Shown: piece by piece, positions 1 through 64,000 of the stretch | Numbering within the stretch: the first letter of the stretch is position 1 | Layout: every line of letters starts with the position of its first letter | Assembly: GCA_951812755.1 (NCBI GenBank) | Contig: OX638329.1 | Coordinates: 2,982,522-3,046,521, forward strand | DNA from: an uncultured Latescibacterota bacterium | GTDB lineage: Bacteria; Latescibacterota; UBA2968 | Reading direction: 5' to 3' | Length of the DNA: 64,000 nt | Position numbers and translations under genes: made by a program | The notes under the pieces: generated by a model | Databases searched by the model: none | What the model was told of the DNA's origin: nothing | What the model saw: the letters and a program-made list of their open reading frames with translations, nothing else

Positions 1-145
1 TGCTCAATGCACAGGTATGCAGTTCCACGCGGCGGTGGCGCAAGTGGGGTTTTGTACGCACAGTGATAGAGATGTGGGTATTGCGTATTCTCTATACGTT
101 TTCTGTATCGGATATCAGGTTGAGTCGATGGTATCGGTGATTAAA

Positions 146-1048
146 ATGGAATACAGGATATTTGGTAAAACGGGATGGAAGGTCAGTGAGATAGGGCTTG
201 GCGGGTCGTGGTTCTACGGTCGCCCCGAGATGGGGCTAAAACCGGTGTCGCATGGGGTGGCGGTGGTGGAGCGAGCGCTGGAGTTGGGTGTGAATTATTT
301 CGACACCGCACCGCTTTACGGGCGTGGGCGCAGCGAAGAGGTGCTGGGTGTCGCGCTGTCGGGTGTGCGTGAGCCGTATTATCTGGCGACAAAGGTCGGG
401 TATTATCCCGAGCCGTTTGATTATACACGCGATGCAGTATGGCGCGGTCTCGATGCGAGTTTGAAGCGGTTAAAGCGCGATCATGTTCATCTTTTGCAGG
501 TGCATGAGGCCGAAAAAGCCGGGTGGCCCGGGTTATTTGATGCGGGGCGAACTATAGAGGCGTTGTTGGAGATACAGTCTCAGGGAATCTGTGATTATAT
601 TGGACTGACGGGTTCTGATTTGGATTTGATGTCTCGAGTGCTCAAAGATACCGATGTATTTGTTTCGGTGATTACGTTTTGCAAATACGATTTGTTGACG
701 CGAGAAGCAACAGAGACGCTGGTCCCCACAGCGGCAGAGGAAGGCGTTGCTGTGATTTGCGCTTCGCCATTGCACGCGGGGTTGTTGGGTTCAAAACGAG
801 AGCAGTGGATGGCACAGGAGCGATTTGCCGATTTGTATGACGATCTAATACGGATAGAGAAGATTGTTGAAGGTGTAGATGAACCTATGACGCGCACGGC
901 TTTGCGCTATTTGTTGTCGGACAATCGGGTGTCGATGTTGTTGTGCGGAGTATCGGATATTGATGAATTGGAGGATTGTGTGGGTGTGTCGGATGGCGGG
1001 CGATTATCCAGAGAATTGATCGCAGAGATTGAGGGGGATAGTATATGA
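146..1048 (+). CDS. aldo/keto reductase family oxidoreductase
   Basis: ORF 17..1048; N-terminal 'MEYRIFGKTGWKVSEIGLGG' is AKR-like; start moved to internal ATG 146; stop overlaps next gene start by 4 bp. Confidence 0.7.
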   Translation: MEYRIFGKTGWKVSEIGLGGSWFYGRPEMGLKPVSHGVAVVERALELGVNYFDTAPLYGRGRSEEVLGVALSGVREPYYLATKVGYYPEPFDYTRDAVWRGLDASLKRLKRDHVHLLQVHEAEKAGWPGLFDAGRTIEALLEIQSQGICDYIGLTGSDLDLMSRVLKDTDVFVSVITFCKYDLLTREATETLVPTAAEEGVAVICASPLHAGLLGSKREQWMAQERFADLYDDLIRIEKIVEGVDEPMTRTALRYLLSDNRVSMLLCGVSDIDELEDCVGVSDGGRLSRELIAEIEGDSI

Positions 1049-2082
1049 AACCCGTTCGTATGGGTATGATTGGATTGGGGCATATTCCACAGAATGCACA
1101 TTTGCCGGCCCTTTCCCAATTGGTTGAAAAAGGTGAGGTGGTATTGCAGGCATTTTGCGATGTGGATCAGGGCGTTGTGTCTGAGCAGGCAAAGGTGTGG
1201 GGCGCAAAATCCGTTTATACGGATCACCGCGAGATGTTTGACAAAGAGGAATTGGACGGGGTTTATGTGTGTTTGCCCCCGACCTTGCATACGGATGCAG
1301 AATTGATCGCAGCAGAGAAGGGAATCGCCCTTTTTGTAGAGAAACCGCAAAGTTTAGATATGGCTCAGGCTGTGGCTTTTGGCGAGGCGATTGATAGGGC
1401 GGGTATTGTTTCCCAGGTGGGATTCATGAGTCGCTATTATCCTTCTGCTGAATATTTGAAGGCCAGGCTCGAAACGCGAATTCCGCGACACGCACAGGTG
1501 CAGTTGTTTTACAGCGGGCGGCATATCCGATACTGGACGAGTCGCATGGCTCTGTGTGGGGGGTCGTATGTGGAAAATACCATTCACATGATCGATCTGT
1601 TGCGTTTTTTTCTCGGCGATATTGAGGCGGTGTCGGCGTTTTATTTTTACCGTGCGGAAGGTGAAGGGCCAGATCCGATCAATTTGCCTTATGTCTATAA
1701 TGTGAATTACCGATTTAAGAGCGGCGTGGTTGCCAATGCGACGACTTCGCGGGTGTTGAATGTGAATTATTCGCGGCGCGAAGTGACGGTGGTGGCCGAC
1801 GACGCGCTTTTGGAGTGGTCGGCGCAAAATGTCGTGTTGAACGGTGAAGAAGTCGCGGCGTGGGAGAGTCGTCCCAATGCGTTTGCGTTACAGACAGAGG
1901 CATTTGTGGATGCGATACGCAAAGGAGACCGCACTGCGATGCGGAGTTCTTATGGCGATGCCCTGAACAGTCTGGCGGCTGTGCTGGGGGCCAATGCCTC
2001 GGCAGAACGCGGTGGAGAACTTGTGCTGTTAGAGGACATGATTGCAGGGCGAGTGACGTGGTCGCCTGGAGAGGATGTCTGA
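1045..2082 (+). CDS. Gfo/Idh/MocA family oxidoreductase
   Basis: 345 aa; N-terminal Rossmann 'MGMIGLGHI'; translationally coupled to the upstream AKR gene. Confidence 0.7.
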   Translation: MKPVRMGMIGLGHIPQNAHLPALSQLVEKGEVVLQAFCDVDQGVVSEQAKVWGAKSVYTDHREMFDKEELDGVYVCLPPTLHTDAELIAAEKGIALFVEKPQSLDMAQAVAFGEAIDRAGIVSQVGFMSRYYPSAEYLKARLETRIPRHAQVQLFYSGRHIRYWTSRMALCGGSYVENTIHMIDLLRFFLGDIEAVSAFYFYRAEGEGPDPINLPYVYNVNYRFKSGVVANATTSRVLNVNYSRREVTVVADDALLEWSAQNVVLNGEEVAAWESRPNAFALQTEAFVDAIRKGDRTAMRSSYGDALNSLAAVLGANASAERGGELVLLEDMIAGRVTWSPGEDV

Positions 2083-2084
2083 CC

Positions 2085-3482
2085 GTGGATATACATTTTG
2101 CAACCCTATCAGAATTGGGCGCGTGCTATCGGGTGGGCGATGTGTCGCCGGTTGAGGTGGTGGATGCGTTGCTCCGGCGCATTGAAGATTGCGGTGGTCG
2201 GACAAAGGCGTTTATTACAGTTACTGCAGAACGCGCTCGCGCGGAGGCACAGGCGGCGGAAGCGATGTTGCGGTCGGGATCGGATTTGGGACCTTTGCAC
2301 GGTATTCCAATCGCGCTAAAAGATCTATTTCACACAGCGGGCATTCGCACGACTTCAGGTGCGAAAGTATGGGATACTTATGTGCCAAAGGATTCGGCAA
2401 CCGTCGCAAAGCGTCTTTCGCAGGCTGGTGCCGTGTTGATGGGGAAGACCAATATGGTGGAGCTCGCGTTTGGGCCTTATGGTTTGAATCCCCATTACGG
2501 TACGCCGCCTAATCCGTGGGGATCAGAACGCGTACCGGGTGGGTCGAGCAGTGGGTCGGGGGTGGCTGTGGCGGCGGGGTTGGTGCCTGTTGCGATGGGC
2601 ACAGATACGGGGGGTTCTATCCGCATCCCGGCGTCGTTTTGCGGTGTTGTGGGGCTCAAGCCCACGTTGGAGCGGGTGAGTCGCGCGGGTGCAATGCCGC
2701 TTTCGTGGACGCTTGATAGCATGGGCCCCTTGGCGCGATCTGTGGAAGATGCTGCGCTGGTGTTTGAAGCGATTGCCGGGCCTGATGCGGCTGATCCGGT
2801 GACGCTAAATCAACCTCTGGTGGATGTGGTTCGCGGGTTAAAGCGAGATGTGAAGGGGATGCGCGTCGGGTTTGTGCGCGATCCGTTTTGCGATGGGGCA
2901 GATGCTGTGGTTATCGCTTCGGTAGAAGCCGCGGCAGGGGTTTTGTGTGATCTGGGGGTCAATGTGGAGGAATTCCAATTTCCCGAAGCGCGGGAAGAGT
3001 TAGACGAAGAGCTTGACGGACGCGGCAGTGCGATGATTATGTGCGTGGAGGGGTATGTGTGTCAGGGGGATTTTATAGCCAGGCATGGCGAGATGATGGA
3101 TCCGCGCATTCGAGCGCGGATTGCACAGGGTGCGTCTTTTTCTGCGCCAGATTACGCAAGGGTTTTACAGCGGCGCGAGCAGTTGCGAATCTCGGCCTGC
3201 GAGACCCTGCGAGATGTGGATGCCGTGATTTGTCCGACGATGTTGACGGTTGCACCGCGTATCGCAGATGTCGATGTCGCGCCCGCCAGGTTGACAACGC
3301 GGCTGGTCAACTTTTTGGGTTTATGCGCGGTATCGGTTCCGTGTGGATGGTCCGATGAGGATTTACCCATCGGTTTGCAGATTATCGGCAAGCCTTATGA
3401 CGAGGCCCGAATTTTGCGCCTGGCGTATGCTTATGAGCAGGCGGTTGGTCCCCGCCGCGATCCCAACTTCATTCAGGCATAA
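2085..3482 (+). CDS. amidase (amidase-signature family)
   Basis: Signature 'GGSSSGSGVAVAAG...GTDTGGSIRIPASFCGVVGLKPT'; start set to GTG 2085 just after the upstream stop, because the longer ORF from 1860 overlaps the oxidoreductase. Confidence 0.75.
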   Translation: MDIHFATLSELGACYRVGDVSPVEVVDALLRRIEDCGGRTKAFITVTAERARAEAQAAEAMLRSGSDLGPLHGIPIALKDLFHTAGIRTTSGAKVWDTYVPKDSATVAKRLSQAGAVLMGKTNMVELAFGPYGLNPHYGTPPNPWGSERVPGGSSSGSGVAVAAGLVPVAMGTDTGGSIRIPASFCGVVGLKPTLERVSRAGAMPLSWTLDSMGPLARSVEDAALVFEAIAGPDAADPVTLNQPLVDVVRGLKRDVKGMRVGFVRDPFCDGADAVVIASVEAAAGVLCDLGVNVEEFQFPEAREELDEELDGRGSAMIMCVEGYVCQGDFIARHGEMMDPRIRARIAQGASFSAPDYARVLQRREQLRISACETLRDVDAVICPTMLTVAPRIADVDVAPARLTTRLVNFLGLCAVSVPCGWSDEDLPIGLQIIGKPYDEARILRLAYAYEQAVGPRRDPNFIQA

Positions 3483-4434
3483 ATGCCGTGGTGAAGAGCA
3501 GATTGAGATCGACTTTTTGGTCGATCATGCCCAGGCTGTGAAGGATATCCTGTGTTTGTTGCCACTTTGCTTCTGTTTGGGCACCCAGGCCCTGTTGTTG
3601 CGTGTCGGCGCTCTGCAATAGGGGAATCAGATATTTGAAATTGGCGCGATTGAAGGCTTCATCGCTTTCGGGACGCGCGGACATGTAGGCTGCTACCGCA
3701 TCTTCGGGATGATCGACGGCATGTTGCCATCCGCGCAGGCTCGCCCGCAAAAAGCGTTTGACCAGGTCGGGATTTTCTTTGAGAAAAGATTCATAGGCAA
3801 TGATGTTGGTGCTATATACATCGATGCCGTAATCCGACAGGGCAAGGCGATTGATCACATGGCCCTGGAGTTCGACGGTGACGGGTTGGTCTTCGGTATA
3901 TCCGAGCATGGCATCGACTTGACCTGCGAGGAGTGGTGCCGGGCTGGCTTCGCTCATGCCCATGAGTTGTATGTCTTCTTCCGGGATATTCTGGTGGCGC
4001 AAGAAGGCTTGAAATTCGCGGTGTTTTGTGCCACCGATATTGACGCCGATGCGTTTGCCGATCAGGTCTTGCGGTGTTGTGATATTTTTTTCTACGAGCG
4101 AATAAACGACAACGGGAGTTTGCTGATTGATCACGGCGAGCGATACAATCGGGATATTTTGTGCTCTTGCCATAACAGTTGCCGATCCGCTGGCCACGCC
4201 GAGTTTGTAGGTGCCGTTGCCCACGACGCGGGCCGCAGTGGGGGCGCCACTGCCTTCGAGGATTTCGACCTCAAGTCCCTCTTGTTCATAAAAGCCCTTT
4301 TGTTTGGCGACAAAAAAGCCCGCGTGTTCCATCTGTGCTTTCCAGTCGAGTATGAATTGCACCTGTGTTTTGTCTGTACTCGCACAAGACAGGGCGATGA
4401 GTGCGAGGGCAAGAGCGATGAGTATTTTGGGCAT
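3469..4434 (-). CDS. ABC transporter substrate-binding protein (NMT1/THI5-like, NitT/TauT family), lipoprotein
   Basis: 321 aa; N-terminal signal with 'LSC' lipobox-like site; SsuA/TauA-like periplasmic binding fold inferred from sequence. Confidence 0.6.
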   Translation of the reverse strand: MPKILIALALALIALSCASTDKTQVQFILDWKAQMEHAGFFVAKQKGFYEQEGLEVEILEGSGAPTAARVVGNGTYKLGVASGSATVMARAQNIPIVSLAVINQQTPVVVYSLVEKNITTPQDLIGKRIGVNIGGTKHREFQAFLRHQNIPEEDIQLMGMSEASPAPLLAGQVDAMLGYTEDQPVTVELQGHVINRLALSDYGIDVYSTNIIAYESFLKENPDLVKRFLRASLRGWQHAVDHPEDAVAAYMSARPESDEAFNRANFKYLIPLLQSADTQQQGLGAQTEAKWQQTQDILHSLGMIDQKVDLNLLFTTAFMPE

Positions 4435-4447
4435 GGGAATCTCCCTT

Positions 4448-5230
4448 TTAGCGTCCTATGGTTTCAACGGCACCGCCCCAACGGCGCAGGGCTGTTTTTT
4501 CGAGGCCGTCAACGAGTAGAAACAGGCCCGTGCCCATGCAGCCGAGTGCGAGCAGGGCGGCAAACATTAAATCGGTGGCGAGTTCTGAATTGGCCAGACG
4601 AATGAGATGGCCCAGCCCTGCACTGGAGCCGACAAATTCGCCGACCACAGCGCCAATTACACTGAGTGTGATGCACATTTTGAGTGCGGCAAAAAGATAG
4701 GGAATAGCATTGGGTAGGCGCACTTTAAAAAAGATCTGTCGTTGACGGGCCGAGAGTGACCGCATCAAGTCGAGGATGGATTTGTCAACCGATAAGAGAC
4801 CGCGCGTGGTGTTGATCACAACGGGAAAAAAGGAAATGAGGCCCGCGATAATTACCTTGGGCAAAAGGCCAAATCCAAACCAGATGACAAAAACAGGTGC
4901 CAGTGCTTCTTTTGGAAAGGTCTGCGTGGAGATGACCAGTGGGTAAAGCATCCGTTCGATCAAGCGAGAACGAGCCATTGCTATGGCACAAAGTAGCCCC
5001 GATGATGCGCCTGTGAGAAAGCCGCCGAGGGCTTCGGTGAGTGTGACGAGACCATGAGAGAGCAGGAGGCGATGAGATGCGGCAAATTTGGATAGGATTT
5101 GAGATGGTGGCGGGAGGATAAATGCGGCGACATCAAGACTTCGCACGACTATTTCCCACAAGCCGAGTAGCAAGATGATAAACAGCCCTGAGAGGGCGTA
5201 TTCTCGGATAAAAAAGCGAATTAGTTTCAC
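4448..5230 (-). CDS. ABC transporter permease (NitT/TauT family)
   Basis: 260 aa, multiple hydrophobic helices, permease EAA-like loop; 14 bp upstream of the binding-protein gene. Confidence 0.7.
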   Translation of the reverse strand: MKLIRFFIREYALSGLFIILLLGLWEIVVRSLDVAAFILPPPSQILSKFAASHRLLLSHGLVTLTEALGGFLTGASSGLLCAIAMARSRLIERMLYPLVISTQTFPKEALAPVFVIWFGFGLLPKVIIAGLISFFPVVINTTRGLLSVDKSILDLMRSLSARQRQIFFKVRLPNAIPYLFAALKMCITLSVIGAVVGEFVGSSAGLGHLIRLANSELATDLMFAALLALGCMGTGLFLLVDGLEKTALRRWGGAVETIGR

Positions 5231-5601
5231 AGGTCAAACAAGATGATTTGTGCGTGGACTGAACCGGCTTGGCTGTGGTATTCGGGATTTTCGTTCATGG
5301 CGAGAAATAGCGGGCCTTCGTAGGGCGAATAAAAATCGAAATAGTTGCCCACCGAAAGAATAGGGCTGTCGGCAATGCGCCCGACGAGTGCCCCCACATT
5401 TGTGCCGGGCAGGAGATATTGATCATTGGCGGGACGCCCTTCAATGCCATCGGGGCCACACCAGACAATGGTAAGCGGACGCATCTCGGGAGACCAGAGG
5501 CCCTCTGCAGTGATGATTACGCGCTGGTCTTTTTGTATCTGGAGGTACATTTCTTGCCATACGGCGTTTGGGCGAACGGTCTTGGTAATTGTGAATGCCA
5601 C
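5227..5601 (-). CDS. small PA-IL-like (LecA-type lectin fold) protein, tentative
   Basis: Segments 'IVWCGPDGIEG' and 'GALVGRIADSP' resemble PA-IL; start set to GTG 5601 preceded by AGGAG; 4-bp overlap with the permease start. Confidence 0.3.
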   Translation of the reverse strand: MAFTITKTVRPNAVWQEMYLQIQKDQRVIITAEGLWSPEMRPLTIVWCGPDGIEGRPANDQYLLPGTNVGALVGRIADSPILSVGNYFDFYSPYEGPLFLAMNENPEYHSQAGSVHAQIILFDL

Positions 5602-5687
5602 AGTTTCTCCTCGGTTTTGGGTGTAAAACGGCTCGCAAAGTACGCCTGTCAAAAATACTTGTCAAGCGGAAAATTTGGAGAAATAAA

Positions 5688-5715
5688 TTGACTCAAAATG
5701 CATAAGATTTATATT
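5688..5715 (+). promoter_or_regulatory. putative sigma70-type promoter for the bactofilin gene (-35 TTGACT, 16-nt spacer, -10 TATATT)
   Basis: Hexamers at 5688-5693 and 5710-5715, upstream of RBS AGGAGA (5741-5746). Confidence 0.3.
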
Positions 5716-5751
5716 AGGTGCCCGTTGAAAAAATTTCAGAAGGAGAGATCC

Positions 5752-6165
5752 GTGGATCGCAACGCAAATTTTGACAAGACCATGAACACCATTATTGGGC
5801 GTGGAGCTGTTTCTGAAGGTCATTTTCAAATTGAGGCTGGCGTGCGTGTGGATGGGGTCTTGAAAGGCGAACTCGAGTCATCCGGAACGCTGATTGTGGG
5901 AACGTCGGGTGTTGTTGAGGCCAGTGTGAAGGTGCGCGACGCATTGGTCAGTGGGCGCATTGTGGGGAACCTTGTGGCTGAGGAGAAGGTTCATTTGCAG
6001 TCTAAAGCCACTTTTATTGGAAAAATTCAAACGGGTGTCTTGATTGTTGAAGATGGTGCTGTTTTTAAAGCCGACTGCGATGCGGGCAGTGAGATACAAG
6101 AGGTTGATCAGACCGAGAAAGAATCACCAGATGAAACACAGAAGGCACTGCGCGAGGAAGCGTAG
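5752..6165 (+). CDS. bactofilin family protein
   Basis: 'GTLIVGTSGVVEASVKVRDALVSGRIVGNL' repeats typical of bactofilin; GTG 5752 five nt after AGGAGA, in frame with ORF 5698..6165. Confidence 0.6.
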   Translation: MDRNANFDKTMNTIIGRGAVSEGHFQIEAGVRVDGVLKGELESSGTLIVGTSGVVEASVKVRDALVSGRIVGNLVAEEKVHLQSKATFIGKIQTGVLIVEDGAVFKADCDAGSEIQEVDQTEKESPDETQKALREEA

Positions 6166-6185
6166 TGCCTTCTATAAAAGACGCA

Positions 6186-6238
6186 AAACCCCAAGCGATC
6201 GGTACGATTTGCCGATTGACTGGGGTTTTTTTTATCGC
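6186..6238. terminator. bidirectional stem-loop terminator between the convergent bactofilin and RND genes
   Basis: 'AAAACCCCA...ATCGG..CCGAT...TGGGGTTTTTTTT'; T8 run on the + strand. Confidence 0.45.
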
Positions 6239-9200
6239 GCGCGGGCTACGGCTGTAACGCGCTTGGCAAATTGCGAGAGATCATCCATGAGGGAATAGAC
6301 CGTAGGCAAGAGCACAAGGGTCAGGATTGTTGAGATAGATAGCCCGGAAATAACCACCAGACCAATTGGTCCCCAGCGCCTTGAGGTGCCTTCGGCATTG
6401 CCAAAGAGCATCGGCAATACCAGGGGCATCAGGCCAATAATAGTGGTGGTAGCGGTCATCATAATCGGACGCAAGCGGTCCTGGCCGCCACGGATAATAG
6501 CATCGCGACGAACAAGCCCCTGTTTTCGATATCTGTTGATGTGATCAACCAGGACAATGCCGTTGTTGACCACAATGCCAAAGAGAACGAGAAGGCCGTA
6601 CTTGGCATTGCTGTCCATAGCGATTTTGAAGGTGTAGAGACCGAGCGCGACGCCGATGAATGCGAAGAAGATGCAGAACATAATAGTGAGCGGATGGACA
6701 TAGGATTCAAAGAGCGAGGCCATGATGATGTAAATGAGAATAAGTGCCAGGATCAGGGTCTCATAGTCCTGGTTTTGTTCTGCATTCATAGATCTGAAGC
6801 GGCGATCCATTTCATACGTATATCCCTTGGGCAAGGGTACGCCTTCCATGCGCATTTTCATGATCTGGCCCACGCGAAATACCGCTTGCTGGTCAGTGTT
6901 GGCAAAAACGGTTACAGTTGACATGCGGTCTTCGCGTTGAATCGTGTTGCGGCCTGTTGTCAGGTCGAAATTCGCCAGGCTGGAGAAGGTGACCATGCCG
7001 CCGTTGTCGCTTTCAAATTCCGTTGTTTTGAGTTGTTCGAGGGTGGCGCGGTCTTCTTCGCGCAGCAGCACTGTGATGTCGATTTCGCCATCGGGGGTTT
7101 TGAAGTTGGAGCCACCGCGCGAACCGAGCGCAGAGGCGATGGTGTTTGCAATATCGCGCGGCGAGAGACCGTAGCGCTGTGCGCGCTCGCGATTGACTGT
7201 GACGCGAATTTCCTCGGTTCCGCTTTCGAGGCTGGTCTGTATTTCGTGAACGCCGGGCATCCCCTGCATGCTGGTTTCAATGTCTTCGGCCAAAATGGCC
7301 AGTGTTTCCTGGCTGCGTCCTTTGAGCTGAACGCCAGCCCCCACGGAAGAACTACCGCGGCCACCGCCAGATTTGAAACGCACGCCTGGAATGTCTTTGG
7401 GCAAGAGGGCGATAACTTTGCGCTGAACTTCATCTGTGGTGAGTTTGCCTTCGTCTGCCGGTGTGAGATAAAGGGTCAAGCGGGTACCGCGCCGACCGCT
7501 GTATCGGCTGCCAATGGCTTCGATGTCGAGTTCGTTTTTTAAGGGGATGAGTATGTCTTCGGCAATTTTGAAGATCTCACGCGCTTTATCCACATCGTAG
7601 CTGCGGGGCATTTCAATGGTGAGTCTTACAGCGCGACTGGGCTGATAGCGGAAGGGTTGTTGCTCTACTTTGCCGTAGATGTAGTTGCCGACAAAAAGAA
7701 GAACAACAGCCAGGGAGAGGGTTGCCCAGCGGTAGTGAAGGGTGGAAGAGACCAATTTGGCGTACATCGCTTTGGGACCGATTGCGCGGTAGCGAAAATA
7801 GAGAAAGATGACCAGTGCAATGATGCCGGGAAAACCAATTTTGGCAAATGCTGGCAACGCGCTGATGGTCGTGTTAAAATTTCCCCACAGGCCAGCGTAA
7901 TCAATTTTGCTGAAGTCCGTATAATAAATAAAGGCTCCCAGACCGAGCGCGGCTACAAGGCCGACAATGCTCTTGAGAACGCGATCAAGGATTTTACCAT
8001 CTTCATTGAAGGCGCGAGAGGCTGCAAGCGGAATAAGTGAGAGCGCGATACTAAATGAGGCAATAACAGATATGATTACGGTAACGGCAAAGTCGCGCAT
8101 GAAGAGCGAGGTACGCGAGTCGGTGACAAAAATGACCGGGATAAATACGCAGATGGTCGTGAGCGATGCAGCGAGGACTGGAAGACCGATTTCATCGCTG
8201 CCCTCGAGCGCGGCCTGTCTGGCATCTTGCCCTACTTCAAATCGTTTGCGAAAGATATTTTCAAGGGCCACGACCGCGGGATCGACGAGCATGCCGATGG
8301 CGACCATCAGACCCATCATGGAAATGAGATTGAGGGTGATGTTCGATCCGGATTGCCGCATGAAGTACATGATCAGGAATACGGTGAGCACACTGATGGG
8401 GATCGCAGAGCCGATAATGAGCGTACTGCGGAAGTTGCGAAGAAAAATAAAGATGGCGATGACGGCCAACAGACCACCCAAAATAGCAGATTGGCTGAGG
8501 CTGGTAATGCTATTTGTCACGTCGATGGATCGGTCGCGCACTATGTGCAGGCGGAGTTTGTCTTTCCCGACCTCTTCGTGGATGAGGGCGAGTTCGTCGC
8601 GCGCGAGTTTGCAGACATCGACCATGTTGGCCGTTGAGGCTTTCTGGATTTCAAGGGTTAGCGAAGGACGCCCGTCGAGGCGTTCAAAACGGCGGGATTC
8701 GGGATAATCGTATGTGACATCGGCAACATCGTCGAGAATGAGATTGGGGCGAATGGGCAGATCGCGAATTTGATCAACGGTTTCAAATTCACCCATGCTG
8801 CGAACAGCGAGACGTTTGTTGCCTTCGGTGACATATCCCGCAGAGACATTGATATTGTTGTTGTTCAGAGCGCGATTGATGGTGCGGAAGTCCATCTTAT
8901 AGGCTGTCATGGCTTTTTGATCGACTTCGATGAGGAGGTCTTTTTCTTCCAAGCCCTCGAGTACGACATTGGCGACACCTTCGAGACGCTGTATTCTGGG
9001 CAAGATCATTTGATTGAATACGTTGACGAGTTCCTGGTTGTTTTCACCAAGCCAGGTGAGAGAGTATTCGAGGATGGGAAAGTCTTCGGTGTCGAAACTG
9101 CGAATATCGATGCGATCGACATCGGCGGGCAGATCGGCGCGAACTTGATCGAGGCGGTCGCGGATGTGAACGCCGACGATATCCATATCGGCGTCCATCG

Positions 9201-9486
9201 CAAATTCCATGCCGACGCGCGCGCTGGAGCCACTCGATGAGGAACTGATGCTTTCAACGCCAGACATCGTGCCGAGGATTTCTTCGATGGGGCGCGTGAT
9301 GAATTGCTCAATTTCTTCCGGGGAAGAGGAGGGATAATTCACGGAAACAAAGATGCGCGGGAATGTCAGACTGGGCAGGTATTCGAGTGGCAACTTGAAT
9401 ACCGAAATAAAGCCCATCACCATAATACTAATTGCAACCATAATGGTGCTGATAGGTTTGTGTATGGCAAATTCGCTGAGTTTCAT
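6232..9486 (-). CDS. RND efflux transporter permease (AcrB/AcrD/AcrF family)
   Basis: 1084 aa with the 12-TM, two-large-periplasmic-loop AcrB layout; N-terminus 'MKLSEFAIHKPISTIMVAISIMVMG'. Confidence 0.85.
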   Translation of the reverse strand: MKLSEFAIHKPISTIMVAISIMVMGFISVFKLPLEYLPSLTFPRIFVSVNYPSSSPEEIEQFITRPIEEILGTMSGVESISSSSSGSSARVGMEFAMDADMDIVGVHIRDRLDQVRADLPADVDRIDIRSFDTEDFPILEYSLTWLGENNQELVNVFNQMILPRIQRLEGVANVVLEGLEEKDLLIEVDQKAMTAYKMDFRTINRALNNNNINVSAGYVTEGNKRLAVRSMGEFETVDQIRDLPIRPNLILDDVADVTYDYPESRRFERLDGRPSLTLEIQKASTANMVDVCKLARDELALIHEEVGKDKLRLHIVRDRSIDVTNSITSLSQSAILGGLLAVIAIFIFLRNFRSTLIIGSAIPISVLTVFLIMYFMRQSGSNITLNLISMMGLMVAIGMLVDPAVVALENIFRKRFEVGQDARQAALEGSDEIGLPVLAASLTTICVFIPVIFVTDSRTSLFMRDFAVTVIISVIASFSIALSLIPLAASRAFNEDGKILDRVLKSIVGLVAALGLGAFIYYTDFSKIDYAGLWGNFNTTISALPAFAKIGFPGIIALVIFLYFRYRAIGPKAMYAKLVSSTLHYRWATLSLAVVLLFVGNYIYGKVEQQPFRYQPSRAVRLTIEMPRSYDVDKAREIFKIAEDILIPLKNELDIEAIGSRYSGRRGTRLTLYLTPADEGKLTTDEVQRKVIALLPKDIPGVRFKSGGGRGSSSVGAGVQLKGRSQETLAILAEDIETSMQGMPGVHEIQTSLESGTEEIRVTVNRERAQRYGLSPRDIANTIASALGSRGGSNFKTPDGEIDITVLLREEDRATLEQLKTTEFESDNGGMVTFSSLANFDLTTGRNTIQREDRMSTVTVFANTDQQAVFRVGQIMKMRMEGVPLPKGYTYEMDRRFRSMNAEQNQDYETLILALILIYIIMASLFESYVHPLTIMFCIFFAFIGVALGLYTFKIAMDSNAKYGLLVLFGIVVNNGIVLVDHINRYRKQGLVRRDAIIRGGQDRLRPIMMTATTTIIGLMPLVLPMLFGNAEGTSRRWGPIGLVVISGLSISTILTLVLLPTVYSLMDDLSQFAKRVTAVARAR

Positions 9487-9574
9487 GGCTCCTCCTTTCT
9501 ACTAATACAATCTGCACGTCAGTTCATTTTGGCTTTGACGAAAATTGGATTGCGATTGTTCCCATTATGAGATT

Positions 9575-10084
9575 TCAAACAATGGTTTCCACAAATGCAG
9601 CGCTTTCGGGGTCGAGGCGGCGGTAATCGACGATCTCGTAGCGGTTGCCATCGGCGTCTCGCAGGATCACGCGTACGTCGTTAATTACGCGCACGTCGCG
9701 CTTGCTGCTGGGGATTTCAAATACGCGATGTCCGCGATCTGTTTCCACATCCCATGTGGGTACGTGAAAATTGGAAACAATGCTATTTATTTTTAGAATA
9801 CGCGGCATAAAATATGCCTGTTCGAGTGCTATTTCCAATGCATCTCGGCTGTCTGGGGCGAGATCGACCATGTCGCGCACTATGCCTATTTCACCGCCGT
9901 CTGAATCGTGGAGCACGATAAATTTTGTGGGCGCGTTGAGGGGAAAAGCGCGCTGCACGCCAATTCGCTCGTGGATTTTACCGCGCAGGTCGAGTGTGAG
10001 ATCGTCAAAATCGTCGAGATACAGGCGAATGTCGCGGGGCGAAAGAAGGGAGAGATCGCCGATCAGGTCTGGGTGTGAAGACAT
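9575..10084 (-). CDS. conserved hypothetical protein (possibly DUF1854-like)
   Basis: 169-aa ORF between the ABC exporter and RND genes, same strand; family name is from memory only. Confidence 0.35.
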   Translation of the reverse strand: MSSHPDLIGDLSLLSPRDIRLYLDDFDDLTLDLRGKIHERIGVQRAFPLNAPTKFIVLHDSDGGEIGIVRDMVDLAPDSRDALEIALEQAYFMPRILKINSIVSNFHVPTWDVETDRGHRVFEIPSSKRDVRVINDVRVILRDADGNRYEIVDYRRLDPESAAFVETIV

Positions 10085-10177
10085 GGGAATTAGGAATTAA
10101 AAATTAAAAATTAGGTAGTGGGGCCAAGTTCGTCTGTGAATGGGACTGAACCAATTGTACCCCGCTTCGTTGATTCG

Positions 10178-12475
10178 CTACCACGCGCGGAGTCTGGACA
10201 ATTCTGTTTGCATGTGGCAAAGACGTGCGTAAATACCATCATAGGCGATGAGTTCGGCGTGTGATCCCATCTCGGCGAGTTCGCCTTTGTCGATGATAAA
10301 GAGGCGGTCTGCGTGTTTGAGCGTGGAAAGGCGATGGGCTATGGCAAAGGTCGTGCGCCCTTGCACGAGTCTGTAAAGGGCTTCCTGAATCTGCGATTCT
10401 GTCTCGGTATCCATGCTGGAGGTGGCTTCATCGAGAATTAGAATGCGTGGGTTTCTCAGGATCGCGCGCGCAATGGAGATGCGTTGCCTTTCGCCGCCCG
10501 AGAGCCGAACGCCGCGTTCACCTACGGGGGTGTCGTAGCTATCGGGCAGGCGGAGGATGAATTCGTGGGCATTGGCTGTTTTGGCGGCTGCGACGATTTC
10601 ATCGAGTGATGCGTCGGGGTTGCCGTATGCGATATTTTCGGCTATCGGACCATTGAACAGAAAGGGGTCTTGCAGAACGACGCCGATCTGATCGCGCAGG
10701 GATTTGAGGGTGACATTGCGGATATCGCGTCCGTCGATTAAAATTGCGCCTTCTTCGATATCGTAAAATCTGCAAATCAGGTTGATCAGGGTGCTTTTGC
10801 CCGCGCCAGAATGTCCGGCGAGGCCGATCATTTCGCCGGGTTCAACGGTAAAATTGAGGTTTTTGAGAACGGGTTTGCCGGGTTCGTAAGAAAATGTCAC
10901 GTCGTCAAATTGGATGCGTCCTTCAATTGAGGGCATTGGGTTCGCGCTGCGTCTGTCGGTTACGTCGGGCTGTGTGTCGAGCACTTCAAAGACGCGCTCG
11001 GCAGAAGACGCGGCCCGCTGGAAGCGGTGGTTGAGGCGGCAGAGGCTTTCAACCGGGCCATAAAAACGCCACATGTACTGTGTAAATGCCACAAAGTTAC
11101 CCAATGTCAATGCGCCGTCGAGAACCGAGGATCCGCCCACGAGCCATATAATCAGTGTTCCCATAGACGTAATAAAAGCCATGACGGGGCCGAAGATGCT
11201 GCGAATGCCCGCAATTTTGATTTCACCCTTGAGGAGGTCTTCGCTGCGCGTCTGAAATTTACCCACTTCGCGGTCTTCCTGTGCAAAGGCTTTGACCACG
11301 CGCACGCCGGGAATGGTGTCGGCCAAGAGCGCGCTGATGGCAGCCCAACGCCGAAAGAGACCGCGGTAGGTGCGATGCAGGCGGTGACCAAATTTGAGGG
11401 TTGCAATAATCAGAAGGGGCGTGGGGATTAAAACGAGGGTGGCGAGTTTGACATTGAGCGTAAAGAGAATGCCGCATATAATGGCGATGGTGACGATGTC
11501 GCGGATAATTTCTTGCAGGCCATCGCTGATAAAATCCTGCAGGCGGCCCACATCCTGGGTGATGCTGGCCATAATGGTGCCGGTTTCGCGCTCGTTGTAG
11601 AAGCTGAGAGAATGGCGGTGGAGATGCCGATAGACCTCATTTCTGAGGTTATAGGTGATTTTCTGTCCAAGAACGGATAAAATATACGAGCGTATGGCGC
11701 GAAGACCCGATTGTGAGAGGTTGATCAGCAGGAGCAGGCCCACGAGGAAATAGAGGATTTCGTATCCGGTTGGCACCCCAAATATGCTGTTTGTGATGTC
11801 GCGGAAGAAGGTCGTTTCATAATTTGCAGAAGGTGCGAGTACGCCATCGATGAGGTCGCGCATCAAAAGCGGTGGGGTAAGGCCAATGAATGTCGAGGTG
11901 AGGAGCAGGACAAGACTCAGGGTTCCGAGTTTCCAGAAGGGACGCGCATAGGCGAGCAAGCGATACAGCAGTTTGCGGGTGTCGAGACAGTTGGTGCAGA
12001 CTCCCACCCTGCGCGAAATAATTGTGCCGCACACGTCACACCGTCTGCCCGAAATCGCGCGCCCAAGTTGGCCTTTGGCGATTTTGTCTTCGGTTTTACG
12101 CGCGTCTTTTACAAGGGTTTCAAGTTGGTGCGTTATCCGATTGAATTTCTGGTTCTGACCTTTGGTAAATCGCGCGAGGGTGGCGCCTGTGGTTCCGGTG
12201 CGGACTTTGAGCAAGCTGTTGCCAAACAGGTCTTTGACTTCGAGATTGGTAATTTCTGAAAGTGGGATGCGCTCTGTGTGTGGTGTCGAGTCGCCGTTGG
12301 GGCTAATTGCGAACAAGTGTTTGTCTGTGGCGAGGAGATAAGCAGTTCCGTACGTACCATCGAGACAAATGTCGGTACTGGCCGATAATTGGACGGTTTC
12401 GTGCGATGGGATAAGGCCATCTAAAATGTGCTGCGGAGGGATTTCCAGAAGATTTATCTCGGAACCGTTTGCCAC
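10178..12475 (-). CDS. ABC exporter, fused permease/ATPase with extra N-terminal domain
   Basis: 765 aa; Walker A 'GHSGAGKST', signature 'LSGGERQRISIARA', Walker B 'ILILDEAT'; six-TM core; about 170 extra N-terminal residues with 'CDVCG...CTNC'. Confidence 0.85.
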   Translation of the reverse strand: MANGSEINLLEIPPQHILDGLIPSHETVQLSASTDICLDGTYGTAYLLATDKHLFAISPNGDSTPHTERIPLSEITNLEVKDLFGNSLLKVRTGTTGATLARFTKGQNQKFNRITHQLETLVKDARKTEDKIAKGQLGRAISGRRCDVCGTIISRRVGVCTNCLDTRKLLYRLLAYARPFWKLGTLSLVLLLTSTFIGLTPPLLMRDLIDGVLAPSANYETTFFRDITNSIFGVPTGYEILYFLVGLLLLINLSQSGLRAIRSYILSVLGQKITYNLRNEVYRHLHRHSLSFYNERETGTIMASITQDVGRLQDFISDGLQEIIRDIVTIAIICGILFTLNVKLATLVLIPTPLLIIATLKFGHRLHRTYRGLFRRWAAISALLADTIPGVRVVKAFAQEDREVGKFQTRSEDLLKGEIKIAGIRSIFGPVMAFITSMGTLIIWLVGGSSVLDGALTLGNFVAFTQYMWRFYGPVESLCRLNHRFQRAASSAERVFEVLDTQPDVTDRRSANPMPSIEGRIQFDDVTFSYEPGKPVLKNLNFTVEPGEMIGLAGHSGAGKSTLINLICRFYDIEEGAILIDGRDIRNVTLKSLRDQIGVVLQDPFLFNGPIAENIAYGNPDASLDEIVAAAKTANAHEFILRLPDSYDTPVGERGVRLSGGERQRISIARAILRNPRILILDEATSSMDTETESQIQEALYRLVQGRTTFAIAHRLSTLKHADRLFIIDKGELAEMGSHAELIAYDGIYARLCHMQTELSRLRAW

Positions 12476-12562
12476 TGTTCAACTCCTGAGAAAAAGAAAG
12501 TGTTTACTTACTTATAAAGTTACTATAATTCGGTAAATGCGTCAAGACAAGATGGGAGTGGT

Positions 12563-12625
12563 ATCCGCAGAAAAAAACGCGAATAATTTGAGCGTTTTTC
12601 GCAGATGAACGCAGATAAAAAAAGG
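12563..12625. repeat. dispersed intergenic repeat, copy A
   Basis: 'CCGCAGAAAAAAACGCGAATAATTTGAGCGTTTTTCGCAGATGAACGCAGATAAAA' is near-identical to the reverse complement of 33569-33630. Confidence 0.6.
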
Positions 12626-12626
12626 A

Positions 12627-13364
12627 TCAAGCAGATTTGAAAATGCGACGCCACAGGGCGGGATGCTGAGACCGCTGCCAGGTTTTGAGACGCGATTGCC
12701 AGTCGTGTGGGCGTTCGGGCAGGAGGGGGAACCGCTTTTGTATGTATTCTCTCTGCGCTTCGATATCTACTTTGTCAATGGGTGCATAAGCTGGCAAAAG
12801 TGATCGGTTGACGAGTTGCCGCTTTTTGCTGGCTTCGATATTTTCGTGCGCGAGGCGCAGGTTTTCGAGGTAGTGGTATGTCAGGTCTCGCACCCGTGCA
12901 TTGTATTGTTTGCACAATTGGTCGAAGGTCCTGATGGTATCAAGGAGATCAGACGCGGGTGGTGTTTGCGTATTGGGGTGAAAGTCTTCTGGAAGTGCGT
13001 CCAGGCCGAGAGCTTCGCACATCTCTTTGTCATTGGAAAATGTGCGGATGAGTGTTTGCGCGAAGGGGCGAATTGCTTTTTGCAATGGCGCGATTTTTTC
13101 GGTCGCGTGTCGCAGGTGTTCTTCGGATTTTTTGAGGTATTCTTCCGCGTCTTTGCGCTCCTGGAGCTGTGCGGGAAGCACATTGTTGTCACGCAGGATT
13201 TTTCCCGCCATGCGATGTTCCGCATCGGGGCGGAAATACGCTTTTAAGTCGAGTGGCTTGCCTTTGCCGGGAATATCGGTATCGTCCGACACGGCATCGC
13301 GCAGCATTTCATCGGGCGTGCGCCTTTCGGGCTTTCCATCAGGCGTGCGTTTATATGATGGCAT
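12627..13364 (-). CDS. DUF1992-like protein (DnaJC28-like C-terminal domain), tentative
   Basis: 245 aa with 'IPGKGKPLDL' motif recalled for DUF1992. Confidence 0.4.
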   Translation of the reverse strand: MPSYKRTPDGKPERRTPDEMLRDAVSDDTDIPGKGKPLDLKAYFRPDAEHRMAGKILRDNNVLPAQLQERKDAEEYLKKSEEHLRHATEKIAPLQKAIRPFAQTLIRTFSNDKEMCEALGLDALPEDFHPNTQTPPASDLLDTIRTFDQLCKQYNARVRDLTYHYLENLRLAHENIEASKKRQLVNRSLLPAYAPIDKVDIEAQREYIQKRFPLLPERPHDWQSRLKTWQRSQHPALWRRIFKSA

Positions 13365-13402
13365 GGAGGTCTTTCCTTATGTTCCTGCACAGGAGCTTTT
13401 TG

Positions 13403-14086
13403 TCACTTCCAAAATCGACATCCAAAAGTAAAATTCACTGTGCCCGTTATTTGGTCGGCAACATCTTCGTTTCCTACCCGAAAAGGCATAAATTGAAAAC
13501 GGATTTCAGTGAAGAAACGAATATCTTTTTTGCGGGGGACAAATTCGCTGCCTACCCCAACTACGATGTTAAAATACAGGTCTGAGGATATATTTCGATG
13601 ATCGTTGGGACGAAAATGAAAGGCCCCCAGGCCAGCGTTCCAATACGGTGCAAATGACTTATTGGCTAAAATTTTATATCTAAATTCAAAGAGAAATGAA
13701 CTTAACCAACCTCCAGAATTAAATATACGGGATTCCCGGGTATTTTGCACATATCTTTGCGGCATGGAAAAGAAAGATCCGTATAAAACCAGATCTAATT
13801 TTTTATTCCCGATAAAGAACTCGCCGTTTACAGCTGGTCCCATCTGAGCACTGGCGAGATTGAAAGAGATATGGCAGACGTCACGAGGCTGGAAGTTATC
13901 AGATTGGAATAAGGCATCTAATAAGATATCTACAGGGTCGCATGGAAATTCGGTTTGGTTTATTATGGGAACTGAAACACCCGTCCCCAATCCAAATCCG
14001 ATATGGGCCTTTTGGCAATACGTGTTTGCAGGACAGCATATTGCGATCAATACTGCTAAAAGAATTTTTTTTATATTTGCGTACAT
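13403..14086 (-). CDS. outer-membrane beta-barrel protein, putative
   Basis: Signal peptide 'KKILLAVLIAICC', alternating aromatic/Gly strands, C-terminal '...FWK'; AT-richer than neighbours. Confidence 0.4.
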   Translation of the reverse strand: MYANIKKILLAVLIAICCPANTYCQKAHIGFGLGTGVSVPIINQTEFPCDPVDILLDALFQSDNFQPRDVCHISFNLASAQMGPAVNGEFFIGNKKLDLVLYGSFFSMPQRYVQNTRESRIFNSGGWLSSFLFEFRYKILANKSFAPYWNAGLGAFHFRPNDHRNISSDLYFNIVVGVGSEFVPRKKDIRFFTEIRFQFMPFRVGNEDVADQITGTVNFTFGCRFWK

Positions 14087-14333
14087 TCAATTTGTCTCAC
14101 TTCTTTACTATCATTCCGGACGACTATCTATTGTGATAACATCAAAATCCGTGCCTATTCGCCCGAGCGTGGGACAAGGTGTTGGTTTTTAAGAATTAAG
14201 TCATTTATTTATAGATAGTTAAATTTTCTGTCAGTGTAGAGCATTCCACTGTCGATAGTTTCGTGGTGTGGCATAAAAACCACACCTGTGGTCATTTTGC
14301 TACGTTTATTTTTTGTCATAGGAGAGATTTCAC

Positions 14334-15365
14334 ATGATCATTACACATGTTCGCGCAGTGCAGCCCGAAGCAGATCGCGCACCGGCAGGTTGGCGCGGAG
14401 ATATTGGGCAGATTCTGGTGCGGATTGATACGGATGATGGGTTGTCGGGATACGGCGTTGGCGGGGGTGGTGCGGCGGGTATTCACGTGGTTCAGACGGT
14501 GTTGCGCGAGGTGTTAATTGGCGCGAATGCCGGGGATGTCGAAGGGTTATGGGATGCGATGTATCGCCATACCGCGGCTTATGGTCGCAAGGGGATTGCG
14601 ATGATGGCGATTAGTGGTGTGGATTTGGCATTGTGGGATTTGCGGGGTAAGCGGGCGAATAAACCACTTGTCGAAGTATTGGGGGGCACGCGCATGGCGG
14701 TGCCGTCGTATCGCACGGGGTGGTCGCGAGATGGACTTGAGGGCGCGCTCGCATTGGGCTATAAGGCATTAAAATTTGGCATTGGTGGGATGGATCCCCA
14801 CAGTGAATTGGATGCCATAGCCGATTTTTTTGCAGATGTGCGGTCGGTCGTGGGTGATGATATTCAACTGATGTGCGATGCGTCAATGGGGTGGGATGTG
14901 GAGGGCACGTTGCGCGCTGCGGATCGGTTGGTCAAGTTCAATTTGGCATGGTTGGAAGAGCCGCTTTTGCCAGAGGATTTTGACGGCTATGAACGGTTGA
15001 TGCGCGAGAGTCCTATTCCAATTGCAAGTGGCGAGCACGAATATACGGCGCGTGGATTTGAGGATCTGATGCAGCGGGGATTACACGCTATTTATCAGCC
15101 CGATGTGTGCTGGTGCGGTGGGTTGACAGAGTTGGTGAAAATTTACAGGTTGGCGAAGGAGTACGATGTCGAGGTATGCCCGCATCGTGGAGGAGAGGTG
15201 TGGGCACTGCACGCGATTGTCGCGCTCGATCCCGATCCACTGGCCGAAAGTGGACGCCCCTGGATGACATGGGTGCGCGATCAGCCGGAAGTTATGGATG
15301 GCAAAATCGCGCCAGGTGAGGGACCGGGTTTTGGGGTGTGGTTCGATGATGACTTGTGGGGATAG
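14334..15365 (+). CDS. enolase-superfamily enzyme (mandelate racemase / muconate lactonizing family)
   Basis: 343 aa; RBS AGGAGA before ATG 14334; MR/MLE-like N-terminal capping and barrel segments. Confidence 0.75.
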   Translation: MIITHVRAVQPEADRAPAGWRGDIGQILVRIDTDDGLSGYGVGGGGAAGIHVVQTVLREVLIGANAGDVEGLWDAMYRHTAAYGRKGIAMMAISGVDLALWDLRGKRANKPLVEVLGGTRMAVPSYRTGWSRDGLEGALALGYKALKFGIGGMDPHSELDAIADFFADVRSVVGDDIQLMCDASMGWDVEGTLRAADRLVKFNLAWLEEPLLPEDFDGYERLMRESPIPIASGEHEYTARGFEDLMQRGLHAIYQPDVCWCGGLTELVKIYRLAKEYDVEVCPHRGGEVWALHAIVALDPDPLAESGRPWMTWVRDQPEVMDGKIAPGEGPGFGVWFDDDLWG

Positions 15366-15399
15366 TGAGATTCAATGCCCCGAGATTGAAGGCGGTTTG

Positions 15400-15428
15400 T
15401 TGACACTCTTTTGGATTCGGGCTATATT
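15400..15428 (+). promoter_or_regulatory. near-consensus sigma70 promoter (-35 TTGACA, 17-nt spacer, -10 TATATT) for the MNT/HEPN pair
   Basis: TTGACA at 15400-15405, TATATT at 15423-15428. Confidence 0.45.
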
Positions 15429-15470
15429 GCTCGAAAGATCATGCTCATTTGTGAAACAAGGGATAGCCTG

Positions 15471-15845
15471 ATGGCACATTTTTTAGATACAACAAACACT
15501 GTCATTTCTGAAGCAATTATCAATCAGATTGTGCAAAAAATCGTGGATCATATCAATCCATTGAAAGTGATTTTGTTTGGATCTTATGCCAGGGGAACGC
15601 CTGCGAAAGATAGCGATCTGGATTTATTTGTGGTTGTCGAGTCGAACTTGCCCCGTCATAAACGGTCCGCAAAAATCCGTCTGCTGTTTGCACCGGCCCC
15701 TTGTCCTCTGGATATTCTGGTTTACACACCACAGGAAGTCGAAAGCTATTCAGGAGTGGTCAATCATATTGTGACAGATGTAATGACAACGGGAAAGATA
15801 TTGTATGAGCGATCCCCAGACGGAGTTTGCGCGCCAGTGGCTTAA
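15471..15845 (+). CDS. nucleotidyltransferase (MNT-type, antitoxin-like)
   Basis: 'VILFGSYARGTPAKDSDLDLFVV' is the Pol-beta NTase motif (GS...D.D); start set to ATG 15471. Confidence 0.7.
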   Translation: MAHFLDTTNTVISEAIINQIVQKIVDHINPLKVILFGSYARGTPAKDSDLDLFVVVESNLPRHKRSAKIRLLFAPAPCPLDILVYTPQEVESYSGVVNHIVTDVMTTGKILYERSPDGVCAPVA

Positions 15846-16200
15846 AAAAGCTGAAAATGATGTGATCACGGCGCGGCAAACCTTGGCATTAGAAGATGGT
15901 CCAACCGACACGCCGTGTTTTCATGCCCAGCAGGCAGTTGAAAAGTCTCTAAAAGCACTGTTGACAGCAAATGGTATTGTGTTTCCTTACACCCATGATG
16001 TGATTGCGTTGTTGGATATGTCCACTGTTTTACTGGCTGAACTGGCATGCTTTCGGGAAGCGTGTGCAGAGCTTTCGCCTTATGGTGTTGATGTGCGCTA
16101 TCCCGGCGATTTTGCGGATCCATCTCGGGAAGACGCCCATTCTACTCTGAAGGTCGCTGAAAAAATTATGTCTCTTGTAAAAAATAAAGTTGGTGAATAG
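15805..16200 (+). CDS. HEPN domain protein (toxin-like partner of MNT)
   Basis: 131 aa helical protein overlapping the MNT gene 3' end by 41 bp. Confidence 0.65.
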   Translation: MSDPQTEFARQWLKKAENDVITARQTLALEDGPTDTPCFHAQQAVEKSLKALLTANGIVFPYTHDVIALLDMSTVLLAELACFREACAELSPYGVDVRYPGDFADPSREDAHSTLKVAEKIMSLVKNKVGE

Positions 16201-16371
16201 ATTACCAGCCAATGGACCAGAACATAGCTTAGCCCGGTATCTCGGCGGGAGGTCTAAAACGTGACCGGCTTTTTCAACTGTATGTGGACAGATGTCTAAA
16301 ATATCCCTGCTCCTGAACCTTCGCAAGCTTCACGCGAAGTTATGGGAACGACCACTAGATTCAGTAATAAC

Positions 16372-16402
16372 GCCATCGGCAAATCGCCGATGGCATTTTT
16401 TT
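16372..16402 (+). terminator. rho-independent terminator after the HEPN gene
   Basis: Stem GCCATCGGC/GCCGATGGC, 5-nt loop, then ATTTTTTT. Confidence 0.5.
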
Positions 16403-16439
16403 AGGGTTCGAAATTTTCACGGAAGGTGTTCTAAATCGT

Positions 16440-16559
16440 CGTGGCTCGTGGATAACCGTAATAACCGACAGCATAGCCACCAATCAAGAGATATTCAACG
16501 CCATGTGCGTTGAGCAACTTCAAGAATTCTTTGAAGTCGTCTGGTAGCGTGATTTCCAT
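16440..16559 (-). pseudogene. truncated nucleotidyltransferase-like gene remnant
   Basis: Frame from ATG 16559 gives 'MEITLPDDFKEFLKLLNAHGVEYLLIGGYAVGYYGYPRAT' then stop; overlaps the 83-aa ORF 16495..16746 in another frame. Confidence 0.25.
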
Positions 16560-16757
16560 AATTGATCCGACGAAGAATTTCGATTTGTTTCAGGCGTTCG
16601 CGAGGTGTTTGAGTAAGCCAATATGTACGTTCTTCCGACGTGTCGGAAAGTGAGCCTATAGCGAGTGCTGTTCTATCCAGCTTTAGAGGGATGTGATGCT
16701 TTGCCATTCGTCTATCTCCATCCAAGAGCATTGATGGACAATCCATCGATGCTCTTG

Positions 16758-18641
16758 TTATTTTTCAAAAAACGCTTTGCGTTGTGAGGTCACATCTTCG
16801 ATGGGAATGGGTTTGGAGAGGCCGACTTTGAAGGCGAGCATCCACATGACGAAGATGCCAAAGAGCAGCATGAGGATCTGCCAGACCCAGAGCGAGGGCA
16901 AACCAAAAGGTGCCCATGTAGCCGGGGTATTGGGGTCGGAAAAAAGAGTGTTGCCAACCGTGGCAAATGGCCCAAATCCAACGAGGAACCACACTACGGT
17001 GAGGATCCACGCCGGTGTCACCCATTTCTTCTGGTTTTCGGTGAGGCCAGAGACAGCCTGGATAAAAGCGTGGTGTTTTTGGCGTTTTTCGCGTTCTCCG
17101 TTGTTTTCTGATGCAAATTTCGAGACAAGCAGGGCAATGATCAAATTGGCGAAGATACCCCAGCCCGCGCTGTGAATGGTGAGGGGGAACGCGCCCCAGG
17201 GAAGCCCAAATACGGCCACTGTGCGATCGGTCAGGGTGACGGCGACCAGGCCAGCAACAAGGCCCCAGACCACGCCTTTGCGGGTGAGCCAGGGAAAGTA
17301 GCACACGCCCATGAGAGCCGGGTACATCTGGAAGCCGTAAGCAACGGCCAGGCCACCGAGCATAACGATAGCGCCGGTGAATTGCGCGGCGACGAATAGT
17401 GCGACCACTGTGACGACGATGACGAAGATGCGTCCACAGAGTTTTTGTACGCTGTCCGATGCGTCGGGGGAGACGTATTGTTTGTAGAGGTCGCGGGTGA
17501 CCATGCCCGAGAAGGTGGACATGTAGGCTGCTCCGGTGGATTGCATTGCTGCGAGGGCACAGACTGCGAGCAGACCAACGAGCCAGGGCGCCGAGTCGGT
17601 GAGCAGGTTGATGAGTTGGGGAACGAGGTTTTTGTCATCGGCAGATTCAAAGATGCCGTTTGCGATAAGGATATTGCCCCCAATACCCTGAAAGATCGTG
17701 AAAGAAAATAGGATGATGCCTATGATAATAGAGGATGCCACCACTTGCTGCCAGCGGAAAGGTTCGCTGGTTTTGTTGGAGAAGCACCACATGGAAAAGG
17801 CGGGTGAGGATTGGATGCCCATGAGCGCGAACATGTAGGTGAGGCACATCATGCCAGTCCACACGCTGCCCTGTGCTTCGGCGCCTGAGGATACGGCCTG
17901 GATAGTTCCCGGCATAGCGACAATATTTGAGTGACCGGCGGGGGTGAGTTTTTGACCCGATGCGAGGTCTTGTTTGACATAATCTGCCAGGCCATCGGTA
18001 AACCCGCCCCAACCTCCTGCAAAGCTGATGGCGATGCCACCGAGGATGACAATGCCGAGGGCGAGCAAGACGCATTGGGCGCAATCGACATAGGCAACGG
18101 ATCGAAGACCGCCGGAGGCGACGTAGATCATAACAATGGCGGAGAGGGCAAACATGCCCATTTCAATGCCGATCATGCCATCGGTGAGTACGTGGAAGAG
18201 GTCGCCAGAGGCGCGGAGTTGTACGCCGAGATAGGGAACTGAAAAGAGGAAGGCGACGAGAACCGTGAGCAGGCGCATGCCATTGCCACCGTAGTAGGTG
18301 GAGTACATTTCGCCAGGGGTAATGTGTTCAAAGGCTCGCCCTACGACCCATTGGCGGCGCAAAAAGAGCACGCCAGTAAAGGGAATTGTGAGGGCGTAGA
18401 AGGAAGCGAACGCATAGGGCAGGCCATCGATGAGGATTTTGCCGGGGTGTCCTACAAAGGTCCAGCCGGAAAAGCTGGTGGCGGTGGCCGCAAGAACAAA
18501 TACCCATAAGCCAATGGTGCGTCCGGCCACGAAGTAGTCGGTCGATGTGCGTGAAGATATAGCACCTCTGACACCCCAAAAGAGGCAATAAGCCCAGTAA
18601 AGTCCCACAAAAGCAAAAAGCCAGATTAGTTTAGCGTCCAC
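16758..18641 (-). CDS. sodium:solute symporter family transporter
   Basis: 627 aa polytopic protein with SSF-like N-terminal segments. Confidence 0.8.
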   Translation of the reverse strand: MDAKLIWLFAFVGLYWAYCLFWGVRGAISSRTSTDYFVAGRTIGLWVFVLAATATSFSGWTFVGHPGKILIDGLPYAFASFYALTIPFTGVLFLRRQWVVGRAFEHITPGEMYSTYYGGNGMRLLTVLVAFLFSVPYLGVQLRASGDLFHVLTDGMIGIEMGMFALSAIVMIYVASGGLRSVAYVDCAQCVLLALGIVILGGIAISFAGGWGGFTDGLADYVKQDLASGQKLTPAGHSNIVAMPGTIQAVSSGAEAQGSVWTGMMCLTYMFALMGIQSSPAFSMWCFSNKTSEPFRWQQVVASSIIIGIILFSFTIFQGIGGNILIANGIFESADDKNLVPQLINLLTDSAPWLVGLLAVCALAAMQSTGAAYMSTFSGMVTRDLYKQYVSPDASDSVQKLCGRIFVIVVTVVALFVAAQFTGAIVMLGGLAVAYGFQMYPALMGVCYFPWLTRKGVVWGLVAGLVAVTLTDRTVAVFGLPWGAFPLTIHSAGWGIFANLIIALLVSKFASENNGEREKRQKHHAFIQAVSGLTENQKKWVTPAWILTVVWFLVGFGPFATVGNTLFSDPNTPATWAPFGLPSLWVWQILMLLFGIFVMWMLAFKVGLSKPIPIEDVTSQRKAFFEK

Positions 18642-18769
18642 AAAAATTCTCCCTATTGTGAGCCATGTTCCCGAAGCCCGATCAAAAGATGCGGTTATGT
18701 GCTCACATCATACGTTCTGATGTGAAAAATGGCAAATGGATATTGAGGCTCTATGAACCTCATTTTGAT

Positions 18770-20047
18770 CTACCAGGCGACCATTGCATCTTTGAACAGG
18801 CTCTCCAGGTCTTCGGATTCTGCGGGACGCGGTGAGAGTTTGGTGACGCGGTGTTGGGGGAGGGTGCCTTCGACGAGTGCGGGGATGTCGCTTTCGGTAA
18901 ATCCGATGGCTGACAGGCCATTAGGCACTTCGAGCAGTTTCATCATGGCGACGATTTGATCGGCGAGGATGTGGCCCGCTTCGCTGGGAGATGTATTGGA
19001 GATATCAGCACCCATGATCTGTGCAGCTCGAAGGTGACGGTCTGGGCGCGCGGGTCCTGTGAAGCGAAAGACGGGAGGGGCGTTGAGGACGACAGACATG
19101 CCGTGTGGGATGATGGCGTGGTCCGTGGTCATCCCCCTGGGTTTGAAGTCTCGCACCATACCCGAGACGGGATACGACATGCCGTGGCAGAGGTGAACGC
19201 CTGCATTGCCAAAGCCGATGCCTGCGAGCGATGCGGCGAGGATCATTTGCGCGCGGGCTTCGTCGTCGTCGGGGTTGCGAACTGCGCGGGGCAAATACTG
19301 CGTGGTCATTTCTATGGCTTTGAGTGCCCACATGTCGGAAATGGGATTGGCGCCCTGATAGGCGGGGCGTTCGAGCGGGCGGTTGGGTCTGGGGCGTTCG
19401 GTATAGGGGATGGCGGTGAAGGATTCGAGGGCGTGGCAAAGGACGTCGAGGCCGGTTGCCGCCGCGATAGAAGGCGGCATGGTGCGCGTGTTTTCGGGAT
19501 CGACAATGGCGAGGTCGGGTTTGAGATAGCGGTGTGCAATGCCGGTTTTGACATGGCGGTCGGAGAGGTCCATAATGGCTACGCCCGTGGTTTCGCTTCC
19601 CGTGCCGGCTGTAGTGGGAATGGCAAAGAGGGGTTTGACGGGGCCGGGGACGGGTTTGCCCTGGCCGATGGGCGCGTTGATATAGGCGAAGAAGTCGTCG
19701 GGATAGGTTGCAAATAGATTGGCTGCTTTTGCCGTGTCGATAGATGAACCTCCCCCAATGGCGACATAGCCTTCGTAAGCGCCTTCGGTGGCGACTGCGA
19801 TGGCGTCTTTGAAAGAGACATCTGTGGGTTCCACGCGTACGCGATCGAACAAATCGTATTCTATGCCTTCGGATTCCAGGCTCTCTCTCGCGGTTTGAAC
19901 GGGGGGGAGATCGACGAGATTGGGGTCGGTGATGACGAGGACGCGCTTGAGGCCCATGTCGGAAAGGTCCATGCCGATCTCGCGCGTTGTTCCCACCCCA
20001 AAGCGCAGGTTTGAGGCACCCATTTGAAAGGCGGTGTCTTTGTTCAT
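18770..20047 (-). CDS. iron-containing alcohol dehydrogenase family protein
   Basis: 'GGGSSIDTAKA' NAD-binding motif and Fe-ADH-like His-rich region. Confidence 0.85.
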   Translation of the reverse strand: MNKDTAFQMGASNLRFGVGTTREIGMDLSDMGLKRVLVITDPNLVDLPPVQTARESLESEGIEYDLFDRVRVEPTDVSFKDAIAVATEGAYEGYVAIGGGSSIDTAKAANLFATYPDDFFAYINAPIGQGKPVPGPVKPLFAIPTTAGTGSETTGVAIMDLSDRHVKTGIAHRYLKPDLAIVDPENTRTMPPSIAAATGLDVLCHALESFTAIPYTERPRPNRPLERPAYQGANPISDMWALKAIEMTTQYLPRAVRNPDDDEARAQMILAASLAGIGFGNAGVHLCHGMSYPVSGMVRDFKPRGMTTDHAIIPHGMSVVLNAPPVFRFTGPARPDRHLRAAQIMGADISNTSPSEAGHILADQIVAMMKLLEVPNGLSAIGFTESDIPALVEGTLPQHRVTKLSPRPAESEDLESLFKDAMVAW

Positions 20048-20092
20048 GTTTTGATTCCGATAAGTAGCATTTGTAATATAGTTGTTCTTTCA

Positions 20093-20126
20093 GGTGCATC
20101 GCCCAGTGTTCGCTAAGCGATGCACC
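20093..20126. other. perfect 10-bp inverted repeat GGTGCATCGC-N14-GCGATGCACC
   Basis: Between the thioredoxin-like gene stop and the ADH start; no adjacent T-run. Confidence 0.4.
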
Positions 20127-20144
20127 GTAATTCGATCTCTTGCC

Positions 20145-20588
20145 TCACATGTCCATGTCCTCGCCCTCAGTTGTGGCAACATGGGCCTCAATTTTGCCGA
20201 TCATCTCATCGGCGGTATTTTCCCGGGTCAAAGTTTCCAACAGAGCCTTGTCGGCGGGGTTGATGATCAGGACCAGCCCGGTCTTGTTGTTGGTCTTGAG
20301 GTGTTGCTCTATGCCGAGGGCTGCAGCCAGCAGGCGGGCCTGCCCGGTTCGGTCTTCGTCGGTTACGTCCAATGTGAGAAAGAGAACAGGCTCGGCAGAC
20401 ATGGTTTCTCGGACTTCGTCGAGAATGGGCACCAGTGCCTTGCAGGAACTGCACCAGTCGGCGTGTACTTTGACCACGTATAGAGCTGGTGTGCCTTCGC
20501 CTTCTACTTCGACGGTGCCTGCAAAGGCGGGGGCTGAGGTCAGCAAAAAGGCAAGGGCGATGAGGGAGAGGCTACGTCGGGTTTGCAT
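20145..20588 (-). CDS. thioredoxin-like protein, secreted
   Basis: 'WCSSCK' CxxC motif; signal peptide 'LSLIALAFLLTSAPAFA'; start ATG 20588 with AAGGAG RBS. Confidence 0.6.
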   Translation of the reverse strand: MQTRRSLSLIALAFLLTSAPAFAGTVEVEGEGTPALYVVKVHADWCSSCKALVPILDEVRETMSAEPVLFLTLDVTDEDRTGQARLLAAALGIEQHLKTNNKTGLVLIINPADKALLETLTRENTADEMIGKIEAHVATTEGEDMDM

Positions 20589-20637
20589 GGGTTTACTCCT
20601 TAGAATGGGTGAATGAGCCATGTCGTTGGCTCAGGTC

Positions 20638-20680
20638 TGCAACTTATTTTCTCTAACTCAGGTATGAAAAATAAGTTGCA
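20638..20680. promoter_or_regulatory. 13-bp inverted repeat TGCAACTTATTTT-N17-AAAATAAGTTGCA, candidate operator
   Basis: 50-90 bp upstream of the thioredoxin-like gene start and just after the ABC permease stop. Confidence 0.35.
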
Positions 20681-20706
20681 AAAAACAGAGATGTGGTGGG
20701 TAGCCA

Positions 20707-21645
20707 CTATCTTTCTCGATGTCTCAGTCTATCAACTGCGACTGCGACGACTATAATAATGCCAGTGACGATTTCTTGCACCCAATTTGGCAAGCCCATT
20801 TGTGAACAGCCAGAGCGGATGACGGTCATGATCAGTGCGCCGACCACGCTGCCGAGCACTGAGCCTTCGCCGCCCGAGAGGCTGCCCCCGCCGATGACAA
20901 CGGCTGCGATGACGTCGAGTTCGAGGCCAACAGCGACCGTGGGATCGCCTACGGTGAGGCGCGAAAATTGGAGGAGTCCGGCTATGCCTGCGGATGTTCC
21001 TGCAAGGGTATAGATGAGTAATTTGGTGGCTTCGACGCGGATACCGCACAGGCGAGCCGTGTTTTCGTTGGAGCCAATGGCGACGATGTGTTTACCCGGG
21101 CGGGTATAGGCGAGGAATCCGCCAGTGAGGAGGGCGAGGATGATGAGGAGCCATACGCCGGGCGGGAATATCCACCACGCACCTCGCGGGAGTGCTGCGA
21201 GCAGGTCGATGAGATAGGTGAGGGGCGCGTCGATTTTCTGTTCGCTGGCCAGTCCTTTGGCTATGCCGCGCACGAGCAGTAGCGTGCCGAGTGTGACGAT
21301 AAAAGGCACGACGCGAAAACGGGTGATGATCAGACCGTTGACAAGGCCACACAGCGCACCTGTGAGTATGCCGATGAGCGCGGCAACAGGGGGTGACAGG
21401 TCCGCCTGGAGCGATGCTGCGATGGCGACGGTGGTCAGGGCTATGATGGAGCCGACGGAGAGGTCAATGCCCCCGGCGATGATAACGAGGGTCATGCCGA
21501 GTGCTGCCGTGCCGACAATGGCTGTTTGACGCGCGATGGTTTCGAGGTTGCGACCACTGCTAAAGCTGTCGGGACCGAGTATGGCGAATAGGCCGTAAAC
21601 TGCGAATAGGCCGAGCAAGGGGGCAAAGCGCGATAGATGATTCAC
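20707..21645 (-). CDS. sugar ABC transporter permease (RbsC-like)
   Basis: Multi-TM protein; GTG start 21645 overlaps the ATPase stop (GTGA). Confidence 0.8.
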   Translation of the reverse strand: MNHLSRFAPLLGLFAVYGLFAILGPDSFSSGRNLETIARQTAIVGTAALGMTLVIIAGGIDLSVGSIIALTTVAIAASLQADLSPPVAALIGILTGALCGLVNGLIITRFRVVPFIVTLGTLLLVRGIAKGLASEQKIDAPLTYLIDLLAALPRGAWWIFPPGVWLLIILALLTGGFLAYTRPGKHIVAIGSNENTARLCGIRVEATKLLIYTLAGTSAGIAGLLQFSRLTVGDPTVAVGLELDVIAAVVIGGGSLSGGEGSVLGSVVGALIMTVIRSGCSQMGLPNWVQEIVTGIIIVVAVAVDRLRHRER

Positions 21646-23138
21646 TCTGCGACCTCCTGTCCGGTCGCTTCGAGCATGAGGCTGTGTTCGCTGCATTTGT
21701 CAACGGGATGTGCAGGGCCGAGGCGACCGCGATACATGACGGCGATGCGGTCGCATATCCCGAGGAGTTCGGGCAGGTAACTGCTTACGAGGAGGATGGC
21801 TTTGCCCTGTGTGGCGAGTTGGTCAATCAGGTGGTAGATGTCGGCTTTGCTGGCAATGTCAATGCCGCGCGTGGGTTCGTCCAAAAGCAGGCAATCTACG
21901 TCGTGGTGGAGAAGGCGGGCGAGCGCGACTCTTTGCTGGTTGCCGCCGGAGAGGTCTGCAATGGATTGTGCAGGTCCCGATGTGCGAATGTTGAGTCGAG
22001 ATATCCACTGATGGGCAATGGCGTGCAGTTTTTCCGGAAAGATGATCCCTCTGGGCAAGCGCGAGAGGGTGAGGTTATCGGCGAGACTCATGGATTGGGC
22101 GAGACCTTCGTCTTTGCGATCTTCGCTGAGCAATCCCATTCCCTGAGCGAGACGCTGTGCAGGTGTTGCGCGGGCAGTGTTGTGCGCGAAGGTGATATTG
22201 CCTTTGCGGATGGGGTCAAGGCCAAAGAGGGCGCGCAAAAGTTCCGTGCGACCCGCGCCGATGAGTCCGCCAATGCCGAGTACTTCTCCGCGGTGTAAGA
22301 CGAGGGACGCGCTGTGAGGGAGATGGGCGCCAGCGAGATCTGTGAGATCGAGGAGTGGTTCGCCCGGCGTGCGATTGGAGCGGGGAAACAAGTCGTCAAT
22401 TTGTCTGCCGACCATGAGGTGGACGATGTCGGGTATGGGGGTTGGGGCGACCAGGCCGCTGCCCGCGCTTTTCCCATCTCGCAAAACTGTGAATTGATCG
22501 GCGATTTCTTTGATTTCTTCGAGGAAATGCGAGATATAGACGATTGCCAAATTTCGCGCTTTCAGGCGTTGTATCACGCGAAACAAGCGGTTGACATCTG
22601 CGCGCGTGAGGCTGCTGGTGGGTTCGTCGAGGACGAGGACTCGGCATTGAACAGATAGTGCGCGTGCGATTTCTACGATTTGTCTTTCGGCAATGGTGAG
22701 GCTGCTCACGCGCGCGTGGGGATCGATATCGGCATGGTCGAGTTCTATTAGTGCGTTTTGAACAAGGGCGTGCATGTCTGATTTTTGCAACAGCCCGCGT
22801 CGTGTGATTTCCATTCCGAGGAGGACGTTTTCCGCAACGGTTAGATGGGGCGCGAGGGAGAGTTCTTGATAGATCATGGTCACGCCCTGCTGTCGCGCCT
22901 GGAGAGGATTGGCAGGTGCAAAGGGCGATCCGTCAATAGTCATTTCCCCGGCATCGGGCTGCAAGGCTCCCGAGAGTACTTTCATCAGGGTGCTTTTACC
23001 CGCGCCATTTTCACCGATGAGGGCGTGGACCTCGCTGGCTGAAACGGCAAAATCGACATTGTCGAGCGCAATAGTCGCGCCAAAGGTTTTGCGGATGCCG
23101 CGCATGGCAAAGCGCGGATGTTTGGAAACAGAAGACAT
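21642..23138 (-). CDS. sugar ABC transporter ATP-binding protein, duplicated NBD (RbsA-like)
   Basis: 498 aa; 'GENGAGKST', 'LVLDEPTSSL' and a second NBD with 'LSGGNQQRVALAR...LLLDEPTRGID'. Confidence 0.85.
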   Translation of the reverse strand: MSSVSKHPRFAMRGIRKTFGATIALDNVDFAVSASEVHALIGENGAGKSTLMKVLSGALQPDAGEMTIDGSPFAPANPLQARQQGVTMIYQELSLAPHLTVAENVLLGMEITRRGLLQKSDMHALVQNALIELDHADIDPHARVSSLTIAERQIVEIARALSVQCRVLVLDEPTSSLTRADVNRLFRVIQRLKARNLAIVYISHFLEEIKEIADQFTVLRDGKSAGSGLVAPTPIPDIVHLMVGRQIDDLFPRSNRTPGEPLLDLTDLAGAHLPHSASLVLHRGEVLGIGGLIGAGRTELLRALFGLDPIRKGNITFAHNTARATPAQRLAQGMGLLSEDRKDEGLAQSMSLADNLTLSRLPRGIIFPEKLHAIAHQWISRLNIRTSGPAQSIADLSGGNQQRVALARLLHHDVDCLLLDEPTRGIDIASKADIYHLIDQLATQGKAILLVSSYLPELLGICDRIAVMYRGRLGPAHPVDKCSEHSLMLEATGQEVAE

Positions 23139-23158
23139 AGAGGATAGGCCTGACCGGT

Positions 23159-24658
23159 TTATCGGACAAATCCCAACGTGCGGTGGATAATGTGTGGGTC
23201 AATTACGACTGCGGGTTTTGAGTTGGGCGTAATTTGTTTCCCGAAAGCAGAAGCGAATGCGAGGAAGTCCGAGAAACCAACCATACCATCTGCATCGATG
23301 TCGAATCGCGGGTCAAAATCCGGGTCTGAACTGCTCTTGCCAAAGTGGGCGGCGAACAGTAGGAAGTCTGTGAAGCCGATTACGAGATCGCCGTCAAAAT
23401 CAAAGATTCCGAGCGCGACTGTGGGGGTGAATCGAACTTTTTTGAGGTACGCAAATAACAGGTCGAGATCCCGAGACGATTCAGCAATTAACACATCGGT
23501 CCCGCGTTGCTCAATCTTGAAGTCTGTGGATCCAAGGTGTTTAATTGAGAGTATGTCTTCGTAGGCGGTCTTGAACTCTGTCGCATCCCGTTCCGTATCC
23601 CATGTCGTGAACAGGACGAGAGCGGGTGTGTTATCCTCGCGGTGTTTGAAGACGGCATACTGGTCACCATGCCAGCCTGCGGCTGCCGAGTGTGATGGGG
23701 TATTGACATCAAAGGTATTGAAGATGATTCTGAGGCCAAGTTCGCCCAATGTATCCTGATCCAGTAATTCCCAATCTTCTGCGAAGGGTTCATTTGCCAA
23801 ATCTGGAAGTGCGATCTCCTCGAGAGATTCCCCTGCGAAGTATTTGTCTGGATGGAGAATGTGTTCCATCGACATTGGCGGAGTGGTGTACGCGCGATTC
23901 ACTGTTGCCCAGCCTCCGCGTTTTTTCAGGGCAAATACAAAGGCCATTCCGCGAAAGTAGATTCCAATTTGCTGTTCAAATAGGAAATCGGGGATTTCAT
24001 CCGTCTCATTGACGGCCGTATTGATAATATTGTTTATGAATCGCTGTAGTTGGGCATCTGACATCGCCCGTCCAGCGCGATCAAAAGACCAGAGGAATTG
24101 CACCAGCGTTGCATCCCCTTCGGCGAGGGCCTGATGTGCTAATATTTGATCGCTATTTGTTGCGCTGTCGAGCAAGCGGTCGAGTCCAAAGTGCTGATCC
24201 TGTAGCACATGCGTAAGTTCATGAGCTATAATCACTTGAAGCTGTTGTATGGAAATTGATCCTATCGGGAAGTTGACAGAACGGGTTGCGGGATCGTAAT
24301 AGGCTCCGACCTGGTCCAGCAAGGTCCTTTTCATTGCTTCGAAGTCGAAGGGGATACCGCCGTGGTGCAATCCGATGGCGCGGATGAACAGATCGTAGTT
24401 TTGACGAATTATTAGGGGTACGGACCGATCGAACTCGCTGTTTATAAAGGCGGTGATTTCCGCGTTTGTCCGATAGCGTATTGTGAATGGCTGGACAAAG
24501 TTGAGCGACCGGGTTGACGATACCTGTGGCTTAATTGTTTCGCTCAGTGCAGTCAGGTTGGGTAAGATCTGCGATAGGGCGATTGAAGGGATGGCGATGA
24601 TAATTATTGCAATTCGGCAAAGTTTTTTCACTATTTTTGCTCCATTTACTTGAGCCAT
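23159..24658 (-). CDS. secreted HExxH metallopeptidase-like protein with C-terminal dockerin-like repeats
   Basis: Signal peptide; 'HELTHVLQ' motif; tandem 'DFDGDLVIGFTDFLLFAAHFG' and 'DIDADGMVGFSDFLAFASAFG'; 13-bp overlap with the binding-protein gene. Confidence 0.45.
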   Translation of the reverse strand: MAQVNGAKIVKKLCRIAIIIIAIPSIALSQILPNLTALSETIKPQVSSTRSLNFVQPFTIRYRTNAEITAFINSEFDRSVPLIIRQNYDLFIRAIGLHHGGIPFDFEAMKRTLLDQVGAYYDPATRSVNFPIGSISIQQLQVIIAHELTHVLQDQHFGLDRLLDSATNSDQILAHQALAEGDATLVQFLWSFDRAGRAMSDAQLQRFINNIINTAVNETDEIPDFLFEQQIGIYFRGMAFVFALKKRGGWATVNRAYTTPPMSMEHILHPDKYFAGESLEEIALPDLANEPFAEDWELLDQDTLGELGLRIIFNTFDVNTPSHSAAAGWHGDQYAVFKHREDNTPALVLFTTWDTERDATEFKTAYEDILSIKHLGSTDFKIEQRGTDVLIAESSRDLDLLFAYLKKVRFTPTVALGIFDFDGDLVIGFTDFLLFAAHFGKSSSDPDFDPRFDIDADGMVGFSDFLAFASAFGKQITPNSKPAVVIDPHIIHRTLGFVR

Positions 24659-25626
24659 TTATCCAGGTCTGGCGTCAATACATCTTTGATGTCTGGATTG
24701 TTCATGTTGTCTTTGGTGACGAGGGCAACGCCGGTGTCAACGCGTTTTTCAACGGGTTGGTTTTTTAGATGTGCGACCATGGTTTTGACGCCGAGGTAGC
24801 CCATTCTAAAGGGGTTTTGCAGTACAAGCCCGTGGATTTGATCGTTTTCGAGGGCTTCGACGAGTTTTTCCGAGCTGTCAAAGCCGATGAATATGACACT
24901 GCCAGCGAGTCCCGCGTCTTGCAGGGCGCGCAGCATGCCAAATGTGGTGGATTCGTTGGGGCAGAAGATGCCCTGGATGATGAGTTTGCCGTTTGCGTCT
25001 TTTAAGGGCGCGAGCAAGTTTTCGCTGGCTTGATACGCGCTTTCAGTGGTGGCACCCCCGTGTTGATTTGATGAGATAATTTCGATGTCTGAGTGCTCGC
25101 CTATTGCGTCGAGAAATCCCTGTTCGCGTTTCATCGTGCTGGCAGAGCCTTCCTGATAGCGCAGCATGATGACTTTGCCCTTTTGGTTCAGGCGTTGGGC
25201 CATGTCGGCACCTGCGAGGCGTCCTCCGCGATAATTGTCGGTGGCGACAAAGGAGACGTAGTCATCGCTTTGAAGGCCCGAGTCGATAATGACGACTGGA
25301 ATGCCGCTGCTTACGGCATTGGCGACGGGTAAGCGAAGGGCGGTGTCGTCAAGGGGCGCGAGCACAATGCCCGAAACGCCGCGGGAGATGAAGTTTTCGA
25401 CCAGTGCGATCTGGTCTTCGCGGTCGTCTTCTTTGAGCGGGCCTTTCCATATTATTTCTATGTCTAACTCGCGCTGCGCTTTGACAGCACCTGCGTGAAT
25501 CGATTTCCAGAACTCGTGGGTTGTGCCTTTGGGTATGACGGCAATGGTTGTTTTTGCCGGGCCGGTTTGTTCACTACCACAAGCGATAAAGATCATGAGG
25601 GCCAATGAGATTAAGATGCGGTTCAT
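24646..25626 (-). CDS. sugar ABC transporter substrate-binding lipoprotein (RbsB-like)
   Basis: 'LISLALMIFIACGSEQ' lipobox; periplasmic-binding-protein type I fold inferred. Confidence 0.8.
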   Translation of the reverse strand: MNRILISLALMIFIACGSEQTGPAKTTIAVIPKGTTHEFWKSIHAGAVKAQRELDIEIIWKGPLKEDDREDQIALVENFISRGVSGIVLAPLDDTALRLPVANAVSSGIPVVIIDSGLQSDDYVSFVATDNYRGGRLAGADMAQRLNQKGKVIMLRYQEGSASTMKREQGFLDAIGEHSDIEIISSNQHGGATTESAYQASENLLAPLKDANGKLIIQGIFCPNESTTFGMLRALQDAGLAGSVIFIGFDSSEKLVEALENDQIHGLVLQNPFRMGYLGVKTMVAHLKNQPVEKRVDTGVALVTKDNMNNPDIKDVLTPDLDKWLK

Positions 25627-26474
25627 TCCTTCTTACCTCCTTCACGTATATCCTCATCAGACGTAAGCCCCTCTCGGGCGATCCAGGATCTGTCCCATTT
25701 TTGGCCGCCGATGAGACCGCCATCGACAACGAGGGCGTGACCGTTGACAAATGAGGCGTGATCGCTGGCGAGATAGAGGGCTGCGTGTGCGATGTCTTCG
25801 GGTTGTCCCGCGCGATGGATAGGCTGTCCGCCAGCGAGTTTTTCGGTCATGAGATGATATGCTTTGTCAGATTCTTCGGGCGCGAGGTCCAATGCCGGGG
25901 CAAATATGGGGGTGGCAATGCCGCCTGGGCATATACAGTTGACGCGGATGTTGTGTGGTCCCAATTCCATTGCTGTTGTGCGGGTGAGGTGTATGACGGC
26001 TGCCTTACACGCGCTGTACACATGCGGCGCATAGCCCGTGCGAAGGCCCGCGACAGAACCCGTGCTGATGATGCTGCCCGATCCCTGTTTTTTCATCACG
26101 GGAGCCGCGTGTTTGATGCCCATGAAGACGCCGCGCAGGAGAATGCTTACGGTTTTGTCAAAACCCCGCATGGATGTTTCTTCAACAGGTCCCGCTACAC
26201 CGCCATATCCGGCGTTGTTAAAGAGGCAATCCAGGCGTCCAAAGTGTGTGACCGCGAGGTCAATCATTGCTCTAATATCGGGTTCCCGCCTCACATTGGT
26301 GTGCTGGAAGATGGCATTGGGACCGAGTTCTTCTGCTACGGCCTGGCCTTTATCTTCCTGAATATCTGCGATGACGACTTGCGCGCCTTCTTCGATAAAG
26401 AGGCGAGCGGTTGCGCGCCCAATGCCGCTTGCGCCACCTGTGATGATCGCTACTTTTTCTTTGAGTAATCCCAT
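25623..26474 (-). CDS. SDR family oxidoreductase
   Basis: 'VAIITGGASGIGRA' cofactor motif, 'NNAG' and 'YSACK' catalytic motifs. Confidence 0.85.
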   Translation of the reverse strand: MGLLKEKVAIITGGASGIGRATARLFIEEGAQVVIADIQEDKGQAVAEELGPNAIFQHTNVRREPDIRAMIDLAVTHFGRLDCLFNNAGYGGVAGPVEETSMRGFDKTVSILLRGVFMGIKHAAPVMKKQGSGSIISTGSVAGLRTGYAPHVYSACKAAVIHLTRTTAMELGPHNIRVNCICPGGIATPIFAPALDLAPEESDKAYHLMTEKLAGGQPIHRAGQPEDIAHAALYLASDHASFVNGHALVVDGGLIGGQKWDRSWIAREGLTSDEDIREGGKKE

Positions 26475-26540
26475 TAATAGCCCTCTTTATACGACGTTGC
26501 GTGTCAAACATACCCTATTTGGGTGATTGGATATGGGAAG

Positions 26541-26580
26541 CATACTAATTTTACATGAATTAGTATGAAATTAGTATGAA
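26541..26580. promoter_or_regulatory. inverted repeat CATACTAATT-N7-AATTAGTATG plus tandem ATTAGTATGAA x2
   Basis: In the 137-bp gap upstream of the SDR gene. Confidence 0.3.
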
Positions 26581-26611
26581 TATCCTGGATTGGCCATGTT
26601 GTAATCGATAA

Positions 26612-27487
26612 TCAGGCAAGGGCGAGGTCTTCTTGCCATACTGGTGGTCTGACGAGGGGCAGGTTGTTTTCCTCGCACCAGGGTTTGAGCGGGGTTTCGC
26701 CACCGCTGGTTTGATATTCTTCTGTTTTGACCTGTGTTTCGCCAAGGAGGTACTGGCCCAGTGGATCGAGTTTGTCCAATAGCGATTGGGGTTGTACGCG
26801 GTAATCTATGGGGGCGAGCCATCTGTAGCCATAACCGAACATGATGACTTTGCGGGTCTCGGCGGATAGATTGACACCGCCAGCGTGATAGGTCCGGTTT
26901 TCAAAGATGAGACAGTCTCCGGGTTCGAGATGCGGTTCGAATGCGCCTTCTGGATCGCCATTTGGGGGTATGTCGAGTGGTTCTCGCAATAGATTGCTTC
27001 CGGGCACGACGAGTGTGGCACCTGCATTGGATTCGGTGAGGTCGGAGAGGTAATAGGCACATTTGAGCATGCCCCGGGGAGCCGCGTGCTGGAGGTCGTT
27101 GTTGAGGCGACCGTAATCGCGATGCCAGTTTGGCGCTCGGGCAAAATCAGGCGTGCCGGGCGGGTCGGGGTGTTTGTAAATCAGGTGTGAGGTGGTGAGG
27201 TGAAGATATGCGCCGAGAAATTGCACGACCATGGGGAAGATTGTAGGATGTGTGAGGAGTGGCAGAAAGGCATCGTCTAAGGCGATGCAGTTGCGAAATC
27301 CATCGTAATATCCATTTTCGCGCGTTTGTCGGCTTGTTTTTTTGTCGCTGGCGATGAGTTGGTCGCATATTCCGAGCAGGTGTGCGACTGTTTTTTGATC
27401 GAGTGCCTCTCGCACGATCAGGCAGCCTTTTTCGTCGAATTCCCGGATGGTTTCTTTGGGGAGGATATTCCAATTTGGGGTGGTCAT
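26612..27487 (-). CDS. phytanoyl-CoA dioxygenase (PhyH) family protein
   Basis: 291 aa; 'WHRDY' and C-terminal 'H..G' 2OG-Fe(II) oxygenase features. Confidence 0.7.
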   Translation of the reverse strand: MTTPNWNILPKETIREFDEKGCLIVREALDQKTVAHLLGICDQLIASDKKTSRQTRENGYYDGFRNCIALDDAFLPLLTHPTIFPMVVQFLGAYLHLTTSHLIYKHPDPPGTPDFARAPNWHRDYGRLNNDLQHAAPRGMLKCAYYLSDLTESNAGATLVVPGSNLLREPLDIPPNGDPEGAFEPHLEPGDCLIFENRTYHAGGVNLSAETRKVIMFGYGYRWLAPIDYRVQPQSLLDKLDPLGQYLLGETQVKTEEYQTSGGETPLKPWCEENNLPLVRPPVWQEDLALA

Positions 27488-27533
27488 TTTGAGGTCCTTT
27501 TTGATCAGGTTTCAGGTAAGTTGTGGCCTGATT

Positions 27534-28244
27534 CTAAGATAGTGCCATTTCCAATTTGTGCTTTCGTTTTATCCAATCGGGGAGCATGCGCTCAAGTAAG
27601 TTATAAAACTCTGCCCCGTGATTGGGATGAAACAGGTGACATAACTCGTGGACGACGACGTATTCAATACATTCTCTGGGTGCTTTGATGAGTTCCAGAT
27701 TTAACGTCAGGCTGCCTTTGCTGCTCAAACTGCCCCAGCGCGTTTTCATATTGCGGATTTTGAGGATGGGTTTATTCACCCCCTTTTTTTGAAAGGGACG
27801 CCAGCATTCCTCAAACACTTTCAAAAAATAAATATTCGCCTTGCTTCGGTACCATTCTTCAAGCAACATCGCGATATGTTCAGGCTCGTTATTAACCGTT
27901 GCTATGTGAAAAAATCCCTGCTTTAGCAAGACCTTATCCGTTTCAGCCTGTCTTATCTTCAACCGATACTTTTTGCCCAGGTACAGGTGGCTTTCTCCTC
28001 CGACAAATCGCCGCTCTGGAGTTCGCGGGTCAAACTGTGCGAAATAGCGAAGCTGGCGTCTTATCCAACGCGCGCGTTTGTAAATGAGACGCTGGATGAG
28101 GTTTGTATCTGTTTCCAGTGGTGCTTTTACGGTCACTAAGCCGTTTGGATGAACGGCAATTTCGATAGATTTTCTGTTGGAATAACTCAGATGAAAGGGA
28201 ATGGATTCGCCCGCGTATGTGATGGCGTGCTGAGTTTCCGACAT
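27534..28244 (-). CDS. YgjP-like (DUF45 / M48-type) metal-dependent hydrolase
   Basis: 'VVVHELCHLFHPNHGAEF' motif; immediately after hsdR, a common arrangement. Confidence 0.75.
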   Translation of the reverse strand: MSETQHAITYAGESIPFHLSYSNRKSIEIAVHPNGLVTVKAPLETDTNLIQRLIYKRARWIRRQLRYFAQFDPRTPERRFVGGESHLYLGKKYRLKIRQAETDKVLLKQGFFHIATVNNEPEHIAMLLEEWYRSKANIYFLKVFEECWRPFQKKGVNKPILKIRNMKTRWGSLSSKGSLTLNLELIKAPRECIEYVVVHELCHLFHPNHGAEFYNLLERMLPDWIKRKHKLEMALS

Positions 28245-28249
28245 TAAGG

Positions 28250-31200
28250 CTACCTCCAGAATTTGGCAATCCTCATTGCTTGGCTGATCATTTCGTCCAT
28301 TTGTTCCGAAGATAAATCAATGCCATGTATGTCTTCCACCACATCGTAGAAGAAATCATCAATCTCGTTTTTTACGACATTTTGCGCGTCGCTATCGTTC
28401 CAAAAATCTACCTTCCAATTCCTTTCTATCGCGGTTTGAATGGCAAGCGTTGTTTTTATTGCTATGCCATCGGTCTGGCTTTCATCGATATCAATTTTTG
28501 AGAAACAGGGTTTAATTGCGCCAAAATATGCACAGGCTTCACGATTATTGCGAATCTCGTCGGGCACATCGTCGCGTTGAGAGCTTTCGACCTTATCGCG
28601 AATATCGCTCACCTTTTGCAGATAATCCAGGGCTAATATCCGTTGCTGCCTGAAATCGTCGATTGCCTCCTGAATGAGCTTTGAGAATTTCTCGTAAAAA
28701 GCAGGGTCTTTGTCCATGTTTTCGGTAATCTTGCGCTTGGTTGCATGCGCGATATGGTCGGCGTTTGCCGCTATATTTCGGGTGCGGTAGATGCCTCGCT
28801 CCTCTTTGACCACAGAAAAGGTGTTGTTATCAAAAATATCCACGGGATCGTTTAATTGGGTGACTTCGTTTGCCTGAATATGCGTGTTTAGCAACTTTTT
28901 AATTCGGGTGTCATAGTCGCCGTAATCAATGGCTTCGGCGTAGCGCAGTCTGACAGCCTGTCTCAGTTTCTCAAAACGCAAGAGATCGCTTTTGTAGCGT
29001 TTGAGTTGGGCCTCGTCGGTCTGCATAATGAACTGCTCAGATGAAAGCGCGATGGCAAGGGTTTTGCCGTATTCCGTGAGGCGTTCATAAAAATCTTCCC
29101 GCAATGCGTCATCGGATAGGAGGACTTCGTAGCGTTCTTCATCGCGGGAATTTTTAATTTCTTTGAATATATCCCAGAGGTCCGAGTAACGTTGCGGCAA
29201 TTTTTGTATTTCTTCCTGGATGGAGACCAGGACATTGGCGAGATCCGCTCTGTCAAAATCCGCAAGCGCGTCGTATTCGTTCAGTGCTTTGTCCAGTTCA
29301 CCCAATACATTGGCATAATCAACGACATAGCCAAATTCCTTATTTTCGTGTACGCGATTAACCCGGGCAATAGCCTGGAGCAATGTGTGTTCGCGCAACT
29401 TACGGCACAGATAGAGCACGGTATTGCGAGGCGCGTCAAATCCGGTGATGAGTTTATCTACTACAATCAAAATTTCCGGATCGTCCGCGTGTTTGAACTG
29501 TGCGATGATTTGTTTGTTGTATTGGTCTTCGGAACCATAACGAGCCATCATTTTGTTCCAGAACGCGTTGACCTCATCTGTTTCTTCGCCTACCTCTTCA
29601 TGCCCCTCTCGCGTATCCGGGGGAGAAATAACGACCTCCGATGAAATATCATTTATCTCATTGAAAAATTCTCGATACTTCAGGGCAGTCGCTTTGTTGG
29701 GTGCTACAAGTTGCGCCTTAAATGGGGTGTTCTGCCAGTTTACGCGGTAGTGTGTGCTTATGTCAAATGCGCGCATATAGACGACCTGGTCTGCCTGATT
29801 GAGTGCATCTGCACGGGAATATTTTCTTTTTAAGTCGGCTTTTTGTTGGTCTGTCAGGTTTACCGTATGGCGTTCGAACCACAAATCAACCGCGTTTTCG
29901 TTTTGCTCTATCTCTACATGCCGTCCTTCGTACAGTAGGGGAACCACTGCCTTGTCTTTGATCGCCTGTCGCACGGAATAGTGCGGTTCAATAAGACCTC
30001 CAAATCTAACAAAACTGTTCTTCTCTCTTTTGAGCAATGGCGTACCTGTGAAGCCGATGTAACAAGCATTGGGTAACATCTGCCTCATGCGCGCTGCGAG
30101 AGAACCGAAGTTTGTGCGGTGGCTTTCATCTACGAGGACGACAATATCCGCTGAATCATCAACGTATTTTTCAGCAGAAAGTGCCGTATCAAATTTATTG
30201 ATCAGCGTCGTGATGATACCCACTTTGTTTTTGATGTGTTTGACCAGATTTCGCCCGGTTGTCGCCCGCTCCATGTCCAGGCCACAGGCTGCGAAGGTGT
30301 TGCCCAGTTGTTTATCCAGGTCTTTGCGGTCTGTAACGAGAATCATTCGGGATTTATTCAGTTCGGAGTTCAGAGCCAGAGTACGCGCGAGCATGACCAT
30401 TGTGATGGATTTCCCAGATCCCTGAGTGTGCCAGACAATGCCGCCCTGGCGGCGTCCTGTCTTGTCTATTTGTTTGATGCGATTTATTGCGGAACGAACG
30501 AGAAAGAACTGCTGGTATCGGGCTATTTTCTTACTGCCAAGGTCAAAGACGATAAAGCCGTAAATGAGTTCCAACAGACGCTCTGGACGGCACAGGCTGT
30601 AAAGACATCTATCCTGTTCCGTGAGCAGTCGGTCTCCTGTGCTTTCAAGCGCGGCGAAGTGCGATAGCGCCAGAGCAAAATCGCCGCGGAATAGGGCGTC
30701 TTTGTCTTCAGCGGAAAGGGTTTTATTGATGCTGGCATTCACTTCGTGAGCAGAATCCTCCATTTCGTCCCATAAGCTCCAGAATGCCTTTGAAGTTCCC
30801 ACCGTTGCGTACTTCGCCTCATTTTTGTTTATAGCCAGCAATATTTGTGCGTAAATGAAAAGGCGCGGGATATATTCTTCGCCCTGATTGCGGATTGTTT
30901 GAGATATGGCCTGCTCAACATCCACATCGGAGCCTTTGCATTCGATTACAACAAGGGGAATACCGTTCACGAATAGTATAATGTCGGGCCTTGCGGTTTC
31001 CAGGCTGCGGGTGCGTTCAACAGAAAATTCCGCTGTGGCGTGAAACACATTGTTCGCGGGATTTTTCCAGTCGATATAGTTCAGGGTATAACTTTTGGAA
31101 TCGCTCTCGATGGTTTGTTCAAGTGATGTGCCAAGCGTTATCAGGTCGTAGATTACTTCATTTGTTTTTTGCAGACCATCGTATTGGATATTTTTGATTT

Positions 31201-31438
31201 TCTGAATGGCAGATTGAATATTCTCCTCGCTGAATAGATACAGACCGCCTTTGTAGTGAATGCGGTTTATTTTTTTAAGCTGATCGCGCAAGATGTTTTC
31301 CAGCAGAACATTTGAGGCACGACCACCGCGTTCTACCATCGCCTGCTCGGGGGGCAGATACCGGTAGCCCATGTTAATTAGCTGTTGCAGGGCAGGTATC
31401 TGGGAGAGGTGTTTTTCGCTGAATGGGAAGGTAGGCAT
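28250..31438 (-). CDS. hsdR: type I restriction endonuclease subunit R
   Basis: 1062 aa; helicase motifs ('HTQGSGKS', 'DESHR') and HsdR-like N-terminal nuclease region. Confidence 0.9.
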   Translation of the reverse strand: MPTFPFSEKHLSQIPALQQLINMGYRYLPPEQAMVERGGRASNVLLENILRDQLKKINRIHYKGGLYLFSEENIQSAIQKIKNIQYDGLQKTNEVIYDLITLGTSLEQTIESDSKSYTLNYIDWKNPANNVFHATAEFSVERTRSLETARPDIILFVNGIPLVVIECKGSDVDVEQAISQTIRNQGEEYIPRLFIYAQILLAINKNEAKYATVGTSKAFWSLWDEMEDSAHEVNASINKTLSAEDKDALFRGDFALALSHFAALESTGDRLLTEQDRCLYSLCRPERLLELIYGFIVFDLGSKKIARYQQFFLVRSAINRIKQIDKTGRRQGGIVWHTQGSGKSITMVMLARTLALNSELNKSRMILVTDRKDLDKQLGNTFAACGLDMERATTGRNLVKHIKNKVGIITTLINKFDTALSAEKYVDDSADIVVLVDESHRTNFGSLAARMRQMLPNACYIGFTGTPLLKREKNSFVRFGGLIEPHYSVRQAIKDKAVVPLLYEGRHVEIEQNENAVDLWFERHTVNLTDQQKADLKRKYSRADALNQADQVVYMRAFDISTHYRVNWQNTPFKAQLVAPNKATALKYREFFNEINDISSEVVISPPDTREGHEEVGEETDEVNAFWNKMMARYGSEDQYNKQIIAQFKHADDPEILIVVDKLITGFDAPRNTVLYLCRKLREHTLLQAIARVNRVHENKEFGYVVDYANVLGELDKALNEYDALADFDRADLANVLVSIQEEIQKLPQRYSDLWDIFKEIKNSRDEERYEVLLSDDALREDFYERLTEYGKTLAIALSSEQFIMQTDEAQLKRYKSDLLRFEKLRQAVRLRYAEAIDYGDYDTRIKKLLNTHIQANEVTQLNDPVDIFDNNTFSVVKEERGIYRTRNIAANADHIAHATKRKITENMDKDPAFYEKFSKLIQEAIDDFRQQRILALDYLQKVSDIRDKVESSQRDDVPDEIRNNREACAYFGAIKPCFSKIDIDESQTDGIAIKTTLAIQTAIERNWKVDFWNDSDAQNVVKNEIDDFFYDVVEDIHGIDLSSEQMDEMISQAMRIAKFWR

Positions 31439-31455
31439 TGCATTGTTCCTGTTTT

Positions 31456-31514
31456 ATCCGCAGATGAATATTATCCGCATATGAACGCAGATATTCGCAG
31501 ATAGAGGCAGATAA
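31456..31514. repeat. cluster of CGCAGAT-type motifs in the hsdR upstream region
   Basis: 'CGCAGAT' at 31459, 31486, 31496 and GGCAGAT at 31506 (10-bp spacing for the last three), CGCATAT at 31476. Confidence 0.4.
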
Positions 31515-32018
31515 AATTCTTGTGAAGCTGGAAGATTACGAGCTTATGACTCTGGTCTCTGATTCATCTCGCTTTGGCTGCATCTCCGTTTTCTTACACG
31601 ACTTCTCAATCATTATCGGTCGCTGGCCTATTGCCTTCTAATTGCTGAAAGCAATTTTTGTTGGGGTTGCATATTTAAGAATGTATGCGAGTTTTCGCAA
31701 ATTTCTGCTTTCCAACTCTTTTTTTGTAAACAGTACAAAAAATACTATAAATTCGTCACAGTCGATATATCCCGTGATTTCTTGACAAGGTAACTGATCC
31801 GAAGTCACTACTCTAATATATGTATTTCTTTTATCGGTTCTTTTAGCAATACTTCGGACAGTTTTTAGGTGTAAAGGTTCTTTGAAATCAACAGGTTAGA
31901 TGAGACCCCATGTTTTATTTACAAGTTAGCCCTATACCCTGAGTTTGATAAAAAAACTGACAATTCTATAAACCGTTGTATTATAGAAACTTAGGGTTTT
32001 TGACTAATTGGAAACCTA

Positions 32019-32129
32019 TCAAAAAGTGTCCGAACCATTGTTGGTGTTCAATCCATTTTTAAATTCCATAAATTCACCAAGCTGAACTTCCCGCCATCCC
32101 TTCGGCAACTGCCCATTTTTCACTGTCAT
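32019..32129 (-). pseudogene. orphan N-terminal fragment of an hsdS specificity-subunit gene
   Basis: 'MTVKNGQLPKGWREVQLGEFMEFKNGLN' matches the conserved HsdS N-terminus, then stop; followed by about 500 bp of AT-rich ORF-free DNA. Confidence 0.4.
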
Positions 32130-32166
32130 TCTATTATCCCCTGTTGAACTGTGCAGTACTTCTGGC

Positions 32167-32388
32167 TCACCAACTCTTTCCTTGCAGTTCCTTCGGGAAG
32201 AGCTTGCGGCTGGAGAGCCGGTCTTCATCTAAAACGTGAATAAGGTATTCGAGAGTTTTCCGCTGTTCGTCAGTATCGCCCTCATCCATCCATGACTGGA
32301 CCAACTGCACAAGACCGGCTGCACGGTCATCAGAAGTTTTGCTTTCACTGACAATCTCGGTAGGATTTTCTGAAAGCCTTTTATCCAT
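32167..32388 (-). CDS. hypothetical small acidic protein
   Basis: 73-aa ORF inside the R-M island; no recognisable motif. Confidence 0.2.
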   Translation of the reverse strand: MDKRLSENPTEIVSESKTSDDRAAGLVQLVQSWMDEGDTDEQRKTLEYLIHVLDEDRLSSRKLFPKELQGKSW

Positions 32389-32427
32389 ATCTCTGTCCTC
32401 TCATCTCATCGCTTTTGCCCTCCTGCT

Positions 32428-32775
32428 TTATGTCTTGACCGCCTGCAATTTCTCTGTTTCAGAAATCTCGCATTGTGGCGCGGGCAGTTGGGTGATGATG
32501 TTCGCAATCAGCGTCTCGTCCTTGTTTGACATGGCATTCGCCACATCTTGAGGATTGCTATGCGTCTTTCGCGCAAATTCTCGCGCACCGCCTTGTCCTT
32601 CAACAGCCGCACTGAATCCGTAATAAAGCGCGGCACCATCCGGATCTTTTTCGTGCTCTTCCAATAAGACTTCAAGGAAGGAGAGAGCTTTATCGATATC
32701 CGAAAACTTTTCGATTAAGTAGTCGCGGAAATCTATCATCTGTCTCATCGTTGGGTCTCCTTGTAATTTTGCCAA
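32428..32775 (-). CDS. addiction-module antidote protein (HTH antitoxin)
   Basis: 115 aa; 'AALYYGFSAAVEGQGGAREFARKTHSNPQDVANAMS' antidote-like; directly downstream of and overlapping the toxin gene. Confidence 0.55.
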   Translation of the reverse strand: MAKLQGDPTMRQMIDFRDYLIEKFSDIDKALSFLEVLLEEHEKDPDGAALYYGFSAAVEGQGGAREFARKTHSNPQDVANAMSNKDETLIANIITQLPAPQCEISETEKLQAVKT

Positions 32776-33080
32776 TAGGTTTTTGCGCGTTCAATGTCTC
32801 GCGTTTGGGAAGACTTATCGCCGCCGCAGAGCAACAGGACGATGGTGTTGCCGACTATACCAAAATAGATGCGATAGCCTGCTCCAAAATGGAAACGGGT
32901 TTCAAAAATACCGTCACCGACAGATTTCCAGTCGCCAAAATTGCCGCCCGCAAGACGACCAAGGCGTGCTTGAATCCGGTCCTGCGTTTTTTGATCGCGT
33001 GACTCAAACCATTCGGTGAAAGGCACTCGCCCATTTGAATGCTGGTAAATTTGCAGTTTTCTCGGTTGCGTAGCAAGCAT
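32745..33080 (-). CDS. RelE/ParE-family toxin (addiction-module killer type)
   Basis: 'FHFGAGYRIYFGIVGNTIVLLLCGGDKSSQTRDIERAK' matches the killer-protein C-terminus. Confidence 0.6.
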   Translation of the reverse strand: MLATQPRKLQIYQHSNGRVPFTEWFESRDQKTQDRIQARLGRLAGGNFGDWKSVGDGIFETRFHFGAGYRIYFGIVGNTIVLLLCGGDKSSQTRDIERAKTYWQNYKETQR

Positions 33081-33116
33081 TCTCTATCTGCCCTTTGCCT
33101 GACTCATGGTGCAATT

Positions 33117-33485
33117 TTAGGTCTCGACTGCCTGCAATTTCTCGGTCTCTGTTTCAGATGTCTCGCATTGCGTCGCGGGCAGTTGGGCGATGATGTTCGC
33201 AATCAGCGTCTCGTCTTTGTTTGACATGGCCTGCGCCACGCCTTGAGGATTGCAATGCGTCTTTCGGGCAAATTCTCGCGCACCGCCCTGTCCTTCAACA
33301 GCCGCACTGAATCCGTAATAAAGCGCGGCACTATTCCCGTCTTTTTGGTATTCTTCCAATTCCGTTTGAAGATAGGAGATGGCCTCCTCAAAGTCAGAAA
33401 GCCCTTCGATTAAGTAGTCGCGATAATTTCTCATTTCTCTCATCGTTAGGTCTCCTTGTAGTTTTACCAATAGGTTTTTGCGCAT
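33117..33485 (-). CDS. addiction-module antidote protein, second paralog (orphan)
   Basis: 122 aa, near-identical core to 32428..32775. Confidence 0.55.
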   Translation of the reverse strand: MRKNLLVKLQGDLTMREMRNYRDYLIEGLSDFEEAISYLQTELEEYQKDGNSAALYYGFSAAVEGQGGAREFARKTHCNPQGVAQAMSNKDETLIANIIAQLPATQCETSETETEKLQAVET

Positions 33486-33551
33486 TCAATGTCCCGTGCC
33501 TGCGAAGATTTGTCGCCGCCGCAGAGCAGGAGGACGATTGTGGCATCTGTA
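33486..33551 (-). pseudogene. 3' remnant of a duplicated RelE/ParE-like toxin gene
   Basis: Encodes only '...TIVLLLCGGDKSSQARDIECAKTYW*'; 5' part replaced by repeat copy B. Confidence 0.45.
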
Positions 33552-33568
33552 AATATCTTTTGATTTAG

Positions 33569-33630
33569 CCTTTCATCTGCGTCTATCTGCGAAAAACGCT
33601 CAAATTATTCGCGTTTTTTTCTGCGGATTC
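33569..33630. repeat. dispersed intergenic repeat, copy B (inverted relative to copy A)
   Basis: Reverse complement nearly identical to 12563-12625; supplies the last codons and stop of the RhuM-like gene. Confidence 0.6.
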
Positions 33631-34658
33631 CGACCCAATTGTCGTTCCAATTCTTTAGTTTCTCTATCAAAATCAGATTCAAACAAACGATCCTGAACAA
33701 TTCGGTATTTCTCAAACTCGCTTTCGGCATGGGCTTTGGCAATCTCGGCACTGACTTGTCCGCTGTCTTTCAATATCTGCCGGTCAAAAGCCTCGAGAAA
33801 TATATCGAGGCGTTTTGCCCAGTCCTCCATTGTCATGGGTATCTTGCGCTGTGCCCGGTCTTCGGCGAGGTCAATATAGGCGTTGACGATACGCCCAAGA
33901 GATTCCAGTTCTTCTTTCGACAGGTAGTTCTTTGCGACAGAGACATCAGACTTCAGGATTTTGCCGGTTGGGGCTTTCTCCCAGGTGGCAAGCCCCATGT
34001 GCCGCTGACCGCTATCTGCCCGCTGTTGTATAAATTCCGCCGTAGTATGGCCGTGAATAGCATAATGCAGTTTGTTTTGCACTCTGGCGAAAAACTCGCG
34101 GGTGGTCGGCGCGTCCCTGTTATAATCCATGCTGGTGGTGTAAATGTCGGCGATCTTTTGGTAAAACCGCCGTTCGCTCAGACGAATCTCGCGGATTTCT
34201 TCCAGCAACCGCTCAAAATAGTCCTCGCCGAGAAACGCGCCATTTTCCAACCGCTGCTTATCCAGAACATAGCCTTTGATCGCAAACTCCCGTAAAACCC
34301 GGGTTGCCCATTGGCGAAATTGCGTGGCGCGTCTGGAGTTTACCCGATAACCGACCGAGATGATGGCGTCCAGATTGTAAAAATTGGTAGTGTAGTTTTT
34401 GCCATCAGCGGCAGTATGTGCAAAACTTGCACATACTGAATCCTGGTCTAACTCGTTGTCATTAAAGATATTTTGCAAGTGCTTTGTAATAACTGAGCGA
34501 TCCACGGAAAATAACTCCGCCATGAGTTTTTGTGTCAGCCAAATGGTGTCGTCCTGGTAACGCACTTCAATACTATCTTCACTGGCCTGGTTGGTAAAGA
34601 TCAAAAATTCCGCTGTGCTGCTGCGGATAGTCAGATCTTTTGAGGATCTCTTGCTCAT
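33600..34658 (-). CDS. RhuM-family (Fic/DOC-related) protein
   Basis: 352 aa; 'DAIISVGYRVNSRRATQFRQWATRVL' is characteristic of RhuM; 4-bp overlap with hsdM. Confidence 0.65.
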   Translation of the reverse strand: MSKRSSKDLTIRSSTAEFLIFTNQASEDSIEVRYQDDTIWLTQKLMAELFSVDRSVITKHLQNIFNDNELDQDSVCASFAHTAADGKNYTTNFYNLDAIISVGYRVNSRRATQFRQWATRVLREFAIKGYVLDKQRLENGAFLGEDYFERLLEEIREIRLSERRFYQKIADIYTTSMDYNRDAPTTREFFARVQNKLHYAIHGHTTAEFIQQRADSGQRHMGLATWEKAPTGKILKSDVSVAKNYLSKEELESLGRIVNAYIDLAEDRAQRKIPMTMEDWAKRLDIFLEAFDRQILKDSGQVSAEIAKAHAESEFEKYRIVQDRLFESDFDRETKELERQLGRNPQKKTRII

Positions 34659-36169
34659 GCTCGTTTTACTCCCTCCATTAATCTCCCTATCTCTCCCCGT
34701 ACTACGATTAACTCCTCTTCCAGTCGGTCTATCTCAAGCTGCACTGCATCAATATCAATCTCCTCTTCTTCTTCAAAGGTATCTACATAGCGAGGAATGT
34801 TTAAATTGAAGTCGTTTTCTTCAATTTCTTCAAAGGTGGCGAGGTGGGCGTATTTGTCTATATCCTGGCGTTTTTTATAAGCGGTGGTGATTTTTTCAAT
34901 GTGCTCGTCCAGCAATGCATTTTGATTTTTCCCGGCCTGATATTCGCGGCTTGCATCAATGAACAAGACATCTTTGCGGTTCTCATTTGCTCCCCCTTGT
35001 TCTCGCGAGCGGTCAAAGACCAAGATGGCGACTGGTATTGAGGTCGTGGGGAACAGATTGCCCGGCAAGCCAATGACGACGTCGAGCAAGTTTTCTTCAA
35101 TGAGTTGCTGGCGAATGCGTCCTTCGGCACCACCCCGGAACAAAACACCGTGAGGGACCACAACAGAAACCCGGCCTTGTTTTTCCAAAGCCGCTTCCAC
35201 CATGTGGCTGATAAACGCATAGTCGCCTTTGGATTTGGGAGGCAAACTGCGCCAGAAGCGGTTGTATATGTCTGCCTCGGCGTCTTCCGCGCCCCACTTG
35301 TTAAGTGAAAACGGGGGATTGGCGACTACATTGTCGAATTTCATCAACCGATCGGATTCCACCAGTGCCGGGGCAGTGAGCGTGTTGCACCATTCAATGC
35401 GGGCTGCATCGGCACCGTTTAGAAACATATTCATACGCGCCAATGCCCAGGTGCTGCCGTTCACTTCCATTCCGTAAAGGGCGTGGTTTTTGTCGCCCAC
35501 TACGCGCGCGGCTTCAATGAGAAGACCAGCGGAACCGCAGGCGGGATCACAGATACGGGCGCCGGGTTTGGGCGCGCACAGTTTTGCCACCAGTTCGGAT
35601 ACCTTGTGTGGCGTGTAGAACTCGCCGGCTTTTTTGCCCGCGTCAGATGCGAAGCGTTCAATCAGGTAGATGTAGGTGTTGCCGATCACATCTTCCGAAA
35701 CCCGTCTGGGACTCATATTCAATTCGGGTTTGTTGAAATCTTCCAGCAGTGTTTTTAGACGGCGGTTGCGGTCTCTGGTCCTGCCGAGACTTGTCTCGCT
35801 GTTGAAATCTATATTTCGGAAAACACCTTCCAATTTCTGTTTGTTTTCCGTTTCAACCGCCTCCAGTGCGATGTTGATGAGTTCACCGATATTGGGAGCA
35901 GAGCGCTGTTCATAAAGGTTGTAAAAACTACTGCCATCCGGCAATACAAAACGCTCATTCCTCAGCCTGCGCCTGATGCGTTCATCGTTATCGCCGTATC
36001 GTTTTTTATATTCCTCGTAGTGGTCCTTCCAGACATCGGAAATGTATTTTAGAAACAGCATTACGAGGATGTAGTCCTTATATCCGGCTGCATCCATCAC
36101 GCCGCGAAAGGTGTCGCAGGCAGCCCAGGCAGCGTTGTTGATGTCTTTTTGTTGGATTTGACTGTTCAT
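34655..36169 (-). CDS. hsdM: type I restriction-modification DNA methyltransferase subunit M
   Basis: 504 aa; 'ICDPACGSAGLLIEA' SAM-binding motif and 'NPPF' catalytic motif. Confidence 0.9.
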   Translation of the reverse strand: MNSQIQQKDINNAAWAACDTFRGVMDAAGYKDYILVMLFLKYISDVWKDHYEEYKKRYGDNDERIRRRLRNERFVLPDGSSFYNLYEQRSAPNIGELINIALEAVETENKQKLEGVFRNIDFNSETSLGRTRDRNRRLKTLLEDFNKPELNMSPRRVSEDVIGNTYIYLIERFASDAGKKAGEFYTPHKVSELVAKLCAPKPGARICDPACGSAGLLIEAARVVGDKNHALYGMEVNGSTWALARMNMFLNGADAARIEWCNTLTAPALVESDRLMKFDNVVANPPFSLNKWGAEDAEADIYNRFWRSLPPKSKGDYAFISHMVEAALEKQGRVSVVVPHGVLFRGGAEGRIRQQLIEENLLDVVIGLPGNLFPTTSIPVAILVFDRSREQGGANENRKDVLFIDASREYQAGKNQNALLDEHIEKITTAYKKRQDIDKYAHLATFEEIEENDFNLNIPRYVDTFEEEEEIDIDAVQLEIDRLEEELIVVRGEIGRLMEGVKRA

Positions 36170-36186
36170 ATTTTGTTACTCCATTA

Positions 36187-36492
36187 TTAACGATCACCAC
36201 AGGGTGGATTATATCGATTCCGCAGTTCTGTCTCGATAATAGTACGGTCATCTGAATTACAGTAATAAGCCGCGTAACTCTGATAGGGATAACCTACCGA
36301 TTTCCAACAGTATTTCCGTTCATGATTTTCTACGCGTTTCTTCACATCCTCCGATTCACCTATATCAACAGGCGTCCAGAGTTGATGTATCGTGCGCCGC
36401 CCTAAAATGGCATACACTCCGGATTCATTTCTAAGATCGGATGTATCATCAAGAGGACCTTCAAAGCTGTAACGTCCTATTCCAATAGTCAT
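36187..36492 (-). CDS. small GIY-YIG-like nuclease-domain protein, tentative
   Basis: 'GVYAILG...VDIGESEDVKKRVENHER...E...N' fits GIY/YIG/R/E/N spacing; start set to internal Met 36492. Confidence 0.35.
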   Translation of the reverse strand: MTIGIGRYSFEGPLDDTSDLRNESGVYAILGRRTIHQLWTPVDIGESEDVKKRVENHERKYCWKSVGYPYQSYAAYYCNSDDRTIIETELRNRYNPPCGDR

Positions 36493-36688
36493 GTCAATAA
36501 CTCCTATTTTATAGGGGTGATTTAAGGATGCGAATAAAGAGTAGAAATCATGGCACAATGACAAACAAAACCTTTCTGGATTGCGGCTAAAAACGTGCCG
36601 CAATGACAGGTGCTATTCCCATCGTCACGCCTGCATGCCTTAAGCAGGCGTCCAGAATAGGGAAGGTGCTCTGAACTCTTTAATGGCA

Positions 36689-37270
36689 TTAAGGTTTTTC
36701 AGATTCATTTAACAATCGCATCTGAATTGTTTTGACCAGTTTTTCCTTTTGCTCTGCCAAATTTTTCATCAGCCTTTGTTCCTTATTTAACAAATCGGCA
36801 AGGGCGACGATTTGTTCTTGTATTTCCAGATTGGGGAGAGGGATTTCCAGAGCATCAAGAGCGGATTTGCCTATCATGGTCATTATCGTTCCGGTCGCCC
36901 TGCTGTGTAAAAATGCTTGTGATGAGGATAGGTTGATACACCAACAAAGATATTCCGGTAGAACATTTTTGCTTGTGACGCGGATCAAGAATAGCGGGGC
37001 CGAGACAACCGTCCGTCCGGGTTCCTTATCAATGATTGTCGCCGTAGTAGTTTTGCCTCGGGAGCGGAAAACCAAATCTTTGCATTCGACCAGATGGCGC
37101 TCATTGATGCCGTTTATATTAATGGTCATTAGGTTGCCATAATCCAATTTATCTTCGATTAGATCGCGCATCTGAATGACAGCCACATTCCCATCTGCTT
37201 CCGGCTCAATACGGGAACGAAAGGAGAGGCCCATCTGAACAAGAGCGATGTCTTTGAGCTTGTATTTCAT
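36689..37270 (-). CDS. hsdS: type I R-M specificity subunit S, short single-TRD form
   Basis: C-terminal 'LPNLEIQEQIVALADLLNKEQRLMKNLAEQKEKL' is the conserved HsdS coiled-coil; about 193 aa from ATG 37270. Confidence 0.75.
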   Translation of the reverse strand: MKYKLKDIALVQMGLSFRSRIEPEADGNVAVIQMRDLIEDKLDYGNLMTININGINERHLVECKDLVFRSRGKTTTATIIDKEPGRTVVSAPLFLIRVTSKNVLPEYLCWCINLSSSQAFLHSRATGTIMTMIGKSALDALEIPLPNLEIQEQIVALADLLNKEQRLMKNLAEQKEKLVKTIQMRLLNESEKP

Positions 37271-37414
37271 AATTACTGGTAAAATATAAAAGTTGCCAGT
37301 TGTGGGAGAAATTATATTACAGAAAAGCCTTTCCTGCAATATAAAGAAAAAAATTCCACTCTGTCAAGTGAAAGTCTTCATTTAGCCGCGAATTGGCGTC
37401 CTGTTCAGATCCCT

Positions 37415-37547
37415 CGCCTTCATCTGCGTCTATCTGCGTTCAGGCTCAAATGAACTGCTGTCACAGTTGTAAACAGCTCACTCGCCTTCATTCTGTGGAC
37501 CCTTTGGGTTTTGCCTTTCATCTGCGCCCATCTGCGAAAAACGCTCA
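37415..37547. repeat. degenerate CGCAGAT-motif repeats plus left half of repeat copy C
   Basis: 'CATCTGCGTCTATCTGCG' at 37421-37438 and 'CATCTGCGCCCATCTGCGAAAAACGCTCA' at 37519-37547. Confidence 0.5.
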
Positions 37548-37735
37548 GAGACTGTTTTAAAACTCATTTTGCCCCTTCTCAGCTATGCGCTATTGCACTG
37601 TCATTCTGAGCGGAGCGCAGCGGAGTCGAAGAATCTCTTGCCAACTCAGGTGGAAAAGATGCTTCGGCTACGCTCAGCATGACAAAACGCCGAACATCCG
37701 TAGCATCAGGTATTAATTTTAAAACAGCTTCTCAG
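37548..37735. mobile_element. MITE-like insertion (~185 bp) splitting repeat copy C
   Basis: Imperfect terminal inverted repeats GAGACTGTTTTAAAA / TTTTAAAACAGCTTCTC; flanking CTCAGA on both sides; internal palindrome GTCATTCTGAGCG / CGCTCAGCATGAC. Confidence 0.35.
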
Positions 37736-37760
37736 ATTATTCGCGTTTTTTTCTGCGGAT
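37734..37760. repeat. right half of repeat copy C
   Basis: 'CAGATTATTCGCGTTTTTTTCTGCGGAT' contributes '...IRRKKRE*' and the stop of the sulfatase gene. Confidence 0.5.
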
Positions 37761-39449
37761 CAGCATCACGCGCCGCACATCCATTACCTGTGAATTGGAT
37801 ACGTCAAGGGCGCGCAAGGTCAGGGTTCCTCTACCCGCGTTTAGCTGGATTGTTCCCAGTGTCAATGGCTCGAAATCCTTTACATAAGACTCGCCTCCAC
37901 GCGGATAGCGGTCATCCGCTGCGCCGATTTGTGGTGGGTCGTGTGCGTCGGTTACCTGTCCTTGCACTTTTGTTGCTTGACCTTGCGCGGGGTGAAATGC
38001 CAACTCGACGGTTGATCCCACATCTTCTTCTGGGCAGGTATAATAAACCGCCGCTTCATAATCGCCCGTTGTGCCGACCTCAATATCCCAGGTCATCCGA
38101 TCACCAACTTGTGTCCAGTGCGTAAAATAAGAACAGTTGGGCGCGCCGGCACTGCGCTGGACTGTGCCGTGATGCACCCCGTCTCGTGCGGGCAAGCGAG
38201 TCGTTTTCCAGTAGCCTGTGGCAAAGGGACGGTCGTCGTTGACGGGCAAGACTTCGGCGTGGAATTTTGCTGTTGCATCTGATAATTCCGCATGGACATC
38301 AGGGTATTCTTGCGATACATCTGTTGTCTGTCCACCATCGGCGCCCATATCGTATAACTTGCCCTCTATGTCCAATCGGAATCGCTGATTGCGCGCGCTC
38401 AATTGCGCCCGCTGATGTGACAAGATGATGCGGTCAGACCATTCGACATCTTCGCCCAATAGCAGGGGTTTGAGGCTGCGACCATCCAGCGGCTTTTCAA
38501 CTTTCAGGTCGATATCCGCAAGGTCGGCAAATGTGGGCAATAAATCAATCGCTCCGGCGATTTCTTCAATGACTGTACCAGCCTGGATATGCCCTTTCCA
38601 GCGCATCAAGCCCGCCACGCGCACGCCGCCTTCATCTGTTGATCCTTTTGTGCCTTTCATCCCGCCATTCCAGCGCGCGCCATTGGGACCATTATCTCCA
38701 AAATAAAATACAATGGTATCTTCCGCGATTTCCAACTCATCGAGTTTGTCCAGCAATCGCCCCACGTTCCAATCGATATTTTCGCATAGAGCCAGTGCCG
38801 CCCGCGTGCGTTCTATCTCTTCTTGATTGGGGTTGGTCGCCAGCATCTCAATCGGTTTATCGCGGAATGGATCGTAAAATCGGTCGGGCACCTGAAATGG
38901 GGTGTGCGGGATATTGTAGGGAAGATAACAGAAGAACGGTTGATCCCGTTCGACATTTGCCGCCATAAAATCCATGGCGCGATCTGTACACTCATCGGGT
39001 AAGTATCCCTTTCCTCGCGTGAGTTCGCCATTGTGTTCGAGTTCGGCATCGAAATATTGCCCCCAGTGTCCGGAACAGAACCCAAAAAACTCGTCAAATC
39101 CCCGCGCGTTCGGATGATAGGGATGCTGCGTGCCATTGTGCCACTTGCCATAAGCTCCCGTGGCGTATCCGGCGGCTTTGAACACATCGGCAATGGTTGT
39201 TTCATCGAGGTTCAGTCGTTCGGCGCCGGTGCTTACGCCGTGGACACCGCCGCGCAGATGATAGCGACCCGTCAAAAACTCTGCCCGCGTGGGCGCGCAT
39301 ACCGGGCAGACGTAAAACCGGTCGAATAGGGCGCCATCTCGTGCGAGAGAATCCACATTGGGTGTGTTGAGATTTGTATTGCCGTGTACACTCAAATCGC
39401 CCCAACCCTGATCGTCGGTCAAGATCACGAGAATATTTGGTCTGGTCAT
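37737..39449 (-). CDS. sulfatase
   Basis: '[15 protein letters not shown]' formylglycine motif; 'LTDDQGWGD' N-terminus; ~150-aa C-terminal extension. Confidence 0.85.
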
Positions 39450-40795
39450 TGGGTCTCCTTTTTTAAGGCGTCATATTCCGGATTCACACACTGATCTCCC
39501 CGCTGTTCCAGCACCAACCGCAAGCCGATTTCGGGTTCGGGATATTGGCCCTGGTCATCGGTCTGTGCAATCCACTGTGTTAGAATATCGCGGTGGTATT
39601 GCAAGGCTTCGGCATGGTCTGGGTCATCTACGAGGTTGTTCACCTCATCGGGGTCGGCGTCACAATCGTAAAATTCTTCTGCGATGCGTTCTTCTGCCCA
39701 GAAAAATGCCTGCTCGGGCGTCAGTTCGCCGTTGGCGTTCATGGTTCGCAGCAGTTCCATATAATCCGATCCATCGCGGTACTGTGCCTGCATAAAGGGA
39801 CGATCGGTCATAAAGTTGCGCACATAGCGATACCGCTGGGTACGCACCGTGCGCATGCGATCTATTGTGAAATCACAGCGGTCTTTTGCGGCAATTACAT
39901 AGTCGCGTTCGACAAAATGTTCGCCAAACAGATTTTGGCCTTCCATGTAATCGGGTACACCGAGGCCAGCGAGCGCGAGTGAGGTGGGACCGATGTCAAT
40001 GCCGCTGACGAGGTCGGAGCGCACGTTTCCGGGTGTTACGATATCTGTATTGCCCTGCCAGGAAATCATCAATGGGATTTTGTGCCCGCCTTCGTAAATA
40101 AATTGCTTGTGCCGCGGCAACCGCATCCCGTGATCGCTAAATAAAAATATAATCGTATTTTCGCGCAATCCATCTTCTTTCAGTCGCTCCAAAATCCATC
40201 CCACCTGTCGGTCTGTGTGCGAGATACAATCGTAGTGCAGGGCAATTTCTCTGCGGATGATTTCGTGGTCGGGATAGAACGATGGCACGGGTACCGAGGC
40301 GGGATCGATGCCCGGACCTTTGAGCAATCCAATGCTTTTGCCACCTCGAAGCTGAATTTGTCCGAAGAACGGTTGGTCAGGGGGACATCCGGACCAATCG
40401 CTTCCATCTTTTGCCCCTTTGAAATCCATGCTCCCATGGTGGTTAAATAAAACATCTAAATCAAAGACAAAATTGTAATGCGTTTTGCCCTCGTTAAATG
40501 TGTAATATCCGGCGTCTCGAAAATACTCGGGTATTGTTTTTATCCCTTCGGGTAAAATGGGGTATGAACTGTTGTGGTTGTGCGCGCCTATGGTGGTTTG
40601 ATACATCCCGGTAATCGTTGCCGAGCGCGAAGGCGAGCACACGCCAGAGGTTTGATATGCCCGATCAAATTTTACGCCCGAAGCAGCGAGCGCGTCTATA
40701 TTGGGCGTTTGTATGGTCTGGTCGCCGTAACAACTCATCCACGGGTTCATATCTTCGAGAAAAAGCCAGAGAACATTCGGACGGGGGTTCGACAT
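39446..40795 (-). CDS. sulfatase
   Basis: '[11 protein letters not shown]' motif; 4-bp overlap with the downstream sulfatase. Confidence 0.85.
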
Positions 40796-40813
40796 TTTTT
40801 ACTCCTTTCAGTT

Positions 40814-41776
40814 TTACTCAGTTCGATAATTGAGCTTGAGCCATTCTGGTGGGCCGTATAGCAGTGGTTTTTCGTTCCAGGTAAATAGCGGTTCTATGTC
40901 TCGCAAAATATCGTCGAGGGCTTCGTGATCGTACGCATCTTGAGTTGGGAAACGGGTTGTCAAGCGGCTGTGCGCGCTCTTGATTACCTGGCGGCGGCGC
41001 AGTATTTCGGGATAATTGGTGCCTTTTAATGTTTCGAGCGCGAATAGGGGAGCCATGATGCCATATACCCGTTTTGCCTCTTTCAAATCTCCAGCTTCCA
41101 GGGCATTCCACAGGCGCACCACGACATCTGTTATGTGACAGCCGGGCATTTGTCCGGCCACGCCGCGCGGATGTTCGAGCAGTAAATAGCGGCCACTGGC
41201 GCCACCAAATACGCCCTTCAATTTTGGCCCGGCCTGTTCGATTAAGCCCGTAGCCATGTGCGTTGGAGGGAAGACCTCTTCCTTGACGTATTCTATGTGT
41301 TCTACTTCATTGATCAAGCGCACCACTGTGTCGATTGATAGCTCGCTACCCCGCGTGTGATTTTGTATAAAAATTGGCATATCCACTTCGCGGTCTATTG
41401 CTTGATAATAGTGTACCATCGCATCTTCGTCTTCAATTGGCTCTATATAAGGGGCCATTGCTATGACGCCATCGGCTTCCAGTGCTTGCGCGTGGCGCGC
41501 GAACATCGTCGCGTGGTTACTACTCGCCCCCTGAACGCCGAGAATGACGGGAATGCGTCCGGCGGTGTGTTCTACGACCATCTGCATCCCGTGCATGCGT
41601 TCCCGGTCGGTCAATACGGGAAAACTACTGGCATTTACGGGCCAGACAATTCCGTGCGCGCCACAGGTGATACAAAAATCCAGCACGCGTTTGAGGTCGC
41701 CCCAATCGACATCTCCATTTTGCTTAAAAGGCGTTGAGGGAATGGTGAATACCCCGCGAAATGTATCAGAACTCAT
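40814..41776 (-). CDS. dihydrodipicolinate synthase / N-acetylneuraminate lyase family protein
   Basis: TIM-barrel DapA-like; start ATG 41776 with AGGAGA RBS; upstream extension rejected (terminator inside). Confidence 0.75.
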   Translation of the reverse strand: MSSDTFRGVFTIPSTPFKQNGDVDWGDLKRVLDFCITCGAHGIVWPVNASSFPVLTDRERMHGMQMVVEHTAGRIPVILGVQGASSNHATMFARHAQALEADGVIAMAPYIEPIEDEDAMVHYYQAIDREVDMPIFIQNHTRGSELSIDTVVRLINEVEHIEYVKEEVFPPTHMATGLIEQAGPKLKGVFGGASGRYLLLEHPRGVAGQMPGCHITDVVVRLWNALEAGDLKEAKRVYGIMAPLFALETLKGTNYPEILRRRQVIKSAHSRLTTRFPTQDAYDHEALDDILRDIEPLFTWNEKPLLYGPPEWLKLNYRTE

Positions 41777-41852
41777 GTTGTCTCCTTTTTTAAACACTAT
41801 TGCAGAACAATATGCAGAAATAGAAAATAAGTTATGAAATTTTATCTCCAAA

Positions 41853-41889
41853 CAAAAAATCCCGCCATTGCTTTGTACAAGAGCGGGAT
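41853..41889 (-). terminator. rho-independent terminator after the AAA+ gene
   Basis: On the minus strand, stem ATCCCGC/GCGGGAT followed by TTTTTTG. Confidence 0.4.
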
Positions 41890-41909
41890 ATCATTCCAAT
41901 TTCTCAACT

Positions 41910-41935
41910 GTTTCTATCCGATGTTTCTATCCGAT
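41910..41935. repeat. tandem duplication GTTTCTATCCGAT x2 spanning the AAA+ gene stop
   Basis: Two exact 13-bp copies at 41910-41922 and 41923-41935. Confidence 0.5.
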
Positions 41936-42790
41936 CAACTCGGGCAAATGCGCGGGCAGCAACTCATCGCCGTCACAGTTCACGACGGCCTCATCGATCA
42001 CTCGGCAGAGTTCGGCGGCATTCCTCGGCCAATGATACGCGCCCAACTTTTCCAAAACCCCATTGGAAATCCTCGGAACACTTCGACCATCTCGCTCCGC
42101 ACGTCCTTCAGCGAAATATTGCGCCAGAACGGGGATATCCTCTTTCTGATCTCTCAGCGTATGTGTTTCAACCACGCATACTCGGAGTTGATCGTATAAA
42201 TCTGCGCGAAATCTTCCGGCTTTCACTTCTTTGCTCAAGTCCCGATTTGTAGCCACCATGATGCGAACATCTGCATACACAGGCTGTACCCCGTTCACGC
42301 GGGTATAATAGCCATCGGTCAAATAACTGTGCAAACGATATTGCGTTTCTGGTGCCATGATATTTACCGCATCCAAAAACACCGTACCACCCTGCGCCAG
42401 TTCCAGCAAGCCGCGCTTGGCAATGCCCAAAAACCCGCCATCTTCTACTCCGAAAATCTCTGCTTCATTGTGTTCAACAGATATTTCACAAAAATGTTCT
42501 AAAAACGGATGGTCTGCACGCCGGCTAAATGAATGAATGCTTTTTGCTGTATATGCTTTCCCTGTGCCGGTTTCTCCATAGATAAGCACGGGGGAGGCTG
42601 TACGCGCGACTTCCCGAACCCGCGCTCGCAACTGTTTGGCAGCCTCGCTCTCTCCCACAATCTCCATCTTCGGAATATGCCCACCCACTGTTCTTTGAGG
42701 CGCGAGTGCATCCAGCATGGCCTCGGCTTCTTCGACGTTTACTTTGTCTTCCTGTAACATCGTCAACACCTTGCGTCTATTTGCAGACAT
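41927..42790 (-). CDS. sigma-54-interaction-domain AAA+ ATPase lacking a C-terminal DNA-binding domain
   Basis: Walker A 'GETGTGKAY', Walker B 'GTVFLDAV'; GAFTGA position reads 'GGFLGIAKRG'; ends after the AAA+ lid; AGGAGG RBS. Confidence 0.65.
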   Translation of the reverse strand: MSANRRKVLTMLQEDKVNVEEAEAMLDALAPQRTVGGHIPKMEIVGESEAAKQLRARVREVARTASPVLIYGETGTGKAYTAKSIHSFSRRADHPFLEHFCEISVEHNEAEIFGVEDGGFLGIAKRGLLELAQGGTVFLDAVNIMAPETQYRLHSYLTDGYYTRVNGVQPVYADVRIMVATNRDLSKEVKAGRFRADLYDQLRVCVVETHTLRDQKEDIPVLAQYFAEGRAERDGRSVPRISNGVLEKLGAYHWPRNAAELCRVIDEAVVNCDGDELLPAHLPELIG

Positions 42791-42886
42791 ACGAACCTCC
42801 TGTTAAAGACTTAAAAGCAACCACCGATGAACACAGAGGAAAAGGCGAATAGGCAACGATCAGTTTTCAGTAGTCAGCATACTGTC

Positions 42887-43246
42887 CTATAATCCCCGCA
42901 ACTGTGCAATCGCCTCCTGGGGGCTTAATTCGCCGCAATCTACGGCATCCAAAATTGTTCGCTGATTCAGGCGTTTCTCCACGGCGGGATACCCGAGGGC
43001 CTGCACGACCTCTTCCAGTCGCTTGCGCACAGTGGGATACGAAATCTTCAGTTCTTTTTCCATTTCTTTGATATTGCCTCGGGCGAGCAAAAATGCCTCA
43101 ATAAACTGTTGATGTGCATCCGTTAGCAGTGCCAAACGCGATACGGGCAATTCGCCCTCCACGACAATGTGACAGGATGAACACCGCAGCTTAACAGGCT
43201 CCATCGTGCCATTGCACACTGGACAATGGGGTATTGAACGTCTCAT
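42887..43246 (-). CDS. DUF2089-like zinc-ribbon/HTH protein, tentative
   Basis: 'CPVCNGTM...CSSCH' zinc ribbon then a helical HTH-like region; AGGAGG RBS; start set to internal Met 43246. Confidence 0.45.
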   Translation of the reverse strand: MRRSIPHCPVCNGTMEPVKLRCSSCHIVVEGELPVSRLALLTDAHQQFIEAFLLARGNIKEMEKELKISYPTVRKRLEEVVQALGYPAVEKRLNQRTILDAVDCGELSPQEAIAQLRGL

Positions 43247-43406
43247 AATACCTCCTTTCAATATGTTATTTTAAAAAATATGACTAATAAATTCAAATAT
43301 GTCAATAATAAAAATAACTATATATGCAAAAATGTTATTATAATTTAAAATATCGTATATTTATGTTTCAAAAATTAAGTGCAAATCCCGTCTCGTTGGA
43401 CAATAT

Positions 43407-43477
43407 TGGGCGTAAATTATGGTTGTTTATTCCAAAATTTGGCGTAAATTATGGAATTAAAGTCCATATTTTACGCC
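43407..43477. promoter_or_regulatory. three copies of a 14-bp motif GGCGTAAATTATGG (two direct, one inverted), candidate regulator site
   Basis: Copies at 43409-43422, 43441-43454 and inverted CCATATTTTACGCC at 43464-43477, in the divergent region before the ATPase gene. Confidence 0.4.
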
Positions 43478-43492
43478 GAAAGAGGTGGTCAT

Positions 43493-44746
43493 GTGAAAAA
43501 TAGAACCCTATTTTCTTTTATAAAACAAAAATCCGCCTCCAGATTGGGGCGGCTCATTGCTTTGACAGGTGCGCGACAAACGGGCAAGACCACACTGGTA
43601 CAAACGGGATTTTCCGACTATTCATACATTTCTCTCGATGATCCGATCACTCGTCCGGATTTTACAGCACTTTCGGCTGCACAGTGGTATCAACAGTATC
43701 CAAATGTCATTCTGGACGAAGTGCAAAAAGCACCTGCGATTATAGAGTCTATCAAAGCCGTTTACGATCAGTATCCCGATGCTCGCAGTATCTTACTCGG
43801 TTCCAGCCAAATCTTGTTAATGGAACAGATCCGCGAAAGTTTGGCCGGGCGTATCTCCCTTATTGAACTGTATCCTCTCACATTGCCGGAAATGCTGACA
43901 GATTCCTGGGATGACACCATTGTGGATTCCAGATTTATCCATTTTCTTAAAACAGGTGAACGCGATATTTTGTATTCGGGTATGCCACTCCAGAGCGAAC
44001 GCTATGCACAAGTGGCACATCACCTGGCACATTATATGAATTTTGGTGCTATGCCAGCCGTCGTTGATCCCTTGCTTACCATCCCTGATAAATACGATTG
44101 GTTGCACGACTATATCCAAACCTATCTTCAGTGCGACTTGCGCGATCTCGCCAATTTGCGCGATCTCACTCCGTTTGCTCGCATGCAACGCGCATTGGCG
44201 GGGCTGACTGGCGTATTGCTCAATATGAATGAATTGGCTCAACTTACCGGCGTCACATCCAAGACTGTCAAACGCTTTATCTCATATCTCGAAATAAGCT
44301 ACCAGGTCATATTGTTACAACCGTGGTTTCGCAATCTGAACAAACGTCTGTCCAAAGCGCCAAAAGTTCATTTTCTCGATCCTGGCATCCAGCGTGCGTT
44401 ACTCAATCGACGCGGTCAACCCACAGGCCATGAATTTGAAAGTGCTATTATTGCTGAAATTTACAAACAAATTCAAAATAGCCGGTTGCCCATTGATTGT
44501 TATCATCTGCGCACGGCAGATGGACGCGAAGTCGATTTGCTGCTCGAAACTGAACGGGGCTTTGTGCCTATCGAAATAAAAATGGCGGAACGCATTTCTT
44601 TTACAGACGCCCGCCATTTGCGCAAACTCGACGAAATTTTAGACAAACCCATTCTGCAGGGACTGGTGCTCTCCAATGACCCTCGCATTCACGATCTGGG
44701 CAATGACATTGTGGCACTACCTGTGGGTTGGGCACTTGGCGCGTAA
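43493..44746 (+). CDS. AAA-type ATPase with DUF4143-like C-terminal domain
   Basis: Walker A 'GARQTGKTTL'; start set to GTG 43493 because the motif array covers ATG 43451. Confidence 0.65.
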   Translation: MKNRTLFSFIKQKSASRLGRLIALTGARQTGKTTLVQTGFSDYSYISLDDPITRPDFTALSAAQWYQQYPNVILDEVQKAPAIIESIKAVYDQYPDARSILLGSSQILLMEQIRESLAGRISLIELYPLTLPEMLTDSWDDTIVDSRFIHFLKTGERDILYSGMPLQSERYAQVAHHLAHYMNFGAMPAVVDPLLTIPDKYDWLHDYIQTYLQCDLRDLANLRDLTPFARMQRALAGLTGVLLNMNELAQLTGVTSKTVKRFISYLEISYQVILLQPWFRNLNKRLSKAPKVHFLDPGIQRALLNRRGQPTGHEFESAIIAEIYKQIQNSRLPIDCYHLRTADGREVDLLLETERGFVPIEIKMAERISFTDARHLRKLDEILDKPILQGLVLSNDPRIHDLGNDIVALPVGWALGA

Positions 44747-44795
44747 TGAACGCAACCCAAAAGCCCCCCGGTGATGTACTCAACGAGGGGCTTTT

Positions 44796-46094
44796 TCAAT
44801 TGTCGCGAAGGATATAGAGTCTCAAGTCGCTCGGCGGTGGGATTTTTTCTCTGGGTCTGTCGCGATTGCGATCCAGTGTTTCCCAGCGCAAGACGTATTG
44901 TTCGCCGGATCGTGTTCCCTTGCCGCGAGCACCGCGCAGGTTGATGGTCATGCCCGGATAATCAGATGTCACTTGCTCCAATTCATCGGGGATCTCGTTA
45001 TCGGGTAGTGGGTATGTCCCGATCACTTGCAGGGTCTTAGGATGCAATTTCCAGATTCCCTGGCCTTCTTTTATATGCCAGTAACTCAGGCTGAGATGCC
45101 CATCGGCTTCTGCTTTGACACCGCCCAATCGTATTTCTGCACCGATAGAGCCTCCGCCTCCAAACTCCCACCGATAAGTCCAATCACTCACCTTGTAAAA
45201 TATCCACTCGCCGTTTTCCAAACGCGCACAATAGGCTTGTGTATATCCATTTTCGTCGTGTTTATGATAGCTGATCACGGCGCGCTTCTGGTCGTCAAAG
45301 CCCAGGGATTGCGTCATATTGATCAATCCCCCTCCTGGGGGCACGGGATCGACGGTGGCACCGCTTTCGATTGTAATTGGCAAAATTAGTGTGTCGCCGC
45401 CGCCTGTTTTCCAGGACAGGAGGTCTGGACTGCAGGCATAAGAAATACTGTGATTGGTTGCACAATCGGGTGTATCGCGCCAGATCCAGACCATGTGATA
45501 ATTCCCATCCGGCCCTTTTTCGGGCATGCGCGCATAGGCATTCATGCGGTCGAGCCCATCGAGCAATGGCGTACTGTGCATCCGGTGCCATGTTTTTGTC
45601 TGGACATCATACACATTGTAAAAATCAACCCCATTGCCACTACTGCCGTCTCGATATCGGAAAATCAATTCATTATTGGGACCGCGCATAAACACGGGGT
45701 AGGTACAGCGATCCTCATTTTTCCCCACCATAGAAGCGATGCGTTCAAAACTCGTGACATCGAGTGGGCGCGTTGTGCGAAAATAAATCAAGGGATCCAC
45801 ATGCATATTGCCGCACAAATGAATATGGCCATCGTCGTCGATGGCCATGGTCAGTGAATTGTGACTGTCCCATCCGATCTCCGAAGACAGCCGCCCCCGA
45901 TCTTCCAGCCATACACCTTCGGGATGTGCAAATGTCCATGTGTTTTCATTTAGCTTTCGCATTCCGACGGTTATTTTGCGCTCGGCATTGTAAAACGCGA
46001 TAAACTGCACATCGCCGTGGCTCAACAGATCAAACCCGACGGGATGACCAGACCAGACCGTTGCGACAAATAGCGAACTGTAAACGGAACCCAT
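44796..46094 (-). CDS. BNR/sialidase-like beta-propeller protein (possibly BNR-4 family)
   Basis: 432 aa with recurring W/Y-rich strand segments; family assignment from memory. Confidence 0.3.
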   Translation of the reverse strand: MGSVYSSLFVATVWSGHPVGFDLLSHGDVQFIAFYNAERKITVGMRKLNENTWTFAHPEGVWLEDRGRLSSEIGWDSHNSLTMAIDDDGHIHLCGNMHVDPLIYFRTTRPLDVTSFERIASMVGKNEDRCTYPVFMRGPNNELIFRYRDGSSGNGVDFYNVYDVQTKTWHRMHSTPLLDGLDRMNAYARMPEKGPDGNYHMVWIWRDTPDCATNHSISYACSPDLLSWKTGGGDTLILPITIESGATVDPVPPGGGLINMTQSLGFDDQKRAVISYHKHDENGYTQAYCARLENGEWIFYKVSDWTYRWEFGGGGSIGAEIRLGGVKAEADGHLSLSYWHIKEGQGIWKLHPKTLQVIGTYPLPDNEIPDELEQVTSDYPGMTINLRGARGKGTRSGEQYVLRWETLDRNRDRPREKIPPPSDLRLYILRDN

Positions 46095-46112
46095 AGTTTA
46101 TCCTCTGATTCG

Positions 46113-47039
46113 TTAAAACAAAGAGCGCGTTCTTTGATCAAAGATGTAGTGTTTGGGATTTTCCGACTTGCCATTTTTGATGACTGAGTAGTGGAGATGT
46201 GGTGCTGTTGAGCGTCCTGTTCTGCCCATTTCTCCGATTTTTTCACCGCGTTTGACGCGAGTTCCGAGCTTGACATGTGGCTTTCTGTTCAGGTGTCCAT
46301 ACAGAGTTTGCAGGCCATAGCCGTGGTTGATCCTCACATACCATCCCAAACGATTATTATAATCAATTTTATCTATTTTTCCATCGGCTGCAGCGATAAT
46401 GGGCGTGCCCCTGCGACCGGGATAATCGATGCCAGAGTGAAATTGTCTGCGCCCGGTGAATGGATCGCGACGGATGCCAAAACCCGATGATATTCTCGGA
46501 TTGTCCATCCGCACGGGGGTAATTGAAGGTATGTGCTGACGCATTTGGATGTCTTTGCTGAGCACCGCCAAAATCGTATCAAAACTGGTTTTCAAAAAGT
46601 GCGCTTCTCGCAAGAGCTGATCCATATTGATGCGGTTATCGGCCAGAAGGCCTGAGACGCGGTCTGGAACAGCGTTTTCCCATTCTGGCGGCATCGCTTC
46701 GCCGCCCCCCACACCTATTTGACGCACTTCGTCACTCGGTTCTGACAGGTCAACCCATGCGCGCATGATGCGATCTTTTTCCTGCAGCTGATCCATGTTG
46801 TGGCGCATGTTTTTCAGTTCTTCTTGAATTAAGGCAAATTCACGTTGAAGTGCGGTGTTTTCCTCCTTGAGTTCGGCGAGTCTTTCCCGCTTTCCCATTG
46901 TGGCAACATAGCCGAGTGAGAGCAATAGAAGCAGGCATAATGTACTTATAACACCGATAAATTTCGGTTTTGAGAGATGGTACTCTTTGATATAACCTTC
47001 ATTGTGGGAGATAAACATTAAAGTCAAATATTTTTTCAT
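46113..47039 (-). CDS. M23 family metallopeptidase
   Basis: 'HSGIDYPG...G', 'HGYGLQTLYGHL', 'GRTGRSTAPHLHYSV' LytM-type motifs; N-terminal TM and coiled coil. Confidence 0.8.
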   Translation of the reverse strand: MKKYLTLMFISHNEGYIKEYHLSKPKFIGVISTLCLLLLLSLGYVATMGKRERLAELKEENTALQREFALIQEELKNMRHNMDQLQEKDRIMRAWVDLSEPSDEVRQIGVGGGEAMPPEWENAVPDRVSGLLADNRINMDQLLREAHFLKTSFDTILAVLSKDIQMRQHIPSITPVRMDNPRISSGFGIRRDPFTGRRQFHSGIDYPGRRGTPIIAAADGKIDKIDYNNRLGWYVRINHGYGLQTLYGHLNRKPHVKLGTRVKRGEKIGEMGRTGRSTAPHLHYSVIKNGKSENPKHYIFDQRTRSLF

Positions 47040-47116
47040 ACAATAAATCCAGGTAAAGATGAGAGTGGCTTGTCTGCATTTAGAAGTGAGCAATATAAAA
47101 CTTTTTGGTCATTTTA

Positions 47117-48472
47117 TCAAGCTCTGACTGTTCCCCAGTTTTTCAGGAAGGCGAAGGCTTCGTCGCGCACGGCCTGGCGCAATTTGGGAATATCGTCGCA
47201 GAAGATACGCACCACTTTGGCCTGTGCTTCAAAGTTGTCGAGCAGATAATTTTTGAGCAAAGAGACTTCCGGGTCATCAAAGCTCATGGGTTCTGGTTTT
47301 TCTACGGGGATATGGGCGTCAAAAAAGACTTTGAGATCTACTTCGGGGCTTTTGTCAAATTGGAGAATATCGAGGAGTATTTCATTGCCACAGAGATTTA
47401 GTTTGAACTTTGAGGAAAGATGGGCGCAAAAGGCCATTTCGAGTTCTCGTCGCTGATCGGGCGCATTATAGAGGCAGCGAAATAAATTTCTGAGGTTTTG
47501 CGCGTATTCATGGGGAAAGAATATGCGGGCAACTTTGAAGAGTTTGCGTCTTTTGAGACGACCAATCAGGCTGGTTCGGTAGGAAATCCCGAGTTCGGTG
47601 TGTTCTTTTTCGAGGCGGTGAAGCAGGTCAGATTCGGTGGCGCGGTCAAAGTCATTTTCTATCAGCGAACAGTTGGGATGCGCCAAAAGGTCCTGTATCC
47701 CGCGCTTGAACATGGCATTGGCTGAGCGAACTGCGTGGTGCCAATAGACATTGCGATACATCAGATAACTGGTAAAGATGAGTGCTTCAGTCGCAGATAC
47801 GCCTTTGTAAGTGATGGCCGGTTGTTGTGTCGCGTGATGATATGTAATTGAGGATAGGAGCCGGTCTCTGTTCACGCTCTCGCCGAATGGGACACCGCAG
47901 TAGCGCGCGTCGCGCAGAAGATAGTCGATTTTGTCGGGGTCGAGCGTACCACTGAGAATGTGGGCAAGGCGCGTATCGCGGTCGGGGATAGTGCGCTGCT
48001 GGTAATCGATAACATTTGCAACGCGCTGAGGATCAATGCCCACTTTGAGAAGCGCGGCGTGAACTTCTGTACCTGGATCTTCAATGATATAGCGCCCCCG
48101 CGTTTCATGGTTAATAAAAAACATCTGCATTTCTTCGAGCAGATGCGAAAAGGGATAATGGCCGATGTCGTGCAACAAACTCGCTGCGAGAAGCACGCGC
48201 ACGTCATCGATATCGATATTGGGAGGGGGTTGGGTTTTGAGCAATTGCTTGAGGAAATGGCCCGCAATGTGAAACACACCTAAAGCGTGTTCAAAACGCG
48301 AGTGGCGCGCTCCGGGATACACGAGCAAAACGTGCCCGAGTTGCGATATATCGCGAAGGCGTTGAAATTCTTCGGCATCAACGAGGGGTAAAAAATCGGG
48401 CGGTATGTGGATATAGCCCCAAATGGGATCCCGGATCGCTTTGCCTTCTTCGAGAAAACGTAAATCAATCAT
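47117..48472 (-). CDS. HD-domain phosphohydrolase (dGTPase / SAMHD1-like)
   Basis: 'RFEHALGV', 'HDIGHYPFSH', 'DYLLRDARYCG' HD motifs. Confidence 0.7.
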   Translation of the reverse strand: MIDLRFLEEGKAIRDPIWGYIHIPPDFLPLVDAEEFQRLRDISQLGHVLLVYPGARHSRFEHALGVFHIAGHFLKQLLKTQPPPNIDIDDVRVLLAASLLHDIGHYPFSHLLEEMQMFFINHETRGRYIIEDPGTEVHAALLKVGIDPQRVANVIDYQQRTIPDRDTRLAHILSGTLDPDKIDYLLRDARYCGVPFGESVNRDRLLSSITYHHATQQPAITYKGVSATEALIFTSYLMYRNVYWHHAVRSANAMFKRGIQDLLAHPNCSLIENDFDRATESDLLHRLEKEHTELGISYRTSLIGRLKRRKLFKVARIFFPHEYAQNLRNLFRCLYNAPDQRRELEMAFCAHLSSKFKLNLCGNEILLDILQFDKSPEVDLKVFFDAHIPVEKPEPMSFDDPEVSLLKNYLLDNFEAQAKVVRIFCDDIPKLRQAVRDEAFAFLKNWGTVRA

Positions 48473-48479
48473 GAGAGGA

Positions 48480-49109
48480 TTAGCTTTTATGATTGTCGTT
48501 TATTTGCAGTCCGCGCACAAAAATTGTCACGAGATTTTCAATCATGGCGTCATCGCGTTCTGGCATATCGGTTTCATTTCTCGCAACAAAACGGCTGATG
48601 CAGTATTGCAGGAGTGCATGGAAGAAAGAGCGACGCGATGCAATCGGATCAACTGTGTGAAACAGGCCCTGATCGACACCAGTTTGAATAGCCTGGTGAA
48701 TGGATCGCATGTGGGGGTTGCTGTAAATTGCGAAAAATTTTTCTCGAAATTTGTGATCTTCGAGTGCGCTGTACATCATCAGGCGTATGAATATCGGATC
48801 TCTGCGATTGCGATTGACAAATGTCTGAGCAAAGTCGCGCAAGAGGTGTTCGATATTGCGTGGGTCTGGCGGAGGGATTGTGTCTTGATCCCACTGTTCT
48901 GAACGTTTTTCAACTGTGTATGTGATAATGGCGTTGTAAAGGTCTTCTTTAGTCGCAAAGTGTCTGAAGATAATGGCTTCCGAAACGTCTGCCGCACGGG
49001 CAATAGCGCGCGTGGTAGTACCGGTAAATCCTTTGGTCGCGAAAAGCGTCATCGCCACTTCGATAATTTGGGTGCGCCGTTCGGCCTGTGTAAGTCGTTT
49101 TCTGGGCAT
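48480..49109 (-). CDS. TetR/AcrR family transcriptional regulator
   Basis: N-terminal HTH 'TTRAIARAADVSEAIIFRHFATKEDL'. Confidence 0.85.
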   Translation of the reverse strand: MPRKRLTQAERRTQIIEVAMTLFATKGFTGTTTRAIARAADVSEAIIFRHFATKEDLYNAIITYTVEKRSEQWDQDTIPPPDPRNIEHLLRDFAQTFVNRNRRDPIFIRLMMYSALEDHKFREKFFAIYSNPHMRSIHQAIQTGVDQGLFHTVDPIASRRSFFHALLQYCISRFVARNETDMPERDDAMIENLVTIFVRGLQINDNHKS

Positions 49110-49326
49110 GCGCGGACCAGTGTCTTCGGGGTGAAGAATTGAATATAGAAGAAAATATCATCAGGGAGAGAATGGTTGTCAAGTTGAAAAAAAATTGGAA
49201 TTTGGATTGAAGATGCGATATAAAATTCTGCCACTTATTGTACGGGTTTGAGGTCTTGTGCCTGATCGGTGAAGGTATTGCGGCAGCAGTTCAAACGAGG
49301 TTTGGGACAGGATGCATTACTTTTGC

Positions 49327-49353
49327 TTGACACTTTTTGATCAATATGATAAT
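49327..49353 (+). promoter_or_regulatory. putative promoter for the tRNA pair (-35 TTGACA, 15-nt spacer, -10 GATAAT)
   Basis: Hexamers at 49327-49332 and 49348-49353, about 70 nt before tRNA-Arg. Confidence 0.3.
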
Positions 49354-49423
49354 TTTGCTCTCAAATAGGATGTGTCTGGTATCTGTTCAACCCTTGATAG
49401 AATCCTCAAGGGCAGGTTCTTTT

Positions 49424-49497
49424 GCTCCCGTAGCTCAGCTGGATAGAGCAACTGCCTTCTAAGCAGTAGGTCGCAGGTTCGAGCCCTGCCGGGAGTG
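49424..49497 (+). tRNA. tRNA-Arg (anticodon TCT)
   Basis: Hand-folded cloverleaf: acceptor GCTCCCG/CGGGAGT, anticodon loop CTTCTAA, T-loop TTCGAGC. Confidence 0.85.
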
Positions 49498-49512
49498 TTT
49501 TGCGTTTGGTGT

Positions 49513-49590
49513 GGTGGGTGTAGCTCAGTCGGTTAGAGCGCCTGGTTGTGGCCCAGGAGGTCGGGGGTTCAAATCCCCTCACTCACCCCA
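49513..49590 (+). tRNA. tRNA-His (anticodon GTG), with G-1 and encoded CCA
   Basis: Acceptor GTGGGTG/CACTCAC, extra 5' G opposite discriminator C, anticodon loop TTGTGGC, T-loop TTCAAAT, 3' CCA. Confidence 0.85.
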
Positions 49591-49605
49591 CATTTTTTAT
49601 GTCTT

Positions 49606-49651
49606 GGGCTTTTAGCTTCTATATACAAGGGGTTAAAAGCCCTATTTTTTT
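49606..49651 (+). terminator. rho-independent terminator after the tRNA genes
   Basis: Stem GGGCTTTTA/TAAAAGCCC followed by T-run 49644-49651. Confidence 0.45.
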
Positions 49652-49662
49652 AGGATGGATAG

Positions 49663-51021
49663 ATGTTTAATTTTTTTCGACGAGATAAGACCAAATTTAG
49701 CAGAGTCGTTGTTTTGGGCCTGGATGGCATGCCACATAGCCTGTTGCAACGCCTGATTGCCGAGGGGATTATGCCCAATTTTCAGCAGTTGATCGTTCAG
49801 GGGTCACTGATGTCTATGACGTCGGTGGTACCTACGGTATCGTCAACTGCCTGGGCATCGATTGCAACGGGTTGTAACCCGGGCAGACACGGGATTTTTG
49901 GGTTTATTGACCGCGTTCCCCAAACGTATGAGATGTTTATTCCATCTTCAAAAACATTGCGGGGCAAGACGTGGGTTGATCTATTTAGCAGCATGGGACA
50001 GCGGGTTTTTTCTATGGGAGTGCCAACTACTTTCCCCCCGCGCAAAGTCAATGGTATCTTGATTTCGGGATTTTTAGCACCCGATTTGAAACGGGCGACC
50101 TATCCGCCTTCTATTGCGTCTGAACTGGAATCTATGGGGTATTTGATCGATATTGACGCCTGGCAGGCGCGGAAAAACCGCCAGAAATTTCTCGACGAGA
50201 TCTTCTGGGCACTCAACCGACGCGCAGAGGCTATGTTCAAGTATTACGCCCAGGAATCATGGGATTTATTTGTGGCGCATTTTATGGATACCGACCGGTT
50301 GCACCACTTTCTCTGGGGCGATGTGGAACGAGGAGATGTGTCGTACACCGGGTGGTTTAATCGGTTTTACGCGCGCGTAGATGAGATCATTGGGGAGCTG
50401 GTTTTGCGGTTATACAGCGATACGCTACTCATGATTGTGTCGGATCACGGTTTTTGCACCCTGCAGCGCGAGGTGCATTTGAATTTTTGGCTGCAACAGA
50501 TGGGTTTGTTGTCTTTTGCATCGCCTGAACCAAAGCAGTTGAGAGATCTGGATCCCCGAACGCGGTGTTATTCATTGTTGCCCGGGCGATTTTACGTGAA
50601 TCTAAAGGGCAGGGAGCGCGAGGGGTGCGTGCAGGCAGGTGCTGAATACGAGCAGGTCCGGCGAGATGTGGCAGATGCGCTGATGGAAATTCGCGATCCC
50701 GATGGTGGGATACCAGTTATTGATCGCGTGTTGATGCGCGAAGAGGCTTTTATTGGTGATGACCTCGATGCGGCACCCGATCTTATGGCGGTACCTGCAC
50801 AGGGATATGATTTGAAGGGCGGTTTTGAAAAGCGCGTTTTGTTTGAATCCAGCCCGGTGAATGGCACGCATACCTTTGATGATGCACTGTGGTTTGCCAA
50901 TGCGCCTGGTTTGGCGTCTGATGACGCGACGGTGATGGATATTTTGCCTACGATGATGGCTCTGTTGGGGTTGGAAAGCCCTGATGGAGTGGATGGTCAA
51001 GTCGTGAGAGGGGCTTTGTGA
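49663..51021 (+). CDS. alkaline phosphatase-superfamily phosphodiesterase (type I phosphodiesterase / nucleotide pyrophosphatase)
   Basis: 'VVLGLDGMP' N-terminal metal-binding motif; 'MIVSDHGF'. Confidence 0.7.
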   Translation: MFNFFRRDKTKFSRVVVLGLDGMPHSLLQRLIAEGIMPNFQQLIVQGSLMSMTSVVPTVSSTAWASIATGCNPGRHGIFGFIDRVPQTYEMFIPSSKTLRGKTWVDLFSSMGQRVFSMGVPTTFPPRKVNGILISGFLAPDLKRATYPPSIASELESMGYLIDIDAWQARKNRQKFLDEIFWALNRRAEAMFKYYAQESWDLFVAHFMDTDRLHHFLWGDVERGDVSYTGWFNRFYARVDEIIGELVLRLYSDTLLMIVSDHGFCTLQREVHLNFWLQQMGLLSFASPEPKQLRDLDPRTRCYSLLPGRFYVNLKGREREGCVQAGAEYEQVRRDVADALMEIRDPDGGIPVIDRVLMREEAFIGDDLDAAPDLMAVPAQGYDLKGGFEKRVLFESSPVNGTHTFDDALWFANAPGLASDDATVMDILPTMMALLGLESPDGVDGQVVRGAL

Positions 51022-51605
51022 AACGCTTTGTTTTTTGTTGTGCGGTTATCTTGATTTGGGCCGATATACACGCGGACGATCACCACGTTTTGGACACGAG
51101 CAAAGAGGGTATGGAAGCGATTTCTAAAGCTCTGGGGGTAAAATGCCAATATTGCCATCCCTCTGAGACTGAGGCTGGGGAGCGCGATTACAAAGCACCA
51201 TCTCTGTTTAAGAAAACAGCACTTTATATGAAGCATCATTTTGTAGATGGTCTGATTACAACAGCGGGAAAATCGATTGATTGTGCTTTTTGTCACACGG
51301 GCACGGCGCGGTTTGTGGTGCGCGATACGAGTGCAGCCAAACCCTCCCGGTTGGCGGGCATGTCGCGTGGAGAAATTGTGGCGATGATGAAAGGTATGCA
51401 GAAAGCATTGGGTGTGAAGGCATGCGACTATTGCCATGTGAGAAGGCGCGATGGTCGGCTCGATCCGGTTACGCCCACGCCCAATAAGGTTGTTGCACGT
51501 ATGATGATGGAGAAGTTTACGGATCGCTTATTGGATATTAAAACGGGCAAGCCCGCAACTTGTCAGACTTGTCATGATGGGAAAGCGAAGTTTTTAGAGC
51601 GGTAA
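51018..51605 (+). CDS. tetraheme c-type cytochrome, secreted
   Basis: Four CxxCH motifs (CQYCH, CAFCH, CDYCH, CQTCH); signal peptide; GTG start overlaps the upstream stop (GTGA). Confidence 0.6.
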   Translation: MKRFVFCCAVILIWADIHADDHHVLDTSKEGMEAISKALGVKCQYCHPSETEAGERDYKAPSLFKKTALYMKHHFVDGLITTAGKSIDCAFCHTGTARFVVRDTSAAKPSRLAGMSRGEIVAMMKGMQKALGVKACDYCHVRRRDGRLDPVTPTPNKVVARMMMEKFTDRLLDIKTGKPATCQTCHDGKAKFLER

Positions 51606-51656
51606 GAGGTGAGAAGTAAAAGGTGAGCACAGACTCTTTTACGTCTTGTATCTTTA

Positions 51657-51685
51657 GTGTCTTTGTGTCTTTGTGTCTTTGTGTG
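51657..51685. repeat. short tandem repeat (GTGTCTTT)x3
   Basis: Three 8-bp units between the convergent cytochrome and nrdR genes. Confidence 0.5.
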
Positions 51686-51699
51686 AGATATATTACATC

Positions 51700-52152
51700 T
51701 CACCTTTCAAATTGCCGCAGTTCTTTTTCAAAGTCGCTGAGGTCTTTGAATTGGCGGTACACAGAGGCAAAGCGCACGTAGGCAACATCGTCGAGGCGTT
51801 TGAGTTCTGTCATGACGAGTTCGCCAATGTGCTCTTTGGCTTCTATTTCGCGTTCGCCTCTGCTTACGAGTTGATCTTCGATTCGGTCGGCGATTTCCTC
51901 GATCTGAGTTGTTGAGATCGGACGTTTGGTGCAGGAGAGCCGGATTTTGTCTATGAGTTTGTTTTTGTCAAAGATTTCGCGCCGTCCATCGGATTTTATG
52001 ACGGTGAGGGGGGTGTCTTCGATGTATTCGTAGGTTGTAAATCGACGTTCGCATCCCAGGCATTCTCGGCGGCGTCGGATAGCGGTGCCTTCTTTGCTCG
52101 ATCTGGAATCGACCACCTTGTCTTCGATCACGCCACAATAAGGACATTTCAT
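51700..52152 (-). CDS. nrdR: transcriptional repressor NrdR
   Basis: 'MKCPYCG...[12 protein letters not shown]' zinc ribbon plus ATP-cone; start ATG 52152. Confidence 0.9.
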
Positions 52153-52270
52153 GAGATAGGATTCCTTTCTTAAAATCAACATGATATTGTATGTTGATCA
52201 AATTATAGCACTAAATATAGGGTACTGTCAAGAAGGGAATTGTATATATGTGTTAAAATCAATGGTGCAC

Positions 52271-52315
52271 AAAAAAAAAGGGACCCATCATCTATCCGAT
52301 GCGTCCCTTTTTTGA
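52271..52315 (-). terminator. rho-independent terminator after the 52339..53271 gene
   Basis: Stem AAGGGAC/GTCCCTT with flanking A9 and T6 runs. Confidence 0.5.
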
Positions 52316-52338
52316 TTTTATATGGTGGTTTTTGTGCG

Positions 52339-53271
52339 CTACCTGTGGTAGGAAATGCCCAACGTGAAAGGCATCAGATATGGGGACGAGTTCAACTTAA
52401 AAAATGGCGCATCCACGCGCAATTCGAGTCTCAAGCGGCTTCGAGTGAGTCGCAGAGCTTCTATTCCGAAGACCGCATAAGCACCCAAGCCCGACCTATC
52501 GTCACTTGTATAGCTGGCACCGATTATGGCTAATCCACCGCCCACATAAGGCGAAAAATTCTGGTTGTTAAAGAAGTAACGTCCGCCGATTGACCAGGAG
52601 ATGAATCCAAAGTCCTCGCCCCACTCGTCGCCACCTCCGGTAAACCGCAACTCGGTTCCCACATCATAGTCCGGTACCTCATAAGACCACCCAATCTCCC
52701 AGCCAGGTTTGGCCTTTATGTCTGTGTCTGGGACAAAGGTTCCGAAGATTCCTATATTCCAAAGGGACTCACCGGTTATCTTCCGATGCACAGGGGCATC
52801 CTGTTCGACGACATTTTCCATGTTGACTGTAGAATCAATAGGCTTCTGGTGGATGAGTGCCTCAACCAGTCTGGGAGCGGCAGAGATCATCTCTTCGATA
52901 TTGCCCAGCAAGAGCTGTCGGTCACTTGCGACTGTTCCGACAGGGGTTTCCCAGCTCAAGCGAACCAGAACCTTTTCGCCCAGGCGGCGCAAAACAACGC
53001 GATAGACATTCGCCGAGTGTTGTACCTGGTAAACGGGATCGCCAACCGATATACCCTGTTTTCGCAGTTCATAACACACCAGCATGGTCGCGGTCTGCGC
53101 GTCGGATTCGTGGATGCCCGGATGGTCTCCAATTAAGCAGATAGCACTGGCGGGCACCACACTTTCTCCTTGCATCTGTGCAAAAGCAGGGATCGCAGAT
53201 AAGACAAGGAAAACGAGGGCAAATAAATTGACCCGGGTTATCGTTAGATGGGACATTATATTTCCTTTCAA
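52339..53271 (-). CDS. secreted / outer-membrane hypothetical protein
   Basis: Signal peptide 'LFALVFLVLSAIPAFA'; Gly/aromatic-rich C-terminal half. Confidence 0.4.
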   Translation of the reverse strand: MKGNIMSHLTITRVNLFALVFLVLSAIPAFAQMQGESVVPASAICLIGDHPGIHESDAQTATMLVCYELRKQGISVGDPVYQVQHSANVYRVVLRRLGEKVLVRLSWETPVGTVASDRQLLLGNIEEMISAAPRLVEALIHQKPIDSTVNMENVVEQDAPVHRKITGESLWNIGIFGTFVPDTDIKAKPGWEIGWSYEVPDYDVGTELRFTGGGDEWGEDFGFISWSIGGRYFFNNQNFSPYVGGGLAIIGASYTSDDRSGLGAYAVFGIEALRLTRSRLRLELRVDAPFFKLNSSPYLMPFTLGISYHR

Positions 53272-53283
53272 AACGCCTGCCAG

Positions 53284-54198
53284 TTAGAACGCTTTTCCAA
53301 ATCCGATGGCAAGAGAGAGACCACTAAAATCGCCGGGTGAGCCGAGCGCGTCGGCGAATCGTGCCAGGGTGTAGCGGCCTTCAATGGTGAGGGCGAGTTC
53401 TTTTTTTGCGCCGAAATGGATATTCAGGCCAGAAGCGAGATGGCCGCCCAGGGTGAAGGAGGTACTTGGGAAATCATCGAGGGTAAGAGGCACCGTAAGG
53501 TTGAGGCTGCTGTGTCCATTGCGAACGATTCTGTCTAAACCCAAATTGTTTCCGTAGTATCCCAGTCGATGTGAGCGGTGGTCCAGCCGGATGATGGGGC
53601 CAAAACCAAATCCAATATGGGGATTGATACGCGATGTGGGCGCAAAGTGGCGTTGGAGGCCGATTGGTATGGTTATCAGGGTAATCCGCGTTGTACCTGG
53701 GGGCATAAGGTCTCCCAGAATAGTGCTGGCTCTGGACAGGCTATAGGTGAGAAATTCTGGACTGGCGGTAAAGCGTGTGTGTGGAGATATTTTGTGGTCG
53801 TAATTGATGCGAGAGCCAAAGCCTCCGCTGGCTGTTGAAAAGAAGATTCCGATGTGATTGAGCATTTTCATCGGGTCCGGAAGCGGTGTATATACGGGAG
53901 ATAATCTGGCTGGATTGCCCAGAACTGATTGACCAGGACTACCGAGGATGCAAGGGGCATAGGGGCCGGATGGACTTTTGGGCACTGTAGAGAGCGAATC
54001 GGTCGGGAGTGTAAGGGTGCCTTCGGGGATGTGGATTTTTATTTCGCCCCTGGAGTTGATGTCAATGACACCATTGGTTATTGAACCCGACAATTGAGAT
54101 TTGGATTTTTGGGGTGAGGGTTCAAAGTGTGGTGCAGATGATGCAGTGACGGGCAAGCAGACGAGCGCGGCGAGTAAAAACAGTCGAATATATGACAT
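53284..54198 (-). CDS. outer-membrane beta-barrel hypothetical protein
   Basis: Signal peptide; alternating-strand pattern; C-terminal '...GFGKAF'. Confidence 0.4.
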   Translation of the reverse strand: MSYIRLFLLAALVCLPVTASSAPHFEPSPQKSKSQLSGSITNGVIDINSRGEIKIHIPEGTLTLPTDSLSTVPKSPSGPYAPCILGSPGQSVLGNPARLSPVYTPLPDPMKMLNHIGIFFSTASGGFGSRINYDHKISPHTRFTASPEFLTYSLSRASTILGDLMPPGTTRITLITIPIGLQRHFAPTSRINPHIGFGFGPIIRLDHRSHRLGYYGNNLGLDRIVRNGHSSLNLTVPLTLDDFPSTSFTLGGHLASGLNIHFGAKKELALTIEGRYTLARFADALGSPGDFSGLSLAIGFGKAF

Positions 54199-54489
54199 GG
54201 TAACCTCCTGAAAATGTGTGACCCCGGCTGGATGATCATATATGCAAAATTTGTGCCGTAAATTATTTTTAACAAGAAATAATATAAGTGATTGTTTTTA
54301 TTATATTTTGTATTATATAGTATTTTGTGAGAGAAAAAACAGTATGTGTGTTTTTTCCGCACAGGTGTGGTAAAAGTGATACAGTATTGGTTTTGGAGTA
54401 CATAAATATAGATATTTAAACTTGACCTGCATAGCAGATTTCTGCATGAATAATTTAATTACCTGAACAAAAACCAAAAGGGAAAATAT

Positions 54490-55251
54490 GTGAGCCATAT
54501 ATCGCTGGCATCTGAAAATGAAGCTGTCAAGCGCGCGCTTGAGTCGTCTTATTGTCCCGAGCCGATTAGAGAGGCTCGGCAGATACAAGACGAGATACTC
54601 AGCGAGCGACTTCGGCATGGTCCATACAAAATTGCGGATATTGGGTGTGGTGATGGCTATCACGCCGTGTTATTCGCGCCGCACTGTCTTTTGTATCACG
54701 GCTTTGAAATATCGCCCGCAATGGCTGAGGACGCACGCGCGGTGTGGGAGAAAGAACGCATTGACAACGCACAGATATTTATAGGTGATGCCGCCGAGGC
54801 AGTGGTTGAGGAAGCGTTTTATGATCTTGTTTTCTGTCTGTATTTTACTCCGGGCAATATCAGGGATAAATCAGACGATCTCAGCCTGTACAGCGATGCG
54901 TATCTCGACCGCAATCCGCGGTTTATTCAGACGATTTCTCGTTTTTATCGCGCTCTGAAAATCGGCGGTTCCGCATTTCTCACCATGTATAAGGATGTGC
55001 CAAAAACAGAAGCCGCGCAGGTTGATTTCTACGAGCATACAAGGCAGCGCGTTGTGACGCCTTTGGGGTCGCGATTTGTGGCGACTGCTGAAGGTTTTTG
55101 GTCTGCCAGGTGGACGCAAGACAGTATCGCGTCCAATCTCGGTGCGTGTGGCATCAGGGCAGAGGCTATCGTGTTTCACCACCTGAACGATATTGCGTGG
55201 TTGGTCGAGGTGGTGAAGCATTCTCACTTGGAAAAAGGAGTGTATGCATGA
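54490..55251 (+). CDS. class I SAM-dependent methyltransferase
   Basis: 'IADIGCGDGYH' motif I and downstream acidic motif II. Confidence 0.75.
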   Translation: MSHISLASENEAVKRALESSYCPEPIREARQIQDEILSERLRHGPYKIADIGCGDGYHAVLFAPHCLLYHGFEISPAMAEDARAVWEKERIDNAQIFIGDAAEAVVEEAFYDLVFCLYFTPGNIRDKSDDLSLYSDAYLDRNPRFIQTISRFYRALKIGGSAFLTMYKDVPKTEAAQVDFYEHTRQRVVTPLGSRFVATAEGFWSARWTQDSIASNLGACGIRAEAIVFHHLNDIAWLVEVVKHSHLEKGVYA

Positions 55252-55625
55252 CAGGGCGAGAGCTTTACAATAAAGAAATAGCAGGTGAGAAAATTCGGCG
55301 CTGGCAACGCGAATCGGGTTTACAGGGCCAGGAAATCGCCAAAATGGTTGGGATTAGTGCGCCTTATTTTAGCGATATTCGAAAGGGCAAGCAGCGCGGG
55401 TCAATTCCCGTGTTGGCAAAAATTGCAGATGTGTTGGGCAGAAGTGTCGAAGATTTGTTGACGGATCAAGAAGCTGGCCCGGAAACAATACAGGTCGCCG
55501 AATTGAGGAAAGCGTTGCAGCCGATATTCAAATCAGAAACCGATGATATTATTGAGGGGATTCAACTCTGGCGGAGCGCACCACACAATTTCAAAGCTGC
55601 GTTTAGATCCTTGCTCGATGCCTGA
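55248..55625 (+). CDS. helix-turn-helix (XRE-type) transcriptional regulator
   Basis: 'GLQGQEIAKMVGISAPYFSDIRKGKQ' HTH; ATG 55248 overlaps the methyltransferase stop (ATGA). Confidence 0.6.
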   Translation: MTGRELYNKEIAGEKIRRWQRESGLQGQEIAKMVGISAPYFSDIRKGKQRGSIPVLAKIADVLGRSVEDLLTDQEAGPETIQVAELRKALQPIFKSETDDIIEGIQLWRSAPHNFKAAFRSLLDA

Positions 55626-55644
55626 TGAAGATGAAGAGATAAAA

Positions 55645-55681
55645 TAAAAGGGAACCGAAAACATCGGTTCCCTTATTTTTT

Positions 55682-55682
<1 letters not shown>
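55645..55682. terminator. bidirectional rho-independent terminator
   Basis: Stem GGGAACCGA/TCGGTTCCC with A-run before and T-run after. Confidence 0.5.
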
Positions 55683-55758
<76 letters not shown>

Positions 55759-55813
55759 ACCCTATGTCCAGATAAGCACTAAAAAAGAACAGGATTTTGG
55801 GGTTATTGTCAAG

Positions 55814-57121
55814 CTATTTCTGCGGTTTGTCGTTTTGCCTTTGTATCTCTTCACCGCGTTTTGGCTCATCCTGGGAAGGCTCTCCGCGCTTGGTAATTTT
55901 TACTCGTGTAATGCGCTGTCCTACTACTTCGAGGATTTCAATCAATAGATTGCCGTATTCTAAATTTTCATCTATCTGAGGTACGTGTCCAAGCACGTTG
56001 TATATAAATCCGCCGAACGTTTCGTAACCGTCTTGGGGCAGTTCGACGTTGAGCACGATATTGAGGTCTTCGATGTCAATACGCGCATCTGCGACGAGTA
56101 TTTTGCCCTCTTCACGCCATTCAAAAAGCGGTTCTTCATCGTCGTATTCATCTTGAATTTCGCCGACAATCTCTTCGATAATATCTTCCATAGTAATGAG
56201 GCCAGACGTACCGCCATATTCCCCAACGACAATCGCCATGTGTACTTTTTCGCGCTTAAATTCGGCCATTAGCTCAGCGAGTGTCTTATTTTCTGGCACA
56301 AAGTATGGCGCACGCATGATCTCTGGGATAGACCACGGCTGATTGGTCGCCAGATTGAGCAAAATATCTTTGACATAGACGACGCCTTTGATGTTATCGA
56401 TTCGTTCTTCATGGATGGGGATTCGCGAGTGCCAGGATTGTTGAATTAGCTCGAGAAGCTCTTTGGGCGTGGCCGTTATCTCAGCAGAAATCATGTCTAT
56501 ACGCGGGATCATCACTTCTTTGACAGTTGTTTCATCAAATTCAAAGATGCCCTCGATCATTTCTCTTTCTTCTGCTTCGATCGTGCCTTCTTCTGTTTCC
56601 GATTCGACGATATTTCGCAATTCTTCTTCTTTTAGTGCTCTGCTATCGTCTTCGCTCAAGAAAACAGTTTGCGCTTTTTGCAACAGCAGTGTTGGAAGAA
56701 CAAGAATAAAGTAAAAGGGCAAAAAGCATATCGGCAGAAAGGGCAGCGGGCGGTCTGACCCCTCTTCACTCCGGTAGGGGGGGACGATGCTGCGAATGAT
56801 CAGGGCGATAAATACATAAAGTGCGATGAGCAATGCTGCGCCGGGATACAGCCAGAAACCCGGTTTTAACGTCTGAAAAAGAATGGATAGCAGTGCCAGA
56901 GCTCCTATAGATATGGCGATTGTCTGACCGAACAAAACCATTTGTGACACAAAATCGCGGGAGCGATAGAGCCAGAGGTAGAGTCCTGCGCGTGCTATTT
57001 TTTCTTCGTGCAGGCGTTCGAGGGTTGTGCGCGAAATACCAATTGAGCCGAGCCTGGAGAACGCTGCTGTCAGGACAAGAGAAGCGATGGTTATAAAGAT
57101 TGCTGGCCAAGGATCGTCCAA
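55814..57121 (-). CDS. CNNM/CorC-family protein (DUF21 - CBS pair - CorC_HlyC)
   Basis: N-terminal TM domain, CBS region and CorC-type C-terminal domain. Confidence 0.8.
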   Translation of the reverse strand: MDDPWPAIFITIASLVLTAAFSRLGSIGISRTTLERLHEEKIARAGLYLWLYRSRDFVSQMVLFGQTIAISIGALALLSILFQTLKPGFWLYPGAALLIALYVFIALIIRSIVPPYRSEEGSDRPLPFLPICFLPFYFILVLPTLLLQKAQTVFLSEDDSRALKEEELRNIVESETEEGTIEAEEREMIEGIFEFDETTVKEVMIPRIDMISAEITATPKELLELIQQSWHSRIPIHEERIDNIKGVVYVKDILLNLATNQPWSIPEIMRAPYFVPENKTLAELMAEFKREKVHMAIVVGEYGGTSGLITMEDIIEEIVGEIQDEYDDEEPLFEWREEGKILVADARIDIEDLNIVLNVELPQDGYETFGGFIYNVLGHVPQIDENLEYGNLLIEILEVVGQRITRVKITKRGEPSQDEPKRGEEIQRQNDKPQK

Positions 57122-57164
57122 AAAATCACACTCCTTTCGCGGGAATGATTGTTTGCAGTAAGGG

Positions 57165-57590
57165 TTATCCCATCAGGGTCAGGTATTTTTTTTCTTCGTT
57201 TTGCATTTGCGCGTACCCGTCGGGGGTATCGTGCTCAAATCCCAGCAAATGCAGAGTCCCATGCACTATCAGGTGAGTTATTTCTGCCTGTAGGGACCGG
57301 TTATGCGCTTTTGCTTGCTGTCGTGCGCGATCTACTGAAATGTATATCTCTCCACAATAATGCGCCTCTGGATGGACCGCATCGGAAAGCTCAAATGAAA
57401 GAACGTCGGTCGTTTTGTCTATGTTTCGATATTTTTTGTTGAGCTGTCGAACATGGGCATCATGGGTTAGAATACACGAAACGGGAAGATGCACATCGTT
57501 GTCTAAAAGAAGTTGTTTCACTACAGCTTCTAATTGAGGGATATCCAGATCGCACCCATCAACTAAAGTTGTAATTTCCAGTGTATTCAT
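57165..57590 (-). CDS. ybeY: rRNA maturation RNase YbeY
   Basis: 'HLIVHGTLHLLGFEH' zinc motif; start ATG 57590 overlaps the upstream stop by 4 bp. Confidence 0.85.
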   Translation of the reverse strand: MNTLEITTLVDGCDLDIPQLEAVVKQLLLDNDVHLPVSCILTHDAHVRQLNKKYRNIDKTTDVLSFELSDAVHPEAHYCGEIYISVDRARQQAKAHNRSLQAEITHLIVHGTLHLLGFEHDTPDGYAQMQNEEKKYLTLMG

Positions 57591-59842
57591 CCGCTCGCGC
57601 TTTGACGTTCTTGTTGTTGCACTTGCCAGGGATAGGGGACTCGGTGGTGGTGCGAAGCCTGCAAGACGGGTAAAAAGGCTTCCTGGATTCGGGTCAGGTC
57701 GCGCAATGTAAGATCGCATTCATCCAATTCACCAGCATCATAACGACCTTTGACAATTGTATGGACGAGTTCTCTAATTTCGTCTGGATCATTGTTGGGC
57801 AGAGATCGCGTCGCAGACTCAACAGCGTCTGCGAGATTAATAATACCCGCTTCTTTGGTCTGGGGTTTGGGACCGGGATATTGGAAGTCGGCATCGCGGA
57901 CCGCCTGTTCGTCTATGAGTTGTGCCTGATGCTTAAACGAAGTCATTACTGAAGTCCCATGATGCTGTGGAATGAGATCAATAATTGCCAGAGGAAGTCC
58001 TTCTTCTTTCGCCAATTCGATCCCGTCCCTGACATGAGAGATGAGAATCAGGGCACTGATTTGAGGTTGCAACTCATCGTGGGGATTTACGCCATGCTGA
58101 TTTTCTATAAAATAGTGTGGGCGTCTCATTTTCCCAATATCGTGGTAATAACACCCAACGCGCGCGAGCAAAGGATCTGCTCCTATTGCGACCGCGGCTT
58201 CTTCCGAGATATTGGCCATGTTTATGCTGTGACTAAAGGTACCAGGAGCGCGAAGGGCCAAATTGCGCAACAGCGGGCGATTTAAGTCCGCCAATTCGAG
58301 TAATGTCATTGATGTTACGACATTGAAAACACTTTCGAACACGGGTAGTAATCCAATGGTGAGGATTAAGGAACCACAGGCAGATACAATGCCCCAGAAT
58401 AAATCCTCGCGTATTTCTGTGAGAAACTCAGTGGTGTTGGCATAAGAAAAAAGAAGTCCAACCGTGGAGGTAATTGTCAAGGCATAAGCGGCAATCAGAT
58501 ACAGACCAGGGCGGTAAAAATCTCTGCGATGGCGCACCTGATGTACCGAAAATGCGCCAATAATGCCTGTGGTGAGAAAAATGATCCCGTATTGGAGTTC
58601 GCCGAGGATGCTGGCACAAAGCGTTGTAACGACAAGGGTGATCACCATGCCGATGACGGCATCAAAGAGCACGGTTGCCAGCATTGCCGATAGTGCGACA
58701 GGGATAAGAAACGGGGATATGGCCTGGCTTTGGGCCGCGTAATCAGCCACGGCAGTAGGGATTAAAATAATGATGCCAAAAAGCACGATGTTTTTGGACG
58801 GACGATAAAGGTCAGGACGATAAAAATTTAGAAACGCAAAAAATATTATTAGCGTCAACGCGCAAAGTGATAGTCCAGCACCTCGTTGAATGAGGTCAAT
58901 GAATGGGTCTTGCTGGCGGCGTTGGTTGATATGTTCTGCCAGTGACCTGAGTTTATCTACGGCGTCAGATGTTACTCGGTCGTGTTTGTCAATAATGCGC
59001 TCGCCTTTGAGGACTGTCCCTGGTTTGGTACGTGAGACATTGCTGGCTGCCTCATCTCTTCGCCTCTGCGTTTCGACAGCGTCATAGGCAATGTTGGGAG
59101 ATAGATAGGCCAGGATCAATTCACTGCCCGCTTTTATTTCCATAGCACTTGCTTCCGACAATTGTTGTTCTATGGTTTGTTGGAGTCCAGAGGTAAAATT
59201 TTCTATATCGGCCAGTTCTTCAAGGCTAATTTGGCGTTCTGAGCCATTGTTAAGTAGTATAACCTCTGCGTACCCCTCTTCGACGGTATTTATTTCCTGG
59301 TCGATAATCCCGTTCTGATAAGTGTTTTGCAGAATGTTCTCGACAGAGGTGGTCAATCTATTGCGACTGGATGACCTTCTTCGGGATATGGGTATGAGAT
59401 GTTTCAGGGTGGATTCCGACAGGGGGCTAATCTCTGGGTGTGAAAGCCGTAGCTCTTGTGAGAGCGATTCGCTTACCCCGGAGCCTGTGTGTTTTTTTAT
59501 GTCGTTTAGAAATGTTTTATATCCGTTTAGTTTGCTTTGCTGTACTGTGCTATCATAGCGCAAAACCGGCAAAATCTGGCGGCGAGCTTCTGCGACTTCA
59601 TCCTGGTATGCTTCTTCGCTTTTGTAAACGGAGAAATTATCAGAGGCGATGACTTCATCTGGCGCAATCGCGCCTTCTCGGAATGCACTGTACTCGTATT
59701 GCTGTTGCGTGGGAAATAAGACGGTTAGTACGCCTAAGAGAGCGAGCATCAATGCAATGCGAAAGGCTTGCTTTCCCCGCTGTTTCCACTGTTGTCTCGT
59801 CTGACGCGTACGATCGCGTTGATTTTTTCTAAAGAACATCAT
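57587..59842 (-). CDS. 7TM-receptor HD/HDIG hydrolase (PgpH/YqfF-like)
   Basis: 'HDIGKM' HDIG motif after a seven-helix membrane domain and long extracytoplasmic N-terminal region. Confidence 0.8.
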   Translation of the reverse strand: MMFFRKNQRDRTRQTRQQWKQRGKQAFRIALMLALLGVLTVLFPTQQQYEYSAFREGAIAPDEVIASDNFSVYKSEEAYQDEVAEARRQILPVLRYDSTVQQSKLNGYKTFLNDIKKHTGSGVSESLSQELRLSHPEISPLSESTLKHLIPISRRRSSSRNRLTTSVENILQNTYQNGIIDQEINTVEEGYAEVILLNNGSERQISLEELADIENFTSGLQQTIEQQLSEASAMEIKAGSELILAYLSPNIAYDAVETQRRRDEAASNVSRTKPGTVLKGERIIDKHDRVTSDAVDKLRSLAEHINQRRQQDPFIDLIQRGAGLSLCALTLIIFFAFLNFYRPDLYRPSKNIVLFGIIILIPTAVADYAAQSQAISPFLIPVALSAMLATVLFDAVIGMVITLVVTTLCASILGELQYGIIFLTTGIIGAFSVHQVRHRRDFYRPGLYLIAAYALTITSTVGLLFSYANTTEFLTEIREDLFWGIVSACGSLILTIGLLPVFESVFNVVTSMTLLELADLNRPLLRNLALRAPGTFSHSINMANISEEAAVAIGADPLLARVGCYYHDIGKMRRPHYFIENQHGVNPHDELQPQISALILISHVRDGIELAKEEGLPLAIIDLIPQHHGTSVMTSFKHQAQLIDEQAVRDADFQYPGPKPQTKEAGIINLADAVESATRSLPNNDPDEIRELVHTIVKGRYDAGELDECDLTLRDLTRIQEAFLPVLQASHHHRVPYPWQVQQQERQSASG

Positions 59843-60822
59843 GGTTTTAACACAGCCTCTTCTCCCTCTGACTCATGGGAATGTTCGCTTTGCTCATAAG
59901 CTGTTATAATTTTTTGAACCAGTGGGTGTCGTACAACATCTTTTTCTGAAAAGTTGACGAATTTGATGGCTTCTATATGAGACAGGATATGTTGGACGTG
60001 TATAAGTCCAGACTGAATACCCGGCGGCAGGTCTATTTGTGTTATATCACCCGTAATCACGGCCTTGGCATTGTTGCCCAGACGGGTAAGAAACATCTTC
60101 ATCTGGTTGACGGTGGTATTCTGGGCCTCGTCGAGAATGACAAAAGCGTTATTCAGGGTGCGTCCTCTCATAAATGCAAGCGGCGCAATTTCAAGTGTGT
60201 GCATTTCCATAAGGTGTTGCAATTGTGTATCGGGTAACATGTCGCGCAGTGCATCGTAGAGCGGACGCAAATAGGGATCGACTTTATCCTGTATATCTCC
60301 CGGTAGAAATCCCAGGGTTTCGCCAGCTTCTACAGCCGGGCGCGTCAGAATAATTCTGGAGATGTGTTTGCTTTTTAATGCAGCAACAGCCGCAGCGACT
60401 GCCAGATAAGTTTTGCCCGTACCCGCCGGTCCAATGCCGAAAACAATATCGTAGTTTTCTATAGCTGTCGAGTAAGCAACCTGAGTCTGTGAGCGGGGGC
60501 GAATGAGAATTTTGGGCGTTGAAAGAATAGGCTTTGCGTATTCGCCAATTTCAGATTCGGAATTTTCTGGCGGTGGTGCAAGCAAGTGTAGAGGGTCAAA
60601 CTGATCGCCGCGCCGAAGGCATGAAATCATTTCTTCTAATAGGCCAGAGACGTGTTGAACTTTGTGTTGTGGTCCCTGAACATTTAGCTGATCCCCGCGG
60701 GCGGTTAAACGCACGCCATAGCGGTCTTCAAGGGCGAGCAAATTTGCATCGTTGTGACCGTATAAAGATAGAAGGTCAACACCGCGCAAAGATAGTCTAT
60801 GGGAGAGTTCTCTATTTTCCAC
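59839..60822 (-). CDS. phoH: PhoH family ATPase
   Basis: Walker A 'GPAGTGKTYLA', Walker B 'VILDEAQN'. Confidence 0.9.
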   Translation of the reverse strand: MENRELSHRLSLRGVDLLSLYGHNDANLLALEDRYGVRLTARGDQLNVQGPQHKVQHVSGLLEEMISCLRRGDQFDPLHLLAPPPENSESEIGEYAKPILSTPKILIRPRSQTQVAYSTAIENYDIVFGIGPAGTGKTYLAVAAAVAALKSKHISRIILTRPAVEAGETLGFLPGDIQDKVDPYLRPLYDALRDMLPDTQLQHLMEMHTLEIAPLAFMRGRTLNNAFVILDEAQNTTVNQMKMFLTRLGNNAKAVITGDITQIDLPPGIQSGLIHVQHILSHIEAIKFVNFSEKDVVRHPLVQKIITAYEQSEHSHESEGEEAVLKP

Positions 60823-60834
60823 GCTTTGAGTATA

Positions 60835-60872
60835 AGAAAAAGAAAACTCTCATTCCCAAACAGACTACGGGA
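60835..60872 (-). terminator. rho-independent terminator after the LysM gene
   Basis: 13-bp stem AACTCTCATTCCC/GGGAATGAGAGTT followed by a T-rich run on the minus strand. Confidence 0.45.
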
Positions 60873-60957
60873 ATGAGAGTTCGATTTTAGAGGTTGATAG
60901 ATGAACCTTCCATTGGATTTATGAAAGATCCAAATTCTGGGATCGAAAAGGTTGAGG

Positions 60958-61815
60958 TCAGTTTGCTGGAATGTCGAATACTTGAGCTGGGAAAATCATG
61001 CTCGGGTCAAAGATCTGTGTTTTATTGGCCTGGTAGATCCGATTCCATTTGGTGACATCATTGTACACCTTGCCAGCAATGGACGAGAGGTTCTCGCCAC
61101 TCATTACGAGGTGTTGATTGATATCGACGCCAAAAGGAATGTTGAGAACCCACTTGGGATAAATTATATCGGGATGTTTAATTTTATCCCGGTTTTCAAC
61201 ATAGATACGAGGCCAGAGATAAGGATCTCCGTAAATATCGTCTTTTTTGGCGATTCTCCAGAGATTATCGCCTCTGACAACCGAATATTGCCGAACGCGC
61301 TTGCGAGGCATTCGCGATTTGACCTGCTCAAGTAATTGATTAATACTGGTCAGTTTTGCCTGTGCAGTTGGAAAACAGGCTCTTTTGTCTGCGTTAAGCT
61401 CTGATACGCGGACTTCTATTTGGTCAATTTCATCTCGAACTTCAAAAAGGGCATCTTCTGGTAGGTCACGTAAGCCCATGAGGCGACTTTCAACGCGGCC
61501 GAGTTCTTGCATATATTGGTTGACCCCTGCTTCATCGGACTCAACAAGCCCATAAACTTGCTGTTTGATTTCACTGATCTGGGTATCTAGACTGGAAATC
61601 TGGTTAGAAAGGTCATTAGATGCAGTTTGGCATTCAAGCAGAGACTTTTTAAGTTCTGCAAGCCGTTGCTCTTGTTCTGTAAGTTTCATCTTGTATTCAT
61701 CATAGGTCATTGCCATCTGGGCAATGGCCCTTTGAGGGAAAACAAAAAGGACAACTGCACAGCAAATGACCTTGAAAATCTTCAAACCTGTCATCCGAAC
61801 AACTCCTTTCCACAC
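60958..61815 (-). CDS. LysM-domain protein with N-terminal coiled coil
   Basis: Two LysM-like segments ('YSVVRGDNLWRIAKK', 'HLVMSGENLSSIAGKVY'); signal/TM segment. Confidence 0.65.
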   Translation of the reverse strand: MWKGVVRMTGLKIFKVICCAVVLFVFPQRAIAQMAMTYDEYKMKLTEQEQRLAELKKSLLECQTASNDLSNQISSLDTQISEIKQQVYGLVESDEAGVNQYMQELGRVESRLMGLRDLPEDALFEVRDEIDQIEVRVSELNADKRACFPTAQAKLTSINQLLEQVKSRMPRKRVRQYSVVRGDNLWRIAKKDDIYGDPYLWPRIYVENRDKIKHPDIIYPKWVLNIPFGVDINQHLVMSGENLSSIAGKVYNDVTKWNRIYQANKTQIFDPSMIFPAQVFDIPAN

Positions 61816-61834
61816 ACCGTAAAAAATTACTGGC

Positions 61835-62080
61835 TCAAGACCTGTTGCACTGACTTAAGATATTTTGCCACTCGGCCAGAACTTGTTTCTTCTGTGCCAA
61901 TTGGCGTTCCAACTCGGCCCGGTGTTGCTTACAGGCTGCAAGGTCGGCTTCAGCCGATTCTGCGACTTTACGCGTTTCTTCGAGCATTTGGAGTTGCGAT
62001 CTTGAGGCCATTGGCGTGCAACATCCAGATAATAGAACGAGTAATAGACCACAACCTGCCACTTTTTTGAGTCTTTTCAT
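61835..62080 (-). CDS. small coiled-coil lipoprotein, hypothetical
   Basis: 'LLLVLLSGCC' lipobox-like signal then a heptad-rich helix. Confidence 0.35.
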   Translation of the reverse strand: MKRLKKVAGCGLLLVLLSGCCTPMASRSQLQMLEETRKVAESAEADLAACKQHRAELERQLAQKKQVLAEWQNILSQCNRS

Positions 62081-62236
62081 AACCCAACTGCCTCCTCAGG
62101 AATATTGGCGTAAGTATCTAAATTATCAAGACTTAAAATAAAAACAAAAAATCCAATAATACAACTTTTACACAAAGTACTACATAAAATACAGAAAGTC
62201 AAGAAAAAGTTTTGAATGCGTTATGGTTCTCTGTGA

Positions 62237-64000
62237 TTACAATAATCGCAAACCGAGTTCGCGGAGTTGGGCGAGATCTACTGCAGATGGTGCCCCATCC
62301 ATGAGCGATGCCGCTGTATTGGTTTTCGGGAATGGAATGACGTCTCGGATAAACGCTTTGCCCGCCATGAGGGCGACCAGGCGGTCGTATCCAAACGCGA
62401 TGCCGCCATGAGGGGGCGCACCGTAGCGAAAGGCGTCGAGTAAGAAGCCGAATTTTTCTCGTGATTCGCTTTCGGATATCCCCAACATGCGAAATACGCG
62501 TTCCTGGGTTTCTCTGCGGTGGATACGTATGCTTCCGCCAGCGATTTCGTTGCCATTGAGAACGAGATCATAAGCTCTGGCGCGAACATCACCTGGGGCG
62601 GTCTCAAGTTCATTGAGGTCTGCTTCCAGGGGGGATGTGAAGGGATGGTGGCAGGCCACGTAGCGTTTTTCAACATCATCAAATTCGAGAAGGGGAAACT
62701 GAGTCACCCATAAGAAACTAAAGTCACCGGTCGTCATAAGGTCTTGTTGCCGCGCGAGTTCTAAGCGCAGATTACCCAGTGCATTTGCGACAACTGCGGG
62801 TTGATCAGCAACAAATAAAAGCAGGTCCCCTATCTGCGCATCAAGTGATTCTCTGAGCATTTGTTGGGCTTGATCGGGGAAGAATTTGACGATTGATGAT
62901 TCGAGGCCCTGGTCGGTCACTTTGATCCAGGCGAGCCCCTTAGCACCGTGTTTTGCAACAAAAGCTGTGAGGTCATCGATTTGTTTGCGCGAGTAGTTTG
63001 CACATCCCCTGGCGTTAATGGCTCGAACCTGCCCACCGGAATCGATTACGGATCTGAAGACCCGGAATTCTGAGGCGAGGGCAGCTTTTGAAATATCGAC
63101 TATTTCGAGGTCAAAGCGCGTGTCCGGACGATCGGTTCCAAAGCGGTCAATCGCTTCGCGATAGGTCATTTGTGGTATGGGAGAGGGGATATCAAAGCCT
63201 ATGACGTGTGCAAACAGGTGCCGTGTAAGCCCTTCTGCGAGTTGCATGACATCGGCTTCTGTGACAAATGCCATTTCAATGTCAATTTGGGTAAACTCGG
63301 GCTGGCGATCGCCCCGCAGGTCTTCATCGCGGAAGCAGCGTACAATTTGAAAGTAGCGATCATAGCCGGCGATCATGAGCAACTGTTTGTAGGTTTGGGG
63401 CGATTGGGGCAGGGCATAGAAGTTGCCTCTTTGAACGCGAGAAGGAACCAGATAATCTCTTGCACCTTCGGGCGTGCTTTTCATGAGGAAGGGGGTCTCG
63501 ATTTCGAGAAAACTCTGGCCAATCAGATATTTGCGCGTTTCTTGCGCGGCGTTATGTCTCAGGAACACGGCTTGTTGCATATCGGGGCGGCGCAGGTCGA
63601 GGTAGCGATAGCGCAGGCGCAGTTCTTCGTTGGCATCGATTTCGGGTTCTATGGCAAAGGGCGGTGTGTCCGCTTCGTTGAGAAGGCGCAAGTCTGAACA
63701 TTCGATGTCAATGGCGCCGGTAGGCAATTTGGGGTTTGCCATGCCTTCTGGCCTCGGTTCAACTCTGCCTTTTATTGCCAGGACAAATTCGTTGCGTATT
63801 TTTTCGGCAATGGCGTGTGTTTCTGATTCGAGGTCGGGACGAAAGACTACCTGGGTGATGCCGTAGCGGTCGCGCAAATCGACGAATATGACGCCTCCAT
63901 GGTCGCGCCTTTTGCCCACCCACCCCATCAGGCAGACTTCTTCGCCTACATTTTCGATGCGCAATTCGCCGCAGTTGTGCGTGCGTTTCCAGTCGCCGAG
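62237..64000 (-). CDS. aspS: aspartate--tRNA ligase (5' end beyond the window)
   Basis: Class II aaRS motifs ('FLEIETPFL', 'FQIVRCFRDEDLRGDRQPEFTQID', 'GGIAFGYDRLVALM') and GAD insertion; ORF-track Met 63964 is internal. Confidence 0.9.
   Translation of the reverse strand, partial: LGDWKRTHNCGELRIENVGEEVCLMGWVGKRRDHGGVIFVDLRDRYGITQVVFRPDLESETHAIAEKIRNEFVLAIKGRVEPRPEGMANPKLPTGAIDIECSDLRLLNEADTPPFAIEPEIDANEELRLRYRYLDLRRPDMQQAVFLRHNAAQETRKYLIGQSFLEIETPFLMKSTPEGARDYLVPSRVQRGNFYALPQSPQTYKQLLMIAGYDRYFQIVRCFRDEDLRGDRQPEFTQIDIEMAFVTEADVMQLAEGLTRHLFAHVIGFDIPSPIPQMTYREAIDRFGTDRPDTRFDLEIVDISKAALASEFRVFRSVIDSGGQVRAINARGCANYSRKQIDDLTAFVAKHGAKGLAWIKVTDQGLESSIVKFFPDQAQQMLRESLDAQIGDLLLFVADQPAVVANALGNLRLELARQQDLMTTGDFSFLWVTQFPLLEFDDVEKRYVACHHPFTSPLEADLNELETAPGDVRARAYDLVLNGNEIAGGSIRIHRRETQERVFRMLGISESESREKFGFLLDAFRYGAPPHGGIAFGYDRLVALMAGKAFIRDVIPFPKTNTAASLMDGAPSAVDLAQLRELGLRLL

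Follow-up and report, generated by a model that had tools for sequence, protein, structure and literature searches.

A 184-bp MITE family of Latescibacteria and the cross-phylum hairpin in its core

What is the short non-coding sequence that splits one copy of a small repeat in a Latescibacteria genome, and does it belong to a mobile family? The 64-kb window, that is, the whole stretch of DNA that was analysed, holds three full copies of this host repeat, and one of them, copy A, had been predicted to carry an insertion of about 185 bp (37548-37735) exactly where copy B is contiguous. Copy A is indeed split at this point, and copies B and C both run through it uninterrupted, which makes them two paralogous empty sites. 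The insert itself is real; its right end moves to 37731 when related copies are aligned, leaving 184 bp. Very probably it is a copy of a MITE family specific to Latescibacteria, with 16-bp terminal inverted repeats (TIRs) and a TNA duplication, mobilised in trans by an IS1031-like transposase, chimeric in build and carried here as a neutral passenger. The element and the repeat that it entered are laid out as follows:

37548-37731, plus strand: MITE proper, 184 bp, non-coding; bounds from the alignment of 20 full-length copies with unrelated flanks
37548-37563, plus strand: left TIR (GAGACTGTTTTAAAAC), conserved in all copies
37716-37731, minus strand: right TIR (reverse complement GAAGCTGTTTTAAAAT), matching the left TIR at 13 of 16 positions
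37545-37547, no strand: left target-site duplication TCA (TNA type); same triplet at both ends in 19 of 20 copies
37732-37734, no strand: right target-site duplication TCA, from the comparison of copies
37502-37547, plus strand: host repeat copy A, left part, 89% identical to copy B at 33557-33602
37735-37760, plus strand: host repeat copy A, right part, which supplies the last eight codons and the stop of a sulfatase ORF (minus strand)
33557-33628, plus strand: host repeat copy B, paralogous empty site, reading ...GCGAAAAACGCTCA|AATTATTCGCGTTTTTTTCTGCGGAT unbroken
about 12563-12620, minus strand (opposite orientation): host repeat copy C, second paralogous empty site, in ordinary intergenic DNA

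Ends, duplication and relatives of the element

The ends of the element and its duplication are set where the alignment and systematic extraction of 20 copies place them. A repeat finder marks inverted arms at 37544-37567 and 37712-37735 (24 nt, 79%), with a perfect 11-nt core, CTGTTTTAAAA/TTTTAAAACAG, at most 5 nt from both junctions; the repeats are imperfect, as had been noted from the sequence, and they are conserved in all 20 full-length copies. A duplication of CTCAGA at both junctions had also been proposed. There is a duplication at both junctions, but the comparison of copies reduces it from 6 bp to the 3-bp TCA: the apparent CTCAGA is composed of TCA, the last C and the first GA of the element, which mirror the preferred target, and target bases that match by coincidence. 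Excision of the MITE together with one TCA restores ACGCTCAGATTATTCGCG, with one mismatch to copies B and C. The duplication is read here as 3 bp, which is the conventional reading; because T and A are invariant in the triplet, a 1-bp duplication with element ends A...T, which gives the same sequence, is formally possible.

The absence of coding capacity was borne out as well. The longest ORF inside the insert has 43 aa, and its translation has no relative, and shares no common words, among 5.8 billion proteins. Rfam gave nothing relevant for the window or the region, either at the gathering score or at E <= 10.

Does the element exist elsewhere? Matches to a blastn query consisting of the insert plus 50 bp of flank on each side cover the whole insert and break off at its two ends, and none includes the window flanks. 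A scan of species-representative genomes with the left repeat core and the start of the hairpin found 38 loci. Latescibacteria account for 19 of these (14 in chromosome OX638317.1, 4 in OZ242195.1 and 1 in a third Latescibacterota MAG), and four further copies lie on metagenome contigs. Alignment and systematic extraction yielded 20 distinct full-length copies, the single one in the window and 19 others, from Latescibacteria MAGs and one metagenome; their flanks are mutually unrelated. Sixteen copies measure 181-184 bp, two 219 bp and two 231 bp. Among the other 15 short copies, identity to that of the window lies at 91.8-97.3% in all except one outlier, L025, which has 65%. Every copy starts (G/A)A(G/A)(A/G)CTGTTTTAAAAC, and 17 of 20 end in TTTTAAAACAGCTTC, the remaining three (L025, L038 and L053) differing by one or two bases just before the final CTTC. 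The longer variants (L044 and L038 at 219 bp, L031 and L066 at 231 bp) carry an extra 35-47 bp with a small stem of its own inside the hairpin, and represent either an older form or the record of a further nested insertion.

Directly outside each end lies a triplet T-N-A, and the two triplets are identical in 19 of the 20 copies. The middle base varies from copy to copy (A in 12, T in 5, C in 2 and G in 1), and with the observed base frequencies 19 or more of 20 copies would agree by chance with a probability of about 3e-6. The consensus target is palindromic, YYC|TNA|GRR; position -1 is C in 17 and position +1 is G in 12 of 21 entries, a count in which L034 was entered on both strands. Far from being unique, then, the insert shares its pattern of ends and duplications with 19 other full-length copies, and the original prediction of a MITE-like, non-autonomous element agrees with 20 dispersed full-length copies that carry TIRs and, in 19 cases, a matching TNA.

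Prokaryotic MITEs are defined as elements of 50-500 bp with TIRs, direct repeats and a folded core, intergenic and mobilised in trans (PMC10969869). The size of the present element (184 bp in the window, with the 219- and 231-bp variants besides), its TIRs, its duplication, its lack of coding capacity and its dispersed copies are the defining features of a MITE, and all are observed. A literature search returned no paper that joins Latescibacter* with MITEs, and this is a previously unreported repeat family, described by its consensus ends, its TNA target and a length of about 184 bp.

All 17 copies that were examined in genome loci, that of the window and 16 in Latescibacteria MAGs, are intergenic. 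In several (L026, L016, L031 and L023) a stop codon serves as the TNA, and others (L051, L041, L034 and L038) adjoin a ribosome-binding site and start codon (TAAGGAG...). A preference for C-TNA-G, combined with selection against insertion into genes, would yield such sites. The copies lie in both orientations relative to their neighbour genes; the bias among them (about 10 sense to 4-5 antisense) is too weak to claim.

Outside Latescibacteria, the search for both TIRs together gave no match in viral contigs, and phage and plasmid collections held no MITE, only arm-length matches on unannotated Hymenobacter plasmid DNA. The scan loci in other phyla were considered as distant relatives of the MITE and rejected: they have the hairpin without the right TIR, or lie in coding DNA, and their CTGTTTTAAAA is coincidental.

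Likely mobiliser and known systems

Which transposase could move such a family? In ISfinder the IS1031 group has ends 'GAG' and a 3-bp repeat. This group of the IS5 family shows a TNA preference and exclusively a 3-bp direct repeat (PMC12016507), and the inverted repeats of its member ISLrh begin GAACCTGT (PMC12016507). Because the MITE has a 3-bp TNA duplication and ends that start GA..CTGT, a mobiliser of the IS1031 type is proposed. The resemblance of its ends, GAAGCTGT and GAGACTGT, to those of ISLrh is short and concerns a single reference inverted repeat, and the probable assignment to IS5/IS1031 is thus drawn from the target signature and this short end similarity rather than from a transposase. 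An IS1031-like DDE transposase of the IS5 family would be supplied in trans, would bind the terminal repeats and would cut C|TNA|G targets with a stagger of 3 nt, the repair of which would leave the TNA duplication.

A full-length relative that encodes such an enzyme had been suggested as something to look for. About 260 kb of Latescibacteria DNA, together with the metagenome and viral-contig scans, contained no transposase-bearing element with the MITE ends, and the fetched loci had no TIR pairs 0.8-3.5 kb apart. Two truncated copies, L018 and L045, have metabolic or AAA genes beside them and no transposase. The metagenome scan with the left end recovered only the four MITE copies and chance matches, and the 16-mer TIR gave only chance matches in viral contigs.

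Several known systems resemble the family in part. It shares with the IS1031 group (for example ISLrh and IS1031) the TNA preference and the 3-bp repeat, and may share inverted repeats of about 16-17 bp beginning GA..CTGT (PMC12016507), but measures 184 bp against about 850-1050 bp, has no transposase ORFs and contains an interior hairpin module unrelated to any IS. Tourist-like MITEs and mPIF are likewise short, with TIRs, a 3-bp T-N/W-A duplication and an extended palindromic target, but they are eukaryotic and show no sequence similarity, and their middle base is W where it is free here. PIF-Harbinger transposases are the eukaryotic relatives of IS5 and mobilise Tourist-like MITEs; Zhang et al. 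in 2001 reportedly gave the PIF target as CWCTTAGWG. Correia, RUP, MITEAba12 and QMITE2 are comparable in size (50-500 bp), TIRs, direct repeats, folded core, intergenic position and mobilisation in trans (PMC10969869), and differ in host phylum, in inverted repeats and in the length of the duplication.

The hairpin core and its relatives in other phyla

The internal palindrome that had been noted in the insert (37599-37616 and 37667-37684; 18 nt, 89%, by the repeat finder) is part of an internal hairpin:

37599-37684, plus strand: internal hairpin, from the repeat finder and folding
37599-37637, plus strand: hairpin 5' arm TGTCATTCTGAGCGGAGCGCAGCGGAGTCGAAGAATCTC, an exact match over 38-39 nt to IMG/VR contigs L005, L012 and L013
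37657-37684, plus strand: shortened hairpin 3' arm AGATGCTTCGGCTACGCTCAGCATGACA
37598-37717, plus strand: segment akin to stand-alone Latescibacteria hairpin elements, comprising the hairpin and the right outer arm ACATCCGTAGCATCAGGTATTAA

Palindromic elements of about 170 bp stand alone at L041:6800-6990 and L016:1290-1420, with outer inverted repeats TTAGTAACTGATGTTACGCAT. In blastn comparisons the segment 37598-37717 reaches 82% identity with both, along 131 nt of L041:6838-6968 and along 100 nt of L016:1299-1398; neither the 50 bp at the left of the MITE nor its final 15 bp occur in these elements. As homology is confined to 37598-37717, the MITE is taken to be chimeric, a resident hairpin element joined to IS-type ends: the ends and the left 50 bp, unique to the MITE, would presumably derive from an IS, and the central 120 bp would come from the resident palindromic element. 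The stand-alone elements are the likely donor of the core, and may themselves constitute a second non-autonomous family.

The hairpin reaches well beyond Latescibacteria. Its 5' arm (TGTCATTCTGAGCGGAGCGCAGCGGAGTCGAAGAATCT) is exact over 38-39 nt in unrelated IMG/VR contigs, and arms of the form GTCATYCTGAG...GAAGAATC, with their complement, occur as hairpins between genes in many phyla as well as in one phage. The phage is a genuine one (L005, IMG/VR), with terminase, P22-like coat protein and endolysin genes; between 712 and 12729 it has eight hairpins in intergenic gaps, and an arm of one of them equals the MITE core over 38 nt. In the scan of species representatives the hairpin was found without the MITE ends in Campylobacteraceae, Acidobacteria, Hymenobacter, Uhrbacteria, Saccharibacteria, Brocadiia, Kapabacteria, Ignavibacteria and Clostridia.

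At L017 the arms enclose a gene for a 96-aa GIY-YIG protein (PF01541, E = 4e-17), a layout repeated in L033 and L010. Sampling was then based on the protein, through GIY-YIG homologues at 62-76% identity from Desulfurobacterium, a Melainabacteria-like lineage, groundwater contigs, Spirochaetota, Helicobacter didelphidarum and another metagenome, and in all cases the arms lie within about 100 bp on both sides. In total the arms enclose or flank stand-alone GIY-YIG genes of about 96 aa in 9 of 9 independent loci from different phyla (L017:2165-2730, L010:10730-11229, L033:4881-5531, L081:~940-1340, L071, L073, L099, L100 and L101), all nine proteins being relatives of one query. In 8 of the 9 the GIY-YIG start codon is preceded, at a distance of 25-45 nt, by the 5' arm in sense orientation, and in L081 the variable middles of both arms are complementary. 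Hairpins with the same arms and no ORF are far commoner than those that enclose a GIY-YIG gene. The sample is small and its proteins are all relatives of one query, so the link between hairpin and GIY-YIG gene is a lead and not a result.

Tandem units of the arm in the same orientation (GTCATCCTGAGCG every 20-35 bp) occur beside a GIY-YIG gene at L071:1342-1900 (Desulfurobacterium) and at L003:3634-3780 (a viral contig), and suggest that the arms can also expand as direct repeats. Rfam, applied to eight hairpin or GIY-YIG loci, reported only a tRNA, and a search of viral contigs for loci related to the GIY-YIG protein gave nothing. Literature searches with the arm sequences as strings gave unrelated primers only, and those for GIY-YIG with hairpin or MITE gave nothing on point. 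The hairpin-flanked genes are of the minimal, stand-alone Slx1-like GIY-YIG type (PF01541; PMC1564403); unlike these loci, the window MITE carries no such gene. The survey of the superfamily by Dunin-Horkawicz et al. (2006) regards such minimal Slx1-like genes as repair-type nucleases passed on vertically, and says nothing of hairpins at their sides (PMC1564403).

Could the palindrome of the MITE be a captured copy of an undescribed class of palindromic elements, pan-bacterial and phage-borne? This is a tentative suggestion, which we put somewhat below an even chance. Its arms enclose small, stand-alone Slx1-like GIY-YIG genes in Campylobacterota, Aquificota, Spirochaetota, Saccharibacteria, groundwater and Melainabacteria-like contigs and a viral contig. 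If the suggestion is true, hairpins lacking an ORF would be miniature derivatives of a selfish element driven by GIY-YIG, or DNA or RNA structures on which the nuclease acts, and the window would show a DDE-type MITE with such a module as its passenger.

Could the hairpin, rather than the 184 bp, be the real mobile unit? It would then be REP/REPIN-like or associated with GIY-YIG, and spread by a nuclease acting on it, with the outer TIRs merely extending the palindrome. The arms are certainly multi-copy and widespread, given the eight intergenic hairpins of the phage contig and those in many phyla; outer inverted repeats specific to the lineage surround the hairpin in other lineages too, and the arms flank GIY-YIG genes at all nine loci. 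In Latescibacteria, however, what recurs in unrelated flanks is all of the 184 bp, GAGACTG...CAGCTTC included, the matching TNA of 19 in 20 copies is the signature of a DDE transposase, and the stand-alone hairpin elements of the same genomes have other ends and no TNA triplet, all of which makes this reading unlikely. The likeness to REP/REPIN concerns the internal hairpin only, as an imperfect palindrome of about 90-120 nt that is multi-copy and intergenic. REPINs are lineage-specific, tied to RAYT (HUH) genes and without duplication, whereas the arms here are cross-phylum and tied to GIY-YIG genes; the MITE itself falls outside REP/REPIN by its duplication and by hairpin arms that many phyla have in common.

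Selection for a function offers another account, in which the insert is a structured RNA gene or a cis-regulatory element (small RNA, terminator or mRNA stabiliser) and its copies are paralogous functional loci. Folded as RNA, the minus strand beats shuffled sequences (z = -3.2), many copies lie between co-directional genes beside stop codons or ribosome-binding sites, and co-option of MITEs in these ways is known (PMC10969869). The fold of the plus strand is nevertheless not significant (z = -1.65), no Rfam family or terminator-like site was found at the element, and copies occur in both orientations relative to neighbour genes. A function would also leave the TIRs and duplications unexplained, and would add to the MITE nature of the element, not replace it; as a substitute for a MITE it is very unlikely.

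The host repeat, the restriction-modification island and the meaning of the insertion

That the 184 bp are ancestral and were deleted from copies B and C, or were spread by recombination or segmental duplication, is scarcely credible and already contradicted: the window alone, where the three copies are otherwise similar, does not separate insertion into A from deletion in B and C, but the 19 other full-length copies have no trace of the host repeat in their flanks, about 197 kb of related Latescibacteria DNA contain neither the repeat nor its heptad motif, and a matching TNA in 19 of 20 copies is unexpected from deletion or segmental duplication. Insertion is preferred over deletion because copies B and C are contiguous and the orthologous locus in a genome of about 92% nucleotide identity (L014) is without the insert.

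The host repeat is a discrete element of 55-72 bp that begins ATCCGCAGAAAAAAACGCGAATAAT and closes in CGCAGAT heptads at 10-bp spacing. Besides its three full copies there is an extra run of four heptads at 31460-31515, just upstream of hsdR, and the heptad motif has 7 matches against 0.19 expected. The repeat is a candidate protein-binding site, small mobile element or weak bidirectional terminator. Copy B can also be given as ...CATCTGCGTCTATCTGCGAAAAACGCTCA on the left side up to the junction, followed by AATTATTCGCGTTTTTTTCTGCGGAT, and the MITE landed in the loop of a small palindrome of the repeat, AAAAACGC/GCGTTTTT. It had been proposed that the repeat family is itself a target for mobile DNA. 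This single insertion is all that speaks for the proposal, and there is no sign of preference; the MITE generally enters intergenic DNA at C-TNA-G sites, one of which the host repeat happened to contain.

The minus-strand genes around the insertion are listed here by falling coordinate, and from hsdS onwards they form a type I restriction-modification island:

39446-40795, minus strand: second sulfatase
37737-39449, minus strand: sulfatase (PF00884, E = 3e-59), 95% identical to P0001 on a 5.56-Mb contig; stop codon 5 bp from the right end of the MITE
36689-37339, minus strand: hsdS
34655-36169, minus strand: hsdM
33600-34658, minus strand: rhuM
32428-33485, minus strand: two toxin-antitoxin-like cassettes
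28250-31438, minus strand: hsdR
27534-28244, minus strand: YgjP-like peptidase

The intergenic region of the MITE sits between the sulfatase at 37737-39449 and hsdS, and the hsdS-hsdM-rhuM operon has its promoter-like site about 180 bp downstream of the element. This site, at 37367-37338 on the minus strand and outside the MITE, is a strong, near-consensus sigma-70-type promoter for hsdS (TTGACA-18-TATATT, 11/12). No terminator-like site was found at the MITE, nor evidence that it affects the sulfatase or hsdS, and the window copy is most likely a neutral passenger. At another copy, L053, a neighbouring gene of 570 aa was considered as the sulfatase; it is not the sulfatase.

The related genome in which P0001 lies, L014, is collinear with the window at about 92% nucleotide identity over 20575-27533 and 37760-47075. 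Between these blocks, 10.2 kb of the window (27534-37760) replaces 1.6 kb in L014 (11690-13287), and the orthologous locus has neither the insert nor repeat A. In L014 the sulfatase closes with ...VMLTLKE*, and decayed pieces of rhuM come next; the sulfatase of the window ends ...VML|IRRKKRE*, its last eight codons coming from repeat A (37737-37760, minus strand). Homology to L014 stops exactly at 37760, the repeat boundary, so the repeat or the bordering island replaced the native sulfatase end ...TLKE*. Host repeat DNA also ends rhuM, in another frame (...NPQKKTRII*, 33600-33628, minus strand), and in this way serves two unrelated genes. The island fills, with its 10.2 kb, a variable slot between the sulfatase and PhyH genes, which in L014 is occupied instead by decayed rhuM fragments and an AAA_14/DUF4143 ATPase. 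Between hsdR and rhuM a Gp49/HigB-like toxin-antitoxin cassette is duplicated in tandem (32451-32750 and 33146-33445; 695-bp spacing, 84% identity), and the toxin ORF of the second cassette appears truncated.

For the window itself the insertion has little importance, being a typical MITE that lies between genes next to a type I restriction-modification island. The family should be of use in annotating Latescibacteria MAGs, in avoiding spurious calls of small ORFs and as a strain marker. The insertion holds modest interest, and it is the cross-phylum link between hairpin and GIY-YIG gene that deserves follow-up. If that link reflects mobility, a gene family now held to consist of housekeeping repair nucleases would turn out to be one of selfish elements, and a very common source of spurious 'hypothetical proteins' would be explained.

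Follow-up and report, generated by a model that had tools for sequence, protein, structure and literature searches.

The window, as we call the whole 64-kb stretch of DNA that was analysed, carries on its minus strand two adjacent genes whose products, a DUF2089 protein and a sigma54-type AAA+ protein, have the same helical hairpin and therefore probably make up a two-piece transcription regulator. More specifically, we propose a two-subunit, sigma54-independent regulator with an AAA+ subunit that would bind nucleotide without hydrolysing it, a proposal to which we give about even chances.

The two proteins and their common hairpin

The first gene of the pair encodes the DUF2089 protein, the putative DNA-binding subunit (42887-43246, minus strand; an ORF of 119 aa with Pfam matches). 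Its ATG is at 43246, with the ribosome-binding site GGAGG 7 nt 5' of it. The second gene, SHOCT-AAA+ (41927-42790, minus strand; 287 aa), has its own GGAGG ribosome-binding site upstream of the start and encodes, according to Pfam and structure alignments, a partner derived from bacterial enhancer-binding proteins (bEBPs) that has no helix-turn-helix (HTH). These ORF positions, both on the minus strand, agree with the original prediction, which had placed two adjoining ORFs at 41927-43246, and its description of a Zn-ribbon/HTH protein beside a sigma54-type AAA+ protein was confirmed by the Pfam search.

The DUF2089 protein was matched by the Pfam families Zn_ribbon_DUF2089 (PF22747, E=1.2e-7) and DUF2089-HTH (PF09862, E=3.4e-24). 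The Zn-ribbon, with cysteines at positions 8, 11, 22 and 25, occupies residues 8-37, the extent of the PF22747 match (43136-43225, minus strand), and has short strands at residues 19-21 and 28-30 in the AF2 model; all of 32 DUF2089 homologues have C11, C22 and C25, and at least 90% of them have C8. The HTH (residues 41-86, covered by PF09862; 42989-43126, minus strand) is LuxR/GerE/sigma region-4-like, with helices at residues 43-54, 59-66 and 70-83 in the AF2 monomer model (mean pLDDT 81.5). Its profile match to GerE is weak (E 0.008), and the best Foldseek matches of the protein are HTH domains of the LuxR/GerE/sigma region-4 type, every one with E above 0.04; solved-structure and fold searches found no related solved structure. 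The C-terminal SHOCT-like helical hairpin (residues 89-118; 42893-42982, minus strand) was assigned from the AF2 helices at residues 89-103 and 109-118, from hhalign, and from the published report of a C-terminal SHOCT-like domain in DUF2089 (PMC11237479). The four-Cys Zn-ribbon, the DUF2089 HTH and the C-terminal SHOCT-like bihelical domain are all present, as in the DUF2089 two-gene module. No experimental study of DUF2089 was found in the literature searched.

The AAA+ protein begins with a SHOCT-like hairpin (residues 3-29; 42704-42784, minus strand), detected by PF22746, AF2 and the family HMM, with AF2 helices at residues 3-13 and 19-29. The linker that follows (residues 30-47) was modelled with low confidence, the pLDDT being 58-69 across residues 21-40 in a monomer model with a mean of 89.9. 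The sigma54-interaction-type AAA+ domain (residues 44-207; 42170-42661, minus strand) matches PF00158 (Sigma54_activat) with E=5.5e-42 over 167 of the 168 profile positions, and among solved structures the protein was aligned with ZraR (1ojl, 8.6e-45) and NtrC1 (1ny6, 7.9e-42). The AAA+ lid (AAA_lid_14, PF25601, E=1.4e-15) covers residues 213-285 (41936-42154, minus strand), and the protein ends two residues later, unlike canonical bEBPs, which run on past the lid into HTH_8 in the alignment. A Pfam scan of the whole protein detected neither HTH_8 nor a sensory domain; the C-terminal HTH had rightly been predicted to be missing.

The NCBIfam model that scores best on the AAA+ protein is NtrX, with 187.8 bits where 600 are required, and all 25 listed equivalog matches (NtrX, NifA, NtrC, PspF and others) are far under their cut-offs. 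Public records name the relatives "sigma-54 interacting transcriptional regulator" or "NtrC family response regulator", a sigma54/NtrC label that is almost certainly wrong for the window's clade. A defence-system reading was rejected, the AAA+ protein matching the RtcR/PspF-type CARF_AAA_HTH models of PADLOC only over the AAA+ core (profile positions about 165-408); the DUF2089 protein matched none of the PADLOC defence models.

The Pfam family SHOCT-like_DUF2089-C (PF22746) was detected on residues 5-30 of the AAA+ protein with 25.6 bits when the whole protein was scanned; a scan restricted to residues 1-36 raised the score to 30.2 bits, over the cut-off of 27. The same model did not match the C-terminus of the window's DUF2089 protein, so the hairpin homology rests on the profile-profile result: when profiles built from 19 AAA+ N-termini and from 32 DUF2089 C-termini were compared, hhalign assigned a probability of 93.5% (P 2.4e-7, 25 columns). 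The likeness between the N-terminus of the AAA+ protein and the C-terminus of its neighbour, pointed out in the original prediction, is with this result beyond chance. Both hairpins, read from the sequences, are net acidic. We infer that the hairpin pair is a plausible docking device between the DUF2089 and the AAA+ protein.

Walker A (GETGTGK, residues 72-78; 42557-42577, minus strand) is intact in the alignment to ZraR and NtrC1, and GExGTGK is invariant in 28 aligned family members and in two further translated members. In the same alignment the former GAFTGA loop reads GGFLGI (residues 118-123; 42422-42439, minus strand), the replacement that had been predicted, and is followed by a two-residue deletion. 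The loop varies among near-identical proteins, being GGSLGI in P0001 (99% identical) and DGALGI in locus L011 (97% identical). The F and T positions of GAFTGA are known to be essential (PMC3162934).

The residue roles of NtrC1 are described as catalytic Walker-B Glu (E239), arginine finger (R299) and sensor II (R357) (PMC3841738). Walker B of the window protein, VFLDA (residues 137-141; 42368-42382, minus strand), keeps its Asp, and at the catalytic Glu we found Ala141, which aligns with NtrC1 E239; the prediction that Walker A and B are both present holds for Walker A and for the Walker-B Asp, not for the Glu. The position of the arginine finger, counted from the 1ny6 alignment, is occupied by Gln201 (42188-42190, minus strand), and that of the sensor-II Arg by Ala259 (42014-42016, minus strand; GNVREL vs RNAAEL in the NtrC1 alignment). 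Both losses had been overlooked before; Asn182 of sensor I is still present. The engineered NtrC1 E239A chain (3m0e) also has FLDA for FLDE at the aligned Walker B position, and the heptamer ring of this mutant has ATP-bound subunits (PMC3841738). The change in NtrC1 is, however, a single engineered one in a complete activator, whereas that in the window protein is natural, and the arginine finger, sensor II and GAFTGA are missing there too. With GAFTGA and three catalytic residues lost, the window AAA+ protein is not to be read as a sigma54 activator.

Across the SHOCT-AAA+ family the catalytic residues are missing in differing combinations, as tabulated for the family, and their variable loss beside an invariant Walker A points to selection for binding, not hydrolysis. 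Every catalytic residue and GAFTGA are present in P0262, P0265, P0266 and the Poribacteria locus L012. Several relatives have a perfect GAFTGA yet lack catalytic residues, and a history of decay after leaving sigma54 fails, as far as the alignments indicate, to explain them.

Co-conservation of the pair and other DUF2089 partners

We detected the DUF2089 gene directly upstream of the SHOCT-AAA+ gene in 16/16 distinct loci, reached by searches from the AAA+ side and from the DUF2089 side. The loci are labelled Latescibacteria, Poribacteria, Handelsmanbacteria and Gemmatimonadetes (at least four candidate phyla), and the gap between the two genes goes down to 12 nt (L006), with a 4-nt overlap in L172. 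The negative control consisted of 80 loci from a metagenome scan with generic Walker-A/L1 patterns; among the matches listed, all were ordinary bEBPs and none had a DUF2089 or SHOCT-like ORF. The original prediction had proposed co-occurrence statistics as a check and a truncated pseudogene as a reading that would speak against it. The pair is co-conserved (16/16 loci against 0/80 of the bEBP control loci listed), and the AAA+ family is conserved at full length (285-300 aa), many lineages having uninterrupted ORFs, equal in length and architecture, at 40-67% identity, and the N-terminal hairpin being strongly conserved. Since the genes are co-conserved and the AAA+ protein is no pseudogene, DNA binding in trans is a reasonable reading.

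The best 150 matches of a profile search were mostly long multi-AAA proteins. Among them the full-length architecture of 285-350 aa was found in at least about ten 50%-identity clusters, so the SHOCT-AAA+ family appears to be small, the count being a lower bound. One relative, P0261, still carries HTH_8.

The hairpin is also found in DUF2089 partners of other kinds. A downstream ORF was detectable in 68 of 75 other DUF2089 loci, mostly of Bacillota. An HMM of the AAA+ family's 32 N-terminal residues was run against these non-AAA partners, and the same hairpin opens 62/68 of the ORFs at E<1e-3, with some match in 67/68 at E<0.05. The cargo behind the hairpin is Toastrack DUF4097, seen in Bacillota and Spirochaete partners, or a small domain of about 125 aa. 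Because partners with other cargo open with the same hairpin, the AAA+ core is new cargo in a known DUF2089 dyad and, as these profile comparisons indicate, a swapped-in module in it. No fused DUF2089-AAA+ form was found among 114 DUF2089 homologues, which, together with the wider occurrence of the DUF2089-plus-partner dyad, rules out the fission of a fused regulator. The split regulator that had been suggested, with DNA binding supplied in trans, is partly supported by the co-conservation and the common hairpin; it was not split from a fused ancestor.

Dyads of a ZnR-HTH-SHOCT-like protein and a Toastrack (DUF4097)/SHOCT-like partner were described by comparative genomics (Ravi et al. 2024, PMC11237479). 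The window's pair has the same first gene family (Zn-ribbon, HTH and C-terminal hairpin) and a next gene that likewise opens with a SHOCT-like hairpin. It differs in the cargo, which is a soluble sigma54-type AAA+ core with its lid and not a Toastrack, LiaF-like, PspC or other membrane-proximal domain or a domain of about 125 aa, and in its distribution, the AAA+ pairs occurring in Latescibacteria, Poribacteria and relatives whereas the described dyads are found mainly in Bacillota. The literature searched held no mention of an AAA+ partner of DUF2089, and no experimental work on either kind of dyad (AAA+ or Toastrack) was found in it.

Candidate promoter, repeats and neighbouring genes

A candidate sigma70-like promoter of the pair (TTGACA, 17 nt, CATATT; 43277-43305, minus strand) was detected by consensus scan, and its TTGACA is invariant in six related loci despite diverged flanks. 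After the AAA+ stop, RNA folding predicted an intrinsic terminator with a 12-bp interrupted stem and UUUUUU (41850-41889, minus strand); the fold of 41845-41930 has -23.8 kcal/mol (z -3.4). A simple terminator scan gave no terminator-like site. By the promoter consensus and the predicted terminator, the pair is predicted to be its own transcription unit, apart from the sulfatase/DapA-like genes.

The pair shares its orientation with a DapA-like gene (40814-41851) and two sulfatase genes (39446-40795 and 37737-39449), and the original prediction had put it at the head of this cluster. The co-orientation is real; the link is weak, in view of the terminator, the varying downstream genes and the lack of a sigma54 promoter. 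The pair and the sulfatase/DapA-like cluster are not one operon because an intrinsic terminator, predicted by the fold, follows the AAA+ stop, and the cluster was rejected as an operon of the pair on this ground. The downstream genes vary among the loci, with differing neighbours in L001, L006, L008, L172 and L175. Sulfatase and DHDPS genes are again close by in L002.

Sigma54 promoters, which had been suggested as something to look for near the sulfatase cluster, were sought in the window and in loci L001-L015 and L171-L174 with the pattern TGGCAC-N5-TTGCW, GG and GC being fixed and at most two mismatches allowed. This -24/-12 scan found none near the cluster and no credible promoter within 5-8 kb of the pair, in the window or in the scanned loci. 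Of the sigma54-type matches in L012 and L014, both GAFTGA-positive loci, the two best are in the wrong orientation or lie after gene ends, and a sigma54-like -24/-12 match elsewhere in the window, at 54243-54258, is at chance level.

An exact-repeat search detected three exact copies of the 14-nt CCATAWTTTACGCC at 43409-43477, a candidate operator or UAS. Two copies are direct on the minus strand (43409-43422 and 43441-43454), the third is inverted (43464-43477), and the array precedes the -35 hexamer by about 100-170 nt. The 64-kb window has no further exact copies, and among the family loci the exact 14-nt repeat is found only in the near-identical L011. Positions 7330-7405 of L002 have a layout like that of the window, with an inverted pair and a third copy. 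The 10-nt half-site has one copy in the first sulfatase gene (40669-40678) and another at 54255-54264, roughly as many as chance would give. The repeats overlap the start of a divergent inserted gene (43451-44746) and could be its own.

Proposed mechanism, alternatives and significance

We suggest that the pair is a bicistronic regulatory module complete in itself. The DUF2089 protein, with its Zn-ribbon and LuxR/sigma region-4-like HTH, would be the DNA-binding subunit, and the AAA+ protein would be its signalling and assembly subunit. The C-terminal hairpin of DUF2089 may dock with the N-terminal hairpin of the partner, which a flexible linker of about 18 residues would connect to an AAA+ core descended from a bEBP. 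In the window's Latescibacteria lineage, where GAFTGA, the Walker-B Glu, the arginine finger and the sensor-II Arg are gone and the P-loop is kept, the protein would in all likelihood bind ATP or another nucleotide but not hydrolyse it, and would not be able to engage sigma54. A nucleotide-dependent ring or oligomer could gather several DUF2089 subunits on site arrays, the three CCATAWTTTACGCC repeats upstream of the pair's own promoter being candidate DUF2089 sites. Sigma70-type promoters would thereby be activated or repressed, much as by TyrR, NtrX or R. capsulatus NtrC.

A broader possibility, which we put forward tentatively and at lower odds, is that SHOCT-AAA+/DUF2089 is a true two-polypeptide enhancer-binding protein family. 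Its intact members would dock a Zn-ribbon/HTH protein onto a sigma54-remodelling AAA+ ring, pseudo-ATPase conversion would have taken place lineage-wise, and the window's clade would be a sigma54-independent, nucleotide-sensing co-regulator. DUF2089 would in such a family supply enhancer recognition and perhaps regulatory input; P0262, P0265, P0266 and L012 may be two-piece sigma54 activators, and the members that keep GAFTGA and do not hydrolyse might be sigma54-binding brakes.

PspF-PspA and HrpR/HrpS-HrpV are minimal bEBP AAA+ cores under the trans control of a separately encoded partner. The window's pair similarly has an AAA+ core and a separately encoded binding partner; however, PspF and HrpR/S are active ATPases that carry an HTH themselves, PspA and HrpV are inhibitors without DNA-binding domains, and the SHOCT-like hairpin is not known from these systems. 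H. pylori FlgR, Chlamydia CtcC and R. sphaeroides FleT activate sigma54 from solution. Their chains, like that of the window protein, stop after the AAA+ lid without HTH_8, and the window protein differs in having neither GAFTGA nor the three catalytic residues; FlgR, CtcC and FleT are counted among the sigma54-dependent EBPs (PMC3162934). bEBP homologues without GAFTGA act at sigma70 promoters, some of them with no need for ATP hydrolysis (PMC10274813, PMC3162934). TyrR, DhaR, HupR, VpsR, NtrX and R. capsulatus/Caulobacter NtrC share with the window protein a bEBP-clade AAA+ domain with the L1 loop destroyed or deleted, and the window protein is expected to be like them in sigma54 independence; some of them need to bind ATP but not to hydrolyse it. 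They each combine an N-terminal sensory or receiver domain and a C-terminal HTH with the AAA+ domain in one chain. The window protein lacks both; it carries a SHOCT-like hairpin, the HTH is on a different protein, and the arginine finger and sensor II are missing as well.

The co-occurrence and hairpin evidence behind the co-regulator model would equally fit an antagonist, in which the AAA+ partner holds DUF2089 via the hairpin, off DNA or masked, until a signal (e.g., nucleotide state) releases it, and the present data do not tell these two apart. Interchangeable cargo (Toastrack, small domain, AAA+) suits a sensor or gate over a fixed output role. Toastrack contexts were likened to the lia system by Ravi et al. 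(PMC11237479), and the arrangement resembles anti-sigma and anti-activator partners, the Toastrack partners of other DUF2089 proteins being thought to gate transcriptional output. A ring-forming AAA+ protein with an intact P-loop would, however, be an elaborate means to sequester a 119-aa protein, and we consider antagonism unlikely, though worth keeping in mind. Still less probable, in our view, is that the hairpins do not pair and that each anchors its protein at the inner membrane face or to a common third factor. Membrane anchoring was proposed generally for SHOCT-like domains by Ravi et al. (PMC11237479), and the lone published test of a classical SHOCT domain, a single experiment, detected no self-oligomerization (PMC3581485). 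The net acidic charge of the hairpins means that anionic membrane binding is not favoured, a membrane-anchored HTH protein would need a release step, and the strict one-to-one pairing of a C-terminal with an N-terminal hairpin is most simply direct pairing.

We see only a slight chance that the AAA+ protein activates sigma54 from solution, like H. pylori FlgR or Chlamydia CtcC, with DUF2089 as a mere neighbour. Its core clearly belongs to the bEBP clade, bEBPs without a DNA-binding domain (DBD) exist (PMC3162934), and the -24/-12 match at 54243-54258 could mean that the organism has sigma54; however, the shortened loop no longer reads GAFTGA, Walker B is without its Glu, the arginine finger and sensor-II Arg are likewise absent, the vicinity of the pair has no sigma54 promoter, and DUF2089 is adjacent in all 16 loci. 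Four functional motifs and the HTH are lost, and the former GAFTGA loop drifts among copies 97-99% identical, which could suggest that the gene of an ordinary enhancer-binding protein was truncated here and is now decaying. This reading, extremely improbable, is refuted by the conservation of the full-length family: same-length ORFs are intact at 40-67% identity across many lineages, Walker A is invariant and the N-terminal hairpin strongly conserved, the gene has its own ribosome-binding site, and the AF2 model reaches a pLDDT of 89.9.

The AAA+ cargo is what is new here, the DUF2089-plus-partner dyad being already known from comparative genomics. Two builds of the enhancer-binding-protein-type regulator are known, the single chain with its own HTH and the DBD-less activator that acts from solution. 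The proposed two-subunit regulator, if true, would be a third build, with the DNA-binding and AAA+ parts separate and joined by a docking hairpin. Within the family, complete motors and P-loop-only pseudo-ATPases are the two ends of a natural series, which is useful for asking what role non-hydrolysing AAA+ rings have in transcription. It would also provide a concrete, testable role for the SHOCT-like hairpin and for DUF2089, both of which are widespread, and, if the two-polypeptide family reading is true, heterotypic docking would be the first defined function for the SHOCT-like hairpin.

Anatomy and co-occurrence of the DUF2089 and AAA+ genes

The DUF2089 gene (42887-43246, minus strand, 119 aa) starts at ATG 43246 with GGAGG in front, and its product has a zinc ribbon (residues 8-37) and an HTH (residues 41-86) by Pfam. 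Its AlphaFold model (32 homologues as input, mean pLDDT 81.5) has short ribbon strands, a three-helix HTH and, at the C-terminus, two helices (89-103 and 109-118) that form a hairpin. The HTH resembled LuxR, GerE and sigma region 4 weakly in profile and fold searches, and the structure search found no solved structure of any DUF2089 relative. The second gene of the pair (41927-42790, minus strand, 287 aa) encodes a SHOCT-like hairpin (residues 5-30; 25.6 bits for the whole protein and 30.2 bits for residues 1-36 alone, Pfam cut-off 27 bits), a Sigma54_activat AAA+ domain (residues 44-207, E 5.5e-42) and the AAA lid (residues 213-285). The chain stops two residues past the lid and Pfam detected no HTH_8 in it, in agreement with the original observation that it ends without an HTH. 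The AlphaFold model (mean pLDDT 89.9) has helices at 3-13 and 19-29 for the hairpin, then a linker of low confidence; the AAA+ core is canonical. The proposed resemblance of the AAA+ N-terminus to the DUF2089 C-terminus was recovered by profile-profile comparison (hhalign probability 93.5%, P 2.4e-7).

Full-length relatives of the AAA+ protein (285-297 aa, 41-67% identity), labelled Latescibacteria, Handelsmanbacteria and Poribacteria, have the same architecture, ruling out a truncated pseudogene; P0016 from Poribacteria (L008 6001-7254, 417 aa) carries an extra C-terminal biotin/lipoyl-attachment domain. At every locus found from the AAA+ side, the gene immediately upstream is co-oriented and encodes a DUF2089 protein of 119-134 aa; contig L174, 986 nt long, has the DUF2089 C-terminus in the 22 codons ahead of the AAA+ gene. 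From the DUF2089 side, the AAA+ gene lies directly downstream in five genome loci (L011-L015) and in two more look-ups, P0151 and P0205 (a MAG labelled Gemmatimonadetes, recorded in 89 index blocks of the collection). Co-conservation, set beforehand as the test, thus holds: the genes are adjacent in 16/16 distinct loci with both search directions combined, versus no DUF2089 gene or SHOCT-like ORF at the 80 ordinary enhancer-binding protein (bEBP) loci listed as the control. The shortest gap is 12 nt, and in one pair the genes share 4 nt. Locus L011 (OX638317.1, a 5.9-Mb MAG labelled uncultured Latescibacteria) has a DUF2089 protein 100% identical and an AAA+ protein 97% identical to the window's, so the window stems from this organism or a near relation. 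In two Poribacteria loci a 191-aa ORF lies 3' of the AAA+ gene (L012 6919-7494, L014 6568-7143), a HupE/UreJ (nickel/cobalt transporter family) gene in L012.

Erosion of the ATPase site

Residues were mapped through HMMER alignments to ZraR (1ojl) and NtrC1 (1ny6, 3m0e; numbering as in PMC3841738), with positions counted against NtrC1. Walker A (GETGTGK, residues 72-78) and sensor I (Asn182, NtrC1 N280) are intact. The L1 loop, GAFTGA in NtrC1, is lost, reading GGFLGI (residues 118-123) followed by a 2-residue deletion; Walker B (FLDA) keeps its Asp and has Ala141 for the Glu (E239); the arginine finger (Gln201, R299) and the sensor-II Arg (Ala259, R357) are lost. The Walker-B state is identical to that of NtrC1 3m0e, an engineered hydrolysis-dead mutant that was crystallised. 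The replacement of GAFTGA noted originally is therefore confirmed and was understated, since further catalytic residues are gone; the Walker motifs, described as present, stand for Walker A and the Walker-B Asp, not for the Glu. Judged by these residues, the protein is a P-loop-only derivative of the bEBP core, more than a GAFTGA variant. It differs from functional bEBPs in GAFTGA, catalytic residues and HTH, reaches no NCBIfam equivalog cut-off and matches PADLOC models solely via the AAA+ core. Public records call the family 'sigma 54-interacting transcriptional regulator' or 'DNA-binding NtrC family response regulator'; the proteins so labelled have neither receiver nor DNA-binding domain, and the window's clade also lacks GAFTGA.

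Walker A is invariant in 28 aligned members and two additional translated ones. Among the 28, GAFTGA is retained in 16 (once as RAFTGA), the Walker-B Glu in 9, the arginine finger in 10 and the sensor-II Arg in 14, and all four together in 4 (P0262, P0265, P0266 and the L012 protein); in several lineages a perfect GAFTGA accompanies a site predicted to be unable to hydrolyse ATP. In the window's clade (P0001-P0008, L011) only the P-loop is left. The clade's former GAFTGA loop, GGPGGD in most members, differs among 97-99% identical proteins (GGFLGI, GGSLGI, DGALGI), contributing 3 of the 8 differences from the L011 protein (window 42422-42439) and F120S in P0001 (99% identical), a pattern that neutral drift or diversifying selection might explain. 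P0261 (L172 4001-5047), overlapping its upstream DUF2089 gene by 4 nt, has the N-terminal hairpin and a C-terminal Fis-type HTH_8 (9.6e-10); this HTH_8 points to descent of the family from an ordinary bEBP, and by its domains P0261 looks like an evolutionary intermediate. L002 8001-9735 (also L003 and L004) has one DUF2089 gene and then two tandem SHOCT-AAA+ paralogues, the arginine finger and the sensor-II Arg being kept in the first and even the Walker-B Asp lost (LIGSI) in the second; by analogy with HrpR/HrpS they may form a mixed ring. The family is small: the best 150 matches of an exhaustive profile search (1.84 billion representatives) include just about ten 50%-identity clusters that have the complete architecture, a lower bound.

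Transcription unit and neighbourhood

A sigma70-like promoter (TTGACA-17-CATATT, 43305-43277, minus strand) lies upstream of the DUF2089 gene, its -35 hexamer invariant in six related loci despite diverged flanks, and beyond the AAA+ stop comes a strong hairpin with a U-tract (predicted terminator, RNA fold), indicating that the pair is its own transcription unit, separate from the DapA-like and sulfatase genes. The co-orientation with that cluster noted originally is correct. The suggested sigma54 promoter search found no -24/-12 promoter near the pair in the window or in the family loci L001-L015 and L171-L174. Sites with at most 1 mismatch occur 3 times in 131 kb of family loci and in 25 of 80 generic bEBP loci (397 kb), about 3 times more sparsely in the former. 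Elsewhere in the window, CGGCACAAATTTTGCA (54243-54258, minus strand; one mismatch, about one such match expected by chance in the window on a rough estimate) lies in AT-rich intergenic DNA 45 nt upstream of ATG 54198 of an uncharacterised 304-aa protein gene; an outer-membrane beta-barrel gene comes next.

CCATAWTTTACGCC occurs three times without mismatch at 43409-43477, some 100-170 nt ahead of the -35 hexamer, two copies forming an inverted pair and the third lying 32 nt off; the window has no further exact copy. L002 7330-7405 has a matching layout with diverged half-sites (ATTTCACGCC / AGTTTACGGC), and we regard the repeats as a candidate operator. They overlap the 5' end of a divergent gene (43451-44746, plus strand) that is inserted between BNR_4 and the DUF2089 operon. 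This gene encodes an AAA_14 + DUF4143 ATPase matching the PADLOC candidate defence family PDC-S01 (1.1e-82) and is missing from the same position in L001, L002 and L005.

The genes around the pair vary between loci, and synteny with the BNR_4 gene and sulfatases is common only to close relatives, so a link to sulfated-glycan catabolism stays a guess. Directly downstream of the sulfatase genes is a type I restriction-modification system (28250-37339, minus strand) with HsdR (28250-31438), a RhuM-family gene (33600-34658), HsdM (34655-36169) and HsdS (36689-37339). A 58-aa ORF opposite 49423-49590 was rejected as an artefact of the tRNA-Arg(TCT) and tRNA-His(GTG) genes there (plus strand).

AAA+ cargo in the DUF2089 dyad

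The genome scan behind L011-L015 also gave 75 DUF2089 loci of other organisms, mostly Bacillota, none with an AAA+ neighbour. The downstream ORF, callable in 68, is 116-136 aa or 284-429 aa long; the long partners sampled carry Toastrack DUF4097, and PF22746 matched sampled partners at E 1e-8 to 1e-11. An HMM confined to residues 1-32 of the AAA+ family matched 62 of the 68 at E<1e-3. Ravi et al. 2024 (PMC11237479) had already recognised three parts in DUF2089 (ZnR, HTH, SHOCT-like) and tied it to Toastrack contexts; AAA+ cargo is mentioned neither there nor in the other literature searched on 'DUF2089' and 'SHOCT-like'. The hairpin shared by the AAA+ family, the DUF2089 partners and the DUF2089 C-terminus gives an operon grammar of [ZnR-HTH-hairpin] then [hairpin-variable cargo]. 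The window's pair has every structural feature of a DUF2089 dyad except the cargo type and is classed with these dyads on that account; the dyad is already known by computational description, and the AAA+ cargo appears to be a new variation on it. Gene fission as the origin of a split regulator is not supported, since no DUF2089-AAA+ fusion occurs among 114 DUF2089 homologues, and a cargo swap describes the pair better.

We give even odds to a two-chain regulator in which DUF2089 would be the DNA-binding subunit and the AAA+ protein its partner, the two docking through their hairpins. In the window's lineage the AAA+ protein would bind nucleotide without hydrolysis as a sigma54-independent assembly or sensor module, setting the number of DUF2089 subunits gathered on DNA at sigma70-type promoters. 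TyrR, NtrX and R. capsulatus NtrC act comparably at such promoters, and the pair differs in being split over two chains. That the AAA+ partner instead antagonises DUF2089 is unlikely, and we doubt still more that the hairpins serve membrane or third-party co-localisation, as Ravi et al. (PMC11237479) suggested, even with the sole SHOCT oligomerisation experiment negative (PMC3581485). A sigma54 activator working from solution is very improbable, and a pseudogene, given the full-length relatives of the same architecture, is hardly credible.

The two-chain regulator would represent a new architecture for bEBP-derived regulators. The family displays AAA+ inactivation as a natural series, and the pair gives SHOCT-like hairpins a testable role.

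What the first reader, a model, noticed from the sequence alone, without database searches (positions are those of the whole stretch)
43407..43493. Three-copy 14-bp motif overlapping the annotated start of the DUF4143-type ATPase
GGCGTAAATTATGG occurs twice directly (32-bp period) and once inverted within 70 bp, at the end of an AT-rich divergent region. The array covers ATG 43451, so the gene more likely starts at GTG 43493. This looks like a regulator operator or iteron.
Basis: seen in the sequence. Interest (0 to 1): 0.45.

Follow-up and report, generated by a model that had tools for sequence, protein, structure and literature searches.

The report
Conserved operator array of DUF4143 ATPase
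The three-copy motif is real: it is a promoter-overlapping DNA site array that travels with this widespread candidate phage-defence ATPase gene across many bacterial phyla, is probably bound by the ATPase itself, and shows that the gene starts 42 bases later than the longest reading frame suggests.

Summary
GGCGTAAATTATGG occurs at 43409-22 and 43441-54 (32-bp period), and inverted with one mismatch at 43464-77. No other paired copy exists in the 64 kb.

The start revision is right. About 110 of 120 homologs begin M(K/I/H)NR at the residue encoded by GTG 43493. A 96%-identical relative has an in-frame stop inside the 14-codon "extension".

The motif is not local. GCGTAWWWT is about 100-fold enriched in the 200 nt upstream of 84 homologous ATPase genes from many phyla, and no neighbouring gene is shared. 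Same-orientation copies are 32 bp apart in 36 of 37 pairs. Convergent pairs span 36-38 bp.

The left arm supplies the -10 (or Bacteroidota -7) box, and in the direct-repeat arrays the last copy supplies the -33 TTTG. There is no RNA covariation and no Rfam match. Other DUF4143 subfamilies carry different repeats with the same 32-33-bp phasing.

Best reading: an operator array overlapping the gene's own promoter, bound by the winged helix of the AAA+/PD-(D/E)XK protein (PADLOC candidate PDC-S01). Binding and the transcription start site are inferred, not shown. The iteron, RNA-hairpin and mobile-repeat readings are not supported.

The parts
43409..43422 (+). Site O1: GGCGTAAATTATGG, the upstream auxiliary copy, ending immediately before the putative -35
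   Evidence: Exact match. A copy sits exactly 32 bp upstream of O2 in L001 and L003, and in degenerate form (AACGTAAAAT...) in L004, L007, L008 and L009.
43441..43454 (+). Site O2: GGCGTAAATTATGG. It contains the putative -10 hexamer and the spurious ATG 43451
   Evidence: Exact match. It is the left arm of the convergent pair found in about 40 loci. A TTG-type -35 lies 15-17 nt upstream of the TAAWWT in most of them.
43464..43477 (-). Site O3: the inverted copy (GGCGTAAAATATGG on the - strand), right arm of the pair; outer span O2-O3 is 37 bp
   Evidence: One-mismatch match. Convergent pairs span 36-38 bp in 29 of 30 cases, and 37 bp in 20.
43401..43464 (+). Two 32-nt repeat units (CAAWATTKGGCGTAAATTATGG...)
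   Evidence: the repeat finder family D2, 75% identity, spacing 32. The family-wide unit consensus is ATaTtGGCGTAAaATTtGgAaT.
43423..43428 (+). Putative -35 element TTGTTT (inferred)
   Evidence: It lies 16 nt upstream of TAAATT. The same TTGNNN at a 16-17-nt spacer recurs across loci, up to a perfect TTGACA. There are no transcription start site data.
43445..43450 (+). Putative -10 element TAAATT inside O2 (inferred); predicted transcription start site about 43456-43459
   Evidence: -35 match is better on the gene-upstream side than on the mirrored side: mean 3.78 vs 3.02 of 6, Wilcoxon p=0.0012, 41 loci that are not fully independent. In Bacteroidota the left arm is an exact TAnnTTTG -7 box.
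43481..43488 (+). Shine-Dalgarno sequence AGAGGTGG for GTG 43493
   Evidence: Read directly from the sequence; conserved in L001, L003 and L006.
43493..44746 (+). Revised coding sequence (417 aa): AAA_14 ATPase, winged helix-turn-helix and DUF4143 PD-(D/E)XK nuclease domain; PADLOC candidate PDC-S01
   Evidence: Pfam AAA_14 5e-26 and DUF4143 8e-34. PADLOC PDC-S01 1e-82. Homolog N-termini. In-frame stop in L006. AF2 model pLDDT 91, nearest folds archaeal AAA+ 2qen/2fna, STAND and Cdc6/Orc1. Conserved D..E.D...E.K motif and HTH helix T.(K/R)R(F/Y).
43359..43492 (+). The ATPase gene's own upstream region, the part shared with relatives that lack the DUF2089 module
   Evidence: blastn of L001 and L003 resumes at window 43359; L006 resumes at 43380.

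Best explanation
The three copies are operator sites (O1, O2, O3) of a cis-regulatory module that belongs to the DUF4143/AAA_14 ATPase gene itself and moves with it between genomes. O2 overlaps the -10 hexamer of the gene's promoter (TTGTTT-16-TAAATT). O3 is its inverted partner about 10-20 nt into the short 5' leader. O1 sits one 32-bp period (three helical turns, so the same DNA face) upstream, abutting the -35. A sequence-specific DNA-binding protein occupies these sites and controls transcription initiation. That protein is most likely the ATPase's own winged helix-turn-helix domain, acting as a dimer or higher oligomer, and the most likely effect is negative autoregulation. Translation starts at GTG 43493. 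Shown here: that the sites exist, are conserved across phyla, have rigid spacing, overlap promoter-like elements, and co-vary with the protein subfamily, and that the start codon is GTG 43493. Inferred: the position of the transcription start site, the identity of the binding protein, and the sign of regulation.
For: (1) The motif travels with the gene. GCGTAWWWT gives 131 hits in -200..-1 of 84 ATPase loci (68 loci with at least 1 hit, 46 with at least 2), against 0.0145 per 200 nt in the flanks. The loci come from Latescibacterota, Gammaproteobacteria, SAR324, Verrucomicrobiota, Bacteroidota, Acidobacteriota, Spirochaetota and Myxococcota.

(2) No flanking gene family is shared. The largest occurs in 10 of 82 loci and consists of paralogous ATPases. 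Close relatives L001, L003 and L006 have the array but lack the DUF2089 HTH neighbour.

(3) The geometry is rigid. Same-orientation spacing is 32 bp in 36 of 37 pairs, with up to 4 copies. Convergent pairs span 36-38 bp.

(4) The sites overlap promoter elements. A TTG-type -35 lies 15-17 nt upstream of the TAAWWT in the left arm, including perfect TTGACA/TTGACT. In Bacteroidota inverted-pair loci the left arm is an exact TAnnTTTG box. In Bacteroidota direct-repeat loci an exact TAnnTTTG starts 32-34 nt after the last repeat in 12 of 15 loci, which places that repeat's TTTG at -33.

(5) It is DNA-level, not RNA-level. RNAalifold on 26 convergent pairs finds only 7 invariant pairs and a covariation term of 0.07. 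Variable positions pair little better than cross-locus controls. Many lineages have only direct repeats.

(6) An independent pattern scan of metagenomes returned 80 loci. Thirty carry a DUF4143 ATPase homolog (down to 26% identity), and in all 30 it starts right next to the pair.

(7) The cis element co-varies with the protein. The 37-39%-identity clade has TCGTAAAT...ATTATACGA with a 29-nt span. Other DUF4143 subfamilies have AACCTTAAAAWTT, TTAGCGCAAAT or ACTAGCGCAATTCGCGCGAATTGC repeats, again at 32-33 bp.

(8) The protein has a plausible DNA-binding domain. The confident model has a helix-turn-helix plus beta-hairpin between the ATPase and nuclease domains, a conserved recognition-helix motif, and fold neighbours that are AAA+ proteins with a winged helix (Cdc6/Orc1, archaeal ATPases). 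Precomputed Pfam HTH_11 hits occur on homologs.
Against: There is no binding, footprint, transcription start site or expression data. The window's -35 (TTGTTT) matches only 3 of 6 and failed the generic promoter scan. Centre-to-centre distance of the convergent pair is 26 bp (about 2.5 turns), which is unusual for a simple dimer. Fifty of the 80 metagenome pattern hits have no ATPase next to them; about 10 of these look like genuine sites, though at least one (L156) is a remnant left by deletion of the ATPase ORF. The loci are phylogenetically related, so counts and p-values overstate independence. The subfamily co-variation rests on about 10 loci examined by eye.
Confidence: 0.6

Rival explanations
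1. The same operator array is bound by an unlinked host transcription factor rather than by the ATPase.
For: Binding by the ATPase is untested. The window has a DUF2089 Zn-ribbon/HTH gene divergently upstream. Some pattern hits lack an adjacent ATPase.
Against: The motif and its spacing are conserved across at least 8 phyla although no neighbouring gene is shared. The DUF2089 pair is absent from L001, L003 and L006, which keep the array. Different ATPase subfamilies have different repeats with the same phasing, which an unlinked host factor would not predict.
Confidence: 0.12
2. The array is primarily an assembly or loading platform for the AAA+-nuclease, a nucleation or 'self' site analogous to DnaA boxes or archaeal ORB elements beside orc1/cdc6. 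On this reading any transcriptional effect is secondary.
For: There are up to four 32-bp-phased copies. Fold neighbours include Cdc6/Orc1, STAND and transposition-target AAA+ proteins that oligomerise on DNA. Nuclease catalytic residues are conserved.
Against: The sites coincide precisely with the -10/-7 or -33 promoter elements in every architecture, as expected for transcription control. There is a single array per gene, always on the 5' side and never downstream. Nothing here shows any function for such an assembly.
Confidence: 0.12
3. The repeats act as RNA: a 5'-UTR hairpin (copy 2 or copy 1 pairing with copy 3) that controls mRNA stability or translation.
For: RNA folding of 43400-43500 gives -28.3 kcal/mol, z = -3.97. 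The hairpin ends 4 nt before the Shine-Dalgarno sequence.
Against: Any inverted repeat gives such a z-score. No Rfam family reaches its gathering score. RNAalifold keeps only the 7 invariant pairs, with no covariation. Half-site variable positions change without compensation. Many lineages carry only direct repeats lying upstream of a recognisable -7 box. The inferred -10 lies inside copy 2, so the left arm would not be transcribed.
Confidence: 0.06
4. The repeats are iterons of a replication origin, or the ends of (or a target site for) a mobile element that carries the ATPase.
For: They are direct repeats at a fixed period next to an AT-rich stretch. The gene is clearly horizontally mobile. 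One relative (L156) lacks the ORF but keeps the array.
Against: The contexts are chromosomal and varied, with no Rep, partition, transposase or integrase gene shared. The motif is only 5' of the gene and is at background level 3' of it. The L156 junction is a simple microhomology deletion inside the ORF, not an empty site. The AT-rich stretch belongs to the neighbouring DUF2089 indel. GC skew shows no switch.
Confidence: 0.03

Closest known systems
Autoregulatory operators that overlap the regulator's own promoter (for example DnaA boxes in the dnaA promoter, or LexA and lambda CI-type palindromes)
   Same: Sequence-conserved palindromic and direct sites coincide with -10/-35 elements of the gene that probably encodes the binder. 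An auxiliary upstream site lies on the same helical face, which suggests cooperative binding.
   Different: The presumed binder is a 417-aa AAA+ ATPase with a winged helix and a PD-(D/E)XK nuclease domain, not a small dedicated repressor. The 32-bp period with up to four copies and the 37-bp palindrome span are much larger than classical operators. Binding has not been shown.
Archaeal Orc1/Cdc6 with ORB repeats next to its own gene
   Different: There is no evidence of origin function. The array is one per gene, in bacterial chromosomes at arbitrary positions, and the boxes coincide with promoter elements. The protein also carries a nuclease domain.
Plasmid iterons
   Same: Directly repeated sites at a fixed period close to the gene of the presumed binding protein; iteron-binding Rep proteins also autoregulate through inverted copies.
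   Different: There is no replicon context or Rep homology. The period is 32 bp, against the 17-22 bp typical of iterons (from my own knowledge). The contexts are chromosomal.
PADLOC candidate defence gene PDC-S01 (AAA_14 + DUF4143)
   Same: The gene downstream of the array matches PDC-S01 models (1e-82). PDC-S01 is described as an ATPase fused to a PD-(D/E)XK domain and as the fourth most common candidate defence system (PMC12988326).
   Different: The papers read here (PMC12988326; PMC3424549; bioRxiv 10.1101/2024.09.26.614923) do not mention a conserved upstream DNA element or sequence-specific DNA binding. One PDC-S01 representative was among the candidates that gave no protection against T4, T5 or T7 in E. 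coli (bioRxiv 10.1101/2024.09.26.614923).

Membership tests
Promoter-overlapping transcription-factor operator | Repeated or palindromic sites conserved in sequence and position upstream of orthologous genes | tested here: met
   About 100-fold enrichment in -200..-1 of 84 loci; 68 of 84 loci have at least one site; spacing is fixed at 32 bp or a 36-38-bp span.
Promoter-overlapping transcription-factor operator | Sites overlap core promoter elements or the transcription start site | tested here: inconclusive
   Promoter-like hexamers sit in fixed register with the sites, but the window's -35 is weak and no start site data exist.
Promoter-overlapping transcription-factor operator | A cognate protein binds the sites and changes transcription | not testable with these tools
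   Only indirect evidence: no shared neighbour, co-variation with protein subfamily, and a winged helix in the model.
Iteron / replication origin | Direct repeats next to a Rep initiator gene on a replicon, with an AT-rich unwinding element | tested here: not met
   No Rep or partition genes in any context. The AT-rich stretch belongs to an unrelated indel. No GC-skew switch.
Structured cis-regulatory RNA (Rfam family, riboswitch or attenuator) | Match to a curated covariance model | tested here: not met
   The best hits are eukaryotic snRNA/miRNA models far below their gathering scores.
Structured cis-regulatory RNA (Rfam family, riboswitch or attenuator) | Base pairs maintained by compensatory changes | tested here: not met
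   Only 7 invariant pairs and a covariation term of 0.07. Variable positions are pairable in 0.58-0.69 of loci, against 0.46-0.53 in cross-locus controls.
Intrinsic terminator | GC-rich stem followed by a T run | tested here: not met
   0 terminator-like sites in 43100-43700; the stem is AT-rich and is followed by GAAAGAGG.
Dispersed repeat (REP/MITE-like) | Many copies scattered in the genome, independent of any one gene | tested here: not met
   Only this array in 64 kb. Elsewhere the motif is tied to the 5' end of ATPase genes.
AAA_14 + DUF4143 ATPase (COG1373; PADLOC PDC-S01) | Both Pfam domains above the gathering score; PD-(D/E)XK catalytic motif | tested here: met
   AAA_14 91.6 bits and DUF4143 117.2 bits. 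PDC-S01 1e-82. D343/E346/D348...E361-x-K363 conserved. DUF4143 is classed as PD-(D/E)XK in PMC3424549.
Validated anti-phage defence system | Experimental protection against phage | not testable with these tools
   PDC-S01 is only a candidate (PMC12988326). One tested representative was not among those that protected (bioRxiv 10.1101/2024.09.26.614923).

The most novel reading that the evidence does not exclude
DUF4143/PDC-S01 proteins, among the most abundant uncharacterised candidate defence genes, may be sequence-specific DNA-binding AAA+ nucleases that oligomerise on 32-bp-phased, subfamily-specific site arrays at their own promoters. On this reading the promoter-bound oligomer is the resting state of the system. 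A trigger such as phage infection or foreign DNA would release or activate it, coupling de-repression to nuclease activation. The array would then be part of the sensing mechanism, not just an expression control.
Probability: 0.15. Interest if true: 0.8.

Novelty: new variant of a known kind. Interest (0 to 1): 0.55.

Why it matters
PDC-S01 (AAA_14 + DUF4143) is reported as the fourth most common candidate defence gene in prokaryotes, yet it has no known mechanism. This analysis gives it a concrete, testable handle. There is an 11-nt recognition element (GGCGTAAWATT), conserved from Latescibacterota to Proteobacteria and Bacteroidota. The element has fixed 32-bp phasing, and other subfamilies have their own versions. 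If the ATPase binds these sites, the family consists of sequence-specific DNA-binding proteins that control their own dose, which matters when they are expressed heterologously for defence assays. The practical gains are a corrected start codon for this lineage's annotations and a recognisable signature of the gene's promoter, including remnants left after gene loss.

Tried and rejected
- Exact-protein lookup of the 431-aa ORF found nothing.
- PDB sequence search with the family profile gave no hit; only fold search was informative.
- Rfam at a permissive E-value returned only spurious eukaryotic snRNA/miRNA models.
- The terminator scan found none.
- The generic sigma-70 scan did not call the proposed + strand promoter. 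It did call a mirrored - strand one (TTCACA-18-TAAAAT, 43497-43468), which I attribute to the palindrome plus the GTGAA of the start region.
- Neighbour-gene clustering looked for a co-travelling regulator and found none.
- I considered the DUF2089 HTH protein as the binder and rejected it, because relatives keep the array without it.
- I considered homing or empty-site insertion because L156 lacks the ORF, and rejected it because the junction is an internal microhomology deletion.
- Pfam scans of genes next to the 50 ATPase-less pattern hits found no shared family.
- Viral-contig scans for both site arrangements found 9 loci with no ATPase homolog. They fall into 2-3 unrelated sequence families, compatible with chance or with other systems.
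- Literature searches for DUF4143, COG1373 and PDC-S01 found no description of the element. The AAA_14 search returned only noise.
Full report
**1. Observation**

The window reads ...caatattgGGCGTAAATTATGGttgtttattccaaaatttGGCGTAAATTATGGaattaaagtCCATATTTTACGCCgaaagaggtggtcatGTG.
- The 14-mer is exact at 43409-43422 and 43441-43454, start-to-start 32 bp.
- It is inverted with one mismatch at 43464-43477.
- These are the only three matches in 64 kb at up to 2 mismatches. Shuffles give a mean of 0.46, and none of 100 reaches 3.
- The direct repeat extends to two 32-nt units (43401-43432 and 43433-43464). Copies 2 and 3 form a 21-nt inverted repeat.
- The shorter core GGCGTAAWWT has two further single occurrences (23226, 40669), both inside coding sequence without a partner.

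**2. Start codon**

The ORF from ATG 43451 encodes AAA_14 + DUF4143.
- Of the 120 best homologs, almost all are about 417 aa, which is 431 minus 14. About 110 begin M(K/I/H)NR..., aligned with V15-K-N-R of the long frame. Only the two closest relatives are annotated with the extension.
- In L006, a complete Latescibacterota chromosome whose protein is 96% identical, the "extension" reads VE*KSK..., with an in-frame TAG.
- The extension is simply the translated operator: GGC GTA AAT TAT GG reads as G-V-N-Y-G. The same artefact appears in the over-long homolog P0032.
- GTG 43493 has AGAGGTGG 5-12 nt upstream; ATG 43451 has no such sequence.

The gene is 43493-44746.

**3. The motif belongs to the gene, not to the neighbourhood**

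Relatives at 97% and 95% protein identity (L001, L002, L003) and L006 carry the same array. In them the ATPase is directly divergent from the DHDPS-family gene.
- The window's sigma-54-type AAA gene, DUF2089 gene and 15-22% GC stretch (41919-43358) are a 1.44-kb indel. Homology to the relatives resumes at 43359.
- L004 and L005 encode a 75%-identical protein in a completely different context, next to an SbcCD-like pair. They still have TTTTGGCGTAAATTTATG...ATTAAATTTACGCCAAAA with the same 37-nt span, 14 nt before GTG, and a degenerate copy exactly 32 bp upstream.

A scan of GTDB species representatives with a 37-sequence profile gave 80 further loci. They come from Latescibacterota, Thiothrix/Leucothrix and other Gammaproteobacteria, SAR324, Verrucomicrobiota, Bacteroidota, Acidobacteriota, Spirochaetota and Myxococcota.
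- Across 84 loci, GCGTAWWWT (either strand) occurs 131 times in -200..-1. That compares with 0.0145 per 200 nt in about 630 kb of flanks.
- 68 loci have at least one copy and 46 have at least two.
- The 3' side of the gene is at background level.
- No flanking protein family is shared. The largest occurs in 10 of 82 loci and consists of paralogous ATPases.

**4. Geometry**

Sites were oriented on GGCGTAAWATT.
- Neighbouring same-orientation sites are 32 bp apart in 36 of 37 pairs and 31 bp in one.
- Convergent pairs span 36-38 bp, and 37 bp in 20 of them.

Three architectures recur:
- (A) A convergent pair 4-15 nt before the start codon, sometimes with an extra direct copy 32 bp upstream. The window is of this ">><" type.
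- (B) Two to four direct copies, mostly in Bacteroidota.
- (C) Direct copies in the opposite orientation, in spirochaetes and some Bacteroidales.

The unit consensus is ATaTtGGCGTAAaATTtGgAaT. Thirty-two bp is three helical turns, so the direct copies lie on one face of the DNA.

**5. Relation to promoters**

In type A loci a TTG-type -35 lies 15-17 nt upstream of the TAAWWT inside the left arm.
- Examples are TTGACA-16-TAAAAT (L120), TTGACT-17-TAATAT (L147, L157, L161) and TTGACG-17-TAATAT (L163).
- The -35 match is better on the gene-upstream side than on the mirrored side of the palindrome: mean 3.78 vs 3.02 of 6, paired Wilcoxon p=0.0012, n=41. The loci are not fully independent.
- In Bacteroidota type A loci the left arm reads GCGTAtaTTTG, an exact match to the Bacteroidetes -7 box TAnnTTTG (consensus cited from my own knowledge).
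- In Bacteroidota type B loci an exact TAnnTTTG begins 32-34 nt after the last repeat's GGCG in 12 of 15 loci. That places the repeat's own TTTG about 20 nt upstream, where the -33 element is expected.

For the window this predicts:
- -35 TTGTTT at 43423-43428
- -10 TAAATT at 43445-43450, inside O2
- a transcription start site near 43457
- O3 at about +7 to +20
- O1 ending at the -35

This is inference. The -35 is weak and the generic scan did not call it.

**6. DNA or RNA?**

The region folds well as RNA (-28.3 kcal/mol, z = -3.97), as any inverted repeat would. Several results argue against an RNA role.
- No Rfam family comes near its gathering score.
- RNAalifold on 26 convergent pairs retains only the seven invariant GGCGTAA/TTACGCC pairs, with a covariation term of 0.07.
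- The variable half-site positions change without compensation: 0.58-0.69 are pairable, against 0.46-0.53 in cross-locus controls.
- Direct-repeat-only architectures lie upstream of recognisable promoter boxes.

Conserved sequence with rigid spacing and variable orientation is the signature of a protein-binding DNA site.

**7. Who binds?**

The gene product is the only component that co-occurs with the sites.
- Its AlphaFold2 model (pLDDT 91.3, pTM 0.92) shows an AAA+ core. A helical region follows, then a helix-turn-helix with a beta-hairpin (about residues 226-294), and then an alpha/beta domain carrying D343/E346/D348...E361-x-K363.
- DUF4143 is classified in the PD-(D/E)XK superfamily (PMC3424549).
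- The HTH recognition helix keeps a T-x-(K/R)-R-(F/Y) motif even in 27%-identity relatives that also keep GGCGTAA.
- Some homologs carry precomputed Pfam HTH_11 hits.

The cis element changes with the protein subfamily while the geometry stays the same.
- The 37-39%-identity clade (L081-L085) has TCGTAAAT...ATTATACGA with a 29-nt span abutting TTGACA/TTGCTT.
- A paralog in L067 has AATTTTTCAGG...CCTGAAAAATT twice, at 33 bp.
- Its homologs have AACCTTAAAAWTT (33 bp apart in L216).
- Other homologs have TTAGCGCAAAT twice at 32 bp (L218) and ACTAGCGCAATTCGCGCGAATTGC twice at 32 bp (L220).
- A paralog in L079 has two copies at 33 bp.

This co-variation is what self-recognition predicts and what an unlinked host factor does not. 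It rests on about ten loci inspected by eye.

**8. Independent pattern scan**

I searched metagenome contigs for GGCGTAAWWT-N16-18-AWWTTACGCC.
- Thirty carry a DUF4143 ATPase homolog (26-62% identity), and in all 30 it starts directly next to the pair.
- The other 50 have heterogeneous neighbours with no shared Pfam family. Some lie in coding sequence or in unrelated repeat families.
- About ten look like genuine elements.
- One of these, L156, is 96-98% identical to the window on both sides. The ATPase ORF (window about 43507-44744) has been removed there by a deletion between AAT(A)GAAC microhomologies, leaving the array and the DUF2089 module. Orphan arrays can therefore be remnants of gene loss.

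**9. What is known**

PADLOC models identify the protein as PDC-S01 (1e-82).
- PDC-S01 is described as a single-gene candidate found by "guilt-by-embedding". It is the fourth most common candidate defence across prokaryotes and consists of an ATPase fused to a PD-(D/E)XK domain (PMC12988326).
- In one study a PDC-S01 representative was tested in E. coli B against T4, T5 and T7 and was not among the four candidates that protected (bioRxiv 10.1101/2024.09.26.614923).
- None of the papers retrieved for DUF4143, COG1373 or PDC-S01 mentions a conserved upstream element.
- The library lacks most subscription journals, so prior description cannot be excluded.

**10. Verdict**

- The kind of thing, an operator overlapping the promoter of the gene that probably encodes its binder, is ordinary. 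The variant is not.
  - The presumed binder is an AAA+/winged-helix/nuclease protein of a very abundant, uncharacterised candidate defence family.
  - The sites have a rigid 32-bp phasing with up to four copies.
  - The recognition element is conserved across phyla and replaced by other sequences in sister subfamilies.
- I estimate about 0.97 that it is a gene-linked cis element, about 0.8 that it acts at the DNA level on transcription initiation, and about 0.6 that the ATPase itself binds it.

Noticed in passing
window 41919-43358: A 1.44-kb indel relative to the close relatives L001, L003 and L006. It holds a sigma-54-interaction-type AAA protein with a SHOCT-like DUF2089-C N-terminus and no recognisable HTH (41927-42790, -), a DUF2089 Zn-ribbon/HTH protein (42887-43261, -) and a 15-22% GC promoter region. 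PADLOC's nearest models for the AAA protein are RtcR/PspF-like CARF_AAA_HTH.
   Followed up: partly
L156 (metagenome contig MKWU01036318.1), about 1347-1451 in locus coordinates; corresponds to window 43401-43506 joined to 44745 onward: A 96-98% identical relative of the window in which the ATPase ORF is deleted between AAT(A)GAAC microhomologies. All three motif copies and the DUF2089 module are retained, so this is an orphan operator left by gene loss.
   Followed up: yes
L211-L214 (IMG/VR contigs of about 50 kb), e.g. L212:6741-6782: AAAAATCGGCGTAAAATT occurs twice as a direct repeat at exactly 32 bp, in an intergenic region between a gp3-like small-terminase gene and a sigma-70 region-2 protein gene. 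No DUF4143 homolog is in the fetched stretch. This may be chance or another system using a similar site.
   Followed up: partly
L207, L208, L210 (viral) and L107, L118, L134, L135 (metagenome): A separate conserved palindrome family, GGCGTAAATTCTGTCAGCGGACTACCAAAATTACGCC, flanked by CCGGATAGTT... repeats. In L208 it lies near an SNF2-type helicase gene. No ATPase is adjacent.
   Followed up: no
L092, L100, L117, L128, L138, L145 (metagenome): Dense runs of GTAAATTACGC(C/G)-type short repeats (several copies within about 80 nt) of unknown nature. They were picked up only because they satisfy the search pattern.
   Followed up: no
window 43468-43497 (- strand): A sigma-70-like match, TTCACA-18-TAAAAT, reads leftward away from the ATPase. 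It is formed by the mirrored half-site plus the GTGAA of the start codon region, and it could give divergent or antisense transcription through O2 and O1.
   Followed up: partly
L015:6396-6481: A paralogous DUF4143 ATPase gene is preceded by four tandem 22-nt units (TGTAAAACTCGTATTAAGCTCT), a different repeat style from the 32-33-bp-phased arrays of other subfamilies.
   Followed up: partly
L219 (metagenome scaffold), whole 3.1-kb locus: Three DUF4143/AAA_14 ATPase genes lie within 3 kb of each other, so paralogs of this family cluster locally.
   Followed up: no
window 40808-40839 compared with L001:1191-4810: L001 and L003 carry an extra 3.6 kb (an M48 peptidase and an 806-aa CarboxypepD_reg/DUF898 protein) between the sulfatase and DHDPS genes. 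The window and L006 lack it. This is a second indel in this otherwise collinear region.
   Followed up: no
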